Made by a program: the position numbers and the translations under genes | Shown here: one piece after another, positions 1 to 64,000 of the stretch | Layout: every line of letters begins with the position of its first letter | Numbering within the stretch: position 1 is the stretch's first letter | Source: an uncultured Pseudomonadota bacterium | GTDB lineage: Bacteria > Oederibacteriota > Muellerivitia > Muellerivitales > Muellerivitaceae | Length of the DNA: 64,000 nucleotides | Direction of reading: 5' to 3' | Assembly: GCA_963836235.1 (NCBI GenBank) | Contig: CAWIIP010000004.1 | Coordinates: 640,001 to 704,000 of the forward strand | The notes under the pieces: generated by a model | What the model saw: the letters and a program-made list of their open reading frames with translations, nothing else | What the model was told of the DNA's origin: nothing | The model's database searches: none

Positions 1-1386
1 TTGTTGGCGGCTTTGCTTGGCCTAGTTGATGATTTGATGGATTTAAGGCCGCTGGCAAAATTCGGCTGCCAATCCCTTCTTTCTGGTTTTTTCGCTTTTT
101 GGGGTTATCATTTTAATTTTATTCACATTCCAGGTTTTTCAATTGTTTCGCTTTCGTTTTTTAGCATTCCTTTTACAGCTTTTTGGATTATGGCCGTGAT
201 GAATGGATTCAATTTTATGGATGGAGTAGATGGTTTAGCTGGAAGCGTTTCGGTTATAACCTTGTTGGGAATAGGGATAGCAGGTTTTCTTCAGCAGGAC
301 CCCAGTCTTTGGGTTTTATCATCCGCGGCTTTAGGCAGTTTGGCGGTGTTTCTTGCCTATAATTTCCCGCCGGCTAAAATTTATTTGGGCGATGCTGGAG
401 CGAGCGTTTTAAGTTTCCTCTCGGCGGCAAGCATAATTTCTTTGGGCCAGCCAAGGGCCGCTTTTTTTCATCCAGTGGAATTAATTGATTCATCTGATCC
501 TTTTCGATTCCGGATAATCTTCGCCACCCTCATGGTTGGTTACCCTTTTCTTGAAGTTGTTCTTTCAACTATTCGCCGGGGCATCAAGAAATTCTATTAT
601 GGGCGTTCAATGGAATGGTCCGAAAAAGAACACATTCACCATCGTCTACTGAACTTAGGATTGGTTCCGATTCAGATATCCATTCTGGGTGCCGGGTTTA
701 ATTTTTTGATGGTCGCCGCGGCACTTTGGGCCATGTCCCATGATTACGCATTAGCGGTTTTTTTTCTTCTCCCGTTTGTTGTTATTCTTACCATTCTTAT
801 GCCTCGGATGGGTTTTTTTGATTTCTTGGATGCAACGGCGCTTATGGGTAAAAGATCCTACTATCTTATGGCCCACCATTTTATGAAAATGCAACAGGTA
901 AAGCTAAAGCTGGTATCGGATAGAGAAGAAATCCTAGCCCTTGTATGTCAAACCTGCGCGGAGTTCGGCGTTCAGGGATTTTGGATCAAATCGGAAGCCG
1001 ATTCTTTGGGGAAAGGAGGATTGGTTTACTATTGGGAAAGGGCACATGATATTCAACGGGAATACCTTCAATTTCTGAAAATCGAAATCATTAGTGGCGA
1101 TTTTGAGGTCTTCCGGGAAAGGGCGGCACTGGAAGAAGAAAAAATAGAAGCATATTGGATTTTTGAGCCGCATTCGGAAGAAAATGAACTGGATGTGGAA
1201 TACCGTGTATTGGTAAGCAATTTCATGTATGCCGTGCTTCGAAGAATCAGCGACTTGAGCCGTTTGGCTACCGATTCCTCAATGGTTGAAATTGGTAATT
1301 TGGCTCACGCCAAAGTGCGATCTAGTCTCTTGCGGCGACGGTATGGGGATAATAAAGACAAGATGGGCACAAAACCATTGAAATAG
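1..1386 (+). CDS. wecA: WecA/MraY-family undecaprenyl-phosphate sugar-1-phosphate transferase with extra C-terminal soluble domain (5' end outside window)
   Basis: Motifs LGLVDD, NGFNFMDGVDGLA, IYLGDAG and HIHHRL; multiple TM segments; first gene of the polysaccharide locus. Confidence 0.85.
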   Translation: MLAALLGLVDDLMDLRPLAKFGCQSLLSGFFAFWGYHFNFIHIPGFSIVSLSFFSIPFTAFWIMAVMNGFNFMDGVDGLAGSVSVITLLGIGIAGFLQQDPSLWVLSSAALGSLAVFLAYNFPPAKIYLGDAGASVLSFLSAASIISLGQPRAAFFHPVELIDSSDPFRFRIIFATLMVGYPFLEVVLSTIRRGIKKFYYGRSMEWSEKEHIHHRLLNLGLVPIQISILGAGFNFLMVAAALWAMSHDYALAVFFLLPFVVILTILMPRMGFFDFLDATALMGKRSYYLMAHHFMKMQQVKLKLVSDREEILALVCQTCAEFGVQGFWIKSEADSLGKGGLVYYWERAHDIQREYLQFLKIEIISGDFEVFRERAALEEEKIEAYWIFEPHSEENELDVEYRVLVSNFMYAVLRRISDLSRLATDSSMVEIGNLAHAKVRSSLLRRRYGDNKDKMGTKPLK

Positions 1387-1596
1387 GAACTTCATCCCGA
1401 TTTTGGTTTAGGCGTTCCGAGGCTAGACCCTACCCAGCTTGGTTGTTATAATTTCACACCTTTCAAGAGACTCGCAATTTTCGGATTTCGGAAAATTGCT
1501 TTCTGAACGGTGGCTTAAAAATCGATGAAACTAAAATTCACCTTTTAAGTGAATCGTGACTTTGATGGGATTAATCCTTCGAAAAGCGTAGGTAAA

Positions 1597-2427
1597 ATGA
1601 AAAGAAAGTCCTTGATGCCCCAACGGCTAAGATTTTTTTTAGTAACTTATTTAACTTTTTTTTTGGCCTTGCCCCCCATTGGTTTCACGGCTTTTGCGTC
1701 CACTTCAAAGGGTAAGAAGAAAAAAATATCGGTTGTGGCAACCCCAACACCGGAGCCTTCGGAGAGCACTCAGCCATCCATGATCGACAAAACAACAAAT
1801 TCTTATCCGGCTCTTCTTATTGGACCGGGTGATGAACTTGAAATCTATGTTGTCAATTTTTCCTCTGGAAATGGTTACACCACGACCGCTTCCGGCGAGG
1901 GGAGTACGAAAAGTCAATTACCAACAAATTACCTTGTTGACTCCGATGGAATGATTCTTTTTCCCTTTTTGGGAGACATTCAACTCAAGGATTTAACTCA
2001 GATTCAGGCGGCAAAGCTCATGAAAAAAGAATTGAGCCAATTTATTTCCAATCCACAGGTAACCGTCCTTGTGCGAAATTCTAATTACTATAATGTTTTA
2101 GTTTTAGGGGATGTGGCTAGACCGGGAAAATTTCTAATCCGAGGGGAGCCCACGATTTTTTCCGCCCTTGCCGATGCGGGAGGGCCAAATCAGGACGCGG
2201 ATTTAGGTGGGGCAGTTATCATTCGGGGCGATACGAACAAAAAGGAGAAAATCCATTTGGACCGTTATTTAAAGGACAATGGGTTTCATTCTCCCCCGTC
2301 TATAGTTTATCCGGGGGATGTTCTCATGATTCCCAAAACCGGTGGAATTTCAGGAGAGGATTTAGCCATATTGGCCAGTATCGTAGCCAGCGTAGCGCTT
2401 ATTACTACCCAAGTTAAATTTAACTGA
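1597..2427 (+). CDS. wza: Polysaccharide export protein, Wza/OPX family with SLBB domain
   Basis: IGPGDELEI, VDSDGMILFPFLG, NPQVTV, VLGDVARPG and PGDVLMIP motifs; directly upstream of Wzc; start taken at ATG 1597 (ORF track starts 1549). Confidence 0.85.
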   Translation: MKRKSLMPQRLRFFLVTYLTFFLALPPIGFTAFASTSKGKKKKISVVATPTPEPSESTQPSMIDKTTNSYPALLIGPGDELEIYVVNFSSGNGYTTTASGEGSTKSQLPTNYLVDSDGMILFPFLGDIQLKDLTQIQAAKLMKKELSQFISNPQVTVLVRNSNYYNVLVLGDVARPGKFLIRGEPTIFSALADAGGPNQDADLGGAVIIRGDTNKKEKIHLDRYLKDNGFHSPPSIVYPGDVLMIPKTGGISGEDLAILASIVASVALITTQVKFN

Positions 2428-2512
2428 GACGTCCAGTTTAAAAAGTTTTAGCGTTCAGCTCTTTTTTATCCCAGTTTTGTAATTTTTATTTCAAATTTCG
2501 TCGAGGAATGAA

Positions 2513-4087
2513 ATGGCCAATTTGCTTTTCCAAGTTGAAGATCCCGAACTGAATTTTATTAAATTATTTCAAGTTTTGCGCCGCCGACGAAAAACCATTT
2601 TAAGTACCGTATCTGGTTTCCTACTCATTTCATTGCTTTATGGTTTCCTTTGGCCCAAAACATATCAATCTGTCACGACGGTCAAAGTTCCAGACTCCTC
2701 CCAATCGTCCGCCAATGCATTACGGGAAATGTCTTTTGCCTCTACCTCGGGGGACCCTATTGAAACCTATATGCAGGTGGCCGCTGCGGATAAAGTGGCA
2801 TTGGGAGTAATAGATGAGCTCAAGTTGAGGTCTAATCCAAAATTCAAGGATCTTACAGATGCCAAAATACTTTGGTACCTCCACCAACAGGTCATTATCG
2901 ACAACGTCAAACATTCCAACCTCATTTCCATTGCGGGCCGGGCCAAAACTCCCCAGGTGGCGGCCGATCTGGCCAATGCCTGGGCAGAAAGTTTTATTCA
3001 GGTCAGTCAAGATTTGATTCAGGAGGCCGCCCAAGCTCGTTATCAATTCATTCACAAGCAGCTACAAGCTATTCGGGATAAAATTGAGGAAAACAAAGAA
3101 AATAAACGAAATTTTTTGAACCAGTCCAACGAGTTGGAAGCCGACGAATTGGTTTATAAATCCCTCTTGGAGCAGGATCAGGAAAGCAGGATCCAGGCCA
3201 ACGACCAGAATACGGGTATTGTGGTGGTAGATGCCGCTGCACCCCCAGATAAGGCGAGTTCACCCAAAAAGACATTGGCGCTCGTTTTGGGCCTGTTTGC
3301 TGGCGTTTTTGTAGGGGTACTGGCTGCTTTTGGCAAAGAGAGAATGGAAGATAGCATATTTGAAGAAGTAGATTTGACCCAACTTACCCAATCAGTCCTT
3401 TGGGCCGAAATCCCTTGGTCTCCAGCAAAAGATCAAAGGACGACTTCTTCTGCCAATTCTTTGATTTCCCAAGCTCGTTTTCAAAATTCTCCTTATCTTC
3501 AGAGTTTCAAGGTGCTTCGGAGTCATCTTCTTTTGGTTCGGCCGGAAGGGGGCTGCCTTGCCGTTGGAATCCTTTCTCCAAGTCGTGGAGAGGGAAGAAC
3601 AATGGCCAATGCGAATTTATCTTTGGCTCTTGCGCAGGCCGGGAAAAAAGTCCTTTTGGTTGATGCCGACTTGGAGAACCCTAAAGTGGGATCTCTTTTC
3701 GGGGTGGAAGCCTCGGTTACCTCGGGCCTTTCAAGTCTTTTGTCCGGCCAAGCCAGTTTAAAAGAAGTGGTCAAATCCTCTGGTGTTCCGGGTTTTTCTC
3801 TTCTGCCGGCCTCTTCCGATTCAACAGACATTTCTGGTTTGCTAAGCCCCAGTGCCCTCAAAAAATGGTTGGATGAAGTGAAATCGAAATTCGATTTTAT
3901 CCTTTTTGATGGACCCCCGCTTCTTGTCTCCCCTGATTCGGCGGTTTTGGCTGCAGCCTTGGATGGGATCGTCCTTTTGGCTCGTTTCGGTAAAACTCGC
4001 CGTCCGGATATATTGAAGTCTATCAAACAGCTACAATCCGCCCATGTTCCGCTTTGGGGAACAATAATAAACGGGGTCATCAAGTAA
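2513..4087 (+). CDS. wzc: Polysaccharide co-polymerase / BY-kinase (Wzc-like) with atypical Walker A
   Basis: Two TM helices around a periplasmic coiled coil; SPSRGEGRT, LLVDADL and FILFDGPP motifs. Confidence 0.85.
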   Translation: MANLLFQVEDPELNFIKLFQVLRRRRKTILSTVSGFLLISLLYGFLWPKTYQSVTTVKVPDSSQSSANALREMSFASTSGDPIETYMQVAAADKVALGVIDELKLRSNPKFKDLTDAKILWYLHQQVIIDNVKHSNLISIAGRAKTPQVAADLANAWAESFIQVSQDLIQEAAQARYQFIHKQLQAIRDKIEENKENKRNFLNQSNELEADELVYKSLLEQDQESRIQANDQNTGIVVVDAAAPPDKASSPKKTLALVLGLFAGVFVGVLAAFGKERMEDSIFEEVDLTQLTQSVLWAEIPWSPAKDQRTTSSANSLISQARFQNSPYLQSFKVLRSHLLLVRPEGGCLAVGILSPSRGEGRTMANANLSLALAQAGKKVLLVDADLENPKVGSLFGVEASVTSGLSSLLSGQASLKEVVKSSGVPGFSLLPASSDSTDISGLLSPSALKKWLDEVKSKFDFILFDGPPLLVSPDSAVLAAALDGIVLLARFGKTRRPDILKSIKQLQSAHVPLWGTIINGVIK

Positions 4088-4221
4088 GTAATTCCTGGTC
4101 GGTTGTCAGGAATCCTTTAGTGACAAGGTAGATGAAACGGACAATCTTCTACCTCAAAAACAAACCGGCGAGTTTTCGAACTTAGCGGATTTCTTAAGTT
4201 AAGGACGGATTCATTCCAATC

Positions 4222-5550
4222 ATGCCGGCCCCATCCTCTTTTTCCATTAAAGACCGTTTTTTAGAATTGTTCCGGAAACGTACCCATCTTTTCAATAAGG
4301 CTGCCATTATGGTCGGAGCCCGGGGATTGGGGATGATCTTCGGCGCTTTGGGCTCGGTTTGGGCCGCCAGGTGTTTGGGTCCCCGTAATTTTGGCATTTC
4401 CGGCATGGTTCAAAGCCTCGTCCTTTTAACGGGTGTGCTCGTCACGGTTATCTATCCCCTGGTTCTAATACGGGACTATAAAAACGCCCCGGACGATGAA
4501 GCTAGGAACCACCTAGTCCAGATTACCAACGGTTTTCGGTTGGCGGTTTCCCTGGCCTTTTGCGGCCTGGCCGCTTTGTTTCTAGGGCTGCATTTAGAAC
4601 CATTGGATTTTCATTTCGCCGGATGGTTTTTTCTCCCCATTCTTTTTTTAAACTCGATTCAGCCTACCTGGATTTTCCAGGCCGCTGAGAAACAGCATTT
4701 CCAATCTCTTTTAGCGGTCCTCCAGCCGGCCTTAACGGCGGCCTATTATGTTGCTTTTATCAGGCCCGGTATGTCGGCAGGATCGGATCTTTTGGGCATC
4801 ACGGTGGTTTCCGCACTGTTGACTTTTATTTATTGGAAGGCAGTTTTGAAATTAACGGGCTTCCACGGGCGATTTTTAATTCTCGACGCGTGGAAGGAAG
4901 TCTGGACACTCGTTTTAAAATCCCGCTGGTTATTTCTTTCCGCTCTGGCCATCTATGTTTATAACAGCCTGGATCAACCTCTTTTGGGGTGGCTACATTC
5001 CCTGGAAGAACAAGGAAGATATCGCACTGCCGTGAGAGTAACGGATGCTGCGCAAAGTTTCCTCGCGATTCTTCCAAGTGTTTTTTTTCCCCGTTTCCTC
5101 GAGTGGCGAAAAAAAGGTGAGGAGTTTTTTTGGTCGCGCCAAAAGAAGATGGTTCTTTGGGGGGCCTTATCCGGCGGTGTAGCCGCGCTCACGGCGTTCC
5201 TCCTAATCCCACTCTTGTATCCTTTTGTTTTTGGAGCCGCCTATGCGCAGGCAGCCTGGCCCTGCGCCATTTTAATATCGGCAAGAATTATGGACGCCCT
5301 AGGCCAAATTTTTTCTCTTGGATTGATGACGGACCACGATTTCGACAAAGTCATCCTGATTTCCACTCTTGGGATTGCTGTATTTTCGATTGGTTCTAAC
5401 CTCCTTTTCATTCCGCGATTTGGTATGTACTCCGCCGCTACGGTCAACCTGTTAAGTGAGGCCATTATGCTGGCGACCTGCTTCTGGGTCTCCCAACGGC
5501 GCATCGATAGAATTAGGGAAAATAAAAATTCTGAGGTTTCTGGACAATGA
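4222..5550 (+). CDS. wzx: Wzx-type oligosaccharide flippase, copy 1
   Basis: About 12 TM segments; ARCLGPRNFG and LFIPRFGMYSAA motifs; polysaccharide locus context. Confidence 0.8.
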   Translation: MPAPSSFSIKDRFLELFRKRTHLFNKAAIMVGARGLGMIFGALGSVWAARCLGPRNFGISGMVQSLVLLTGVLVTVIYPLVLIRDYKNAPDDEARNHLVQITNGFRLAVSLAFCGLAALFLGLHLEPLDFHFAGWFFLPILFLNSIQPTWIFQAAEKQHFQSLLAVLQPALTAAYYVAFIRPGMSAGSDLLGITVVSALLTFIYWKAVLKLTGFHGRFLILDAWKEVWTLVLKSRWLFLSALAIYVYNSLDQPLLGWLHSLEEQGRYRTAVRVTDAAQSFLAILPSVFFPRFLEWRKKGEEFFWSRQKKMVLWGALSGGVAALTAFLLIPLLYPFVFGAAYAQAAWPCAILISARIMDALGQIFSLGLMTDHDFDKVILISTLGIAVFSIGSNLLFIPRFGMYSAATVNLLSEAIMLATCFWVSQRRIDRIRENKNSEVSGQ

Positions 5551-5625
5551 TGCTTCTTTTACCTTGCGTAAATCGGGATTCCTTCCGTCGATCGGCATTC
5601 GAAGTCAAAAATGGGAGGCTGTTGG

Positions 5626-7728
5626 GTGAACTTTGTCCACAAAAATAACGGGAAGATACTTTACCGGTTGATCGAGACTTGCGACTTGATTTCCTTCGAT
5701 GTGTTTGACACGGCAATATTAAGGAACGTTCTAGTCCCAGGGGATGTTTTCGAACTTGTTGGGAAGAAAATGGGGTTTGATTTCGATTTCAGGGAAATAC
5801 GTGAAAAAATGGAAAAAGAGGCTTGGAAAAGCCAAAAGAGTTTTGAAAAAACTCCCGAACTGACCCTTCGGGATATTTACGAGAAAATGTCACAATATTC
5901 ACTTCCCAACATGCCGAAAGATAAAGCTGAAAAAATCGAAGCCGCAGAAATTGAGATGGAAAGGCATGTGTGTCAAAAAAATCCATTTATCCATTCAATT
6001 TATGAAAATTGCTTGCGAAAGGGAAAACAGATCGTCTTTACCAGCGATATGTATCTTCCCCGATCGGTTGTTCGGGAGATACTGATTCAAAACGGTTACC
6101 GGAAGTTTGACAAACTTTATGTTTCATCCGATGTTCAGATGACTAAACGAACGGGTAGTTTGTATCGTATGATTTGTTCCGATTTTAAAATTCCGCCCGG
6201 AAGAGTCCTTCATATAGGTGATAATTACCATTCAGACGTCAAACGGGCTAGAAAAGCCGGGCTGAAAATCTACCACTATCCCAAATGTCTTGATGTTGCC
6301 TCAGCGGATCCTGATTTCAAGAGGTTTCTCAGTCACTTTGATCAGTATGACTTGAGGGAACCAATGATTTCGGTTTGGCTGGCGATTATCGTAAACCGAT
6401 TTTTTGCGGTTCGGCCTGTTGAAAAAAAAGACTTTTTCTATCGGGTTGGTTTTTGTTACTGGGGGCTATTTAATATTGGTTTTGCCCACTGGCTTTACGA
6501 GCAAGCGTCCCGCCAAAAAGTGGAAAAGCTTTTTTTCCTTTCGCGGGATGGATTCGTACCCTGGAAAGTTTATGAAATAATTCGCAAAGAAATGGAACTT
6601 AAGATTCCCTCTGATTATTTGTTCGCTTCTCGGAAAGCTTTTAATTTCCCAGGGGTCCTCAAAATGGATTCCGTGGCTTTGGACTTTTTTTGTGAGGCAG
6701 TTCCCAAACGAAGAGTTGGTTTTTATCTGGAAAGGATTGGTTTGGAACCACGGAAATACGAGAGGGCAATAAGGGACTGTGGTTTCGAGGGACATGGCCA
6801 AATTGTCCGAACTTCGGATTTTCCGACACTAGAAAAACTATTTTTAGAAATAAAAGCGGATATCCTTAAAAGCGTTCAGCAAGAAAGAAAAAAGCTTTAT
6901 CGGTATTTTAAAGCCATGGGGTTGTTCAAGCATAAGTCCATTGCCTTCGTCGATTTTGGTTGGAAGGGTTCCTTGCAGAAATCATATGAGAATTTGGTCG
7001 GCCGGGTTTGGAAGCTCCACCAAAAAGTCAACGGTTTTTACATCTGCGTTTGGAGCAAGCTTTTTCCTGGTAAACGGATCAAGGACATGGACGGAATGAA
7101 AGGTTACCTCTTACATTTTGGGATTCCACGAAAAGATAAGGACTTTATCCTCAGCCACACGACTCTTTTTGAGGATATGTTTCCAGCTCCTCATGGGTCG
7201 GTGGTGGGCTACGAGAAAATCGAAGGAACTGTAAAACCATTGCTTGCGGATTACGAGCCTCGGTCCGGAAAAGAGAAAGAAAGTCTAATTGCGGGGGTTA
7301 CCGATTTCGCCCTTGCCTATCGTTCGTTTCTTACTTTGTTACCTGTCCAAAAAGACTTAGCGCTAAAACCGTTTTATAAGATCGTTCGGAAACCCACGCT
7401 GGAAGAGGCGAGGAAAATTGGGAAACATGAATATGGGACATCCTTTGGCGCTTATCAAAACAGCAAAACGGTTTCCAACTTTCCTTCTGTTTACGAGGCC
7501 CTCATCCGGCCCCATATTTTGTTAAAGAATTTCATGAATTCTTATTGGAAAGAGGGTTATTTGACCCAATTTCGCCTATCATTTTTCCTCGTTTTTTTTG
7601 AGAAAATGAACGGTGGACAGATCCATTCTTTTTTTCGAAAAATTAAGATCGTCATGAACGAAGGCTTGCGGGGGCGTATCAACCTTCGAGAGATTAAGAA
7701 GCGCATGAATTGGATGGGAAAATCCTAA
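5626..7728 (+). CDS. HAD-superfamily hydrolase of the polysaccharide-locus type
   Basis: SFDVFDT (motif I), TSDMYL, LHIGDNYHSD, FLSRDG and VDFGWKGSLQ; GTG 5626 follows GGGAGG (ORF track start 5611). Confidence 0.8.
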   Translation: MNFVHKNNGKILYRLIETCDLISFDVFDTAILRNVLVPGDVFELVGKKMGFDFDFREIREKMEKEAWKSQKSFEKTPELTLRDIYEKMSQYSLPNMPKDKAEKIEAAEIEMERHVCQKNPFIHSIYENCLRKGKQIVFTSDMYLPRSVVREILIQNGYRKFDKLYVSSDVQMTKRTGSLYRMICSDFKIPPGRVLHIGDNYHSDVKRARKAGLKIYHYPKCLDVASADPDFKRFLSHFDQYDLREPMISVWLAIIVNRFFAVRPVEKKDFFYRVGFCYWGLFNIGFAHWLYEQASRQKVEKLFFLSRDGFVPWKVYEIIRKEMELKIPSDYLFASRKAFNFPGVLKMDSVALDFFCEAVPKRRVGFYLERIGLEPRKYERAIRDCGFEGHGQIVRTSDFPTLEKLFLEIKADILKSVQQERKKLYRYFKAMGLFKHKSIAFVDFGWKGSLQKSYENLVGRVWKLHQKVNGFYICVWSKLFPGKRIKDMDGMKGYLLHFGIPRKDKDFILSHTTLFEDMFPAPHGSVVGYEKIEGTVKPLLADYEPRSGKEKESLIAGVTDFALAYRSFLTLLPVQKDLALKPFYKIVRKPTLEEARKIGKHEYGTSFGAYQNSKTVSNFPSVYEALIRPHILLKNFMNSYWKEGYLTQFRLSFFLVFFEKMNGGQIHSFFRKIKIVMNEGLRGRINLREIKKRMNWMGKS

Positions 7729-7880
7729 ATCGTTTTGGCGGTTTCCAAAATTACACCTGCCGATTTTGGCTGACACGGATAGGGTTATTGGCCAGTTTCC
7801 ATAGATGCACTACCTATCGGGGTAAGTCAAAGTGGGTTATGTGTATTTTGTTTTTTATATTAGACTTTTAAGGAGCTTCG

Positions 7881-9194
7881 ATGTCCGTCATGTTCAAATG
7901 GGCCGGACATTTTTTTTCGAAAAAAAATGTGAAAATATTTCCCGGTCGGCCGAAACTCCTCAAAAAAGCTGCGGTTATGGTAGGCGCTAGAATAGTGGGG
8001 TTGGGCTTCGGTGCGATAGGCGCAGTATGGGCCGCTCGTTGTTTAGGACCGAAAAATCTAGGCATCTCAGGAATGGTTCAGAATGTTGTTCAACAGGCGG
8101 TTCTCATGATTGGAGTCCTTTCCCCCACGGTTCTGATTAGGGAATATAAAAGCCTTGAAAATGATGAGGAAAGGAGCGACCTTTTGAAGTTGACCAATGG
8201 GTTCCGTCTTCTTTTGGCATTGGGCTTCTGCATACTGGCCGTTCCTTTCTTGACTTTCCGTTGGTTGCCAGACCTTTATTTGCGTGTTGGATGGATGTTC
8301 ATACCTATCCTTTTGGTTATTTCCATTCAACCGATTTGGATTTTTCAAGCCGCTGAGAAACAGCAGTTCCAATCGATGATCGCCGTATTTCAACCAGCCT
8401 TGACTGCTTTGATATATCTGTTTTTTTTTAGACCCGGGATGTCGGCAGGCGCGGATTTAATCGCCATTACAACGGTCGCCACGGTTCTTCTGGTTGTTTA
8501 TTGGACCACCATATATAAGCTGACACCTTTAAATGGAAATTTTTTTTCTTTCCAGGGATTGGAAAAGATATGGAGCTTGACGCGGAAATCTAGGTGGTTG
8601 TACGTGATGGCCCTAGCCATGTATATCTATACCCTTTTGGAGCAGCCCTTGTTGGGGTGGCTTTACTCCGTGGAGGAATTGGGAAAGTATAGAACCGCTG
8701 TTAAGGTCACCGACGCGTTGAACGGAACATTTGCCATCATTCCGATGATTCTTTTTCCACGGTTCATCGAATGGCGTAAACGGGGAGAAGCGGTACTTTG
8801 GAACAGGCAAATGAAGCTCACGGTCCTATTTGCGGCTGGCGGGGCCGCGGCGGCGACCGCAGGGTTTATCCTTATTCCGCGGTTTTATCCATTGGTCTTC
8901 GGAGTTCCTTTTGCCCAAGCCGGAATACCTTGCGCGATCCTAGTCCTTTCCAAAATCGTGACTATTGTCAGCGGCATTTATGGGTGGGGCCTGCTAACTG
9001 ACCATCGTTACGACAAGAAAGTTTCAATTGCCATGATTCTTACCGCGGTTTTTTCTTTGGGTGCGAACTTTTTCTTTATTCCTCGTTTCGGCATGTATGG
9101 GGCTTCTTTAATCAATTTAGCTAGTGAAGTGATTATTTTGATGGCGATGGTTAGGTTGACGGTTCGGCGTCATCGAGCGCTTCTGATTTCTTAG
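7881..9194 (+). CDS. wzx: Wzx-type oligosaccharide flippase, copy 2
   Basis: Clear paralog of 4222..5550 (shared WAARCLGP, WIFQAAEKQ, RPGMSAG, QPLLGWL, IPRFGMY). Confidence 0.8.
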   Translation: MSVMFKWAGHFFSKKNVKIFPGRPKLLKKAAVMVGARIVGLGFGAIGAVWAARCLGPKNLGISGMVQNVVQQAVLMIGVLSPTVLIREYKSLENDEERSDLLKLTNGFRLLLALGFCILAVPFLTFRWLPDLYLRVGWMFIPILLVISIQPIWIFQAAEKQQFQSMIAVFQPALTALIYLFFFRPGMSAGADLIAITTVATVLLVVYWTTIYKLTPLNGNFFSFQGLEKIWSLTRKSRWLYVMALAMYIYTLLEQPLLGWLYSVEELGKYRTAVKVTDALNGTFAIIPMILFPRFIEWRKRGEAVLWNRQMKLTVLFAAGGAAAATAGFILIPRFYPLVFGVPFAQAGIPCAILVLSKIVTIVSGIYGWGLLTDHRYDKKVSIAMILTAVFSLGANFFFIPRFGMYGASLINLASEVIILMAMVRLTVRRHRALLIS

Positions 9195-9288
9195 CGGGCA
9201 TTATGGTTGGGTTAGATCGGATCGACGATTCTTTAAAGCATGGGATAGAATGGCCAAGCCGCATTTGCGCCTTAAGGATTATCGATAA

Positions 9289-10266
9289 ATGAAAAAGAAA
9301 ATATTCCCCTCGAAAAAGACGCCTTTCTTTTCAATCGTTGTTCCTCTCTTCAATAAAAAAAAATACATCCGAAGATCCGTGAAATCTGTGTTGAAACAAA
9401 TTTTTCGAGATTTCGAGCTGATTGTCGTCGACGACGGTTCCAAAGATGGAAGCCCGGGTATTGTCCGATCCTTTAAGGATAAAAGGATTCGCTTGATTGT
9501 CCAAAAAAACAATGGAGTGTCGGCTGCCCGCAATAGGGGAGTGGCGACCGCAAGGGGACGGTATATCACTTTCCTGGATGCCGACGACGATTTGGATTCG
9601 AGTTACCTGGAAACGCTTCGAAAATTGATCGATGATTTTCCAGGAGCCGGGATTTATGGTACCAATTATTGGATCGATAATGGAAAGGAAAAACTGGAAA
9701 ACCCAGTGCGGCTTCCTGCCGGATGGCGTGGAAGAATGAGGGATTATTATGACTTGGCGTATTACAGCCGTCCGCCATTCTCGACCAACACTGTCTGCCT
9801 ACCGGCTTCTCTAGCAAAAGTAGTACCGTTCCCCTTGGCTATCAAGGCGGGCGAGGATCTTTTAGTCTGGTTCAAAATTTCCCTAAGGCACGATACGGTC
9901 TATCAAAATAAACCACTTGCCACCTATTACTTGGAAGCCGACGAAAACACCCATAAGACTTATTTTGGACCCCAATATCACCTTGATTGGCTTGAATTGG
10001 GCGCACAGTTGAAGAAGGGAAAAGTCCTCTCAAAGAACGGTGAAAAATACTTGGTCTGGGCCACCCTTATCCAAGTGAGAAAAATGATCGCCAATGGTTA
10101 TCGTCGGGAAGCTTGGTCCAAATGGTGGTGTTGTCCAAAAATTTATTTTCCCCTTTATCAGATGGCCCTCTTTTTGATGTTTTTCTTACCTTCAAAACAC
10201 TGGAAAAATTTTCATCCCGCCAAACCGGTTTCCGCGATACTGAAAAACCGGAAAATGAACTTATGA
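9289..10266 (+). CDS. Glycosyltransferase family 2
   Basis: SIVVPLFN, VVDDGS, GVSAARNRG, FLDADD (DxD), GEDL. Confidence 0.9.
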   Translation: MKKKIFPSKKTPFFSIVVPLFNKKKYIRRSVKSVLKQIFRDFELIVVDDGSKDGSPGIVRSFKDKRIRLIVQKNNGVSAARNRGVATARGRYITFLDADDDLDSSYLETLRKLIDDFPGAGIYGTNYWIDNGKEKLENPVRLPAGWRGRMRDYYDLAYYSRPPFSTNTVCLPASLAKVVPFPLAIKAGEDLLVWFKISLRHDTVYQNKPLATYYLEADENTHKTYFGPQYHLDWLELGAQLKKGKVLSKNGEKYLVWATLIQVRKMIANGYRREAWSKWWCCPKIYFPLYQMALFLMFFLPSKHWKNFHPAKPVSAILKNRKMNL

Positions 10267-11273
10267 CTTCAATTGAATCTCGAAAAGCAAAAAAACTTCT
10301 GAAGATTGAAAAAACTCCATTTTTTTCCGTAATCCTTCCTCTGGGGAGGCGAAAAGCTTTTGTGCAAAAATCCTTGGACTCAATACTGGCCCAAGATTTT
10401 GAAGATTTTGAGGTCTCTTCCGTCAGCGATAATTCCCACCTGCATGGACTCCGCCAAACTCGCTTCATGAGAGATAAACGCGTTCACCTTGTTCAGGCCA
10501 AAGAAACCGGTCTTTCGGCTGCCCGAAATATGGGTGTGAAGGCGTCAAGGGGCCGTTACGTCGTTTTTCTGGACCTCGGAGACACGTGGGAGCCCAAATA
10601 TCTTTCAACTTTAAAAAAATTAATCGAAGATTTTCCAGGCGCCGGCCTTTATGGAACCAATTATTGGATTGAAGATGGAAAAGAAAAAAGAGAAAACCCT
10701 CTCCGAATGCCTTCGGGATGGCGGGGACGCCGGAAGGATTTTTACAGCTTGATGTATTATGGGCATCCGCCTTTTTGTGTCAGTTCTGTGGCTCTACCAG
10801 CGGATTTGGCCCGGCAGAATCCTTTTCCCGAGGGCATCCTTGCGGGGGAGGATCTCCTTGTCTGGTTCAAAATTTCCTTGAAACACGAGATGGTTTATTT
10901 CAAAAAACCACTTTCAACCTATGGTAAGTCAGCGGATATAAACCATCAGGGAGTTTATTTCGGACCGCTAAAACACATGGATTGGTTGGCTTTGGGCAGG
11001 CGGTTGAAACGGGAAGGACTACTTTCGAAGGAGGCGGAAAAATTCACACTCTGGGTCACCTTGATTCAAGTAAGGAAAATGATCGCCAATGGAAGGGGAG
11101 AACAGGCCTTGGAGATTTGGGCTCGTTGCCCTAAAACCCCCTTTTTGCCCTATCAGGCCTATTTATGGTGTCTCGTTTTTCTTTCTCCGAAGATTTGGAA
11201 ATTGTTTCAACCAGGTGTTAAAATCGCGCGCTGGATATTGACCGGGAGATTTTATTCTCGGCGGATCCATTAA
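10263..11273 (+). CDS. Glycosyltransferase family 2 paralog with degenerate nucleotide-sugar motifs
   Basis: ATGA overlap with the previous gene; shares DFPGAGxYGTNYWI, GEDLLVWFKISL and TLIQVRKMIANG, but has SVSDNS and FLDLGD. Confidence 0.8.
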   Translation: MTSIESRKAKKLLKIEKTPFFSVILPLGRRKAFVQKSLDSILAQDFEDFEVSSVSDNSHLHGLRQTRFMRDKRVHLVQAKETGLSAARNMGVKASRGRYVVFLDLGDTWEPKYLSTLKKLIEDFPGAGLYGTNYWIEDGKEKRENPLRMPSGWRGRRKDFYSLMYYGHPPFCVSSVALPADLARQNPFPEGILAGEDLLVWFKISLKHEMVYFKKPLSTYGKSADINHQGVYFGPLKHMDWLALGRRLKREGLLSKEAEKFTLWVTLIQVRKMIANGRGEQALEIWARCPKTPFLPYQAYLWCLVFLSPKIWKLFQPGVKIARWILTGRFYSRRIH

Positions 11274-11293
11274 ACCCCTTTCAGGAAAAACCC

Positions 11294-12571
11294 ATGTCCT
11301 TGCGACGAATCGGATCAATCCTCATCGTTCTGATAGGTTTTAATGTGTTTCTGGACACTTTTTTTTCTTTTGAGAGAGGAAACTTTACCATACGTCTTGT
11401 TCCCTATGCTTTTAAGAGCCTACAGTTGTTTCTCATGCTGGTTATTATATTTTATTTCCTGAGCCAGAGGATCATCCCGATAAAAATCCCGCCTGTTTTT
11501 TGGCTTTTTTTCTTTTTTGTCGGCGACATGGTGGCTTCAGTTTTTTACGCCCAGGACCAGGTCAATCCTACGGATCTTGCCCGGATGATTTTTTGGGTTC
11601 TGGCCGCTTTCGCGATTTGTCTTTTGCGGCAGGCCGATTGCTTGGAGGAAAAAGTTATGTTTGGGATGGTGGTCTTCAACTTGGGCTGGGTTTGTTTCAG
11701 GATTTTGGCCTTTAAAGTCCTCAATATTTGGATCGGAGCGCAGGTCAGTTACGATGAAACCGTTGGATTTGACAATGATGGGGTGGTCAATAACTTGGGC
11801 TATAGTCTTGTTTGGCTGGTTCCTCTGTTCTTGCTTTTTAAGTCGAAAATTCGTTTTCCCCTGCTATTCATCGTCCTTTTTTCCATGGTCGCCTCTTTCA
11901 AGCGCGGGGCTCTGTTGGGATTAATTCTGGGTTCCGTGGTTTATTATTTCCTCGACAGGAGGGTACGAGGCCGCCAAAACAGAAGCTTGGTAAAAGACAT
12001 GGCCATGGTTCTGGCTGTTCTTGCCCTGGCGGGGGTCGGCTTCCTTCTTTTCAAGGACCACATTCTCGCCCGGATGGAGGATATTAGCGGGGATAAATCC
12101 TTTGGCTCTGGCCGGGAGATCTTCTATCAAATTGTCCTCAACCATTGGGAGAGATTTGTCGGAATGAAAAAAGTAATCGGGGCCGGCTTTTTCCAAGTCA
12201 TGCCCATGTTGGGGCTTTATTACGAAAACGCCATTCCAGCGCATAGCGATTGGCTTGAAACACTTTACGATCAAGGATTTATTGGAGTGGCCATGCTGGC
12301 CGCCATTCACAGCGCCATAGTTATCCGGATTCTGGAAACAATAAAAAAAGGACGTGAGTGGGGTCCTCACCTTGCTTATTCCTACGTCATTTTTTTTCTT
12401 TCGAGCGTCTATTCGATAACGCTTTATTCCTTTGACACAACTTGGTTCGGAGTTTCCTTGGGCTACTACCTGGGAACGGATATCTTATTTAAAAGAAGGG
12501 CTGGGGAGGAACCTGTTCCAGCAAAGGCGGCGGAAAAGCCGGGTTTTTCAGCGGCGGTGGCATACCATTGA
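11294..12571 (+). CDS. O-antigen ligase / Wzy polymerase family membrane protein
   Basis: About 11 TM segments; SFKRGALLG, GSGREIFY and PAHSDWLETLYDQGFIG (Wzy_C-like). Confidence 0.75.
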   Translation: MSLRRIGSILIVLIGFNVFLDTFFSFERGNFTIRLVPYAFKSLQLFLMLVIIFYFLSQRIIPIKIPPVFWLFFFFVGDMVASVFYAQDQVNPTDLARMIFWVLAAFAICLLRQADCLEEKVMFGMVVFNLGWVCFRILAFKVLNIWIGAQVSYDETVGFDNDGVVNNLGYSLVWLVPLFLLFKSKIRFPLLFIVLFSMVASFKRGALLGLILGSVVYYFLDRRVRGRQNRSLVKDMAMVLAVLALAGVGFLLFKDHILARMEDISGDKSFGSGREIFYQIVLNHWERFVGMKKVIGAGFFQVMPMLGLYYENAIPAHSDWLETLYDQGFIGVAMLAAIHSAIVIRILETIKKGREWGPHLAYSYVIFFLSSVYSITLYSFDTTWFGVSLGYYLGTDILFKRRAGEEPVPAKAAEKPGFSAAVAYH

Positions 12572-13869
12572 CAAGCCTCCCGATCCGGCAGACGATTCCC
12601 CGGCATATTCTTGTTTTCGAGGCTTACACCGACGCCAATATCGGCTCCGGGGCCTTAGTGGAGAATACGGTCAACATCTTAAAAGGGAAGTACCCGAATT
12701 CCGAAATCAAAATCATGGCCCATTATCCGGCGGCGTTTAATTATGAAAACATTGAATCCATTCCGGATGTATTTGAATACCCCTTCTTAAAACCCCGTTG
12801 GATACAGGTCATTTGGCTTTTTAAAACCATGCTTTGGTTGCTTCTGGCTTATCTTCAAGCCTTGATTTTTAAATCTAAATCCTTTCTCTTGTTCAGAGAA
12901 AAGGCCCGGCCATTCCAATGGGCGGATCTGGCGGTGAGCGTTGGGGCGGAGAGACTTAACGACAAATTCGTCAAAGGACTTTTTTTTTCCGCCTTAAGCC
13001 TCGGGCTCCTGAAAGTCTTGGGAAAGAAGGTCGTTTTTTTTCCGTCCACTATCGGCCCATTCCTCTACAAGCCGACGCGCTGGCTTTCCGGGGCCGTGCT
13101 GAAACGGTTGGACCTGGTCTATACTCGGGACCGTCAGTCCACCCAAACCTGCCTGGACAAGCTTAAACTGGACCCTTCCCGGGTCGTAGAAACGGCTGAC
13201 GTGGCCGTTCTTCAATCGCAGGTTGACGCGGATATATCATGGGAACTTTTGCAGTCTTTTCAGGAAAAACAATTGTCGTCAGGAACCCCGTTGGTTGGAA
13301 TCAGCGCCATGGAATGGACTTACCGTTCCAACAAAGTGGAAACTCAATACAGTAATTATGAATCCTATATTCGGGAAATGGCACAATTGGCCGACACCCT
13401 GGTGGAGAAATACGGCGTCAAAATTGTATTGTTTTCCACTAATTACCCCATCCATGGCTGTCGGGAGGATGATGTCGCCGTCTCCCGCAAGATCCGTGAC
13501 AAAATGGCCCGCCCGGATTCGGCCATCGTGATCGACCGTTTGACCACCCCGTCCCAATTCAAAGGCATGTTGGCCTGCTCCCAGGTGAATATTGTCACTC
13601 GGATGCACGCTTGTATTCTTTCCACTGGGGCTGGAATTCCGACTCTTTCCGTCAACTATCTTTTCAAGTTGAAAGAATATATGGAGTCCCTTGGTCTTGG
13701 TGAATTTTCCATCGACATCGAAGAATTTAATGCAGAGGATATGTTGGTGGCTTTCGACAAGATGTGGAAATCCAGAGAGGATTGGAGCCGGAAAATCCGT
13801 GCTGTCATTGAAAATAAAAAAAAATCCCTGACAAAAGACATGGAACGGATGGACGATTTCATCCGATAA
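12568..13869 (+). CDS. Polysaccharide pyruvyl transferase family (WcaK-like)
   Basis: NIGSGAL, STIGPF, YTRD, ADVA and TRMHACILS motifs; TTG start overlaps the previous stop. Confidence 0.8.
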   Translation: MTSLPIRQTIPRHILVFEAYTDANIGSGALVENTVNILKGKYPNSEIKIMAHYPAAFNYENIESIPDVFEYPFLKPRWIQVIWLFKTMLWLLLAYLQALIFKSKSFLLFREKARPFQWADLAVSVGAERLNDKFVKGLFFSALSLGLLKVLGKKVVFFPSTIGPFLYKPTRWLSGAVLKRLDLVYTRDRQSTQTCLDKLKLDPSRVVETADVAVLQSQVDADISWELLQSFQEKQLSSGTPLVGISAMEWTYRSNKVETQYSNYESYIREMAQLADTLVEKYGVKIVLFSTNYPIHGCREDDVAVSRKIRDKMARPDSAIVIDRLTTPSQFKGMLACSQVNIVTRMHACILSTGAGIPTLSVNYLFKLKEYMESLGLGEFSIDIEEFNAEDMLVAFDKMWKSREDWSRKIRAVIENKKKSLTKDMERMDDFIR

Positions 13870-14021
13870 AGGCTTAGAACTCATTTCTGGTGTTGCTGAT
13901 CTGTAACTTTTGATAATTAAAATTTCTCTTGAATCAATTTGATTACCCCTTTCTTTCCGGTTAAAACATAACGGATTTGCTTTAACACTGAAAAACGACG
14001 AATCTTTGAAAAGACGGAAAA

Positions 14022-15131
14022 ATGAAAATCGCGCATATTGTTTTAAAAACCATTCCGTTTGGCGGGGGTATCGAAAAATATATTGATGAAATAGGGCCTC
14101 GCCTGGTGGCGAAGGGCCACGAGATAGTTGTTTACACGATGCGACATTATGGGAATCCTCCCGTTTCTTATAAAGGGATGAAAATAAAAACCGTTCGTGC
14201 TTTGGCTTCTAAAACAGCCGAGAAAGTGACTTCTTCTTTTTTGGCCACACTTGATGTCTGCCTCAATGAAAAGCCCGATTTGGTTCATTTTCATTCCTTC
14301 ACCCAGCAAACGACATTCCTGCCAAGGTGGGTTGGTATTCCGGTATTGGTTCAGGGGCATGGGTTGGAATGGAAAAGGTCACGTTGGAACTTGGCAGGAA
14401 AATGGTTTTTAAAATTTAGTGAATGGAGCATGGTCCATTCGGCGGACCGCTTGACCGTTGTTTCGAAGGTGCAACAAAAATACCTAAAGGAAAGATACGG
14501 GCGTGAGAGCGTGTATATCCCCACGGGGATTAATCCACCAAATCGTTTGGAACCCAAAGAAATAACCTCTCTGTGGGGGCTTAAAGGCAGGGATTATTTC
14601 CTAACGGCGGCAAGACTGGTGCCGGAGAAGGGCATTCATACCTTGATAGAAGCCTTTAATGGACTCGAAACAAGTTTTAAGTTAGTCATCGCGGGAGACG
14701 CCGGTCATGAAAAGGAATATCTCGAAAAGCTGAAGACCTTGGCCCACTGTAACCCCAGTATTATTTTTACCGGATACGTAACCGGCAAACCTTACGTCGA
14801 ATTGATGTCCAACGCCTACGCCTTTGTCCTGGCTTCCGACCTAGAGGGACTTCCTACCGTCCTGTTGGAGGCCCTGAGTTACGGGAATTGTTGCCTGGCC
14901 AGTGATATTCCGGAAAATCGGGAAGCACTAGGAGCAAAGGGAATAACTTTCCAAAGTGGTTCAGTTGAGGATTTGCGTAATACCTTGAATGATTTGGCTA
15001 AGGATACGCAAAAAGCTCAGAGCTTGCGTTCAACCGCTGCCGATGGATTGTTAGAAGGGTTTCATTGGGACAAAATCGCAGATCAATTCAACGATCTTTA
15101 CGCCCAAATGGCCAAAGATTCAGGACGTTAG
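14022..15131 (+). CDS. Glycosyltransferase family 4
   Basis: GGGIEKY, HGLEWKRSRW, RLVPEKG, EGLPTVLLEALSYG. Confidence 0.9.
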   Translation: MKIAHIVLKTIPFGGGIEKYIDEIGPRLVAKGHEIVVYTMRHYGNPPVSYKGMKIKTVRALASKTAEKVTSSFLATLDVCLNEKPDLVHFHSFTQQTTFLPRWVGIPVLVQGHGLEWKRSRWNLAGKWFLKFSEWSMVHSADRLTVVSKVQQKYLKERYGRESVYIPTGINPPNRLEPKEITSLWGLKGRDYFLTAARLVPEKGIHTLIEAFNGLETSFKLVIAGDAGHEKEYLEKLKTLAHCNPSIIFTGYVTGKPYVELMSNAYAFVLASDLEGLPTVLLEALSYGNCCLASDIPENREALGAKGITFQSGSVEDLRNTLNDLAKDTQKAQSLRSTAADGLLEGFHWDKIADQFNDLYAQMAKDSGR

Positions 15132-15134
15132 GCT

Positions 15135-16346
15135 ATGCGAATCCTCTATGTGAATAAATACAATTACTTGAAGGGAGGGGCCGAGCGCGTTCTTATTACC
15201 GAAATGGATATGATGAAATCCCACGGTCATGATATTGCGGTTTTCGCTTCCCGTCATCCAAACAACATGCCGAGTGAATTCTCCGGTGAGTTCGTGGAAG
15301 AGGAAAATTACTTCAACGCGGGCCTTGTCCATAAGATCAAGGCTGCTTTTAAAATTGTTTATTCTTTCGAAGCACTTGAGAAATTTGGGCGTGTAATCGA
15401 CGTATTTAAGCCCGACATCATTCACGCCCACAACATCTACGCGCAGTTAAGCACGGGGATTTTAGACGCGGCTAAAAAGAGGGATGTGCCGACGGTACTA
15501 ACCGCTCATGATTATAAGCTGGTTTGTCCCTCCTATATGATGCTGGACCATGGAAAGATATGCGAGAAATGCATGGGTGGCAATTACTATCACTGCTTTA
15601 CCACTGGATGCCACAAGGAAGACCGCGCGGCTTCTGCGGTTTATATGGCGGAAACTTATTTTAACGCCTGGTTCAAGAAATATGACTCGGTGAGGAAATT
15701 TATCTGTCCTAGCCACTTCATGATGTCCAAGATTGCCAATCGGTTCCCTGAAAAACGAATAGTTGTACTTAACAATCCGGTCGATGTTTCCGCCTACATC
15801 CCTTCTTCTAGTGATGAAGGCTACTATCTTTATACCGGGCGTCTGTCGAAGGAAAAAGGAGTCTTTACACTAATTAGGGCTTTTAAGGAAATGGGCCTGC
15901 CTTTGAAAATAGCCGGGACTGGCCCATTGGAAGGGGAATGCCATAAGCTGTCGGAGGGCGTCTCCGGTATCCAAATGATGGGCTATAAGACTGGAAAGGA
16001 ATTGGAAGAACTCTATCGAAGTGCTCATGCCTGTGTGGTGCCCTCCGAATGGTATGAAAACGCCCCAATGTCGGTTATCGAGCCTTTGGCTTATGGAAAA
16101 CCGGTGATCGGCGCACGCATTGGAGGAATTCCTGAACTGATCCAGGAAGAGAAAAGCGGCCTGCTTTTTAAGCCTTTTGAGCCGGAGGATTTGAAAGAAA
16201 AAGTTTTGAAATTGGAACGGTTATCTCGTGAAGACTATGGTGATATGTGCGGGCAGGCGCGAGAATCGGCCAAAACTCAGTTTTCTTTAGAACGACACTA
16301 CGATGATTTGTTAAAGATTTACAGGCAAGTTCTCCAAACTGATTAA
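15135..16346 (+). CDS. Glycosyltransferase family 4
   Basis: GGAERV, TAHDYKLVCP, GRLSKEKG, ENAPMSVIE, IGGIPELI. Confidence 0.9.
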   Translation: MRILYVNKYNYLKGGAERVLITEMDMMKSHGHDIAVFASRHPNNMPSEFSGEFVEEENYFNAGLVHKIKAAFKIVYSFEALEKFGRVIDVFKPDIIHAHNIYAQLSTGILDAAKKRDVPTVLTAHDYKLVCPSYMMLDHGKICEKCMGGNYYHCFTTGCHKEDRAASAVYMAETYFNAWFKKYDSVRKFICPSHFMMSKIANRFPEKRIVVLNNPVDVSAYIPSSSDEGYYLYTGRLSKEKGVFTLIRAFKEMGLPLKIAGTGPLEGECHKLSEGVSGIQMMGYKTGKELEELYRSAHACVVPSEWYENAPMSVIEPLAYGKPVIGARIGGIPELIQEEKSGLLFKPFEPEDLKEKVLKLERLSREDYGDMCGQARESAKTQFSLERHYDDLLKIYRQVLQTD

Positions 16347-16455
16347 AAGTACAAAACTCTATTTCAACGTCAAAATTTCTTCTGGCAAACTTGAGTAAGT
16401 GATTCACTCGTTTTTGGAGATGATTTTTTCAGAGAAGTCTAGATAGAAGAAGTGG

Positions 16456-17202
16456 CTAACTTCGTTGTTTTAATTCCAATTCTTCATGATCATCGCTTGC
16501 TGGTTTCTTTATTGAAAAAAGAAACCAGCAAGCGATGATCATGACAAAGAAAATGATATCCGATTGTTTAAGCTGCATGTAAGACTGTCGCAAGATTGAT
16601 GATTGATCCCAATTGACCAGCCTGAATTTTAAGGTAACGGCGACAAACGTCCAGCCAAAGGAGGATGGCACTACTGGCAGGTGTATCTTGGTGAAGAATC
16701 GCGAAAAGATTTTGCTGAACCGGTTGAGGAGGGGTATGATCAAAAAGTAAACCAGAAGGACCTTCGGGAACAAAAATTCCGTGTTTAAAAAATGATGTTT
16801 CTTGAATATTCCCAGATTGTGGATATTAGTCTCGGCTTGTAGATTAACATTGACCATTTTGGCCGAAGATGAAAAGTAAAAAAGCCTCTGTCCCCAGCTG
16901 ATTGTTTCTCCGCAAACAAAGAAAGTGCCCATTGCCATGAGGAGGAAAAAAATATTCCTTTTCATCCCTAATAAACTGGGGCCATTTTCGCTTTTTTCCT
17001 GGACATATTTGGCGAAAAATAAAATCGAGGCTACAAAACTGCAGAGAGTTTGCTGGGACTCGAACAAATTACCTCTGCCGGCATAATAAACAATCACGTG
17101 ATAGGGTAAAAATAAAACAATAGATGTAACACCACAAAAGACAACAATGATCAATAAAAACAGCAGCGAATTAGATGTTTTCTGCTTGTTCATTTCAACC
17201 AT
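16456..17202 (-). CDS. Conserved hypothetical membrane protein
   Basis: About 6 TM segments; ExISWGQR...NLQAETNIHN motif, which I recall from uncharacterised membrane proteins. Confidence 0.6.
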   Translation of the reverse strand: MVEMNKQKTSNSLLFLLIIVVFCGVTSIVLFLPYHVIVYYAGRGNLFESQQTLCSFVASILFFAKYVQEKSENGPSLLGMKRNIFFLLMAMGTFFVCGETISWGQRLFYFSSSAKMVNVNLQAETNIHNLGIFKKHHFLNTEFLFPKVLLVYFLIIPLLNRFSKIFSRFFTKIHLPVVPSSFGWTFVAVTLKFRLVNWDQSSILRQSYMQLKQSDIIFFVMIIACWFLFSIKKPASDDHEELELKQRS

Positions 17203-17261
17203 TTATCCAGGCCTTAAATTTTTTATTTTAAAAAACGGCAAAATAAGCATGAGCGAAAGAA

Positions 17262-17717
17262 TTATTGTGCGCCCGCAGTTTGAAGCAATTTGACGATTTC
17301 ACTCCTTTGGCCTGATATGGCATAGGATAATGCCGAGTTTCCTGCTTTTTGCCGGGCGTTGACGTTCACACCCTTTTTGATCAAATAGTTTATAAAATTA
17401 ATATCTCCGGAATCCACGGCGCGCATCAGGACTGAAATACCCGCGTGGTAATCTTGAGCATTTACATCCGCACCTTTTTCAATCAAGAGCTTTGCTAGTT
17501 CAAAATTTTTGTTGAATACCGCGAATAGAAGGGGTGTCCATCCATCTGGTTGCCTTGTATTGATGTTCGCTCCTTTAAGGATAAGATCGCTGACCTTGCC
17601 GTTGTCGTTGCCAATAACTGCGTCAAGAAGGTCTTCGTTGTAATTGGCAAAACAAATAGACGAACTTGAAATTAGGCATAAAATTATGGGAATACTTATC
17701 CATGTGATTTTTTTCAT
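17262..17717 (-). CDS. Secreted ankyrin-repeat protein
   Basis: Signal peptide; repeats GWTPLLFAV...GADVNA, GISVLMRAV...GVNVNA and GNSALSYA; GAGG RBS. Confidence 0.9.
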   Translation of the reverse strand: MKKITWISIPIILCLISSSSICFANYNEDLLDAVIGNDNGKVSDLILKGANINTRQPDGWTPLLFAVFNKNFELAKLLIEKGADVNAQDYHAGISVLMRAVDSGDINFINYLIKKGVNVNARQKAGNSALSYAISGQRSEIVKLLQTAGAQ

Positions 17718-18114
17718 TGCTGCCTCTTGGTTAGTTTTTCTTAACTGTTTTGTAATATTAATGTAATTTGAAATTTACAATAAAATCGGTTAGGAAGTCC
17801 AATTAAAATAAGCTTATTTTGATGATTCGAGGAGGTCCAACTGCAGGACAGCCAAGTTGTCCTAATCTTTCGAACTTAGCCTCTTCTATGTTATAGATAC
17901 TCAAATATTAGGCCTTGTCGATTTTTGCTTACCAATCCGGGGTTTTTCCTTTTTCGTTTGATTCTTGTGTATCCGTTTTTGATTAATGGATAAGCACTTC
18001 AATAAATTATGATTTTGGCAATAAAATTTATAATTAAGACATTCTGGTCTCTGGAATTTAGAAATAAAACTTCGAAATTAAAAAATCATTCATATTATAT
18101 TAGGGAAACAAACC

Positions 18115-20214
18115 ATGACTTTTCGTGACTACCAAAAACCATTGTTGTTTAAAAAAACTCTATCTAGTTTCCTTGTTTTTGCCTTGGCTTTCCTCGTTCC
18201 TTTTCAAGCGCTGCGGGCTGGAACTTCCTTTTGGCAAGCCCTTCCCCTCGTCACTGAATCGAGCCTAAAGGCTGGAAACGGTGGTGGGGAAGGCTGCCAG
18301 GTAATTCAGAATTTCGCCATTGACGCTACCGGGGACTTTCTCATGATGGCCACGAACGTAGGGGGGCTTTATCGCAGTTTGGATGGTGGGGCTCGTTGGG
18401 AGCCCGCAAACGTCGGTTATGGTCCCCGGGGTGCCGCGGCATTGGCAATCGATCCAAACAATTCGCGGCGAGTGATTGCGGTTGGAGGAAATTCGGGTCG
18501 GTCTTCTGTTAATGGGCTCTGGCTTTCGACCAATCAGTCTTCCTCCTGGCACCCAGTCCTGCGGCAAAACACCAGAGCGGTTGAAACCTACCATGATTCG
18601 GTGGCCTTCGACGCCTCCAGTAAAAAAGGATCAGGAAAGGCCGCCTTTAGCACCCGGGCCTATTGGGTTGCCTATTCGGACGCCGGAGGTGGATTGTGGA
18701 AATCCATCGATGGCGGCAACAACTGGTTCGAGATCCAGGATTCCTTTGCGGATGGCATTGTCAAGGTCAACCCGGTGAGCGGCACGGTTTACTTTGCCGG
18801 CGCCAAGGGGTTCTACCGCAGCACCACGGGGGGGACCCGCTTCACCCAAATCGTCGAGGGGCCGGTTTCGGGTCTTGATGTGATCGCCACCCGGCCGAAC
18901 AACGTCTATATCCTGAAAAATGACGGGGTATATGTCTCTTCCGATTCCGGAAAAACATTTGTTCCCGTGGGAAGCGAAGGCTTGCCCACCACCGACTCGC
19001 CCGGCTTGAAGAACCTGAAGGTGAGCTCGGTGGATCCAAGCCAGATGCTCCTCAATGATGACCAAGGTTCTTACTACCAACAGGGCCATTTCTATTCAAC
19101 CGACGGGGGAAAAAGCTGGGATTCCTGTAAGCTTGATGCTTCCCTCAGTTTTATTCCCGCCAACGACCGTCCCTGGCTTTTCGTCTGGAGCCCGGTAAAG
19201 GCCAGATGCGCATGGGCCTGCGGAGGAGGGTTCGTCAGCCAAAGTTCGGATGGCGGGAAACATTTTGCCTGGTCCAACAACGGTTTCAACGGATTTACCT
19301 GCGCAGGGCTCTTCAATTTCAACCCACAGCACCCCGATTTACTCCTGGTGACCAGCCAAGACACCAACTCGGCTTTTACGCTGGATATCACCGGAATGCG
19401 GGTCCCTTGGCAATACCTGGAAGTCTCCAGGAAAGGTTGGGGCGGATTCAACTATGGAGGCTATGCCCTGAGCCCGGAGGTGATGTTCGCCGGTAACGCC
19501 GGCGATTGGGGGGGGGCGGCTACTCTCATGGTTTCCACCAATGGCGGCGATCGATGGAAAAGCACGGGGTACATTGGGAACAACACCCAAACGGCTTGTG
19601 GAGATCCTGGGAATTCTACAGTGGCTTTTTGGGACAACTATCGAACGGACGACGGAGGCGACAGTTGGCAGGTCTTGTCTGGTTGTGACGGGATTTTTAC
19701 CTATAACCCCTCCGGCGGCCAGGAGCTTTATGGGGCGAAGGGACAATCGGTGGTGGTCTCTACTGATCACGGAGTTTCCTGGAATTTTTTAATCCAGGTC
19801 CCTGGAGTGGTATTGGATTTGGCTTTCGACGGAAAACGCCGCAGACTCTATATCGCCACGGGGTCGATGTACCGATACGATATTCCAACCCGGGTTCTTA
19901 CCAACATCTCCGGCCATTTAGGACTGGATAACGGTGGAAACCAGAAGGTTGTCTCGGTGGCCGTGGACCCCCAAGTGACCGACGTCGTTTACGCGGCCTG
20001 GCATGGGGATAGTTATATCAGCAACCAAAGCGTGCGCAGGTCCCTCGATGGGGGGAAGACTTGGCGATCCTTGACGCTTCAACCGGGGGATTCGGGGCCG
20101 GATGGGGGACTGGAATCCCAATGCGTAAGGGTCCATCCGGTCACCCGATATCTTTATTCGGCGGGGAGTTGTTTCGGGATATGGAGATATCCGCCGCCGT
20201 TAAGACGTCCGTAA
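18115..20214 (+). CDS. Secreted BNR/Asp-box beta-propeller protein, GH74 (xyloglucanase)-like, copy 1
   Basis: Signal peptide; many SxDGGxxW Asp-boxes; ATNVGGLYRS at the position of the GH74 TDVGG motif. Confidence 0.7.
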   Translation: MTFRDYQKPLLFKKTLSSFLVFALAFLVPFQALRAGTSFWQALPLVTESSLKAGNGGGEGCQVIQNFAIDATGDFLMMATNVGGLYRSLDGGARWEPANVGYGPRGAAALAIDPNNSRRVIAVGGNSGRSSVNGLWLSTNQSSSWHPVLRQNTRAVETYHDSVAFDASSKKGSGKAAFSTRAYWVAYSDAGGGLWKSIDGGNNWFEIQDSFADGIVKVNPVSGTVYFAGAKGFYRSTTGGTRFTQIVEGPVSGLDVIATRPNNVYILKNDGVYVSSDSGKTFVPVGSEGLPTTDSPGLKNLKVSSVDPSQMLLNDDQGSYYQQGHFYSTDGGKSWDSCKLDASLSFIPANDRPWLFVWSPVKARCAWACGGGFVSQSSDGGKHFAWSNNGFNGFTCAGLFNFNPQHPDLLLVTSQDTNSAFTLDITGMRVPWQYLEVSRKGWGGFNYGGYALSPEVMFAGNAGDWGGAATLMVSTNGGDRWKSTGYIGNNTQTACGDPGNSTVAFWDNYRTDDGGDSWQVLSGCDGIFTYNPSGGQELYGAKGQSVVVSTDHGVSWNFLIQVPGVVLDLAFDGKRRRLYIATGSMYRYDIPTRVLTNISGHLGLDNGGNQKVVSVAVDPQVTDVVYAAWHGDSYISNQSVRRSLDGGKTWRSLTLQPGDSGPDGGLESQCVRVHPVTRYLYSAGSCFGIWRYPPPLRRP

Positions 20215-20542
20215 AGGGCCAATGATTTTGAAATGTTCAAAGCAAGTAAACAGTTTCCTAAAGGCAATTCGCCTATTCTTCGAATTAAATAGGAATATTT
20301 TGGAAAGGTTCCGGCTTTTTTCCGGCAGCAATTTTGACGATGCTTTTCTTTTGCCGTTTTTTCGGGTAACTTTATGTCACGTTACTTTCTATTTAAAACT
20401 TATTCATGGCTTAAGTCGGAAATTGGATTGTGACGCTTTCTCCTTCGTGCTTTTCCAGGGGGATTTAACTTTGTTTGCTTCGAAGTCGGGAATGAAATTC
20501 CTTGATAGAGTCCCTTTTAAATAAATTGCCTGAAAGGCATTA

Positions 20543-23152
20543 ATGCCACGCATTCGAATCCATCAAGGGACTTTTTTATCCGCACTTTTCTCCCGAAAAC
20601 GATTCCGTTTGGATTGGGTGGCCTGGCCGCTTTTGGCCTGCGGCGTTCTTCTTTTCACTGAACCCGTCCAATCAGCCGTATCTTTATGGCAGTCTCTGCC
20701 GTTGATCACGCAGTCGAGCCTGAGCGCGGGGAATAGTGGTGGGGAAGGCTGCCAGGTGATCCAAAATTTCGCGATCGACACCACGGGCCAATTCCTCATG
20801 ATGGGAACCGATGTGGGTGGGATATTTCGAAGTATTGATGGGGGGGTCAGCTGGCAGCCCGCCGATACGGGATTTACCCCCCGGGGAGCCTGCGCTTTTG
20901 CCATTGATCCCAACAATTCCAACCGGGTGCTGGCGGTGGGGGACAACTCCGCCGCCCAGCCCTGGAACGGCCTCTGGCTCTCTACCGACCAGGCTTCTTC
21001 CTGGACACCGGTTCAGGAAGAAAACTTCCAGGGTTCGGGAACCTATCATGATTCAGCCGCTTTTGACGCCTCCAGCGTGACGGTGTCGGGTGGAGTGACC
21101 TTCAGCGCCGTGGCCTATTGGGTGAATTACTCGGACGGGGGTGGTGGACTGTGGAAATCCACTAACGGCGGCAATAGCTGGAGCAAGATCCAAACCGCCT
21201 ATTCGGATGGTATCGTCAAAGTCAACCCTTCCAGCGGGGCAGTGTACGTGGCCACGGCCAACGGCTTCTATGTCGGCACCCCCGGGGGATCGAGCTTTAC
21301 TCAAGTCGTTACCGGTCCGGTGCTGGGATTGGATGTCATCGCCACCCAGCCGAATAACGTCTACATCAACGAAGCTAACGGTGTCTATGTTTCCACGAAT
21401 TCAGGGCAAAGCTTCACCGAAATGGGCAACACCGGACTGCCTACCAGCGCTTCTCCGGGATTACGTAACCTCAAGGTTAGCCCGGTAAATCCGAACAATA
21501 TGCTCATCGACGAGGATATGGGGACCTATACCTCCCAAAATTATTACTATTCCTCCAATGGTGGTAACAACTGGTCGGCTTGCGCGCTTAACTCTGCCCA
21601 AAGCTTTGTCCCACTCAATACCCGGGAATGGCTCTTTGTTTGGAGCCCTACCAACGCCAACCAGGCCTGGACTTGTGGAGGGGATTTCATCAGCCAAACA
21701 ACCAATGGAGGAGCTAATTTCGCCTGGTCCAGCAATGGGTACAACGACTTTACCTGCACGGGTATTTTTAACTTCAATACCCAAAATCCCAACCTGCTTT
21801 TGGTCACCAGCCAGGACTACAACTCGGCCTTTACCGGGGCGGTTACCAACAGCGCAGTCACATGGGAATATTTGAATGTTTCCGGGCTAGGATGGGGAGG
21901 ATTCAATTACGGGGGTTACGCATTGAGTTCCACGGTGATGGTGGCCGGTAACTCGGTGGCTTGGGGGGCGCCCGCTACCCTGATGGTTTCCACCAATGGG
22001 GGGAGTAGCTTCACCAGCACAGGATTGGTGGGCAACAATACCCAGACGGCTTGTGGGGACCCGGTTAGTGCCACGGTGGCTTTTTGGGACAATTACCGCA
22101 CTATCGATGGAGGAAGCACCTGGCAGGCGATGACCAATTGCGGGGGTGTTTTTACCTATGATTCGAACCCCGCAGGGGCTCATGAGCTATATGGGGCTAA
22201 TGGTTCCATGGTGGTGAAATCCATAGATCATGGGGCTACCTGGACCAACGTGGTGACGGTATCGGGAACGGTAGCGGACTTGGCCTATGATTGGAGCGAC
22301 AACCGGCTCTATATCGTTTCAGGAAGCTCGTTGTTGGAATACAACGGGACATCTACGACGAACCTCTCGGGAGTGCTGGCGGCTGACAACGAGGGGAACC
22401 AGAGTGTAGTCTCGGTGGCGGTGGACCCGGTAAATCCCACCATTGTTTATGCGGCCTGGAACGGTGGAAGTTATATGTCAAACCAGGCTATTCGCTATTC
22501 GGTGAACGCGGGAGCGACCTGGAGCACGCTGACCAAACAGCCGGGCGACACGGGGATGGATGGAGGCAGAGAGTCGGCCTGTGTGAGGGTCAACCCGTTG
22601 ACCCGCTACCTTTATTCCACCGGGAGCTGTTTTGGGGTCTGGAAATACCCGCCCCCGGTTTCCGGGTCGCCGACTCCCAGCGCTACACCAACACCCACCA
22701 ACTTAGGTGGTTTTACCTCTACACTCACACCGACGAAAACATCAACCATTACCTCTACTCCGACCCAAACCTTTACAGCTACTTCAACCATTACACCAAC
22801 GCCTACCAATTTATACGGTTATACTTCCACGCCGACACCCAATCCGGTGCTTGTTTCCGTGGGCCCCGTGGGTGTCCCCATCGTTTTTCCCAACCCGATA
22901 ACGAGTTCGGGCCAACCGACCCAAGCTCAAATTTATTTTAAAAACAGCGCTCATTACGGCCGCCTAGAAATATTTACCGTAAACTTTCGAAAGGTGGAAG
23001 AAGTTTATATTGGGGATGTCAACCCGGGAACCATAACAGTGTCTTTATCCCTGGCCGATAGCGGAGGGATATCTTTAGGGAATGGCCTGTATTATCTTGT
23101 CGCCAGGGATTCCGCGGGGCAGGCGATAGGGAAGATGTTGATTCTGCGCTGA
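20543..23152 (+). CDS. Secreted GH74-like beta-propeller, copy 2, with Pro/Thr linker and T9SS-like C-terminal domain
   Basis: Paralog of 18115..20214 (GGEGCQVIQNFAID, NNTQTACGDP); GTDVGG motif; PT-rich linker; C-terminus VFPNP...GNGLYY...GKMLILR. Confidence 0.75.
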   Translation: MPRIRIHQGTFLSALFSRKRFRLDWVAWPLLACGVLLFTEPVQSAVSLWQSLPLITQSSLSAGNSGGEGCQVIQNFAIDTTGQFLMMGTDVGGIFRSIDGGVSWQPADTGFTPRGACAFAIDPNNSNRVLAVGDNSAAQPWNGLWLSTDQASSWTPVQEENFQGSGTYHDSAAFDASSVTVSGGVTFSAVAYWVNYSDGGGGLWKSTNGGNSWSKIQTAYSDGIVKVNPSSGAVYVATANGFYVGTPGGSSFTQVVTGPVLGLDVIATQPNNVYINEANGVYVSTNSGQSFTEMGNTGLPTSASPGLRNLKVSPVNPNNMLIDEDMGTYTSQNYYYSSNGGNNWSACALNSAQSFVPLNTREWLFVWSPTNANQAWTCGGDFISQTTNGGANFAWSSNGYNDFTCTGIFNFNTQNPNLLLVTSQDYNSAFTGAVTNSAVTWEYLNVSGLGWGGFNYGGYALSSTVMVAGNSVAWGAPATLMVSTNGGSSFTSTGLVGNNTQTACGDPVSATVAFWDNYRTIDGGSTWQAMTNCGGVFTYDSNPAGAHELYGANGSMVVKSIDHGATWTNVVTVSGTVADLAYDWSDNRLYIVSGSSLLEYNGTSTTNLSGVLAADNEGNQSVVSVAVDPVNPTIVYAAWNGGSYMSNQAIRYSVNAGATWSTLTKQPGDTGMDGGRESACVRVNPLTRYLYSTGSCFGVWKYPPPVSGSPTPSATPTPTNLGGFTSTLTPTKTSTITSTPTQTFTATSTITPTPTNLYGYTSTPTPNPVLVSVGPVGVPIVFPNPITSSGQPTQAQIYFKNSAHYGRLEIFTVNFRKVEEVYIGDVNPGTITVSLSLADSGGISLGNGLYYLVARDSAGQAIGKMLILR

Positions 23153-23181
23153 TAGCCTAGTTCGGACAATAGTTTTTGAAA

Positions 23182-23207
23182 TAAATTGAAGGGACCCCTT
23201 CAATTTA
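23182..23207. terminator. Inverted repeat between convergent genes, probable bidirectional terminator
   Basis: TAAATTGAAGGG-AC-CCCTTCAATTTA, perfect 12-bp arms. Confidence 0.6.
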
Positions 23208-23450
23208 AGGAAGAACACGAAAGAAGCGAGAATTGACGACGTTGTATAAATCCCCAATGGTAGGACTTTTCAAGATGTCTTCGCCTTCAATGGAGACGCC
23301 ATACTCCTGATCGACCATGGTGATGATGGATAAAGCCGTCAGCGAATCCCAACCACCGATTTCATCAAGACTGGTTTGCAAGGTCGCGTTTTTAACGTTG
23401 GTTCCGTCGAATTGAGCCAGGATGTTTTTAATGAAAAGTTCGGTATCCAC
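23205..23450 (-). CDS. Acyl/aminoacyl carrier protein
   Basis: 81 aa and acidic; GWDSL phosphopantetheine motif; TIGDL helix; GAGGTG RBS before GTG. Confidence 0.85.
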   Translation of the reverse strand: MDTELFIKNILAQFDGTNVKNATLQTSLDEIGGWDSLTALSIITMVDQEYGVSIEGEDILKSPTIGDLYNVVNSRFFRVLP

Positions 23451-23845
23451 TTTCTCACCTCAAAAAGAGCCGGTTAATTTGGAATCTTTGCCAAAATTCT
23501 AAAGATGGACTCCACGCCTGCGGTTTTCCCCGGCGGGTAAAAATTAATATAACCTAATAAACACCAAAGATCGCCATGTATGGGAAAAACCCTATCAAGA
23601 ATTAGCAAGACTTGATCTTTATAATGACTTTGGTAAAAAATGTAAACCAAAGAGTTATCCGCTTGTCCAAAAGGTCATTGGCAATAATGGGCTTGATCAA
23701 AGCCCCCTGTGTGGAATGGTTGACCTGGAAATATTTCAGCCGCCACCGAACGCTTTTATTTTGGAAAATAAGTTCACAGTGGGCGGGGGTTAAAAAATCT
23801 TGTGTCATATGACTTTTAAAGGACCAAAAAAAACGGGGGCAGGCC

Positions 23846-25444
23846 ATGCGCGATGACAGAGAAAATCACGGGGAAATAAGTGAAAAAAATAAAGAACTTT
23901 GGGAAAACTACAATAAGACGGATGAGGATATCCCGCACGAAACATTACATGGGATGTTTTCCAGGCAGGCAAAAAGGACTCCCGATAAAGTTGCCGTGAT
24001 AAATGAAGGAGAAACTATAACCTTCATCGAATTAGACAAAAGATCCAACCAGGTTGCGAGGTATTTGAAGAATCGTGGAATTGGCAGGCATGGTTATGTG
24101 GGAATTCTGGTTGGGAGGCGCATCGGGACCATTGTAAACATTATGGGCGCTTTGAAAGCGGGATCGGCCTATGTGCCGATCGAGCCCGATTATCCAATCG
24201 ACCGGAGAGATTTCATATTGAGCGATAGTGGATGCCATTGTTTGCTAGAACCTGAGTTTTACGAAGCGAACCATTTGAAAGAATATGAATATTCGGAGAT
24301 TACCCAAAACGAATATCCTGAGGATGTGGCCTACGTCATTTATACATCCGGAAGCACCGGTAGGCCTAAAGGGGTCGTAATTAAACACGACGCGGTGTGC
24401 AATACGATCATCGATCTCAATCAAAAATACAAAGTGGGCGAAAAAGACCGGATGATTGGGCTGTCTTCCATGTGTTTCGATTTATCGGTTTACGATATAT
24501 TCGGGTCATTGGCGAGCGGAGCCACCTTGGTTCAAATCCCCAATCTCCTGGATATCACTCGCGTTCAAAAAGTTGTCGAAAATGGGGAAATAACGGTATG
24601 GAACTCGGTCCCGGCCATCATGGAGCTGTTGATTGAGACCAATGGGAAAAAGACGAGAGACATCAATTATTGGGAAGCGCCTCCTGATAGCGGTAGGGTG
24701 ATTAAATATAAAATGAACGAAAATATGAGACTGGTTATGATGAGCGGCGACTGGATTCCATTGAGCCTGCCAGACAAAGTCAAAGCTGAGTTTCCAATCG
24801 CGGAAGTCATCAGTTTAGGTGGGGCGACCGAAGCATCCATCTGGTCCATCTATTTTCCGATTGCGGAAGTTCGGAAAGAATGGAAAAGCATCCCTTATGG
24901 AATTCCTTTGGCGAACCAAAAATTTTATGTTCTGAACGAAGCGATGGAGTTGAGCCCTTCAGGCGAGATGGGAGAATTGTATATCGGGGGAGTTGGAGTA
25001 GCGGAAGGCTATCTTAATTCCGAAGAAAAGACCAGGAACGCTTTTATGGTTCATAAGGAATATGGTAAGTTATATCGGACGGGAGATTACGGAGTTTTGC
25101 GCTCTGAAGGATATATTGAGTTTCTAGGACGAAAAGACAGCCAAGTCAAAATCAGGGGCCACCGGATAGAGCTTGGGGAAATCGAGAACGTTCTTAATCA
25201 GAAAGAGGGCGTCAAAAACTCAATTGTTGCTGACCGGGTGGACCCCACGGGCCGTAAATACCTGGTAGCTTATGTTGTGCAAGAGGGGAAATTAGACAAG
25301 GAAGAATTCAGCGGCTATCTGAGCAAATCATTACCCGAATATATGGTTCCGACATTTTATGTGAAAGTGGATCAAATTCCGCTTTCGTCGAATGGAAAAG
25401 TGGACAGAAAAGCTTTGCCGGATATAGAGGTTTCGCCGGAGTAA
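23846..25444 (+). CDS. Stand-alone NRPS adenylation domain, predicted Cys-activating
   Basis: YVIYTSGSTGRPKG, FDLSVYD, SLGGATEASIW, GELYIGG, YRTGD and NGKVDRKAL motifs; no C/Cy or PCP domain. Confidence 0.9.
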   Translation: MRDDRENHGEISEKNKELWENYNKTDEDIPHETLHGMFSRQAKRTPDKVAVINEGETITFIELDKRSNQVARYLKNRGIGRHGYVGILVGRRIGTIVNIMGALKAGSAYVPIEPDYPIDRRDFILSDSGCHCLLEPEFYEANHLKEYEYSEITQNEYPEDVAYVIYTSGSTGRPKGVVIKHDAVCNTIIDLNQKYKVGEKDRMIGLSSMCFDLSVYDIFGSLASGATLVQIPNLLDITRVQKVVENGEITVWNSVPAIMELLIETNGKKTRDINYWEAPPDSGRVIKYKMNENMRLVMMSGDWIPLSLPDKVKAEFPIAEVISLGGATEASIWSIYFPIAEVRKEWKSIPYGIPLANQKFYVLNEAMELSPSGEMGELYIGGVGVAEGYLNSEEKTRNAFMVHKEYGKLYRTGDYGVLRSEGYIEFLGRKDSQVKIRGHRIELGEIENVLNQKEGVKNSIVADRVDPTGRKYLVAYVVQEGKLDKEEFSGYLSKSLPEYMVPTFYVKVDQIPLSSNGKVDRKALPDIEVSPE

Positions 25445-25467
25445 GCCGAAGGAACGGCTTTGCTTTT
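25443..25467 (+). terminator. Possible intrinsic terminator after the A-domain gene
   Basis: AAGCCG-AAGGAA-CGGCTT followed by TGCTTTT. Confidence 0.35.
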
Positions 25468-25615
25468 CGCGTTCCCGAAATTCAGGCATTGAATATAAAA
25501 TGATCATCGAGTCTGACGCCTGTCAAAGCGGTGCTGGGTTGGGCGAAGAGGGTCATTGGGAATAGGTTTAATAAAGGAATGGTCTTAGTAAGTGCCTCAT
25601 CGTCAAGGGAATGAA

Positions 25616-26596
25616 ATGGAAAAAAACGGAAAATATTTCTGGTCGCCCTCGGTTCGATGGAAAAAAACCGATAACGAAATTCGAATAGAGATCTTTTCTT
25701 ATTCGGGATTTGTGAGTGATTTATTCCCCGACTTTTATTTTTTAACCCAAAACGGAATAATGATTGAGGAATTAATCAGCAAGTATTCTTACGTCGGTAA
25801 AAATAAATTTACCCTTTTTTTAAAGGATTTGATAAAGAAGAAAATCCTCGTAAAAGGTGTTTTGACACCCCAAGAAATATTTTATCCTCAAAGTTACCTT
25901 TTTAATAAAGATGGCGCGAAAAAGGGTCGTCCCGAGCCGTATAATTCGGTTGAAAAACAGCCCGGCGGGGAACGCGGTTTTGAAAACGAAAAAAAAATTA
26001 TTCTGAAACACAATCATGAATTCCCGGACATTATCAGCCAACGCAGAACTTGTAGAACTTTTGATCAAAATCGTGTTGTGGACGAAAATGCTTTTTCGAA
26101 TCTTCTAGCCGTTTTTAGCCAAGTCAAAAATGGCGAAAATATCCGGTATTATTACGCGAGTTCCGGTAGTTCTTATCCTATTGATGTGTATGTTTACGTC
26201 AAAAAGGACCGGGTCGAGAATGTTGCCGGAGGTTTGTATGATTATAAACCTGCCGATAACAGCCTGAATTTAGTGAATGACACGTTTGAGATTCCCAAAA
26301 ACGCGCATTATTTCACCAATCAAAATATTTATCTTGGATCAGCCTTCTCGATTTTCTTTATTTTCAACGCCGAAGCGACCATGCCGAAATATGGCGGAAT
26401 CGGATATTTTTACGGATTGATAGAAACCGGAATCATGGTGAGCACGATGACATGTATTGCCGAAGCGAACGGGATTGGAATATGTTCTATTGGCGACATG
26501 AATTTCAAAAAGATAGAAAAATATTTCAATTTGAATGAAAAGCAGGTTCATATCCATACGGTTGAAGCGGGTTTGAAGGAAAAAGAGAATAAATAA
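25616..26596 (+). CDS. SagB/ThcOx-family FMN-dependent oxidase (NRPS Ox-domain-like nitroreductase fold)
   Basis: RRTCRTF, YASSGSSYPIDVY, GGLYDY, ETG...GICSIG; ATG 25616 follows AAGGGA. Confidence 0.8.
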   Translation: MEKNGKYFWSPSVRWKKTDNEIRIEIFSYSGFVSDLFPDFYFLTQNGIMIEELISKYSYVGKNKFTLFLKDLIKKKILVKGVLTPQEIFYPQSYLFNKDGAKKGRPEPYNSVEKQPGGERGFENEKKIILKHNHEFPDIISQRRTCRTFDQNRVVDENAFSNLLAVFSQVKNGENIRYYYASSGSSYPIDVYVYVKKDRVENVAGGLYDYKPADNSLNLVNDTFEIPKNAHYFTNQNIYLGSAFSIFFIFNAEATMPKYGGIGYFYGLIETGIMVSTMTCIAEANGIGICSIGDMNFKKIEKYFNLNEKQVHIHTVEAGLKEKENK

Positions 26597-26825
26597 GACG
26601 GTTGGAGGCGCCTTCCCGCTATAGGGAATTTCACGCTGCAATGAATGGACATCCAACTGGTTCAAAAGCCAAACGCTTATTTGCCGCGAGGTTAATCGAA
26701 CTGGTTTAGTTTTTTCATCTTAAAGGAGTTCGTGCCAACGCGGGTTTCGCCAATTTTGCGCCAACCTAAATGAGGGTTCTTGTCTTCTGCGCGAAGCGGT
26801 TTTTCTCGTGCACAGAAAGGGTAAA

Positions 26826-27590
26826 ATGTTCCAAAGGTTTGTTCTTTTTTTAAAGTATGTTTTAAATATTCCCCTGCGCCCCCAATCCCGCGCGAGGAAG
26901 ATATGTCTTCTTCTGCGCGCGATACCGAAGACCCTTTACTTTAATTTCAAATATTTCGATTTCAAGAACGCCATCCGGTTTCCGGTTTGGATTTCCCACC
27001 GGGTCCACCTAATGCACATGGGAGGAACCGTGGTCATTGATGCGCCGGTCCAATTCGGAATGGTCCGGATCGGGTTCGCCGAGAACAATTTGTCCAATGT
27101 CGAATTTGACAGGAATGTCTGGGATGTTTGGGGAAAGGTCGTTTTCAAGGGCCGGCTGGTCATGGGCCTTGGCAACAAGATAACGGTCCCGCTCCAGGAA
27201 GCCATCCTTACTTTCGGTTCAAATAATCTGATCAACGTTAACAACCAGTTTTGTTGTGCCAAATCCATCACTTTCGGCGACTATTTGCGCGTAGGATGGG
27301 AAAATATATTTATGGACACGGCTTACCACAACATCAAATCCAAAGGAAAAATATTGAATCCCCCCCGGCCCATCCTCGTTGGAAATCATGTTTGGATCAC
27401 GACCCGTTGCGGAATTTTCCAGGGAACCGAATTAGCGGATGAGTCTATCGTCGCCTATGGCAGCCTCTTATCCTGGAAATATACTAAACCCAAATCCATA
27501 ATTTCTGGCTATCCCGGCCGGGTTGTTCTCGAAGGGGTAGAACATGATGAGCTTCCGATGGAGTATTTCCAAACCCATCTTGTTGAATGA
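26826..27590 (+). CDS. Hexapeptide-repeat acyltransferase of the capsule-locus type
   Basis: PKTLYFNFKYF N-terminus; FMDTAYH, ILVGNHVWI, IVAYGS and SGYPG left-handed beta-helix motifs. Confidence 0.75.
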   Translation: MFQRFVLFLKYVLNIPLRPQSRARKICLLLRAIPKTLYFNFKYFDFKNAIRFPVWISHRVHLMHMGGTVVIDAPVQFGMVRIGFAENNLSNVEFDRNVWDVWGKVVFKGRLVMGLGNKITVPLQEAILTFGSNNLINVNNQFCCAKSITFGDYLRVGWENIFMDTAYHNIKSKGKILNPPRPILVGNHVWITTRCGIFQGTELADESIVAYGSLLSWKYTKPKSIISGYPGRVVLEGVEHDELPMEYFQTHLVE

Positions 27591-27939
27591 CCCGATCATT
27601 TGTCGCGGTGGAGATGAGTGGCGATTGAAAAGAGGGCTAAGCCACGAACCATATTTGAGTATAAAAAATGAAAATGGCTATTTCATAAATAAATTATGAT
27701 TCAATTTGGGAAAGCTGAAACAAGTATAACAAAAGAGTTAGAAACCAGAATAACAACGATGAATTTGCCCCTCCTAAGCGAAAATTAAACTATTGAGCTG
27801 AAACGACAGAAACAAAAATCATTTTTAGTTTTTCGGTTTCCTTGTCCTAATTTTATTACTGTGATAACCTATCGGTTCTCGATTAACCTAAAAGTAACTA
27901 TGGTTAAACAGTAAAGGAACCCTGACTTTTAAGTCGTTT

Positions 27940-30060
27940 ATGAAACAAAATCAGATTTTTTTTAGGACTTTTTGCACCAAAGACATTCGCTCCTTTTCAG
28001 TGGCAGTTGCCCTGTTGTGCTTGTTTTTTTTTAGCCCCTATAAATCCTTAGCTCAAGATTCACCAACTGATACTCCAACGGATACGGCTACCGACACAGC
28101 GACACCTACTCCCATCTTCACTGACACTCCAACTGACAGCCCAACTTTCACTACCACGCTCACTACTACAAACACTCCCATCTTCACCGACACTCCAACC
28201 GACAGCCCAACTTTTACTACTACGTTCACTACTACAAACACTCCCATTTTCACCGACACGCCAACCGAGAGCCCAACTTTCACTACCACGTCTACTGCTA
28301 CTAACACTCCAATCTTCACCGATACTGCTTCTTCTACCCCGAGCCAGACATCGACTAATACCTTTGTCAACACAGCGACCTTAACACCCAGCTCAACCGC
28401 TATCAATACTCCGACTAATACTCCGGTTAATACCGGTACTCCGACGCAAACACCTACGAGGACCAGAACGTCGACCCCTTCCGCTACCTCGACGAAATCA
28501 CCAACTAGTACTCGCACCGGCACTCCGACCCACACCGGTACCCCGACTCAAACGGGGACACCCACGGGAACCTTCACCAAAACGCCCACGAGTACTATTA
28601 CCCTTACAGAAACTCAGACCCCAACATCCACAGTTACTAATTCACCGTCGAATACCCCGGCAAATACGGCTACTACGACAGCCACACCCACGAATAGCGG
28701 AACTCCTACTCCAAGTTCCACCCCCACGAATAGCGCGACCGCTTCCGATACTTCCACTACGACGGATACACCGACTGATAGCGGAACGCCAACCCCGAGT
28801 GGAACTCCTACTAATAGCGCGACAGCTTCCCCTACGTTTACGCCGACTTTTTCGGCTACAACGACACCAACCTCAACGGTCAGCGATACTCCGACCAATA
28901 CGACAACAAACACAACTACTAACACACCTACGGCTACTCAGACACCCATTTCGGGCGGGAATCTTTCTATTATTAATAACCTGACACAACCGGTTACCTT
29001 GACGAACTTTGGTATAAACAATTTAACTGTTATTTTCCCAACTTGCGCGTTCACTGCTGGACAATTGCCAGTGACGATCACGGTTAGTCAATTTAACGTT
29101 AGCGCGGCACCGGCAACTCAAAACGTGAATCTTGCTCAATTTCTTCCGTCGTCGGTTTTTCTCATAAACACGGGCGGTGCTGAACCAAGTTGTTACGTCT
29201 CCCTTACTTTTCCTTATAACCCTTCTGAATTAGGGAGTTCACCTACTTCAAATTTGGAGGTCGTTTATTTTAATGGATCGGCATGGATTAGTGTTCCCGG
29301 CCCTGTTATAAATACCGTTAACGATACGGCGATGGTAAGCGTTAATGCTTCTCTTTCCACTTGGTGGGCAGTGGCCGTATCTGTTGTGGCTACCAATACG
29401 CCTACGGCTACAGCTACAAGCACCATTACGGACACATTTACACCAACCAGTTCTCCAACAAATACAACTACTTTCACGCCCACAAGTACTTTCTCGAATA
29501 CACCTACGGCTACAGTTACCAGCACGGTTACCGATACTCCGACAGCTAGCGATTCACCAACCCCAACAGACACTTTCATGTATTCTCCTACTAATACTGC
29601 CACAAGCACTGTTACCGATACTCCGACTTCTACCAATACATCTACTAGTTCTGCGACACTCACCAGTACTCCCACTAGTACCGTAACGCTTTCAGCGACA
29701 CCGACTATATCCTCTACCAGCACGGCCACTTTAACTCGTACAACCACTGAAACGGTTACGCCGACTCCCATCCTTACGCCCAATATCGTTTATCTTAGTT
29801 CCAACACAGTTAATTCTATTAGCGGTCCTCCTCTCAACATCCAATTTAGTACAACTAACGGCGTCCCAACCGGGATCACCATCCACGGTTCTTCCGGTCG
29901 CATTATTCGTCACTTGCCCATTCTCACAGGTACCTCCAACGTTAATTGGGATGGCAAGGATGATAGTGGCTCGCCTGTGTCTACCGGTATTTACCTAATT
30001 GCAGTTCATGAAGCGAACGGTAAGCCTGTCTTCCGGAAAGTGGCGGCATTGAAAGAATGA
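27940..30060 (+). CDS. Secreted Thr/Pro/Ser-rich mucin-like protein with small central domain and C-terminal FlgD-Ig/T9SS-like domain
   Basis: Signal peptide ending SLAQ; two long TPT tracts; C-terminal [16 protein letters not shown]...RKVAALKE. Confidence 0.8.
28108..28326 (+). repeat. 66-bp coding tandem repeat, 3 copies plus a partial fourth
   Basis: Unit close to [22 protein letters not shown], starting at 28108, 28174, 28240 and 28306. Confidence 0.9.
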
Positions 30061-31880
30061 AGATTCGTTTTTGTTTTTTCCTTTCCTTTTTTGGCTTCCT
30101 GGCCCCCATTTGGGGTCAATCGTCTTTGACCTCGGGAGCGGATTTCCTGCTCATGACTACCGGCGCAAGGCCGGATGCCATGGGACAGGCTTTTAGCGCC
30201 GTTGCGGATGACATCAACACGCTCTCATTCAATCCGGCGGGGTTGGCCAACATCCGTTTGCCGGAAATCGGCTATGGACATGAGTCGTTTTTAGCCGATA
30301 TTGGCTACGATTTTCTGGGGGCCGCTATTCCGACCGGAAATTTGGGTGTTTTAGGACTAGGATATTTGGCGATGGGGACGGCACCGTTCAACAGCACCAG
30401 CAATCCCGAGGCTCCATCGGTTTCGGTGCAGGATACGGCCTTGATTGGGGCATGGGGAAAATCTTTTTCAGACCTCCATTTGGGCGCGGCGGTTAAATAT
30501 ATCAATGAGAAGGTAGCCACCCTTCAAGGAACTGGTTTTGCTTTTGACTTCGGCGCCCGTTACCGACTCCTTCCTCAGTTTACCCTGGCGGGAAGTGTCT
30601 TAAACATCGGTCCTGGGATTAAGTTTGCCAGTGTTGAACCACTGCCCTTAGTAGTGAACGGCGGCCTGGCTTGGACCGCCCTGCAAAATTCCACCCACAG
30701 CCTTACCCTGGCAACGGACACTTCCCACGTAGCCACGGAAGGTATCCAACGGTATAGTTTTGGAGCCGAGTATTGGTACAAAAATATGTTTGCCATTCGG
30801 GCCGGTTACCTGACTAATTCCCAGGTTGAAGGCTTTTCCGCGGGAGCTGGCGTAAGGTTCTCATTCTTCCAGCTTGATTACGCTTTTGAACCCTACAACA
30901 ATCTTGGGTCGGTTCAACGCCTCTCTGGCCTCTTCCAATGGGATGGGCCCTGGGTTTCAGGAGGGGAGCCGAACGCCCCCAAATATGTGACCGTCCACCA
31001 AACTTACGAGGCATTGGAAATCCGTTGGGATAAGGCCCAGGGGCCGGTCCAATCTTATGAGGTTCTGATCCAGCCGCTGGATGGAGGGGATTTGATTGTT
31101 TCGCCCTCAGTCTCAAATCCCGCTTTTGATTTCAAGGACTACTCCCCGAATATTCTTTACCGTATCTCCGTGCGGTCCATAGGAATTGGAGGTGGCCGCA
31201 GCTTTCCTTCCCGAGAAGTATTGATTCGGACTGGAAGTAAAGAGGCCGTCCTTAAGACCCAGTATCAGGCTGAAGTTGGAAACAAGGTTAAGGAATCAGC
31301 GGCCAAAGGGCTTTATGGAAATGTCGATTCAATCGGGTTAAGGCTTACTTGGGATTCCTCGAAAGAGGGAGGGGTCATCGGCTATAACATTTATCGTCAG
31401 TCGCCCTCGGGCCAAGTGGAAAAGGTGAGTTTGGCCCCAAAACAAGGAAATAAAGTTTGGCTAACGGGAACCGCTGAATTCGCGGGTTGGGAATGGATCG
31501 TTACCGCCGTTCACAAGAGTGGAAACGAGAAAACGCTTGGAACTTTTCTTTGGTACCCCACTCCGGATGAAATCGAAAAACTTTCGGTAACTTCTTCTCG
31601 TCATTTGAGGGCTAGCCCCCAACCCGATCGGCAGGTTTTCCTGGTTTGGGACGGTGATCCGGATGCCGCCCAATATACCCTTCTTTACAGTTTGGCGGCG
31701 GATGGGGTTTATGAAGTTTATAAGGAAATGGAAAAAACAGAAACGAATGCCCTCTTAGATATACCGGGCAATAAAGACGTCTATTACTTTATTGTGGTTC
31801 CGAAGAAGTCCAATGGTGATTGGTCTGGTTCAACTCAGGAAGCCAAAGTGACATTATACAAGGACGCCCCTGCGGAATAA
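30057..31880 (+). CDS. PorV/PorQ-like outer-membrane beta-barrel with C-terminal FN3-like domains
   Basis: GADFL...[17 protein letters not shown]...NPAGLA; AIRAGY; LDYAF; followed by IRWD, LTWD and LVWD FN3-like segments; ATGA overlap with the upstream gene. Confidence 0.75.
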
Positions 31881-32007
31881 TTTTGACAGGGGAGAAGCGT
31901 AAGTCCCCCAAAGTATGTTTTTATTTTCGACTCTCTCTAAGCACTGCATGGTACCTAAAGGCTAAAAGGCCATTCTCTTTCTAATGATTATGAGGATATG
32001 ATTTTCG

Positions 32008-32817
32008 ATGAGTACACTTCTTCAATCTAATTTCTCCAAGTTAGATGGGGTTTCTGTTTTTATGTTTCACCGCGTGGTGGAATGTATTCCCCAAGGCCCT
32101 CTTTATGACATTCATTACACCCGTGAGAATCTGGAAAAGTTGCTGAAGTTCCTGCGAAAAAAAGGTTTTGAAACCGTTACTTTTGAAGATCTTTTGAATC
32201 GTGATGTTCCTCGAAAACCAGTGATTCTTACTTTTGACGATGGATATGAGGATAACTATATTTACCTTTTTCCTCTTCTTAAAAAATATGAAATGAAAGC
32301 GGTGATCTATCTTTTAGGGGATCGGACCATACTTTCCAATGCTTGGGACGTTCCTCAGGGCGCGGCCGAAGCCCCCTTGATGAAGAAGGAACAAATCCTG
32401 GAAATGGCTGAAAGTGGACTGGTCGAGTTTGGGGGGCATTCCATGACTCACGCCAAGTTGACTGATTTAACTCCGGGGGAAATCGAGCTACAGGTATATG
32501 AATGCAAGAGTTCTTTGGAAAGACTTCTGGGAAAACCGGTCCTTTCTTTCGCCTATCCGTACGGATTTTTCAATCGTGCCGTAAAAAAAATAGTTGAACG
32601 GGCCGGATATCTTTTCGGCGTGGTGGTGGAGTGGGGTCCGAATCATTTCTGCGATGACTTAATGGAAATTCGAAGGGTTTGTCTTTCGCCGGACGCCGGA
32701 AAATTTGAATTTTATTGGAAAACAAGTTTCTTGTACCCGGCTTTTCGCCGTTACCAAAAAAGACTGAAATCATTGATGAGGAAGGCTCAAAGTCGATCCC
32801 TGGGAGTACCTTCTTAA
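32008..32817 (+). CDS. Polysaccharide deacetylase (NodB/CE4)
   Basis: MFHRV, TFDDGY, GHSMTH, FAYPYG. Confidence 0.9.
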   Translation: MSTLLQSNFSKLDGVSVFMFHRVVECIPQGPLYDIHYTRENLEKLLKFLRKKGFETVTFEDLLNRDVPRKPVILTFDDGYEDNYIYLFPLLKKYEMKAVIYLLGDRTILSNAWDVPQGAAEAPLMKKEQILEMAESGLVEFGGHSMTHAKLTDLTPGEIELQVYECKSSLERLLGKPVLSFAYPYGFFNRAVKKIVERAGYLFGVVVEWGPNHFCDDLMEIRRVCLSPDAGKFEFYWKTSFLYPAFRRYQKRLKSLMRKAQSRSLGVPS

Positions 32818-32960
32818 TTTAATACGGGTGAAGTTGAGAACTTGTTGTGGCCCGTTTTTTCGTTGTTTAATGTCATTAAAAAGTAAGGATTTAAAGTGGA
32901 TTGGATTAAAATGCCAACTTCCGAAATGGCTCCTTTTTAAAAAGAAGATGTTGCCTGTAA

Positions 32961-34283
32961 ATGTTTTTGGGAATAATCCCTGCAAGAAACGAGTTGAAAG
33001 GAACATCTATTCCACGTTCATCTAAGCCCACTGATCGCTGCCTTTCGATGCGGCAGCGAATTCTCGCTTTTTTAGCCGTCATGGGTCCGGGACTTATCGT
33101 TATGCAGGCTGACACGGAAGCAGGAAGTATTACCACGGCGGCGGTAGCGGGGGCCCAATATGGCTATTTATTGGTGGGCATGCTTCTCGCTCTAGCCCTT
33201 CCGCTTTACGTGGTGCAGGAAATGACAGCGCGACTGGGTTCCATCACCGGGAAAGGCCACGCCTATTTAATCCGTAAAAAATATGGAATGGGTTGGGCAT
33301 GGGTATCCCTTTCCGTCTTGTTTATCTGTAATATCGCGGCTTTAGTCACCGAGTTTGCGGGAATTACGAGTGCCGCCCGGATTGTCCATGTTCCATCGGT
33401 GGTCTCGGTTGGCGTTTCGGCGACCCTTCTGATTTTTGTGGTGATGAGCGGTTCCTATAGGAAGGCTGAATATATCGCGCTGGGCTTCTGCCTGGCCGAC
33501 CTTCTTTTCATCCCGGCGGCCTTTTTAGCCCATCCGGACTGGGGAGAGGTCACCCGCGAGGTTTTTTCCGTACCCACGCAAGCTCTTACTCGGGATTTTG
33601 TGCTAGTGATTATTGGACTAATTGGGGCGGTCATTATGCCCTGGATGATTTATTACCAACAAAGCGCGGTGGTAGATAAGAAGCTCACGGAGAAAGATCT
33701 TCCTTTAGAGAGGTGGGACACGGGTATTGGGGCGGTGGTAACAGAATTGGTTATGGCCTTTATTGTTATTTCCACCGGAGCCACCCTTTACACCCACCAT
33801 ATTTCCATCGACGATGCGGCCCAAGCCGCCAACGCCCTTATCCCTCTGGCGGGAAAATATGCTGGAGTACTTTTTTCAGTGGGGTTGATCAGCGCGGCTT
33901 TCTTGGGGGCTTTCGTGGTGGCGGTTTCCACCGCGTGGGCATTTGGCGAAACCTTTGAATGGCCCCATAGCCTCAATAACCGGCCTCCTCAGGCCAAACG
34001 GTTTTATACTCTTTATGCGGTTGGAGTGATTCTAGCGGCGGCCATTGTATTAATTCCGAATATACCCCTGGTGACCATTACGGTCTTGGTCGAAGCGGGG
34101 AACGCCTTGTTGTTACCAATTGTTCTGGTTTTTCTTCTGCTTTTAACCAATGACCGTGAATTGTTGGGTGAACATATCAATAATTGGAGATCCAACCTAC
34201 TTGCCATTGCCACCGGTGTCGCGATTATTTTCTTAGGATTGTTGACGGTGGTCATGACGATTTTCCCGAATTGGAAACCTTGA
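32961..34283 (+). CDS. Nramp-related divalent metal transporter (Mg2+-type NRMT-like); start uncertain (32961, 32994 or 33048)
   Basis: MGPGL, GAQYGY, VQEMTARLG and GAVIMPWMIYYQQS; 11 TM segments. Confidence 0.85.
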   Translation: MFLGIIPARNELKGTSIPRSSKPTDRCLSMRQRILAFLAVMGPGLIVMQADTEAGSITTAAVAGAQYGYLLVGMLLALALPLYVVQEMTARLGSITGKGHAYLIRKKYGMGWAWVSLSVLFICNIAALVTEFAGITSAARIVHVPSVVSVGVSATLLIFVVMSGSYRKAEYIALGFCLADLLFIPAAFLAHPDWGEVTREVFSVPTQALTRDFVLVIIGLIGAVIMPWMIYYQQSAVVDKKLTEKDLPLERWDTGIGAVVTELVMAFIVISTGATLYTHHISIDDAAQAANALIPLAGKYAGVLFSVGLISAAFLGAFVVAVSTAWAFGETFEWPHSLNNRPPQAKRFYTLYAVGVILAAAIVLIPNIPLVTITVLVEAGNALLLPIVLVFLLLLTNDRELLGEHINNWRSNLLAIATGVAIIFLGLLTVVMTIFPNWKP

Positions 34284-34300
34284 TCCAGCCCAAAGGCTGA

Positions 34301-35056
34301 CTACTCTTTAGCGCTAGCAACCTGGAGGGCTCGAGGCTTAAAAGAGTTCGCGGAGATTGCCGGGTAATGAGCCAATGGATCCAGCCAATCGGACAACCGG
34401 TTCCCATAAATGTGGTTAGCGGCTATTCCGGATTCCACGAATTTTTCAGCGCAAATCCCATAATCGTTATCGAAAATCAAATTATTTGAAATAAGAGTAC
34501 CAACTGTTTCGCTGAGAAATGTCAGTCCGATCGTATTGCCGGAAATGCGGTTTCCGATGATCTTGGGCCGTGAACCGGGGCCCACTACCACCGCGTTGCG
34601 GGACCCGGAAATGGAACATTGTTCGATGGATGGAGAAGAGTTGTTACAAACGACACGGCCCCCCGTAATAACGCAGTGCTTGAGGAACGACCGGTTCGGA
34701 TTGGAATGAAGGAAGTATAACTGGCCCCATTTTTCTCCCTTGATGAGGGAGGTAAAACGGACCGGCTGAGTTTCGGAACCGATTGCTTCCAAACCGCCTT
34801 CAATCACAAAACCAGAGTTAATCCCCTCGTTTTTTTGCATAACAATGAAAAAAACTCTCGTTCCCGGACGCAGGGTCAGGGTGGCGCCTTTTTCTATGAC
34901 AATCTTACCTTGAACAATATAGGGACTGTGGCTTGCTTCCCAAACCGTGTCAGAAACGATCCGTCCTTGTACCATCGTTGGACCCGCTTCTACTGCCATC
35001 GGGGTTACGAGGACCATGATTCCAAAAATGGCTTTAATGTAATCCTTCATTTTCAT
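34301..35056 (-). CDS. Secreted right-handed parallel beta-helix protein (NosD-like repeats)
   Basis: Signal peptide; SPYIV..GATLTLRPG N-cap; IxGNxIxGN repeats; GGAGG RBS. Confidence 0.75.
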   Translation of the reverse strand: MKMKDYIKAIFGIMVLVTPMAVEAGPTMVQGRIVSDTVWEASHSPYIVQGKIVIEKGATLTLRPGTRVFFIVMQKNEGINSGFVIEGGLEAIGSETQPVRFTSLIKGEKWGQLYFLHSNPNRSFLKHCVITGGRVVCNNSSPSIEQCSISGSRNAVVVGPGSRPKIIGNRISGNTIGLTFLSETVGTLISNNLIFDNDYGICAEKFVESGIAANHIYGNRLSDWLDPLAHYPAISANSFKPRALQVASAKE

Positions 35057-35093
35057 CTCATCCTCCCAGTTAATCGGTATCGAATATTAGTAA

Positions 35094-35110
35094 TGCAACG
35101 GTTGTGCCAA
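35094..35110 (-). promoter_or_regulatory. Sigma54 (-24/-12) promoter for the beta-helix gene
   Basis: Minus strand reads TTGGCACAACCGTTGCA, giving GG-N10-GC; about 40 bp upstream of the start codon. Confidence 0.85.
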
Positions 35111-35170
35111 TCTTGTCAGTCGAAATTGACAGTAAAGGGAGGAAGCCTAAAACCGGCGCGACATTTAAAC

Positions 35171-35204
35171 GGGTAATCTTTACCCGAAAAAGTAAGTATT
35201 ACTC
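35171..35204. promoter_or_regulatory. Tandem enhancer-like palindromes (candidate bEBP binding sites)
   Basis: GGGTAATCTTTACCC (35171-35185) and AAGTAAGTATTACTC (35190-35204), about 60 bp upstream of the sigma54 motif. Confidence 0.65.
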
Positions 35205-35436
35205 AAATGTGGTCGGATGTGAGATTTGCCGGTTCAATATCTTTCCAAAATCATATTCATTTGACGAGCTGGCTTTCCTGATTTCAAATTTTCCTGGTTT
35301 TGCTACCATGAACTCAAGTGCTGCGCTTTGGAAAATAATTCTGGGCATAAATTTTATGATCAACCTGATACTTTTGATGGACAGGTAGCCGCGATGGAAT
35401 TATTGCGTATCTTCCTGGTGAAAGAATAGAGCCCTA

Positions 35437-38400
35437 ATGACTGAAAAACCCGTTCGATTGTTAATTGTGGAAGACAACAACGACGATTTTTTTACCCTTC
35501 GAAAGATGCTTTCTGAGATCAAGAGGCAGCATTTTGAGTTGGAGAGGGTTTTCACGTGCCAAGAAGCTCTTGAAAAACTGGATCAAAATAACCACGACGT
35601 TTGCCTGTTGAATTACCGATTAGAGGGCCGCAATGGTTTGGACTTTTTGCAGGAAGTGGCCCAGAAGGGCTACGACATTTCCGTTATATTTCTGGCGTTG
35701 GAAGAGGGTCATGACGTGGATATGGAAGCCATGCGATTGGGCGCCTCGGATTTCCTTTACAAAAATAAAATCGACAGCGACATGTTGGACCGCTCGATTC
35801 GTTACGCGCGGGAACGTAGGAAGGCCGAAGAAAATCGGCTCCGCTTGGCGACCATCGTGGAATCTTCCAATGACGCCATATACTCAGTCACTTTGGAAGG
35901 CGTTATCTTAAGTTGGAACCCGGGCGCGGAAAAGATTTACGGTTTTAAGCCAGAAGAAATCGGGGGGAGGGATATATCCCTCATCATTCCAACTTCCCAC
36001 CAGAAAGAATTCAAACGGTTGTTGGCAGTGGTCAAGGAAGGAATTGCTGTTTCCAATTTTATTGGCGTCCATAAGACTAAAAAGGGCAGGGAAGCCATTT
36101 TTTCTATCACGCTATCTCCCATTAAGAATCATTTGGGTCAAGTGTCCAGCGCGTCCGTGATCGCCCGAGATGTTACCGAAAGCCAAAAGGCTAAAGCCAT
36201 TAAAGACATGCTGGAGTCGGAGCGGGACCAGCTTTTGGACCGGCTTCAATTGCAGATGGACCGGATGCCCATCGCCTGTATTCTGGGTGACCAGTATTTT
36301 CATTATAACTACTGGAATCCGGCCGCTGAGAGGATGTTTGGCTATACCTTCAAGGAAGTGGAAGGCCGTAATGGAATGATTTCATCTCCTGGGGGCTGGT
36401 CGGAGGTGGAAAAGCAACTTCAAACCATGGCCAAGGAAAAAACACCTATTCATGGAAAGGTTCTCGAAAATATCCGAAAGGACGGACAAAACCTAACATG
36501 CGAATGGTACATCACGCCTCTTTATGATTTGGACGGTGTTTTCATAGGTTTGATGTCTATGGCCATTGATGTGACTGAAAGGCGGAAGTCCGAGGCGGCT
36601 TTACACGAAAGCGAGAGCCGTTTCCGACGAATTTTCGAGGATAGTCCCTTAGGCATGGGTCTGGTTGAGATGGATTCCAAATTTATCGTTGTTAACCCCC
36701 GTTTTTGTGAAATCACCGGTTATAGCGCCTCGGAATTAGAGGGGAAATCCTTTGTCGACATCACCTATCCTGAGGATACGAATTTGGATTTGGAAAATTT
36801 GCGAAGCATGGTCGCCGGAGAAATTCCCCGCTATGAGATTGATAAACGTTACGTCCGCAAGGACGGCCAAGTCGTTTCTTGCCATTTGATAGCCACATTG
36901 ATCAAGGATGAAATGGGAAAACCGTTGTATGCCTTGGGCATGGTGGAGGATATAACGGCAAAGAAAAAGGCGGAAGGCGTTCAGTCCCAATTGGCGGCTA
37001 TTTTGCAGCAAACCCCAGATGCGGTTATTGGAACTGACCTGGACGGGCGAGTTTTTAGCTGGAATCGGGGAGCGGAAGCCATGTTTGGCTACAGTCTGAT
37101 GGAAATCTTGGGGCAATCGAAGGAACTCCTAGCGCCTGAAGATCGCAGGAATGAAACGACGGAAATGGGTCAGATCGCCTTGGCTGGAGAAAGTATCTCG
37201 AATTTCGAGACGGTTCGTGTGAAAAAAAATGGGGACTTCATTGACGTCTCTATTACTTTATCGTCCGTTAAGGATTCGAGCGGGAAAATCGTGGGTGTTT
37301 CATCCATTATGCGGGACATCACGGAGCGAAAAAGGGCTGAAGAATCCCTGCGCAAGCACGAGGAACAGCTTCGCCGAATTGAAAAAATTAACGCCATTGG
37401 TCGTTTGGCCGGAGGCGTGGCCCACGATTTTAATAATCTACTTTCCGTTATTGGGGGCAACGCCGAGTTTCTCCTATCCACCCTTCCCGATAAGTCCGAG
37501 AACCGGGAGGAAGTGCTGGAAATCCAAAAGGCCGTTCGCCGAGGAGCCGAACTTACCAAGCAAATGTTGGTGTTCGGCCAAAAGCAGGTTGTTCAGCCAC
37601 AGCCGGTGAACCTGAACGAGATTTCTGCCGAGATGACCAAGATGCTGAAACGCCTGATCGATGCTACGATTGACTTGGTGATTACCCAAGACAAGGAATT
37701 GAAGCAGATCCTGGCCGATCCCGGTCAAATGCAGCAGATTATCCTGAATCTGGTCCTTAACTCCAGAGATGCCATGTCGGAGAGAGGCAAGTTGATAATC
37801 GAAACCAAACATATAGGAGAAGACCAAGTCGAGCAGGAGGGCAAGCCCACATTACCCAGGGGTTCTTACGCCCGCATTTCAGTGACGGACACGGGTACGG
37901 GCATGAGCCCGGAAATCCAGAAGCACATTTTCGAGCCATTCTTTACCACGAAGGTGGGCAAGGGGACGGGCCTTGGGCTAGCCACGGTTTACAGTATCGT
38001 CAATAAATGGAGTGGGCATATTTTCGTCAATAGCACACCCGGAATGGGAACGACCTTTACTCTATATTTCCCGGCCATGCTTTCAGTGGAAGGTTTTGAG
38101 GTGAAGACCAAACAGATTTCCCTCATTCCCCATGGTTCGGAAACAGTACTTTTGGCCGAGGATGAGGAACCGGTCCGGAAAGTTTTGGTCAGAGTTCTTG
38201 AGAAGTACGGTTATCGGGTTTTGGAGTCGAAAAACGGGGTGGAAGCTGTTCAAAAGGCATGGGATTACCCCGAACCGATCCATCTTTTATTAACCGATAC
38301 CATCATGCCAAAGTTGAACGGCAAGGAATTGGCCGATGAGCTGAAAAGGTTCCGTCCAAAGATGAAGGTTATTTTTCTCTCGGGCTATCCTCGGGAAGTC

Positions 38401-38505
38401 TTATCGCAACAAGGCATCTTGCACGGGGGAATCCATCTCATTCGAAAACCTTTTGAGTTGGAAGACTTGGCGTTGGAAATTCGGAAAGTCCTTGACGAAA
38501 AGTGA
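35437..38505 (+). CDS. Hybrid sensor histidine kinase (REC-4xPAS-HisKA-HATPase-REC, CckA-like)
   Basis: [14 protein letters not shown]-box; FEPFFTTK and GTGLGL; repeated WNxGAE PAS motifs; C-terminal REC with LLTD. Confidence 0.92.
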
Positions 38506-38530
38506 AGTGGTACGCCCGCCAATGATTGAT

Positions 38531-39871
38531 TCAGCCTATTTTGTGTTTTTTTAGCTTATTGAAGAGGGTCTTGCGGGTAATTCCTAAAAGTTTTGCGGCG
38601 TGGGATTTGTTGCCTTTCGTTTCAATCAAGGCCCGTCGAATATTTTCCAATTCAGCGTCCTCTTTGCGTTGAGCGGATTTTTTGGCGGGCGCCATAGCCT
38701 TGGCTTCTTTGATTTCCTTTGGTAAGTCTTTCGGGGAAAAGCTGTTTCCTTTGGCCGTCACGACCATGCGTTCAATAACATGTTTCAACTCCCGAACATT
38801 GCCTGGCCAAGAGTAATTTTTAAACAAAGTAAGTATCTCGTCTGAAAAAAGCGCCATTTTTTTGTTAAAAGCTCGACAGGATTCCTGCAGGAAAAAATTC
38901 GCTAGCTGGACGATGTCGTCGGGACGATGGCGCAACGCGGGGATAGTTAAGGGGACCACATTCAAACGGTAAAAGAGATCGGAACGGAAGCGGCCTTCTT
39001 TTACTTCTGTTTCGAGATCCCGGTGGGTGGCGGTTACCACCCTTACATCGAGAGGAATTTCCCGATTTCCTCCAAGCCGCCGGACCGTTTTTTGTTCCAG
39101 AACCTTTAGAAGTTTCATTTGCACCGCGGCGGTCAGTTCCCCGATTTCGTCGAGGAAGATGGTTCCGCCTTGGGATTCCTCGAAGAGTCCCAGCTTTTGC
39201 CGTTTGGCATCAGTGAAGGCGCCTGGTTCGTAACCGAATAACTCGGATTCAAGGAGCGATTCGGGAAGGGAGCCGCAGTGGATTTCCACGAAAGGTTTGG
39301 AAGCGCGGGGTGAAAGGACATGGATGAGCTTAGCCACGTGCTCCTTGCCGGTGCCTGTTTCACCCAAAATCATGACCGTTACTTTTTCTTGTTGGGCCAC
39401 TTGTTCGACTTGCTCATAAAGCTTTTGCATTTCAGGATCGGTCAGAAATAAGTAATCTTTGCGATAATGGTCCCGTTGGGCTTGTTTCAAGGCCGCGACT
39501 TCTTGCTTCAAACCCCGTTTTTCACCGATTTTTTTCAAGACGATTTTCAGCTTTTCCAGGTCTATGGGCTTTTCTAAGTAATCTTCGGCACCTAGGCGCA
39601 TGGCTTGAACCGCCGAATCCACCGAGCCTTCTCCGGTAATAACCACAACAGACAGGGAAGGGGATTCCTGATTGATTTTGGGAAGAAGCTCCATTCCGTC
39701 CATATCCGGAAGGTGTAGGTCTAACAACAGAAGGTCTGGCGTTAGAACCCTGTTTTTTTCCAGCCCTTCGGCGGCGGTGTGGGCGGAAAAGACCTCGTGT
39801 TGGTTTTGCTCCAAGAGTCTGGTAAATATCTTTACGAGAGCCGGTTCGTCATCAATAATTAGAATTCTCAT
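38531..39871 (-). CDS. Sigma54-dependent response regulator (REC-AAA-Fis HTH), ZraR/AtoC-like
   Basis: GETGTGKE, ESELFG..PGAFTDA, FLDEIGE, WPGNVREL, AAKLLGITRKTL. Confidence 0.95.
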   Translation of the reverse strand: MRILIIDDEPALVKIFTRLLEQNQHEVFSAHTAAEGLEKNRVLTPDLLLLDLHLPDMDGMELLPKINQESPSLSVVVITGEGSVDSAVQAMRLGAEDYLEKPIDLEKLKIVLKKIGEKRGLKQEVAALKQAQRDHYRKDYLFLTDPEMQKLYEQVEQVAQQEKVTVMILGETGTGKEHVAKLIHVLSPRASKPFVEIHCGSLPESLLESELFGYEPGAFTDAKRQKLGLFEESQGGTIFLDEIGELTAAVQMKLLKVLEQKTVRRLGGNREIPLDVRVVTATHRDLETEVKEGRFRSDLFYRLNVVPLTIPALRHRPDDIVQLANFFLQESCRAFNKKMALFSDEILTLFKNYSWPGNVRELKHVIERMVVTAKGNSFSPKDLPKEIKEAKAMAPAKKSAQRKEDAELENIRRALIETKGNKSHAAKLLGITRKTLFNKLKKHKIG

Positions 39872-40380
39872 ATTTCCGTTCGGCTGGTTTAATGAAAAAA
39901 AGACGATCCTATTTTATCAAAGACCTTGTTTAATTTGAGGGTAAATTCCTGACTTTTGGAAAGTTAGGTTGGAAAATAGGCGCTTTTTTGGACGGTTTTT
40001 GGAGTTGATCCATTGTATAAACGTCAGCGATTGGGAAATGAATCATTTACATTCGGAAAAAATTGACTTTTATCAATTTGCCAACCCGTTATTTCAAAAT
40101 TAATTAATTCATCGGGTTTGTCTGAGACGACGAATTATCCTGATGCCTTTGGGATTTAACTTGAAATTATTTGCGGTCATCTTGAGAAGACGTTTGTCTT
40201 ATTCGATGTCGTTTAAATTGAGACTTTTGACCCTTTATTTGGAAATAAGTAACGCAAACCTTGCCCACGGAACCTTGTTTTCACATTTTTTAGATTAAAT
40301 TTTATATTGCGGATCTTTCCTTTACGTGGGGTTTTGATCCATACTTGCACGGTTTTAATGAACTTTTTGCGAGGACAAAA

Positions 40381-41085
40381 ATGCCCGAAATCGTCTCCAT
40401 CCAAAACGTCATCAAGGAATACCATCTGGACAAGGTGGTGGTTCCGGCTTTAAGGGGAGTCAGCCTGTCGGTGGCGGCCGGTGACTTCCTTTCCATCGTG
40501 GGCCCCTCCGGGTCCGGCAAAACCACCCTGCTCAACCTCATCGGCTGCGTGGATGTGGCCACATCGGGCACGGTCCTCATCGACGGGCATGACACCAAGA
40601 GCCTCAATGACCGGCAACTCACCGACCTGCGCCTGAATACCCTGGGATTCATCTTCCAGAGCTTCAACCTGGTACCGGTGCTCTCTGTGTTCCAAAACGT
40701 GGAGTTTCCCCTGCTTCTTCAGCGTAAATATTCGAAGGAAGAACGAGCCCAGCGGGTGGATGAGCTTTTGGCCAAGGTAGGCCTCGATAAGCACACCCAG
40801 CATAGACCTAGCGAACTTTCGGGCGGCCAGCGTCAAAGGGTGGCCATCGCCCGGGCACTGGTGACCCGGCCCAAGATCGTCCTGGCCGACGAGCCCACCG
40901 CCAACCTGGATTCGGTGACGGGGGAAAACATAATCGACCTCATGAAAGAAATGAACCGGGTGGAAAAAACTACCTTCATCTTCTCCACGCATGACGCCAA
41001 GGTCATGAGCCATGCAAACTCGGTCATCCGGCTGGCGGACGGCAAGATATCCGATGGCAAGGCGGCCATGGCGGGGAGCCACTAA
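40381..41085 (+). CDS. ABC transporter ATPase, LolD/MacB-type
   Basis: GPSGSGKT, LSGGQRQRVAIARAL, LADEPTANLD, STHD. Confidence 0.92.
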   Translation: MPEIVSIQNVIKEYHLDKVVVPALRGVSLSVAAGDFLSIVGPSGSGKTTLLNLIGCVDVATSGTVLIDGHDTKSLNDRQLTDLRLNTLGFIFQSFNLVPVLSVFQNVEFPLLLQRKYSKEERAQRVDELLAKVGLDKHTQHRPSELSGGQRQRVAIARALVTRPKIVLADEPTANLDSVTGENIIDLMKEMNRVEKTTFIFSTHDAKVMSHANSVIRLADGKISDGKAAMAGSH

Positions 41086-43179
41086 TGAGTTGGCTCCTAC
41101 TTCTTCTCCAAACTTCGTTCCGGAACATTTTTTCTAGCTTCCTGAACATCATCATCGGCCTCATCATTTTGGCGGGCACCTTCTTTTTTGTGGTGGGCGG
41201 ATCGCTGGTGGACAGCATGGACAAAGCCATGAGCCGGAGCATCATCGGCTCGGTGGCGGGCCATGCCCAGGTTTACCAGGCTTCCTCCGCTGATTCCCCA
41301 GCCCTTTTTGAGAGCTGGCAGATCCCCGACCTGGACCCTATTCCCGACTTTTCCAAGATCAAAGGCCCCTTGATGTCCGATCCCAACGTCCAAGCCGTTG
41401 TGCCCGAGGGCATCAACACCGCCATCGTGGTTTACGGCAATACCATCGATCAAATCCTGGAAAAACTACGTAAGGCTGTTTCGCCGGGCACCAAACAGCC
41501 CAAAGAGGTTGTGGAAAGTTTGAAAGCCCACGTACGGCATATGGTTTCGGTCATCCAGACCGACATGGGCAAGGTCAGCCAAATCGCCTCTACCGGCGCT
41601 TTCGACCCGGACGCCAGCCAAAACCTGGTCAAGGCCTCCTCCGACGCCTTTTGGAACAGCTTCGACAAGGACCCTTTCAACCACCTGGAGTTTTTGGAAA
41701 ACAAGATCGCCTACCTTATCCCGGATTCGGATCAGATTTTCCTTTCCTATGTGGGCACGGACCTGGACGCCTTCGCCAAGTCATTCGACCGCATGCAGAT
41801 CGTCGATGGGCAGAGGGTGCCGCCGGGTCATCGGGGAATGCTTCTTTCCAAGTACGTGTATGAGGAAATGTTTAAGCTCAAGTCAGCCCACCGGCTGGAC
41901 CAAATCCATGAGGCCCTGACCGAAAAGAACAAGAAAATCGCAAAGGACCCTGATTTGCAGGACCTGGTAAAGCAAAATAAGCTCCAGACCCGCGAGATCG
42001 TGCTCCAACTCGACCCGCTTTCCAGCCAGAAGGCGGTAGCCATCTTGCAGTCTACGCTAGGTACGAAAGAAACCGACTTGCCCAAGCTTCTTTCCCAATT
42101 TTTCGATACCGACGACTCCGATTTTGAGGCTCGTTATAAGGTTTTCTATGACCAACTGGCGCCGCTGGTGGAGCTTTACCGTTTAAAACCCGGAGAGATG
42201 CTTACCATCAAGGCCTATACCAAGTCCGGCTCGGTGGATGCTGTCAACGTGAAGGTCTATGGCACCTTCCAGTTCAAGGGGTTGGAAAAGTCAGGCCTTG
42301 CGGGGGGCCTGAGCCTGATGGATCTGATGAGCTTCCGGGACCTTTATGGCTATGTGACGCCCGACAAGATGGCCGAAACCCAATCGTTGGAAAAGGCCGC
42401 GGGGGTCAAGTTCGTGTCCCGCGACCAAGCCGAGGCCGACCTTTTCGGGAGCGCCTCTTCCGACGTGGAGCAGGGCCAGCAGAAGGTTATTAACGACAAG
42501 GCGGAGATGGGCGGCGGGGCCAAGGTGCAGCGGGTGGACCTGACCCAGCAGGTTTACAGCCAGGATGAGATGGAGAAGGGCGTGGCCATGGGGGCCGCTA
42601 TCCTCCTCAAGGACCCGTCCCAACTGAAGGAAACCATGAAACGGCTCCAGGCCATCTGCGACCAAAACAAGCTGGGCCTCAAGGTCATCGATTGGCAGAA
42701 GGCGGCGGGCAACCTGGGCCAATTCGTCTTCGTGGCCAAGTTCATCCTCTACTTCGCCACCTTCATCATCTTCGTGGTGGCGCTGGTCATCATCAACAAC
42801 GCGGTGGTCATGGCCACCCTGCAGAGGGTCCGGGAAATCGGCACCATGCGGGCCATCGGGGCGCCCAAGGGATTCGTACTGGGCATGGTTCTCACCGAAA
42901 CGGTGGTGCTGGGGCTGGTCTTCGGCACGGCGGGCTCGGCCCTGGGGAGCGGTTTCGTCCTCTGGCTCAACCACGCGGGCATTCCGGCGGGTAATGAGTT
43001 CCTTGTATTTCTTCTTCTCGGGGCCGAGGCTTTATCCCTTCCTAAACGTGGGAAGCCTCATCGGGGCCTTCTTCGTGGTGGTCATCGTCACCTGCGTTTC
43101 GGCGCTTTACCCCGCCACCATGGCGACGAAGGTTTCGCCCATTGAGGCCATGGCTTCGACGAATAGGAATGGAAATTAA
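41085..43179 (+). CDS. FtsX/LolC-type ABC permease with large periplasmic insert; frameshift near 43001
   Basis: RVREIGTMRAIG motif; the expected C-terminus (LYFFFSGPRL...SPIEAM) continues in the 42994..43179 frame. Confidence 0.8.
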
Positions 43180-43212
43180 GAATAAAAAATTGATTTTATT
43201 GAGGAGTCTGAA

Positions 43213-44512
43213 ATGAAACAATTATTGCTCATCGCTTTTCGGAACCTTTTCAGCCACGGAAGCGAAGCCTTTTTTAGGCGGCGCCATCGCGGGGGTGACG
43301 GCCCTGTTGGTCTTCCTGGGGTGCCTCTCCTCGGGCGTCAAGCAGACCATGCTGGATGCGGCCAAGACCGTGGCCACCGGAGACCTGAACGTGGGCGGTT
43401 ATTACAAGGTGACGGCGGGCCAAAGCGCTCCGCTGGTGACCGACTATAAGAAAATTCAAACCCTCATCGAAAAGACCCTGCCGGACCTGGACTTCGTAAC
43501 CGCGCGGGGCCGGGGTTGGGCACGGCTGGTTTCCGACCAGGCCAGCATGCAGGTGGGTATTGCCGGGGTGGAGATGGATCATGAGCCGCGCCTGCCCCAG
43601 ATATTAAAGATGAAAGAGGGTAACCTGCAGGATTTGGCCAAACCAGGCAACATCCTCATCTTCGAAAGCCAGGCCAAGAAGCTGAAGGTGAAGACCGGCG
43701 ACAACATGGTCTTTTCCGTGCTCACCGACCGGGGCGTGAATAACACGGTGGATGTGCGGGTCTGTGGGGTGGCAGAAGACATGGGGCTTCTTACTTCCTG
43801 GAACGTCTTTTTACCCCAAGAGACCCTGAACCGGCTGGACCAGACCAACGATTCCACCACCGGCGCATTGCTCATTTACCTAAAGAACATGAAGCGCATC
43901 CCACAGGATATGGACCTGCTCCGCAAGACCCTGAAGGACGCGGGCTATACGGTAACCGACCGGGAGAGCAAGGCCTTCTGGATGAAGATGCAGGAAGTGA
44001 GTAAAGAAGAATGGACCGGCCAAAAACTGGATGTGACCACCTGGGATGACGAGATCAGTTATGTTACCTGGACGCTCCAGGCCATTGACGGCCTGAGCTT
44101 CCTTTTGACCTCCGTACTCCTGGTCATCATCGCGGTGGGCATCATGAACAGCCTCTGGATCGCCATCCGCGAGCGCACCCGGGAAATTGGTACATTACGC
44201 GCCATCGGCATGAGGCGGCATTTGGTAATGCTTATGTTCGTCTTGGAGGCCTTTTGCCTGGGGGTCTTAGGCACGGCGGCGGGGGCTTTTCTCGGAAGTC
44301 TGGGGGCAGTTTTCATGAACGCCCTGCATATTCCGGTGCCGGCAGGGGCCCAGTTTTTTACCATGTCCAGCACGCTCAAGTTCGCGCTGGTGCCATCCCG
44401 CATTTTCAGCGGGGCGGCGATTATTACCTTCTGTTGTACAGTCGTTTCGCTGATCCCGTCGTTTAAAGCCGCGCGGATGAGACCCGTCACGGCCATATCC
44501 CACGTCGGATGA
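43213..44512 (+). CDS. FtsX/LolE-type ABC permease; frameshift near 43260-43276
   Basis: N-terminus MKQLLLIAFRNL after a GAGGAG RBS; the body (LGGAIAG..., RERTREIGTLRAIG) is in another frame. Confidence 0.8.
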
Positions 44513-44521
44513 GGAGCCCCC

Positions 44522-45301
44522 ATGAACTTTAAGAAAACCATTCTTGTTTTGACCCTGGCTTTATGCCCGGGAGCCTTGCTGGCGGACACACTGACGAAAG
44601 ACCAGATGGTGGATGTGCTCAAAGGTATCGACCTGCGTATCCGAAGTGGGGGCGACTACAAGGCCCTGGTGTACCTGGAACAGCACCAAAAGGACAAGCC
44701 GGATATCGCCCAGGAAGCCCTGGTCTACCGACGGGACGCGGACCAAAAGCTGATGATCCTCTTCACCAAGCCCAAGACCGACGCGGGGAAGGGCTACCTG
44801 CGGGTAGACCGGAATCTCTGGTACTACGACCCCACGGTGGGGAAGTGGGAGCGCCGCACGGACCGCGAGCGCATCGGTGGATCGGACTCGGACCGAGAGG
44901 ACTTCGACCAGTCGGACTTGGCCAGCCAGTACGACCCGGCCTTCGTGGGTGAGGAGAAGTTGGGCACCTTCACGGTCTGGCACATCAAGTGCACGGTCAA
45001 GTCCGGCATCGACGTCGCCTATCCCTTGGTGGAGTTCTGGGTTGACGAGGCCACGGGCAATTACCTCAAGCGGCAGGATTTCGCCCTTTCGGGCCGCCTC
45101 ATGCGCACCAGCTACGACCCCAAGTGGGACAAACTCTATAGCGAGAGCAAGAAGGGGGACCAGTGGTTCCCGCATGAAATCCATATCTACGACGAGATCG
45201 ACAAATCCAATTCTACACTGGTCATCATCCAATCGGTGGACCTCTCGGCTCTGCCTGAGAATATCTTCACGAAGGCGTGGCTAGAAACCAAAAGCCGGTA
45301 G
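44522..45301 (+). CDS. Outer-membrane lipoprotein-sorting (LolA-like) periplasmic protein
   Basis: Signal peptide; GKGYLRVDRNLWYY, IGGSD..EDF and LPENIFTKAWLE; follows two FtsX permeases. Confidence 0.75.
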   Translation: MNFKKTILVLTLALCPGALLADTLTKDQMVDVLKGIDLRIRSGGDYKALVYLEQHQKDKPDIAQEALVYRRDADQKLMILFTKPKTDAGKGYLRVDRNLWYYDPTVGKWERRTDRERIGGSDSDREDFDQSDLASQYDPAFVGEEKLGTFTVWHIKCTVKSGIDVAYPLVEFWVDEATGNYLKRQDFALSGRLMRTSYDPKWDKLYSESKKGDQWFPHEIHIYDEIDKSNSTLVIIQSVDLSALPENIFTKAWLETKSR

Positions 45302-45357
45302 CAGCCATAAATTGGCTCAAATTTTTACCACTAACTCAAAAATAAAAGGAGAGTTTC

Positions 45358-46671
45358 TTGGGCTTGAACAGCGTTTATTCGCGTAAATTCGCGGCCAAGT
45401 TTTTTTTCGGGATGGTCCTAATGGGATTGTTTTGGCTGGCGGCGGGTTTTTGCCTGGCCCAAACCCGGCCCTCGGAAGCCGATATGTTTGGCGGGGGATC
45501 AGCCACTCCTTCACCCACGGCTTCTCCTTCCGCCTCCACTGGGGATGAAATGGCGGGGAAGCCCCATAACCTCATGAGCAGCGTCGAAGAAAATACCCAG
45601 ATCGGCGGAACCCTTTCCACCGAGGCGGATGCCTATCTCCAAAAGAACATCCCTCTCGACCAAGACGTGGTCAGCAACCCCAATATCCTCTTCCTCTACC
45701 TGGACTCGAAACTGGAGAACGACAGCCGGGTCTTCGCACGCATTCGGACCTTTTACGATCCCACGGGCATCTCCAGTGGCAACCCCACGGCCAGCAGTTA
45801 TACCAACCCCTATGGTTTCGGGAATGGCACCAGCGATAACCTATCCACCCAGCTCCAGGAACTGCGTATTTCGACCAATATCAGCCATGAAATCTTCTTC
45901 ACCATCGGACGGCAAAAGGTGAAATACGGCGCGGCCAAGTTCTTTAATCCCACCGACTTTCTCAATTCCCAGCCCTACGACTTCTTTCTTCCCTCCGACG
46001 AGCGCACGGGTGTCGATATGGTGAAGATGCAGATTCCATCGGGAACATCCAACCTCTACGTGGCTGGCCTCACGGGTAACCCTACCTATGGCAACCCGGC
46101 GGGGGGCTATTTCCGGGGCGAGGTGGGTTACGACAGCTTGGGCTTTTTGGAGAGCGGGGAATTTTCCATTTCCGGTTACCTGCCCAAGGGCCAATCGGGC
46201 CGAGGGGGATTCGACATATCCCAGGGGGTGGGCGACCTAGATGTTTATTTCGAGGGTGCGGCGGGGCAGAACTCCAGTGGTGGTTGGGAAGGGGCCTTTA
46301 GCACCGGTGCCGGTTGGGAAACCAAATATGGTGACCGGCAGACGGAAACCGTGACATTCGAGGCAGAATTCTCTGATTATCCAACCGTAAGCACGGGGTC
46401 CAGTTTCGAGACTTTTTCCGCGACCCAATTCGGGATTTTCGCCATCGACTTAGCCGGGCCCGGCGGATTGACGGACATCACTTTCGCGGAAACCAACCTT
46501 TACGACTTTAATGGCCAAAGCGGCTATTCGCGCCTGGATACGGTCTGCCAGTTCACGAACCGTATCAGCGGGCGGGTCTATATTTCGGCCCCCTGGGGAA
46601 GCACAGGAGGCACCTTCAACGAGGGCAGTCTCCTGGCCCAGACGGGTGCCCGGATGGACGTCAATTTTTAA
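45358..46671 (+). CDS. Putative outer-membrane beta-barrel, last gene of the ABC operon
   Basis: Signal peptide; IGRQKVKYG..FFNPTD motif; amphipathic strands; terminal Phe (DVNF). Confidence 0.6.
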   Translation: MGLNSVYSRKFAAKFFFGMVLMGLFWLAAGFCLAQTRPSEADMFGGGSATPSPTASPSASTGDEMAGKPHNLMSSVEENTQIGGTLSTEADAYLQKNIPLDQDVVSNPNILFLYLDSKLENDSRVFARIRTFYDPTGISSGNPTASSYTNPYGFGNGTSDNLSTQLQELRISTNISHEIFFTIGRQKVKYGAAKFFNPTDFLNSQPYDFFLPSDERTGVDMVKMQIPSGTSNLYVAGLTGNPTYGNPAGGYFRGEVGYDSLGFLESGEFSISGYLPKGQSGRGGFDISQGVGDLDVYFEGAAGQNSSGGWEGAFSTGAGWETKYGDRQTETVTFEAEFSDYPTVSTGSSFETFSATQFGIFAIDLAGPGGLTDITFAETNLYDFNGQSGYSRLDTVCQFTNRISGRVYISAPWGSTGGTFNEGSLLAQTGARMDVNF

Positions 46672-46764
46672 AGTACCCTTTTGAAGTGGTTTGGGTAATG
46701 GCAAAAATCAAACCTGGCCATCGTCATGTTTTGGCAAGTGTACAGTCTTCTAAGTTTTTTAAAC

Positions 46765-47952
46765 CTAAACCGCCTGCCCGGCGGCCCAGCCGGAAGACCA
46801 GGCCCATTGAAAATTGAAGCCGCCCAATTGTCCTGTCACGTCCAAAACCTCGCCGATGAAAAAGAGTCCCGGAACCTTCTTGGTTTCCATCGTTTCACGG
46901 GAAATTTCACGGGTGTCCACCCCTCCCCGGGTCACTTCCGCCATGCGGTAGCCGAAGGTGCCGGCGGGGGTAAAGCGGTAGGCGTGGATATCCTGGGCCA
47001 GGGCCATGAGGCGCTCGTCCGACAGGGCCGACCAGGCCCCCCGGGCCTCGGCGTTCCAGGCGATGCGATCGGCCAGGCGGCGGGGAATGCGCTCGGAAAA
47101 CCAGACGCGGAACTTGCCCCGGCCCCCGGCGGTCTTGTCCTTTTTCAATTTCTCGAAAGTGGACTCCACCGTGAATTCGGGTATCCAGTTGACGGTGATC
47201 TCCCGGCCCGGTTCCCAGTAAAGGGAAGCGTTGAGCATGACGGGGCCGCTGAGGCCCTGGTGGGTGATCATCAGGTCTTCTACCATATTCCAATCGCCGC
47301 AGGAAACCCCTACCCGCAGGTGGACGCCCGCCAGATCCTTGAAGCGTTCCATTTCCCTTTCGGGGAAGGTCAGGCCAACCAGGGCGGGGGAGGGCTCCAA
47401 AATTTTAAGATCGAACCGCTGGGCGATACGATAGCCCAAATCCGTCGCCCCCAGCTGGGGCCAGGACAAGCCGCCGGTGGCCACCACCAGCCTCGGGACC
47501 GAATAGGATTGCCCCTGGGCTTGGACGGTAAAGACCCCCTCGGCATGGGAAAATTCCTCCACCTTTTGCCCCAACAGCATCTGGACGCCCTTGGCCTGGG
47601 CCCGGGTGACCAGGAGGTCGATGATGGCCTTGGCGCTGTGGTCGCAGAACAACTGGCCGTCCTTTTTTTCGTGGTAGGGGATAGAGGCCGATTCGACCAA
47701 GGCGATGAAATCCTTCGGGGTGAATTTAGCGAAGGCGTGGTGGACGAAAGCGGGGTTGGAAGAGACGTAATTAGCCGGGGTGGCATGAAGGTTGGTGAAG
47801 TTACAGCGCCCGCCGCCGGACACGAGGATTTTGGGGGCGGCCTTTTGGCTTTGTTCCAGAATGAGGACCTTGCGGCCCCGGGCGGCGGCTTCGGAGGCGC
47901 ACATAAGGCCTGCCGCCCCGCCCCCGAGGACTATGACATCATAGGAGTTCAT
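46765..47952 (-). CDS. HI0933/YhiN/BaiN-family flavoprotein oxidoreductase
   Basis: GGGAAG, SGGGRCNFTN, ATGGLSWP, THQGLSGP, GEVLDVTGQLGGFNFQWAWSSG. Confidence 0.92.
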   Translation of the reverse strand: MNSYDVIVLGGGAAGLMCASEAAARGRKVLILEQSQKAAPKILVSGGGRCNFTNLHATPANYVSSNPAFVHHAFAKFTPKDFIALVESASIPYHEKKDGQLFCDHSAKAIIDLLVTRAQAKGVQMLLGQKVEEFSHAEGVFTVQAQGQSYSVPRLVVATGGLSWPQLGATDLGYRIAQRFDLKILEPSPALVGLTFPEREMERFKDLAGVHLRVGVSCGDWNMVEDLMITHQGLSGPVMLNASLYWEPGREITVNWIPEFTVESTFEKLKKDKTAGGRGKFRVWFSERIPRRLADRIAWNAEARGAWSALSDERLMALAQDIHAYRFTPAGTFGYRMAEVTRGGVDTREISRETMETKKVPGLFFIGEVLDVTGQLGGFNFQWAWSSGWAAGQAV

Positions 47953-48061
47953 GTGAATAGGATAACAGTCCTGGGTTTCGTAATTCACTCTCCAAATCAA
48001 AGAGGGATTAATGTTGCGAAGTATTGGAATAGTTCAAAGTAGGTTGTCTAATTTGATTCTT

Positions 48062-48877
48062 TTAACGCGTCTGAAGCCAATAAATAAATCCAAGCTGGGG
48101 ATAAAAAAGAACAGCAAGGCAACCCGCGCATAGAAATGGGCCGTAAGGCATAGGCGATTGCCGGCTTAAGCGGCCGGTTAGTTGAAGCGAAACGCCCAAA
48201 AGACCGCTGATGATCGATCCTATGAAAAGGCCGCCCATCGTCTGATCCCAACCCAAAACCATTCCGAGCGCAGCCATCAATTTGATGTCGCCTCCCCCTA
48301 GGGCATCCTTCTTTAAAATAAAGGTACCAAGCCATCCCATGCCATAAAGTACGCCACCGCCGACGAGAAAGCCGGTCAACATAGAGCCCGCGCGTTCCTT
48401 CCATCCAGTTCCTAACCAGGGATTGAAATAGGCGGTAAAACCAAAAAGAGCCATAGCCGGAAGGACAATCCGATCGGGAAGAGTCATGGTCCTGATGTCG
48501 ATCACGGATAAGAGAATGCAGAAAGAACCCACGCATAAGGCCCAAACCATTCGAAGGGGATCCGCCTGGAAGTGGAAAAAAACGAAGGAGAAATAAAACC
48601 CCGTTAAGGCTTCCACGACCGGGTACTGCCAGGAAATAGGATGGCCGCAATATCGGCACTGGCCTCTTAGAAACAAGTAACTCATAAGGGGGATATTATC
48701 CGACCATTTTAAAGGGGTTTTACATTCCGGACACCGGGATGCCGGTTTAACGATCGAGAGTCCCACGGGAAGCCGCAGAATGCAAACGTTTAAAAAGCTT
48801 CCAATGCAAAGACCCACAAAGAAAAAAGCTATGAAAGGCGAGAATTGAAAGAAGGATAAAATAATATTGGGGTACAT
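48062..48877 (-). CDS. pilD: Type IV prepilin peptidase / N-methyltransferase
   Basis: GSFLNV..RLP, two CxxC pairs, ID..TMTLPD, GGGDIKL, PYGPFL. Confidence 0.92.
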   Translation of the reverse strand: MYPNIILSFFQFSPFIAFFFVGLCIGSFLNVCILRLPVGLSIVKPASRCPECKTPLKWSDNIPLMSYLFLRGQCRYCGHPISWQYPVVEALTGFYFSFVFFHFQADPLRMVWALCVGSFCILLSVIDIRTMTLPDRIVLPAMALFGFTAYFNPWLGTGWKERAGSMLTGFLVGGGVLYGMGWLGTFILKKDALGGGDIKLMAALGMVLGWDQTMGGLFIGSIISGLLGVSLQLTGRLSRQSPMPYGPFLCAGCLAVLFYPQLGFIYWLQTR

Positions 48878-49179
48878 CGGACTCCCACCTATTTAGGGTG
48901 AAAAACTAGGCTTGGCTCGAATTAATTTTAAAGGACCACGACCTTTTAGAGTAAAAAAACACTTATCGGGATGATGACTGGTTGATATTAATTATAAGCT
49001 TTTTCTCTTTTCGATGAGTGTCGGGATAAATTTTGATTGCGTGGAGCGAGAAATTCATCGGCTTTTTTTCTTTTCATTTGAATTGGGGCGACTTTTACCA
49101 TGGCATATTTAGCGTGTTCCTCTGAAACGAAACAAGCTTAGTTGCTTTTAGTCCGTTTAGGGTTCGGGTTTAAGATGCT

Positions 49180-49212
49180 GAGTAAAAGTACCCCGACGGG
49201 TAAATTTGACCC
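49180..49212. promoter_or_regulatory. Tandem enhancer-like boxes (candidate bEBP binding sites)
   Basis: GAGTAAAAGTACCCC (49180-49194) and GGGTAAATTTGACCC (49198-49212), about 60 bp upstream of the sigma54 motif. Confidence 0.65.
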
Positions 49213-49270
49213 AGGGGCAAGCGGGAAGATGATCGATTTGACTAGGGTTGGAGTGGCTTTGCCAAGTATC

Positions 49271-49287
49271 TTGGCACAACCGTTGCT
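49271..49287 (+). promoter_or_regulatory. Sigma54 (-24/-12) promoter for the TonB receptor operon
   Basis: TTGGCACAACCGTTGCT; first 16 bp identical to the promoter at 35095-35110 (minus strand). Confidence 0.85.
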
Positions 49288-49367
49288 TTACTTTGTATTT
49301 ATTAATCACGTTGGAAAACTTGTTGCGGGATTTGATTCAAAGATAAGGGAAAAAGAGGTAAAAAGGA

Positions 49368-51542
49368 ATGGACATGAAACCTTTTTGGACAAGACAAAAA
49401 ATAGGACGAATCCTGAATTTTTGTTTTTTTTATATAGCCCTATTTTCCTTAGCGGAATTTTCCAGCGCAAAGGACTCAGATCTGCCAGCTGTTTCAACAG
49501 GGACCAAATCCCCGGAGATTAAAACCCAATCCGCTGTCATGACTGATTCTTCGAGCCCGGTTTCCCAAGACCTGACCCAAACGAGTTTGGAAAATCTCGC
49601 TGGGATGGATGTGATAGTCACGTCTTCCTCTAAAAAAGAGGAGAGTCTTCGGGACGCTACCTCCGCCATTTTTGTCATCACCCAAGAGGATATTCAACGT
49701 AGCGGCTTCCAGCGAGTTGCTGATCTCTTAAGGATGGTACCGGGAGTACAAGTGGCCAGCCAAAGCGCTGATGAATGGGCCATCAGTGCCAGGGGATTTA
49801 ATAGCCAATACAACAATAAAATGCTGGTTTTGGTTGACGGACGAAGTGTTTATGACCCCATCTTGGGTGGAGTCTATTGGAACCAACAAGATATACCCCT
49901 TGAGGATATTGATCGGATCGAGGTTATTCGTGGCCCTGGGGGAACTCTTTGGGGTTCCAACGCGGTTAACGGCATCGTCAATATCATCACGAAGGATTCC
50001 AAGGTGACCCAGGGTCTTTATGTGTCGGGCCTCGCGGGCAATTCCATTTATGGTTCAGGTAACTCCCGGTTTGGAGGCCAACTGGACGAGGGGTTATATT
50101 ACAGGGTCTATGGTCAGGTTACGGACCATGGCCCGGATCAGGATCCCAACGGTGGCAATTGGCACGACGCCTGGTATGACTTCCGGGCTGGCTTTCGTTC
50201 CGATCTGCACCGGGACCAGGATCAATTTACCTTTGAAGGGGAAGCTCAAAAAGGTTATTTCGATTATCACCGGATCCAGGATGGCCTCAATAATCCTGAG
50301 GTCAATCCCTTCACCCTTGTTTCCGCCGATGACATCAACACCCAAATCAACCATAATGCCCATGTACTTGCGAAATGGACCAGGAGCTTCCAGGATAATT
50401 CCGAACTGCAACTTTTGGGTTATTACGACTATGTCAACCTGACGACCGCCAATGACAACCGTATCACCAATACTGGAACAGCCGATGTCGAGTTCCAGCA
50501 CCGTTTCGGACTAGGGTCCTGGAATGAAATCACCTGGGGCGGTAGTTACCGGGATATCACGGTGGATTTGTATAATCCAACCAATTGGCTTTATGTCCCG
50601 GAAAACCAGAATCTCGATATTTACGGCGGATTTTTGCAGGACCGGTTGACCCTGGACGCCGACCGGCTGTATTTGACGGCAGGTGGCAAATTGGAAGACA
50701 ACCCCTACACGGGTGTAGAGTTCCAGCCTTCCAGTCGAATCTTGTGGAAGCCTAATGCGAAGGATAGTTTTTGGGCGGCGGTGTCGAGGGCGGTGCGGAT
50801 CCCCACCATCACCGCCGAGAGCGCCAATATTTTTTTGGTGGGAATTCCCGCTGGGCCAACTACTTATTTCGGGGGAGCCATTCCGAATCACAATTTGAAA
50901 TCGGAAACGGTGGTCTCCTATGAGCTGGGCTACCGCACCAACCCGACCAAGGAAACATCCTTGGATATCGCGACTTTTTACAACCATTATGAACAATTAA
51001 TTGCGTTCGGTTACCCTATGAACAATGTGGCGACGCCGGCCGGCGGATACTTCACAAATTCCTATGGTCCTTATAGTTTGCCCTTTTACCAGCAGCAAAA
51101 TCTAAACGAGGGTGATATTTACGGGGTAGAAGTCAGCGCTAAGTGGGATCCGGTTTCCAATGTTCATTTTGTTATGGGCTATACCTATCAAGGTTACGAC
51201 CAGGCTATGATCCGTGCCTCAAACACGGAGTTGGGAGCGGTTCCGCCGCATAATCTCCTCAACGGCTGTTTAACTGTTGAGCCCATCAAGGGGTGGGAAA
51301 TCAACGCGGCTGCCTATTTCACTGACGTCACCTTAACTTACGACCCTAATACAGTCATTACTCCGACCCCCGCCTACACCCGCCTTGATTTGGGAACGAC
51401 ATTTAAAGCCACTGACAGCCTGGAGTTGGCCCTTTGGGGGCAAAATTTGGAAGGAACCCATTCGGAAACCATCCAGACCTATGCCATTGCGCCGGTGAAT
51501 ATCCCGCCCAGTTTTTATGGTCAATTAACGCTGAAATATTAA
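49368..51542 (+). CDS. TonB-dependent receptor (YfiR-associated type)
   Basis: Plug motifs VITQEDIQRSG, LRMVPG, LVLVDGRSVY and IDRIEVIRGPG...NAVNG; C-terminal LTLKY. Confidence 0.92.
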   Translation: MDMKPFWTRQKIGRILNFCFFYIALFSLAEFSSAKDSDLPAVSTGTKSPEIKTQSAVMTDSSSPVSQDLTQTSLENLAGMDVIVTSSSKKEESLRDATSAIFVITQEDIQRSGFQRVADLLRMVPGVQVASQSADEWAISARGFNSQYNNKMLVLVDGRSVYDPILGGVYWNQQDIPLEDIDRIEVIRGPGGTLWGSNAVNGIVNIITKDSKVTQGLYVSGLAGNSIYGSGNSRFGGQLDEGLYYRVYGQVTDHGPDQDPNGGNWHDAWYDFRAGFRSDLHRDQDQFTFEGEAQKGYFDYHRIQDGLNNPEVNPFTLVSADDINTQINHNAHVLAKWTRSFQDNSELQLLGYYDYVNLTTANDNRITNTGTADVEFQHRFGLGSWNEITWGGSYRDITVDLYNPTNWLYVPENQNLDIYGGFLQDRLTLDADRLYLTAGGKLEDNPYTGVEFQPSSRILWKPNAKDSFWAAVSRAVRIPTITAESANIFLVGIPAGPTTYFGGAIPNHNLKSETVVSYELGYRTNPTKETSLDIATFYNHYEQLIAFGYPMNNVATPAGGYFTNSYGPYSLPFYQQQNLNEGDIYGVEVSAKWDPVSNVHFVMGYTYQGYDQAMIRASNTELGAVPPHNLLNGCLTVEPIKGWEINAAAYFTDVTLTYDPNTVITPTPAYTRLDLGTTFKATDSLELALWGQNLEGTHSETIQTYAIAPVNIPPSFYGQLTLKY

Positions 51543-51565
51543 GAAATAAAAAGAGAGTTAGAAAA

Positions 51566-52114
51566 TTGAAAAAGCTCCGGTTATTCACCTTTATTTCAGT
51601 ACTCTTTTTGGTTTTTCCCGTTGTGGGCAAAGAAGTCTCGGAATACAGCGTCAAGGCAGCTTACTTGTTTAATTTCGCTAAATTCGTTGAGTGGCCGGCC
51701 CGAACATTCATTGACGAAAAAGCTCCTTTGGTGATCGGCGTCCTTGGAGTTGATCCCTTTGGGGAGGCACTCGAGCAAGTGGTGCAGGACAAGATCATCA
51801 ATGGGCATCGCATTGAAATCCATCGATTTGATGACTTTGACCCTGATCAAACAACCGAGTTGCGCCGGTGCCAAATCCTCTTCATTGCCTATTCAGAGAA
51901 AGGCCAACTCGGCGACATCCTTAAAAGCCTTAAGGGGGCTAGCGTTTTGACGGTTTCTGAAATCGAGAATTTCCCGCTGGTGGGGGGAATGATTTTGTTT
52001 GACCAGGTCGGGAAAAAAATTAATTTAGTCGTTAATCCCGCGGTGGCCCGTATGGCGAATCTTGAAATTAGCGCGCGATTACTCCAAGTCTCCAAAATTT
52101 ATAAATCGGAGTAA
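51566..52114 (+). CDS. yfiR: YfiR-family periplasmic protein
   Basis: EYSVKAAYLFNFAKFVEWP, IGVLG.DPFG, CQILFI, LEISARLL; TTG start gives a signal peptide. Confidence 0.85.
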   Translation: MKKLRLFTFISVLFLVFPVVGKEVSEYSVKAAYLFNFAKFVEWPARTFIDEKAPLVIGVLGVDPFGEALEQVVQDKIINGHRIEIHRFDDFDPDQTTELRRCQILFIAYSEKGQLGDILKSLKGASVLTVSEIENFPLVGGMILFDQVGKKINLVVNPAVARMANLEISARLLQVSKIYKSE

Positions 52115-52117
52115 GCC

Positions 52118-53527
52118 GTGAAAAATTTCGAATTTAAGAACATGACCTTGAAGCGGAAGATTATCCTCATCGCCCTCGTTTCGACTTCCATCGCCCTTTT
52201 GATGGCAGGTACGGCGCTTTTTTTCAACGAACGCCAAAGCTTTCCCAAGGTCATGGCGCAAAACCTTACCAATCTGGCTCAAATCGTGGGGGACAATTGC
52301 ACCGCCGCACTCAGTTTTAATGACAACAAAACTGCGCAAGAGGTTATCGACACGTTGAAGTCCAATCCGCACATTCTTTCCGCGTATCTTTATGATGGCA
52401 AAGGTCAGGTGGTCGCCCAATATCTTTCGGGAAAGACAGATTCAAAGACGGAGACGCCTTCGGCACCGAGGGAGGGAATCCAGTTTTTGGGCGAGACCGT
52501 AAAACTCTCTCGATATATTCTTTTAGGACGGGAAAGATTAGGGACCCTTTATCTGGAATCGGATATGGCGGAAATGAGATCCCGGCTGACGGGTTACACC
52601 TTGATGATGGGCCTGGTTTGGTTCTTTTCGTTCCTGATTTCATTTGCGGTGGCTTCCAGGCTGCAACAGCAGGTCACAGAACCCTTACGACAGGTGGTAA
52701 ACCGGATGAAAGAAATCGCCCGAGGGGAGGGGGACCTCACCAAACGCCTCCAAGTGTTGGGCAAGGATGAAATTGGAGAAGTCGCCGAAGCTTTCAATAC
52801 CTATGTCGAAAAATTACAATCGGTGGATGAAATGAAATTGAGCCTTATTTCGGTGGTATCGCATCAATTGAAAACTCCCGTCGCCGAAATTAACGGATAC
52901 ATAGAAAACATGATGGAAGGGCTGGCGGGGGAGTTGAATCCTAAACAGAAGCAGTATTTGTCCGATATGAGGGAAATCGGCAGGGAAAACTACCGCTTGA
53001 TCTGCGATCTTCTGAGCGCCTCCAAAATCGAAAGAGGCGTTATTTCGGTGGATTTAAAGCCCGTTTCCATCAAACAGATCGCTGAGCTTTCCGTTCGGGA
53101 TTATGAGGAATCCATAGGCCGGAAGGGGCTGACCTTGATTCGGGAGGGATTTGAGAAGGATTTCAAAATTTTAGCTGACAGGGATAAGACGGTGGAAACC
53201 CTTCGAAATGTCATTAATAATGCCCTGAAGTGTACGGATACCGGGTCAATCACCATTGGGCTGGGCTGCGAAGGGGATAATGGCCTGTTGAAGGTTCGGG
53301 ATACCGGAATCGGTATGTCCGAAGAGTATCTTAGCCGGTTATTCTCCAAAAGCCGGGTGATGGGAAAAGAAGCCTCCAGGGCTGGCGCGGGTTTGGGTCT
53401 TTATATCGCTAAAAATTTCATGAAGCTCCAAGGCGGTGACGTTAGGGTCACTTCCCGATTAGGCGAAGGGAGCTGTTTTACGTTGATTGTTCCAAAGTTC
53501 AAGGACGGGGAAGGAATGAAACCATGA
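52118..53527 (+). CDS. Membrane sensor histidine kinase (YfiN-like periplasmic domain, HAMP, HisKA, HATPase)
   Basis: AALSFND periplasmic motif; GEGDLTKRL HAMP; SHQLKTP; DTGIGM; GAGLGL. Confidence 0.9.
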   Translation: MKNFEFKNMTLKRKIILIALVSTSIALLMAGTALFFNERQSFPKVMAQNLTNLAQIVGDNCTAALSFNDNKTAQEVIDTLKSNPHILSAYLYDGKGQVVAQYLSGKTDSKTETPSAPREGIQFLGETVKLSRYILLGRERLGTLYLESDMAEMRSRLTGYTLMMGLVWFFSFLISFAVASRLQQQVTEPLRQVVNRMKEIARGEGDLTKRLQVLGKDEIGEVAEAFNTYVEKLQSVDEMKLSLISVVSHQLKTPVAEINGYIENMMEGLAGELNPKQKQYLSDMREIGRENYRLICDLLSASKIERGVISVDLKPVSIKQIAELSVRDYEESIGRKGLTLIREGFEKDFKILADRDKTVETLRNVINNALKCTDTGSITIGLGCEGDNGLLKVRDTGIGMSEEYLSRLFSKSRVMGKEASRAGAGLGLYIAKNFMKLQGGDVRVTSRLGEGSCFTLIVPKFKDGEGMKP

Positions 53528-54117
53528 CTTCGAAGGGAACTGTTTTGATCGTTGAGGATCAATCGGGATTTCGGCGTATCTATGAGGACGTGCTCATGAG
53601 CGACGGTTATGAGGTTCTCATCGCGGAGGATGGCGAAAAGGGTTGGCGGCTTTCCAAAGAGAAAAAGCCCGACTTGGTTTTGCTGGATTTGGGACTGCCC
53701 AAGATGGATGGTTTTGAAGTGCTTGAACGGATGCGGGCCGATCCTGACACCAAATTCATACCGGTCATTATTTTTTCAGTGATGGGAGAGCACAAGGACA
53801 TTCAAAAGGCGCTTGAAATGGGCGCCAACGATTACACGGTGAAGGGTTTTTACACTCCTCGGCAAATCTTGAGCAAGATTAAAGATTTGATGTCCCATGT
53901 CAGGGTTCCGGAAACCCATATTGGTTTCAAAGTGGGATTTGATTCGAAGTTGTGGGATTACGGTAAACTGCAACGAGAATTCGGGTTGCCGGAAAGTAAT
54001 AAATGCCCCCATTGCGCGAGCGAGATTGTCATTGAGGTTTTACCCGATTTTGTCAGGGAGGAGGCACATTGGTTTTCCAGCCGGTGGGTCTGTTCTAAAT
54101 GTGGAAAGGCTTTTTAA
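53524..54117 (+). CDS. Response regulator with C-terminal zinc-ribbon
   Basis: IVED, LLDLGLPKMDG and YTVK receiver motifs; CPHC...CSKC. Confidence 0.85.
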   Translation: MTSKGTVLIVEDQSGFRRIYEDVLMSDGYEVLIAEDGEKGWRLSKEKKPDLVLLDLGLPKMDGFEVLERMRADPDTKFIPVIIFSVMGEHKDIQKALEMGANDYTVKGFYTPRQILSKIKDLMSHVRVPETHIGFKVGFDSKLWDYGKLQREFGLPESNKCPHCASEIVIEVLPDFVREEAHWFSSRWVCSKCGKAF

Positions 54118-54150
54118 CTTCTTGAGGTTCGGCGCTCTGGATTTTTTTTA

Positions 54151-54468
54151 TTACTTGCGGCGATCTCCGTTCGCTGGGTGCTGAGATTGCCCCTTGCGCC
54201 GGTCCTTGGAATAAAGAACAAAATTATTTCCGATTTTCCGGTAAACATCCTTGCTTTCGGCGTCCCAATAAAGGCCGTGCATAATGGGTTTTAGATGGAT
54301 GGGCATAGCCTCGAATTTGGCGCGCCGGTCTTTGGCCACGGGCTGATTCCCCCGGCGGCGATCATGAAGGACAAATGAGAACTGACCGCCCTGTTTTTTA
54401 AGAATGTGTTTTTTCACGGGATCGAAATAAAAGCTGCCGGTCAACTTGATATAGTTCGCTTCAGGCAT
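54151..54468 (-). CDS. Small hypothetical protein made of two internal repeats ending in DRR motifs
   Basis: GGAGG RBS; two units Y(F/W)D...KxGxxF...DRRxG...DRR. Confidence 0.7.
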   Translation of the reverse strand: MPEANYIKLTGSFYFDPVKKHILKKQGGQFSFVLHDRRRGNQPVAKDRRAKFEAMPIHLKPIMHGLYWDAESKDVYRKIGNNFVLYSKDRRKGQSQHPANGDRRK

Positions 54469-54712
54469 GGTTTCCTCCAGAATTTCCTGCTATTGAAAAA
54501 CATCTGGACGCGTTCGTCAAGCTTTGGGTAAAAGCGAAGATTTTCACGACCCTTTAAGCCGTTTTAACCGACAAAGGCCTCACCGCATGTTGAATAGGTG
54601 CTCCTTATCGTGATTGGAAAAAAGGAAGCCGTGCTTGAGACATAAGGTTTAAAGATTTTGAATGAATTTTGAAAAACGAGGAAAAAAGATTGAGCCTGTT
54701 TTTTGGAAAAAG

Positions 54713-55105
54713 TCAGCTTGCTTCGTTCGGCGAACCCGCTTGTTCTAGCCGTGTTTGCCAATAGACAACCTCCTGCCTTTTAAAGTCGATCAACCGATTG
54801 GCATATTGAATATCGGAAGGGGAATGCTGGGCACCTTCCAAAGACGACAGGGCGATCTCGGCTTGGTGAACTTGGGAGGACAGAAAGGCTATTTTTTGCC
54901 GATAACCAGCTAACTTTTCCTCGTCTATTTTTGATTTTTCAATCGCGGCTTGGACGTTGGCTTTGGCTGCGTTGTTTTCCGCGGTCACGATCTGATCGAT
55001 GGCCTGCTCAAAGGGGGCCAAATCACCGTCGGCGGGCGGAGTGCTTTTGGAAGGGGACGTTTGGAGGTCGGATAATAAGTTTAAAATTTCAGTTATTGCA
55101 TTCAT
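54713..55105 (-). CDS. Hypothetical helical / coiled-coil protein
   Basis: 130-aa ORF filling the intergenic gap; natural amino-acid composition. Confidence 0.55.
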   Translation of the reverse strand: MNAITEILNLLSDLQTSPSKSTPPADGDLAPFEQAIDQIVTAENNAAKANVQAAIEKSKIDEEKLAGYRQKIAFLSSQVHQAEIALSSLEGAQHSPSDIQYANRLIDFKRQEVVYWQTRLEQAGSPNEAS

Positions 55106-55205
55106 GGCTTCTTCTCACTTGTGAAACCTAACGGCAGAACCTTTCGATACTTTAGGCTCCGGTTTTTGGCTTAATTTTAGGGAGAAATGCTGGAGCTTCC
55201 CGGGG

Positions 55206-58046
55206 TTAAGGTTGGTTGTCTAGGGTTAAAAGCGCCGTATTGCCGTCATAATTTAAGAATCGGATTTTTGAGGGTTCAAACGAAAAACCGATTGGATGCT
55301 TCTTAGAAACCAAAAGCACCTGAAAAGTCCTTTTCTCCAGCATCCCTTTAAAAACGCCCTTTCGTTCACCGACCGTCAAGGTTTTGGTGGCATCATCCCA
55401 ATGAATCGGAATTTCCGAAAAGGCGCCCTTTTCATAATCGTAGGTAAGCCCGTCATCCTCGTACAAGATAAAGGCGCCGCTGGCTCCCTCGTAAACATAA
55501 AGGGTGATGGGGTCCTGGGGTTTTTCGGCGATGTATTGGAGATCGGGACCAAAGGGAAGGATGGACCCCGCCCGGACAAAGAGAGGAATGGAGTCGTAGG
55601 GAGCGGCGACTTTTAAGTCCCCGCAAGCCATGGCCTTTCCGGTCCAGAAATCGTACCAAAGGGTTTTCTCAGGAAGATAAACTCGGCGGGTTCTCGCTTT
55701 GTAGTGGGTAATGGGGGCGACTAAAAAGGCTGGTCCGAACATGTATTCGTCCGTTAATTCCCGGGCGGTTCCATCTTGGGCAAAATCCATGACCAAAGGC
55801 CGCATGAAAGTCCCGCCTTGCTTTGTGACGTTTGCGGCCACGGAATAAAGATAGGGAAACATCCGGTAGCGCAGACGGTCGAACTTGAGTTCGGCCATGT
55901 AGGTGGGGGATGACTCGCCACTCAGCTCCCACATTTCCCGGGGGCGAAGCTCCCCATGGACTCGCAGGAGCGGGCAGAAGGTGGAAAACTCGAACCAGCG
56001 GGCGTTGAGTTCCCGCCATTCCTCTTCGTCCTCCGGTTTGGGATTTTTGCGGGCGTATTTCCATTGCATGGTGTAGCCGCCAGTGTCGGTGGTCCAATAG
56101 GGGATGCCAGAGAGGCTTAAGTTAAGTCCCGCTGGGATCTGCTTGGCCAGGGAGGTCCAGGTGGAGGTGATGTCCCCGGACCAGATGGCTGAGGCGGTGC
56201 GCTGAGAGCCAGCGAAGCCGGAACGAGTGAGAATGAAAACCCGTTGATCAGGAGCAGTGGCCCTCTGCCCCGCGTAGATGCCCGTGCTGTTTTCCAACGG
56301 ATAGGCGTTTAAAACCTTGGCGCCCGGTCCCAGAGCCGTGGGGTTCAGGTGGGCCTCCTGGCCTTCCAGGGTAGGCGGGGAGGGCATCAAGTCTGGTTCG
56401 GTGGCGTCCATCCACCAGGCGTCGACGCCCTTTTGGAAGAGGGCCGAGTTGATCTGGCCCCAGAAAGCCTTGCGGGCCTTGGGATTGAAGGCATCGTAAA
56501 AGGTATAGGAGAACCCCAACCAATCCTTGATGCCTTCCTTTAGATCGGGCTGGTAGAGGAAGCCGTGGTTCTGCATGGCCCTGAAGTTGTCTGTGCCCGG
56601 GTAATATTTGCCCCAAACCGAGATCATGACGTGGGCATGTTTTTCATGGAGGGACTTCAGCCAGCCTTCGGGGTCGGGGAAGCGGTCCCGGTCGAACCGG
56701 TGGGAGCCCCAGGAGTCCTTCCGCCAGTACATCCAGTCCTGCACGATATTGTCGAAGGGGATATGGCGTTCCCGAAAACCATCCACCACGTCCAGGCTTT
56801 GTTGGGCCGTCTCGTAGCGCTGGCGCGATTGCCAAAGGCCGAAGGCCCAAGAAGGCATCAAGGGGGCTTGGCCGGTCAAGGACCGATATCCGGCTACCAC
56901 CTTGTCCAGTTCGGGCCCATAAACGAAGTAATAGTCGATTCCGTCGCCCACTTCCGACCACAGAGAAGTTTGTTGTGGTAACTCGTGTTTGTCAGTCGAT
57001 CCAAAAAAAATGGGAGGGACAAGCGGCAATTTCCAAGAAAACTTCAAAATTGTTCCTTGCTCCGTCGACCATTCGATCTTGATTGGGCGAAGTTTACCGG
57101 TTTTCATGTGAATCTTCACTTCGTCGTCTGCGGCCAGCCATTTTTGCCGCCAGTGGTCCATCACCAGATTCCCGTCGATCCAAACCTTGATGCCGCCGTT
57201 GGAGGTGCAACGGAATTGATAATCGCCGCTGGCGGGGACTTTCAGGAAGCCCTCCCATCGGGTGGGTGAGGCATGGTCGCCCCAATTCTTTCCGATGAAG
57301 GTCACACTAATATCGGCGGTAGTGGAAACGGAGGAAGAACCATCCATTGAGCTGACCGACAAGCCACCCGGATGGCCGTTTTTATCGATTAAGTATTCCG
57401 CTGGAATGGGAGCGAAGGGTCTTAAGTCCCCGAAATGGGTATAGGAAGGGTTGTCCCAGAAGATGCCGTAGCCCAGGCTCGAAACGAGGAAAGGGACGGC
57501 CACATTGGTGTTGTGCTGCCAAAGGTCCAGGTCGTAACCCTTCAAATCTAGGGTGCCGATCTGTTCCTGGCCGAGCCCGTAAAGGGATTCATTCTTGTGC
57601 GATTCCCATTGCTGGTGTGGATGGAAAGTTTTTATTCCCTGAACGGTGCCAGGCTCCAAACTACCGCCGCTTTCCGTCAGGATGGGGTTTCCGGCGGGGT
57701 CCAAGAAGCGGACTTTCCCATTGGAACGGTCGATCGAAACGGTCAGTTGGTCCCCCTGGAGATTCCAAAAGCCGGGGATGGTCTTTAGAGCCCAGTGGAC
57801 CTTGGATTGGGGACGGCCCACCACATCCAGGGTTTTACAGTTGAAGAACCGGCGGTCCTCGGCGAATTGGACGTGAACAATGGAATCGGAGAAAAACCGA
57901 ACATTTTGAAATCCACCTGGCCATTGGATAATGATGCCCTCTTCCTGTTTTTGAAGAGTGGCGGTGGTCTTGGCGGGAGATGGCCTGACAGCGGTTATCA
58001 ACAGCCATAGAGTCAGAAGCAGAAGCCGGAAAGGATGATGACGCAT
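55206..58046 (-). CDS. Secreted GH31 alpha-xylosidase-like enzyme with PA14 insert
   Basis: WWMDATEP nucleophile, WSGD acid/base, LRVHG; PA14 segment RWEGFLKVP...VWIDG. Confidence 0.9.
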   Translation of the reverse strand: MRHHPFRLLLLTLWLLITAVRPSPAKTTATLQKQEEGIIIQWPGGFQNVRFFSDSIVHVQFAEDRRFFNCKTLDVVGRPQSKVHWALKTIPGFWNLQGDQLTVSIDRSNGKVRFLDPAGNPILTESGGSLEPGTVQGIKTFHPHQQWESHKNESLYGLGQEQIGTLDLKGYDLDLWQHNTNVAVPFLVSSLGYGIFWDNPSYTHFGDLRPFAPIPAEYLIDKNGHPGGLSVSSMDGSSSVSTTADISVTFIGKNWGDHASPTRWEGFLKVPASGDYQFRCTSNGGIKVWIDGNLVMDHWRQKWLAADDEVKIHMKTGKLRPIKIEWSTEQGTILKFSWKLPLVPPIFFGSTDKHELPQQTSLWSEVGDGIDYYFVYGPELDKVVAGYRSLTGQAPLMPSWAFGLWQSRQRYETAQQSLDVVDGFRERHIPFDNIVQDWMYWRKDSWGSHRFDRDRFPDPEGWLKSLHEKHAHVMISVWGKYYPGTDNFRAMQNHGFLYQPDLKEGIKDWLGFSYTFYDAFNPKARKAFWGQINSALFQKGVDAWWMDATEPDLMPSPPTLEGQEAHLNPTALGPGAKVLNAYPLENSTGIYAGQRATAPDQRVFILTRSGFAGSQRTASAIWSGDITSTWTSLAKQIPAGLNLSLSGIPYWTTDTGGYTMQWKYARKNPKPEDEEEWRELNARWFEFSTFCPLLRVHGELRPREMWELSGESSPTYMAELKFDRLRYRMFPYLYSVAANVTKQGGTFMRPLVMDFAQDGTARELTDEYMFGPAFLVAPITHYKARTRRVYLPEKTLWYDFWTGKAMACGDLKVAAPYDSIPLFVRAGSILPFGPDLQYIAEKPQDPITLYVYEGASGAFILYEDDGLTYDYEKGAFSEIPIHWDDATKTLTVGERKGVFKGMLEKRTFQVLLVSKKHPIGFSFEPSKIRFLNYDGNTALLTLDNQP

Positions 58047-58252
58047 TGGATAACCTTTGGTGGAGGAATAACCGCTATCTTAATCCTTTCCTTCACTCGG
58101 CCCGTTCTTAAATTTCACGGGATGAAACAGGTTTAAACTGAAATCAAAATGTTTTGGACTGGAAGCGGACGACGTCAATTCCGCAGTGACCTTTGAGCCT
58201 TCCGGGACGATAATGTCCTCCTTCTTGGCGGCCTAATTCACGGGAGGCTTTC

Positions 58253-60367
58253 ATGCGTCTGGTGAAAACGCTTTTTGCGGCGGTCTTTCTTTTCTTGTCC
58301 TACAATTTCACGGTGCCAAATCAAAGCTTTGGGGAGGCGGCCTTGAAAACATTTCAAAACCCCATCTTGTCCGGATTCCATCCCGATCCGAGCATCTGCC
58401 GCAAAGGCGATGACTTTTATATCGTCAACTCCACCTTTGAGTTTTTCCCCGGGCTTCCCATATTCCATAGCCAGGACCTGGTTCATTGGACCCAAATCGG
58501 CAACGCCCTGGACCGCCCAAGCCAATTGCCCCTGAAAGGGGCCACTGATTTCGGCGGGCTTTACGCACCGACCATTCGCTGCTGGAATGGGCTCTTCTAC
58601 CTGACTTGCACCAACGTGAGCGGTGGGGGCAACTTCATCGTGACCGCCAAGGACCCGAAGGGTCCTTGGTCCGAACCGGTCTGGATGAACATCCCGGACA
58701 TCGACGGGTCCATGTTTTTCGATGACGACGGCAAGGCCTACTACACCGGCCAGGGAGGGGGCGAAAAAGCGGGGATCAAGCAATGTGAATTCGACCCGAA
58801 GACTGGGCAGTCCATCGACTCCTCTAAAGTGATCTTCAACGACCTCAATGAGTCCTGGAACGAAGGACCCCATCTTTACAAGATCAAGGGCAAGTATTTC
58901 CTGATGCTGGCCGAGGGCGGCACGGGCGACCGCCACATGGAAACCATCCACCGTTCCGATTCCCCTTGGGGGCCCTGGGAAGATTGCCCCTATAATCCCA
59001 TCCTGACCGAAAGGGACGACCCCGCGAGCCCCATCCAATGCACGGGCCATGCTGATCTGATCGAAGCCCCCGATAGAACCTGGTGGATCGTCTTTTTGGG
59101 TGTCCGGCCCCATCAAGGGAAGTCCGTTCTCGGTCGGGAAAGCTACTTGGCTCCCGTGGTCTGGACCCAGGACGGCTGGCCGGTGGTGAACGGCGACCAT
59201 CATGTCGCGTTGGAAATGGGGGCGCCCGCCCTGCCGGCCCAAAAGCCGGTGGAACCGACGACTCGTTGGGATTTCGGAAAGACCGAAAAACTGGGCCCGG
59301 AATGGCTTCGGATCCGCAACGGCGACCCCGCGGACCTGTCACTGACCGCCCGCCCCGGTTTTTTGAGGATCCTTTGCAACCCGGCCTCCTTGAGCAAAAA
59401 AATGATGGAACCGGCCTTCGTGGGCATGCGCCAACGGGATTTCCGTTTCGTGGCGACTACCTCGTTAGAGTTCCAACCTTCCCAGGATGGGGAAGAGGCG
59501 GGGCTTTGCGTCAGGTCCAATGACGATAACCATTACGAGGTCGGAGTTGAACGATCCGAGGGGAAGACCCAGGTTTTCCTTCGAAATACTCTCAAAGGAA
59601 GGTCCTATACCCTGGTCAAGAGCCCTCTTGAAAAGGGGTCCGCCTATTTACGGCTCGCGGGAGATGAGGACCAATACCAATTCGCCTGGTCAAAGGATGG
59701 GAAGACCTGGGAGTCCTTTGGGGCCTGTCCCTCCGGGGATCTGTCCAAGGAGGAAGCGGGCGGATTCACCGGAACAGTCATTGGGCTCTATGCTTCCGCC
59801 AACGGGAACCCTTCCCAGTCTTACGCGGATTTCCATTGGTTCGAGATGAAGGATGGGAAAGCCCTTGAACCGGCGGTTCTATTACCCCGTCCTACTCCGC
59901 CCCCTTTGACGCCCTCGGATACTTGGCGGATCCGGTGCGGCGGCCCCACCTGGACCGATCATGAGGGAAATAAGTGGAGTGAGGATATGGGCTTTACGAC
60001 CGGTGATACCGTCGTGGTGGGTCACCCCATTGCCACCGCGCAAGACCCCGAGCTTTACGCCACCGAGAGATGGGCTCCTGAGTTCAGCTATCGCCTCCCG
60101 GTTCCCGCGGGCAAGTACAAGGTCACCCTGAAATTCGCTGAATCCTACGTAAAAAATCCGGGGGAACGGGTCTTTGATGTCCTTTTAAATGGCAACCGAG
60201 TCCTCGACCATTTCGATATCCTTAAAGAGGCCGGAGGAATGGACAAGGGCATCGAACGGAGCTTCTCCGGCATCCAAATGGACTTGCCGGGCATCCTCGA
60301 GGTGCGGTTCAAGGCCCGGGTCCAGAATGCCAAGGTCTGCGCCATTGAAGTTGTCCGGCAGAAGTGA
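58253..60367 (+). CDS. GH43 beta-xylosidase/arabinofuranosidase with C-terminal malectin domain, copy 1
   Basis: HPDPS, IDGS, NEGPHLY, GHAD, GGFTG; malectin motif LKFAE...RVFDV. Confidence 0.9.
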   Translation: MRLVKTLFAAVFLFLSYNFTVPNQSFGEAALKTFQNPILSGFHPDPSICRKGDDFYIVNSTFEFFPGLPIFHSQDLVHWTQIGNALDRPSQLPLKGATDFGGLYAPTIRCWNGLFYLTCTNVSGGGNFIVTAKDPKGPWSEPVWMNIPDIDGSMFFDDDGKAYYTGQGGGEKAGIKQCEFDPKTGQSIDSSKVIFNDLNESWNEGPHLYKIKGKYFLMLAEGGTGDRHMETIHRSDSPWGPWEDCPYNPILTERDDPASPIQCTGHADLIEAPDRTWWIVFLGVRPHQGKSVLGRESYLAPVVWTQDGWPVVNGDHHVALEMGAPALPAQKPVEPTTRWDFGKTEKLGPEWLRIRNGDPADLSLTARPGFLRILCNPASLSKKMMEPAFVGMRQRDFRFVATTSLEFQPSQDGEEAGLCVRSNDDNHYEVGVERSEGKTQVFLRNTLKGRSYTLVKSPLEKGSAYLRLAGDEDQYQFAWSKDGKTWESFGACPSGDLSKEEAGGFTGTVIGLYASANGNPSQSYADFHWFEMKDGKALEPAVLLPRPTPPPLTPSDTWRIRCGGPTWTDHEGNKWSEDMGFTTGDTVVVGHPIATAQDPELYATERWAPEFSYRLPVPAGKYKVTLKFAESYVKNPGERVFDVLLNGNRVLDHFDILKEAGGMDKGIERSFSGIQMDLPGILEVRFKARVQNAKVCAIEVVRQK

Positions 60368-60397
60368 GCAAAACCCAATGGTCCTGAAGGTTCACGT

Positions 60398-62500
60398 ATG
60401 CGTTTAAACTATTTGTGCCCCATTCTGGCCGCTTTCCTATTTTTCTTGGGTATGGCGGTTAAGGCGGATGCCGAAACAGTGGAAAAAACCTTTAAGAATC
60501 CCATCCTGACGGGCTTTCATCCCGACCCGAGCATCTGCCGGGTGGGAGAGGATTTTTACCTGACCACCTCCACTTTCGAGTTTTTTCCCGGACTTCCGAT
60601 CTATCACAGCCGCGACCTAGTCCATTGGGAGCAGATCGGGAACGCCCTGGATCGCCTCAGCCAACTGCCTCTTCAAGGGGCTTCGGACCGGGGCGGCCTT
60701 TACGCCCCCACCCTTCGCTATTGGAAGGGGACCTTCTACCTGACCTGCGATAACGTCAGCGGCGGGGGAAATTTCATTGTGACGGCCAAGGACCCGGCGG
60801 GCCCCTGGTCGGAACCTATTTGGCTGAACGATTACGGGATTGACGGTTCTATATTTTTTGATGACGACGGAAAAATCTATTATCAACACGCCGGAGCCGA
60901 CAATGGGAACGGCATCGCGCAAGCGGAATTGGATCCTTCCACATTGAAGCTTAAAACACCCTTCAAGAAAATCTGGGAATACCCGGGCGAATGGAATGAG
61001 GGTCCGCACCTCTACAAGATCAAGGGTTTGTATTATCTCATCGCCGCCACGGGCGGAACCGAAAGCCATCATCAAGAAGTCGCGGCCATGGCCCAAAGCC
61101 CCTGGGGCCCTTTTGAGCCCTGCCCCCACAATCCCATCCTCACCGAACGGGATGATCCCCAAAGCCCCATCCAATGCGCCGGTCACGCCGATTTGATCGA
61201 CGCTTCCGATGGAACCTGGTGGTTGGTTTTCCTCGGCACCCGACCCACTAATGGGATGTCCGCGATCGGCCGAGAGACTTTCCTCTCGCCGGTCCGATGG
61301 ACCCAGGATGGCTGGCCGGTCGTGGGCAAGGACCATCATGTAGCCCTGGAAATGGAGGCGCCACAGTTGAAACCCTTCGCCGTGAAAGCCTCCAAGCCGA
61401 GGACCGCATTTACCGGCTCCCCACTGGGTCCCGAGTGGCTGTATGTTCGCAATTTTGACCCGAAAAATTTTTCGCTGACAGAACACAAGGGCTATCTCCG
61501 CATTCGGGCGGCCAAGGACGGTCTGAATACCCGGTTCGAGGACCCCGCTTTCGTGGGCCAGCGCCAAACCGACGTTCGCTTTAGCTCCCGGACCGCAATG
61601 AAATTCAGCCCCACGCAGGATGGGGAGGAGGCGGGACTTTGCGTCCGGGCCAACGAGGATAACCATTACGAGATAGGGTTGGAGCGGTTCGATGGTAAAA
61701 CCCAGATCTTTGTCCGAAACCGGATCAAGAACCGGGAATATAGGATTGTCGAAAAGCCGATTGAGCCAGGCAAGGTCCAATTAGAGATTTCCGGTACGGC
61801 AGACCGGTATCAATTCGCCTGGTCCGCCGACGGCAAGGACTGGCACAGTATCGCCGCATGCCCTTCCGCCGATCTTTCCCGTGAGAAGGCAGGTGGTTTT
61901 ACTGGAACGGTGATCGGTCTCTATGCCACGGCCAATGGCAAGGATTCCAAGGCTTGCGCGGACTTCGCCTGGTTTGAAATGCGCCCCGGCGTAGTCCCGA
62001 AGCCAGCACCCCTTTCGATCCGTCCCCCGCCGACACCCATGAATCCGTCGGACCATTGGCGCATTCGTACCGGCTGGGAAGAATTCCGGGACAAGGACGG
62101 TTTGTACTGGTCGTCGGATATCGGCTATTCCGATGGGGAAGTCGCCCGTTGCTGGAATAGTATCGCCGGGACCCAGATCCAGGAACTCTACCAATTCGAA
62201 CGCTTTGGCCGGGATTTCAGCTATACCCTTCCCGTAATACCAGGCAAGTACCAAGTTCGTCTCAGGTTCGCGGAGACCGGCGTGAAGAAGGAGGGCGATC
62301 GGGTATTTGATATCTTGATCAACGGTAAAAAAGTCTTCTCCCATTTCGACATCCTCAAAGAAGCCGGGGCGGCGGACAAAGCCATAGACCGTAGCTTCTC
62401 CGATATCCAACCCGACGCCCAAGGGATGATCGATATCCATTTCGTATCTTCGGTCCAGACTGCCAAGGTCTGCGCCATTGAGATCGCCAGGGAAAAATGA
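60398..62500 (+). CDS. GH43 beta-xylosidase/arabinofuranosidase with C-terminal malectin domain, copy 2
   Basis: Paralog of 58253..60367 with all three catalytic acid motifs intact. Confidence 0.9.
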   Translation: MRLNYLCPILAAFLFFLGMAVKADAETVEKTFKNPILTGFHPDPSICRVGEDFYLTTSTFEFFPGLPIYHSRDLVHWEQIGNALDRLSQLPLQGASDRGGLYAPTLRYWKGTFYLTCDNVSGGGNFIVTAKDPAGPWSEPIWLNDYGIDGSIFFDDDGKIYYQHAGADNGNGIAQAELDPSTLKLKTPFKKIWEYPGEWNEGPHLYKIKGLYYLIAATGGTESHHQEVAAMAQSPWGPFEPCPHNPILTERDDPQSPIQCAGHADLIDASDGTWWLVFLGTRPTNGMSAIGRETFLSPVRWTQDGWPVVGKDHHVALEMEAPQLKPFAVKASKPRTAFTGSPLGPEWLYVRNFDPKNFSLTEHKGYLRIRAAKDGLNTRFEDPAFVGQRQTDVRFSSRTAMKFSPTQDGEEAGLCVRANEDNHYEIGLERFDGKTQIFVRNRIKNREYRIVEKPIEPGKVQLEISGTADRYQFAWSADGKDWHSIAACPSADLSREKAGGFTGTVIGLYATANGKDSKACADFAWFEMRPGVVPKPAPLSIRPPPTPMNPSDHWRIRTGWEEFRDKDGLYWSSDIGYSDGEVARCWNSIAGTQIQELYQFERFGRDFSYTLPVIPGKYQVRLRFAETGVKKEGDRVFDILINGKKVFSHFDILKEAGAADKAIDRSFSDIQPDAQGMIDIHFVSSVQTAKVCAIEIAREK

Positions 62501-64000
62501 AAAATTTAAAAATATTTATTTTGATCTTCTGGTTTTGTGCGGGCGGAGTTTTCTCGGCCGGCCTGAAATGGGAGTCGTCAGCGACCAAAGCCAAGGTGGA
62601 CAAAAAGCTCGCCCAAGTGGAGGCGGTCATCCAAAAGGGCCCTTTCAAGGATGATTGGGACTCACTGAGGAATCACCCAATACCCGAGTGGTATCAGGAC
62701 GCCAAGTTTGGCATCTTCATGCATTGGGGCCTCTATTCGGTGCCTGGTTACGCCAATGAATGGTATTCCCGCAACATGTACCAAAAGGACCTGACCTGGG
62801 ACGACGCCTTCAAGCACCATGTGGCGACCTATGGGCCCCAGGATAAGTTCGGTTATAAGGATTTCATTCCGATGTTCAAGGCCGAGAAATTCAATCCGGA
62901 GCAATGGGCCGAATTGTTCAAAGAGGCCGGAGCCAAATACGTGGTGCCGGTAGCGGAGCATCATGACGGATTCGCCATGTATGATTCGGACTTCTCCCGC
63001 TGGACGGCCAAGAAGATGGGCCCGAAGAAGGACCTGATCGGCTTGGAAGCAAAAGCCTACCGAGCGGAGGGATTGGTATTCGGTTGTTCCTCCCATCGAG
63101 CCGAGCACTGGTGGTTTATGAGCGGTGGCACCAAGTTCCCCTCCGACGTTCAAGACCCCAAGTACGCTGATTTCTACGGCCCGGCTGCCGAGGATTACAG
63201 CAATCCTAGCGAGGATTATGTGCGGAACTGGCTGGCCCGCTCCTGTGAACTGGTGGACAAGTACCATCCTCAACTCGTTTATTTCGACTGGTGGATCGGG
63301 GAAACGCCCGCCTTTGAGCCCTATCTGAAAAAATTCGCCGCCTATTACTACGATAGGGCCGCGGAATGGGGTGAGGGCGTGGTTTTGAACACCAAGGACA
63401 AGGCTTTCGTCCCCCGTACCGCAGTGCAGGACGTCGAAAAGGGAAAGCTTCCCGGCATTAACCCTGTGGCATGGCAGACTGACACCTCGGTCAGCTGGAA
63501 ATCCTGGGCTTTTCTCAATGATGACCAGCTCAAGGACGCCGGATATTTGATCCGCACGCTGATTGATACCGTAAGCAAAAACGGCAACCTCCTTCTGGAT
63601 ATCGGCCCGGCCCCGGATGGGACGATCCCCGAGGGGCAGGAAAAGGTCCTTCGGGAAATGGGGGATTGGCTGAAGGTGAACGGCGAGGCCATTTACGGTA
63701 CTCGGCCCTGGATCGTGAACGGGGAAGGGCCCACTTCGGAAGGGGCGGGTAAAAACAGCGAAACGGATGTGAAGTACCAAGAAGGGGATGTACGCTTCAC
63801 CCGCAAGGGAAACACACTCTATATCCTTTCCATGGTGCCGCAGACAAAGACCTTCAAGGTCACCTTGCTGGGGAAGAAAGGCGCTCCAGGGGTTTCGATC
63901 AAGGACGTCACTCTTTTAGGCTCGGGCGAAAGCGTCAAATGGGTTCGGCATGATGATAGCCTCGAGCTTCCGGCTCCCGCGAAGGCGCTGGCGGAACCGA
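62497..64000 (+). CDS. GH29 alpha-L-fucosidase (runs off the window edge; absent from the ORF track)
   Basis: ATGA overlap with the GH43 gene; translated by eye: PEWYQDAKFGIFMHWG, EHHDGF, YFDWW, VSKNGNLLLDIGP, NGEAIYGTRPW. Confidence 0.92.
   Translation, partial: MKNLKIFILIFWFCAGGVFSAGLKWESSATKAKVDKKLAQVEAVIQKGPFKDDWDSLRNHPIPEWYQDAKFGIFMHWGLYSVPGYANEWYSRNMYQKDLTWDDAFKHHVATYGPQDKFGYKDFIPMFKAEKFNPEQWAELFKEAGAKYVVPVAEHHDGFAMYDSDFSRWTAKKMGPKKDLIGLEAKAYRAEGLVFGCSSHRAEHWWFMSGGTKFPSDVQDPKYADFYGPAAEDYSNPSEDYVRNWLARSCELVDKYHPQLVYFDWWIGETPAFEPYLKKFAAYYYDRAAEWGEGVVLNTKDKAFVPRTAVQDVEKGKLPGINPVAWQTDTSVSWKSWAFLNDDQLKDAGYLIRTLIDTVSKNGNLLLDIGPAPDGTIPEGQEKVLREMGDWLKVNGEAIYGTRPWIVNGEGPTSEGAGKNSETDVKYQEGDVRFTRKGNTLYILSMVPQTKTFKVTLLGKKGAPGVSIKDVTLLGSGESVKWVRHDDSLELPAPAKALAEP

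Follow-up and report, generated by a model that had tools for sequence, protein, structure and literature searches.

A four-gene island at positions 23205-27590 of the window (the whole 64,000-nucleotide stretch of DNA analyzed here) encodes an acyl carrier protein (ACP) on the minus strand, followed by a free-standing NRPS adenylation enzyme (A), an FMN oxidase (Ox), and a left-handed beta-helix acyltransferase (LbH). We tentatively propose, with a probability of roughly 0.38, that these genes constitute a functional minimal thiotemplate cassette, which would load cysteine onto the ACP and oxidize it without heterocyclization. The four protein identities, the intact catalytic residues, the lack of Cy, C, and YcaO genes, the narrow distribution, and the purifying selection were all computed. 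The components are of familiar kinds, but their combination comes without a ring-closing enzyme for the oxidase to act after. All four genes lie where the first-pass annotation of this DNA had placed them.

An adenylation enzyme and an oxidase of the bacillamide type

The A gene (23846-25444, plus strand) encodes a protein of 532 amino acids (aa) that matched PF00501 (E = 2.4e-78) and PF13193 and scored 372.5 bits against TIGR01733 (cutoff, 317.4); no other amino-acid adenylation domain in the genome exceeded the cutoff. At the ten positions that we take to compose the specificity pocket, A reads D-L-Y-N-M-S-L-I-W-K when these are located via the core motifs, reproducing the code read in the first-pass annotation. 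The same columns were examined in 32 related A domains encoded at the loci of Ox relatives. D, L, Y, S, L, I, and W were found in all 32 at the first, second, third, sixth, seventh, eighth, and ninth positions, N and K in 31 each, and the fifth position was occupied by L in 26 and by M in 6. A Cy-A-T layout was present in all eight of the 32 related open reading frames (ORFs) that were checked by Pfam. The top PDB match was module 2 (Cy-A-PCP) of BmdB (E = 2.2e-179; query residues 10-525, chain residues 437-933), and the code of BmdB A2 differs at a single point, with L instead of M at the fifth position. L-Cysteine is thus the strongly predicted substrate of A, and the domain is of the Cys type found in thiazoline modules, as the first-pass annotation had assigned it.

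The Ox reading frame opens at a GTG at 25592, and its probable start is the ATG at 25616, giving a 326-aa protein (25616-26596, plus strand) with an RRE-like N-terminal domain and a nitroreductase-fold domain. It matched PF00881 (E = 3.6e-18) and the SagB family TIGR03605 (96.3 bits; cutoff, 78.4), in line with the earlier SagB/Ox call, and is best described as an NRPS thiazoline oxidase of the BmdC type. In comparison with the structures of BmdB Cy2-A2-PCP2 and BmdC (PDB 7ly4, 7ly5, and 7ly7), Ox gave an alignment with BmdC that spans the entire protein and takes in the RRE-like domain (E = 1.5e-77; query 15-329, chain 8-324). Residues R152, N243, K266-Y267, S299, and G301 of Ox align with R146, N236, Y260, S292, and G294 of BmdC, to which PMC8795117 assigns FMN-binding and catalytic roles; these are retained in Ox, the Tyr260 equivalent included. 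Three clade-specific changes, A191S, G193S, and L194S, are present in both species that carry the island; they replace residues of an otherwise near-invariant A-S-A-G-G-L segment beside the FMN contact segment and would fit an altered Ox substrate. Furthermore, the two Asp-Arg salt bridges by which BmdC docks on A2 (PMC8795117) are gone on both sides (F232 and A238 in Ox; N and G in A).

In a quick tree, the two Ox proteins fell within a set of 21 rows made up largely of free-standing Bacillota oxidases (SH-aLRT, 95); Ox relatives elsewhere are encoded within or adjoining large NRPS/PKS genes. Since the best solved relatives of A and Ox are BmdB module 2 and BmdC, and both have their nearest genomic relatives at the same loci (L002 and L003; 57% identity for A and 51% for Ox), sequence comparison argues that the two derive together, as a matched pair, from a bacillamide-like module. 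Unlike the bacillamide system, the island has no Cy domain, fused PCP, or terminal C domain, and its carrier is a separate FAS-like ACP.

A FAS-like carrier protein and the divergent intergenic region

ACP (23205-23450, minus strand) is a free-standing protein of 81 aa that scored above the cutoff in the Pfam profile search (PF00550; E = 1.9e-10; 41.3 bits against 20.8), and the serine motif GGWDSL can be read in its translation. The carrier protein with a GWDSL motif described earlier, divergent from and ahead of the A gene, is therefore present. In the PDB it is closest to FAS-type ACPs (2ehs, E = 7e-6), not to PCPs, and similarity to the carrier domains of related NRPS loci was weak, reaching 23.6 bits at best. 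Four near homologues were retrieved by a word search (100, 85, 78, and 74% identity). The genome encodes a single phosphopantetheinyl transferase (PPTase), of the AcpS type; such enzymes prefer FAS-like carriers over PCPs, which would be in keeping with the FAS-like character of ACP.

The ACP and A genes are divergently transcribed from an intergenic region (23451-23845) that presumably holds a promoter or operator. Alignment with the sister species gave 80% column identity over this region, with long blocks identical, as against pS values of about 0.33-0.58 for flanking genes. No Rfam match was obtained there at E <= 0.1. An 81-aa ORF at 23602-23847 (minus strand) has no family match in Pfam or NCBIfam, and its frame is broken by indels in the sister species.

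The beta-helix acyltransferase

The LbH reading frame opens at a GTG at 26808; the probable start is the ATG at 26826, yielding 254 aa (26826-27590, plus strand). Pfam returned no match even at E <= 1, Hexapep included, and the NCBIfam matches to LacA (5.4e-8), WbbJ (4e-6), and WcaF were weak, every score lying below the cutoff. Together with PDB LacA (E = 4.4e-7), an AlphaFold model showing a beta-helix (pLDDT, 89.4), and best Foldseek matches of that model to the polysialic-acid O-acetyltransferases NeuO (2.8e-7) and OatWY, these matches uphold the earlier call of a hexapeptide acyltransferase. LbH shares the beta-helix fold, the invariant His, and glycan-locus relatives with the polysaccharide O-acetyltransferases (LacA/MAT, NeuO, OatWY, WcaF/WbbJ); His174, which corresponds to the catalytic His, is conserved in 30 of 30 aligned relatives.

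The part that LbH would play in the cassette is weakly supported. It may use plain acetyl-CoA and have no connection with ACP, A, and Ox, because its relatives (<=42% identity) are ordinary glycan-locus O-acetyltransferases and none of their 63 loci contains an ACP-like or AMP-binding ORF. We consider it rather unlikely, but deserving of weight, that ACP, A, and Ox cooperate, perhaps with unlinked partners, and that LbH is an acetyl-CoA-dependent glycan O-acetyltransferase merely co-located with them. The closest solved or modelled proteins are sugar and capsule O-acetyltransferases (LacA, MAT, NeuO, and OatWY), GT, Wzy, and Wzx genes adjoin LbH relatives in 4 of 6 loci examined, and the LbH gene has a near-native GC content (0.469; window mean, 0.49) and stands 229 bp from Ox. 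Against this, the distribution of LbH orthologues across the phylum (2 of 99 genomes, both of one genus) coincides exactly with that of Ox and ACP (the presence of A in the second genome is given by synteny), and LbH is absent from the syntenic sites of sister genera. It also differs from typical relatives in a clade-specific helical segment of about 35 aa added at the N terminus and in identity: near homologues are limited to four (93, 83, 66, and 58%), the next being at <=42%. Finally, a database ACP (85%) and LbH (93%) are each listed with a longest contig of 5129 bp and may share one contig.

The missing cyclase

Among window ORFs of at least 150 aa, no member of the C/Cy, YcaO, KS, or TE families was found, as the first-pass annotation had noted. 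That annotation had also allowed for a Cy partner elsewhere. In the whole genome (99.38% complete), PF00668 (condensation/heterocyclization) and PF02624 (YcaO) gave 0 matches each, and tblastn with five Cy/C, two T, one TE, and one R domain queries from related loci likewise gave 0 matches; a KS query produced two weak matches, on contigs C1 and C4. PF00975 gave nothing above the cutoff, and no release enzyme (TE or R domain) for the cassette was found in the genome. In the sister genome (80% complete), Cy, C, and YcaO were not found either.

BmdC-type oxidases are known to act on thiazolines, which counts against the cassette reading, and we know of no member of the Ox clade that accepts an acyclic cysteinyl thioester. 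A thiazole might conceivably form without Cy: LbH would acylate (e.g., acetylate) the thiol or amine of Cys-S-ACP, and Ox would drive ring closure and aromatization to a 2-substituted thiazole-4-carboxyl-S-ACP, then released or transferred. Such a route places the acyltransferase before the oxidase, requires no C domain, and agrees with an A-Ox pair kept together from a thiazole-forming module and with an Ox that retains all thiazoline-oxidase catalytic and FMN-binding residues; the three Ser changes suggest an adapted active site. We nevertheless judge it improbable, since no cyclodehydration enzyme is identifiable, Cy-free cyclization is conjecture, and LbH relatives are sugar O-acetyltransferases.

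Relation to the EPS locus and to Dlt systems

The first-pass annotation had pictured a Dlt-like system that would attach oxidized cysteine to the exopolysaccharide (EPS) made by the upstream Wzx/Wzy locus, and here we give this model even less credence. An EPS locus does lie in the window (1-16346; GT4, Wza-like, Wzz/tyrosine-kinase, two Wzx-like, GT2, Wzy, pyruvyl-transferase, and GT1 genes), and LbH comes from a glycan O-acetyltransferase lineage. However, a gap of 6.9 kb with four genes (two on the opposite strand and two encoding BNR proteins) separates locus and cassette, so "beside" was too close a description, and no window EPS gene has a match anywhere on the 36.6-kb cassette contig of the sister species. 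On these two grounds, the EPS link is unsupported. The island resembles Dlt (DltA/DltC/DltB/DltD) in having a free-standing adenylating enzyme and a small carrier protein, but Dlt has no oxidase, A scored 256-273 bits against DltA equivalog models with cutoffs of 476-560, the window contains no MBOAT or DltD gene, and the single MBOAT of the genome is on a different contig. Membership in Dlt is thus not borne out.

Distribution and selection

In the sister species, the syntenic block is restricted to BNR2-ACP-A-Ox-LbH-TP-rich-DUF5723, and all four genes are missing at the syntenic site in 4 of 4 sister-genus genomes examined. The arrangement is known from one genus and a few short metagenome fragments. 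Co-occurrence, which the first-pass annotation had proposed as a check, holds within the phylum for Ox, ACP, and LbH but largely breaks down outside the genus. There, none of 61 further NRPS-type Ox loci had ACP, 2 of the 61 (L056 and L057) had a weak LbH-like ORF (29-30%), and ACP, A, and Ox were all missing from the 63 loci of LbH relatives.

The GC content of the island genes is 0.37-0.47 (A, 0.450; Ox, 0.374), versus 0.51-0.55 in flanking genes. All four genes are under purifying selection: at dS of about 0.4-1.1, dN/dS values relative to the sister species were 0.27 for ACP, 0.085 for A, 0.13 for Ox, and 0.079 for LbH (0.08-0.27 overall), comparable to those of flanking genes (0.075-0.17), which indicates that the genes have been retained since the divergence of the two species. 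That the island is a decaying, now functionless leftover of a transferred NRPS cluster, as the loss of the ancestral Cy, PCP, and release domains and of the docking salt bridges and the altered Ox motif residues might suggest, is the least probable reading, given four intact frames in two species, proteins about 80% identical, such dN/dS values, and intact catalytic residues.

Precedents and a proposed pathway

The cassette reading draws by analogy on indigoidine synthetase, TE-null BpsA, and the CloN systems. The indigoidine synthetases (IdgS/BpsA; A-Ox-T-TE) likewise do without Cy: an A domain, a carrier, and an FMN Ox belonging to the same superfamily process one amino acid, which is oxidized at C-alpha/C-beta, and TE-null BpsA is reported to convert PCP-bound Gln to a 2-oxo product (PMC10989907). 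In these synthetases Ox is embedded in A, the substrate is Gln, and TE cyclizes before oxidation, whereas the island has separate genes, a Cys code, and no TE found in the genome. In clorobiocin biosynthesis, an aminoacyl unit is loaded, oxidized, and placed on the hydroxyl of a sugar by CloN4/N5/N3 and then CloN2/N1/N7 (PMC11218499), and the likeness extends to the free-standing A and carrier and to oxidation on the carrier. The differences are the amino acid (Pro), the product (pyrrole-2-carboxyl), and the setting in an actinomycete antibiotic cluster. The clorobiocin oxidase and acyltransferases also belong to other enzyme families than those of the island. A possible further parallel is the tetronate side-chain set in the rfb region of Vibrio cholerae O1 (ACP, AMP-ligase-like, and redox enzymes and a hexapeptide transferase), for which assembly of an uncommon acyl group and its attachment to an O-antigen sugar have been proposed; its adenylating enzyme is not an NRPS Cys domain, and it lacks a SagB-type oxidase.

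Several points weigh against the cassette reading, among them the chemical lability of the predicted oxidized product, the near-native GC content and spacer of LbH, the lost salt bridges, the restriction to one genus, and the lack of a release enzyme.

We propose that the ancestor of one genus gained the island horizontally. The AcpS-type PPTase would prime the FAS-like ACP, and A would adenylate L-cysteine and charge this dedicated carrier, a pairing suggested by gene adjacency. Ox, whose presumed substrate is the carrier-bound residue, would then dehydrogenate it across C-alpha/C-beta with no prior heterocycle, and the resulting dehydrocysteinyl thioester would tautomerize and hydrolyze to a 2-oxo (3-mercaptopyruvoyl) thioester. 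LbH would finally move the acyl group onto a hydroxyl, the most plausible acceptor being a sugar or glycan.

Gene organization and intergenic DNA of the cassette

The cassette (23205 to 27590) starts with the gene of an 81-amino-acid (aa) acyl carrier protein (ACP; 23205 to 23450, minus strand), identified by PF00550 at an E value of 1.9e-10. A divergent 395-bp spacer (23451 to 23845) separates it from the plus-strand gene of a free-standing adenylation enzyme (A; 23846 to 25444, 532 aa), which is followed on the same strand by the genes of an FMN oxidase (Ox; ORF start 25592, probable ATG 25616, end 26596) and a left-handed β-helix acyltransferase (LbH; 26808/26826 to 27590, 254 to 260 aa), the last being recognized by weak NCBIfam matches, PDB matches, and a structure model.

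The ACP-A spacer is 80% identical to that of a sister species in the same genus (locus L001) and contains long, perfectly conserved blocks. It is better conserved between the two species than the synonymous sites of the flanking genes, and it may be a candidate for a shared operator or promoter. An Rfam scan of positions 22500 to 28500, spacer included, gave no match at E ≤ 0.1, and a promoter/terminator scan yielded counts equal to or under the shuffled expectation. A 14-nt element, identical at 13 of 14 positions, lies 5′ of both the A gene (23673 to 23686) and the Ox gene (25551 to 25564) and might be a regulatory site common to both genes or merely coincidental. The hairpin found directly 3′ of the A stop codon is not kept in the sister species. 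Since Ox carries an RRE-like domain, a precursor peptide was also considered and rejected: among the small ORFs of the spacers, an 81-aa ORF (23602 to 23847, minus strand) has no family match, and indels interrupt its frame in the sister species. Parts of the stretch were found in five DNA sequencing runs from two studies, with no RNA run among them.

A and Ox are related to the bacillamide synthetase and its oxidase

The A protein exceeded the curated cutoff of the amino acid adenylation model TIGR01733 (372.5 versus 317.4 bits), and it is the only such domain above cutoff in the genome. Ten pocket positions, which we take to be those forming the specificity code, were anchored on the core motifs and read DLYNMSLIWK. 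The corresponding columns of 32 related A domains contained D (32), L (32), Y (32), N (31), L or M (26 and 6), S (32), L (32), I (32), W (32), and K (31). The Cys-type code read in the first-pass annotation is thus borne out, with L or M at the fifth position, and A possesses the residues of a Cys-activating pocket. Its closest solved relative is the Cy-A-PCP module 2 of the bacillamide synthetase BmdB (E = 2.2e-179; query 10 to 525 versus chain 437 to 933); the same motifs align in A and in BmdB A2, a domain that was crystallized with a Cys adenylate analogue (PMC8795117).

A is a free-standing ORF and not part of a Cy-A-T module. Of the 8 ORFs of its relatives that were checked, 7 combine Condensation, AMP-binding, and PP-binding domains, and the eighth is a 504-aa piece adjoining a 3,190-aa ORF. 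In the representative search with the A protein, the best 150 matches listed were all nonribosomal peptide synthetases (NRPSs) of 3,211 to 7,864 aa; free-standing relatives are invisible in that search because matches were ranked by summed bits. A 19-aa loop of A lies at the site of embedded Ox domains, and the idea that it is the scar of an excised Ox was rejected, since an equally long loop is present in the nearest relatives (L002, L003, and L013).

Ox scored above the cutoff of the SagB-family model TIGR03605 (96.3 versus 78.4 bits) and aligned at full length, including the RRE-like N-terminal domain, with BmdC, which serves the bacillamide system in trans as its thiazoline oxidase (E = 1.5e-77; query 15 to 329 versus chain 8 to 324). 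The BmdC residues to which Fortinez et al. (PMC8795117) assign FMN binding and catalysis, R146, N236, Y260, S292, and G294, align with R152, N243, Y267, S299, and G301 of Ox. The active-site Y267 is preceded by K266, and both are fully or almost fully conserved across 16 sequences.

These data indicated that A and Ox, as judged from their alignments, are a bacillamide-type pair, one that differs from BmdB/BmdC in two respects. First, BmdC docks on BmdB via the salt bridges Asp225/Asp231-Arg1513/Arg1512 (numbering from PMC8795117, after a hand-derived chain offset of +2), whereas these residues are replaced on both partners here, by F232 and A238 in Ox and by N and G in A. Second, the A-S-A-G-G-L segment, an FMN contact from the second protomer, is altered in Ox by A191S, G193S, and L194S; the usual residues at these positions occur in 50, 54, and 55 of 55 relatives, respectively, and the three Ser replacements are common to the Ox proteins of the window and the sister species.

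The genome lacks a detectable cyclase

Condensation family PF00668 takes in the heterocyclization (Cy) domains. There were no matches to PF00668 or to PF02624 (YcaO) in the genome, which is assembled in 5 contigs and 99.38% complete, and none to PF00668 in the 80%-complete sister genome. The absence of a cyclase that had been noted for the window therefore extends to the whole genome, and neither type of thiazoline-forming partner, Cy or YcaO, accompanies Ox in the same organism. A tblastn search of the genome with five Cy/C domains, two PCPs, one TE, and one R domain from related loci gave no hits, a KS query gave only two weak matches elsewhere in the genome, and no thioesterase was found above cutoff.

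The best PDB relatives of the ACP are fatty acid synthase (FAS) ACPs, and its 12 NCBIfam matches are general ACP models, all below their cutoffs, with no DltC model among them. Descent of the ACP from an ancestral PCP was considered and rejected on the ground that its best phmmer score against the carrier domains of the 69 other loci was 23.6 bits. A single phosphopantetheinyl transferase gene, of the AcpS type (contig C5, 305939 to 306235), was found in the genome; none of the Sfp type was detected.

A proposed route from cysteine to a transferred acyl unit

The predicted activation of Cys by A and its subsequent loading on the adjacent ACP are the well-supported steps. Oxidases of the Ox family remove the C-α and C-β hydrogens of a carrier-bound residue. 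In the reading that we favor, to which we assign a probability of roughly 0.4, Ox would act on the acyclic Cys-S-ACP and yield a thioester in the dehydro or 2-oxo form, and LbH would then move the acyl group to a hydroxyl acceptor. The oxidation of an acyclic thioester is favored by analogy with the indigoidine synthetases, which are Cy-less A-Ox-T enzymes; a TE-null enzyme is reported to turn PCP-bound Gln into a 2-oxo product (PMC10989907). The indigoidine-type A-Ox-T-TE synthetase differs from the cassette in having Ox inside A and a fused T and TE, whereas the cassette genes are separate and the TE of those synthetases has no counterpart above cutoff in the genome. For the proposed route as a whole, the logic matches that described in PMC11218499, where CloN4/N5/N3 and then CloN2/N1/N7 place a pyrrole-2-carboxyl group on a sugar.

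A Pfam search with LbH gave no match at E ≤ 1, and its 16 NCBIfam matches, including weak ones to LacA, WbbJ, and WcaF, were all far below the cutoffs; in the PDB, LacA was matched at E = 4.4e-7. The structure model (pLDDT 89.4) has short strands throughout residues 54 to 236, and its top Foldseek matches are NeuO and OatWY, both capsule O-acetyltransferases, followed by VCA0836, MAT, and LacA. Together, the NCBIfam, PDB, and Foldseek results identify LbH, at the level of a modeled fold, as a left-handed β-helix acyltransferase. His174 (H168 when counted from the ATG) is invariant in all 30 aligned relatives, and its counterpart in SACOL2570, the second PDB match, is the His of the A-T-H-P motif; LbH possesses the catalytic His of the loop that follows the central coils.

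The main rival to our reading takes LbH for a common glycan acetyltransferase that uses acetyl-CoA, which we regard as possible, if doubtful. LbH has its fold and His in common with the O-acetyltransferases LacA, MAT, and NeuO but does not reach the family model threshold. Close homologues are restricted to proteins of 93, 83, 66, and 58% identity, the next ones being at ≤42%. Among 63 metagenome loci with LbH relatives, there was no homologue of ACP, A, or Ox and no ACP-like or AMP-binding ORF. Glycosyltransferase (GT), Wzy, or Wzx genes were present in four of the six LbH-relative neighborhoods scanned; of the remaining two, one has a protein O-mannosyltransferase-like gene with GT28 and one has neither. 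A predicted complex of the LbH trimer with the ACP scored 0.00 in a run made without controls, which is evidence neither way. Beyond L001, only L056 and L057 (Ruminococcus) had any LbH match among the 70 loci returned by a scan for Ox relatives. In these two, a weak LbH-like ORF (around 13650 to 14400; 29 to 30% identity, ~50 bits) is found at a distance of 5 kb from an NRPS that is accompanied by a short Ox protein.

A bolder alternative retains the ACP-bound Cys as substrate and has a thiazole-type route proceed independently of Cy. LbH would acylate the tethered Cys, and an Ox re-tuned by the three Ser residues at its FMN contact segment would close the ring and aromatize it, giving a Cys-derived heteroaromatic or 2-oxo-thiol unit on the free-standing ACP for a cell surface glycan or glycoprotein. 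We consider this unlikely.

The exopolysaccharide locus and the Dlt comparison

The first-pass annotation had proposed a Dlt-like system decorating the exopolysaccharide (EPS) with oxidized cysteine. The EPS locus (1 to 16346) does lie in the same window, but two genes on the minus strand and two proteins of the BNR/sortilin type come between it and the cassette. However, its genes have no match on the 36.6-kb cassette-bearing contig of the sister species, where synteny runs from BNR2 through DUF5723 only, and the adjacency looks incidental. Membership in the Dlt system did not hold up either. A fell short of both DltA models (TIGR01734, 256.2 bits versus a cutoff of 559.85; NF003417, 272.9 versus 476 bits), and Dlt systems have DltB and DltD beside the ligase and carrier, whereas neither DltB (MBOAT) nor DltD was found among the window ORFs scanned; the single MBOAT match of the genome is unlinked, on contig C2. 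We therefore judge EPS decoration to be very unlikely. The EPS locus itself contains two Wzx-like flippase genes (4222 to 5550 and 7881 to 9194), a Wzy gene, a pyruvyl transferase gene, several GT2/GT1 genes, and a gene for a 705-aa protein (5611 to 7728) in which HAD is the sole recognized domain.

Distribution, origin, and selection

Seventy loci emerged from the scan for Ox relatives, in which each GTDB species was represented by a single genome. The four-gene arrangement was repeated only in L001 (77% identity, same flanking genes). NRPS-type relatives occur in 61 other loci, where Ox is embedded in or adjoins large NRPS/PKS ORFs, and the remaining eight (L063 to L070) contain distant SagB-like genes with no A match. 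A (57%) and Ox (51%) share their nearest relatives, the Clostridia-type clusters L002 and L003. Relatives at other levels of identity include an ACP at 74% and Ox proteins at 50 to 56%. In a quick-search tree with a midpoint root only, the Ox proteins of the window and L001 grouped together (SH-aLRT 100) within a 21-row set of mostly free-standing Bacillota oxidases (SH-aLRT 95). Orthologues of Ox, LbH, and ACP were each found in 2 of 99 genomes of the phylum, the same two of one genus, with other LbH matches in the phylum at ≤43.5 bits.

In four sister-genus genomes, an orthologue of the outer-membrane gene (DUF5723/UPF0164 type) follows a secreted protein of 1,000 to 3,400 aa, and all four cassette genes are absent from this syntenic site. 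The GC content is 0.374 for Ox, 0.447 for ACP, 0.450 for A, and 0.469 for LbH, compared with 0.545 and 0.507 for the flanking BNR2 and DUF5723 genes and 0.49 for the whole window. A search for island-border repeats found only short, chance-like ones and no flanking direct repeats, and Pfam scans of the window ORFs revealed no integrase.

The dN/dS values between the window and the sister species, calculated with our own Nei-Gojobori-type script at a partly saturated dS of ~0.4 to 1.1, were 0.085 for A, 0.13 for Ox, 0.27 for ACP, and 0.079 for LbH, with 0.075 to 0.17 for the flanking genes. Judged from two species and a small number of short metagenome fragments, the cassette is an island that has been retained. 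That it is a functionless remnant is the least probable of the explanations, since dN/dS values of 0.079 to 0.27 indicate genes that are maintained and not decaying.

Several other features of the window were observed. Downstream of the cassette, positions 27940 to 31880 contain the gene of a 706-aa secreted Thr/Pro-rich protein with an FlgD-Ig-like C-terminal domain, in a region with a GC skew of −0.351, and that of the DUF5723/UPF0164-type outer-membrane protein, the two genes overlapping by 4 bp; the latter protein has matches in 31 of 31 family genomes. Farther on, a LolCDE-like ABC/FtsX/LolA-like gene set (40345 to 45301) precedes two ORFs of ~437 aa (45358 to 48042) without a Pfam family, located in a GC-raised stretch (0.56 to 0.59).

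Novelty and significance

All four protein families are already known, and there are precedents for the logic of loading, oxidation, and transfer. The novelty lies in how the four are combined and in the absence of any cyclase: in open-access full text, subscription journals being outside the scope, we found no description of a Cy-less set of Cys-A, Ox, ACP, and hexapeptide transferase. To our knowledge, the thiazoline oxidases of NRPSs are understood solely as enzymes that act after a Cy domain or a YcaO enzyme. In the present case, a pair of a Cys-A and a BmdC-type Ox, intact and under selection, persists in two species whose genomes are without such a partner, and the pair has been brought together with a carrier of the FAS type and an acyltransferase of the glycan type. 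If LbH is unrelated or Ox is inert, the cassette would be an example of assembly-line fragments that outlast a transfer to a distant phylum. Should the proteins be active, an acyclic or otherwise cyclized cysteinyl thioester would be a new substrate for the Ox clade, and the cassette would represent a four-protein system for a sulfur-containing acyl unit that is compact enough for in vitro reconstitution.
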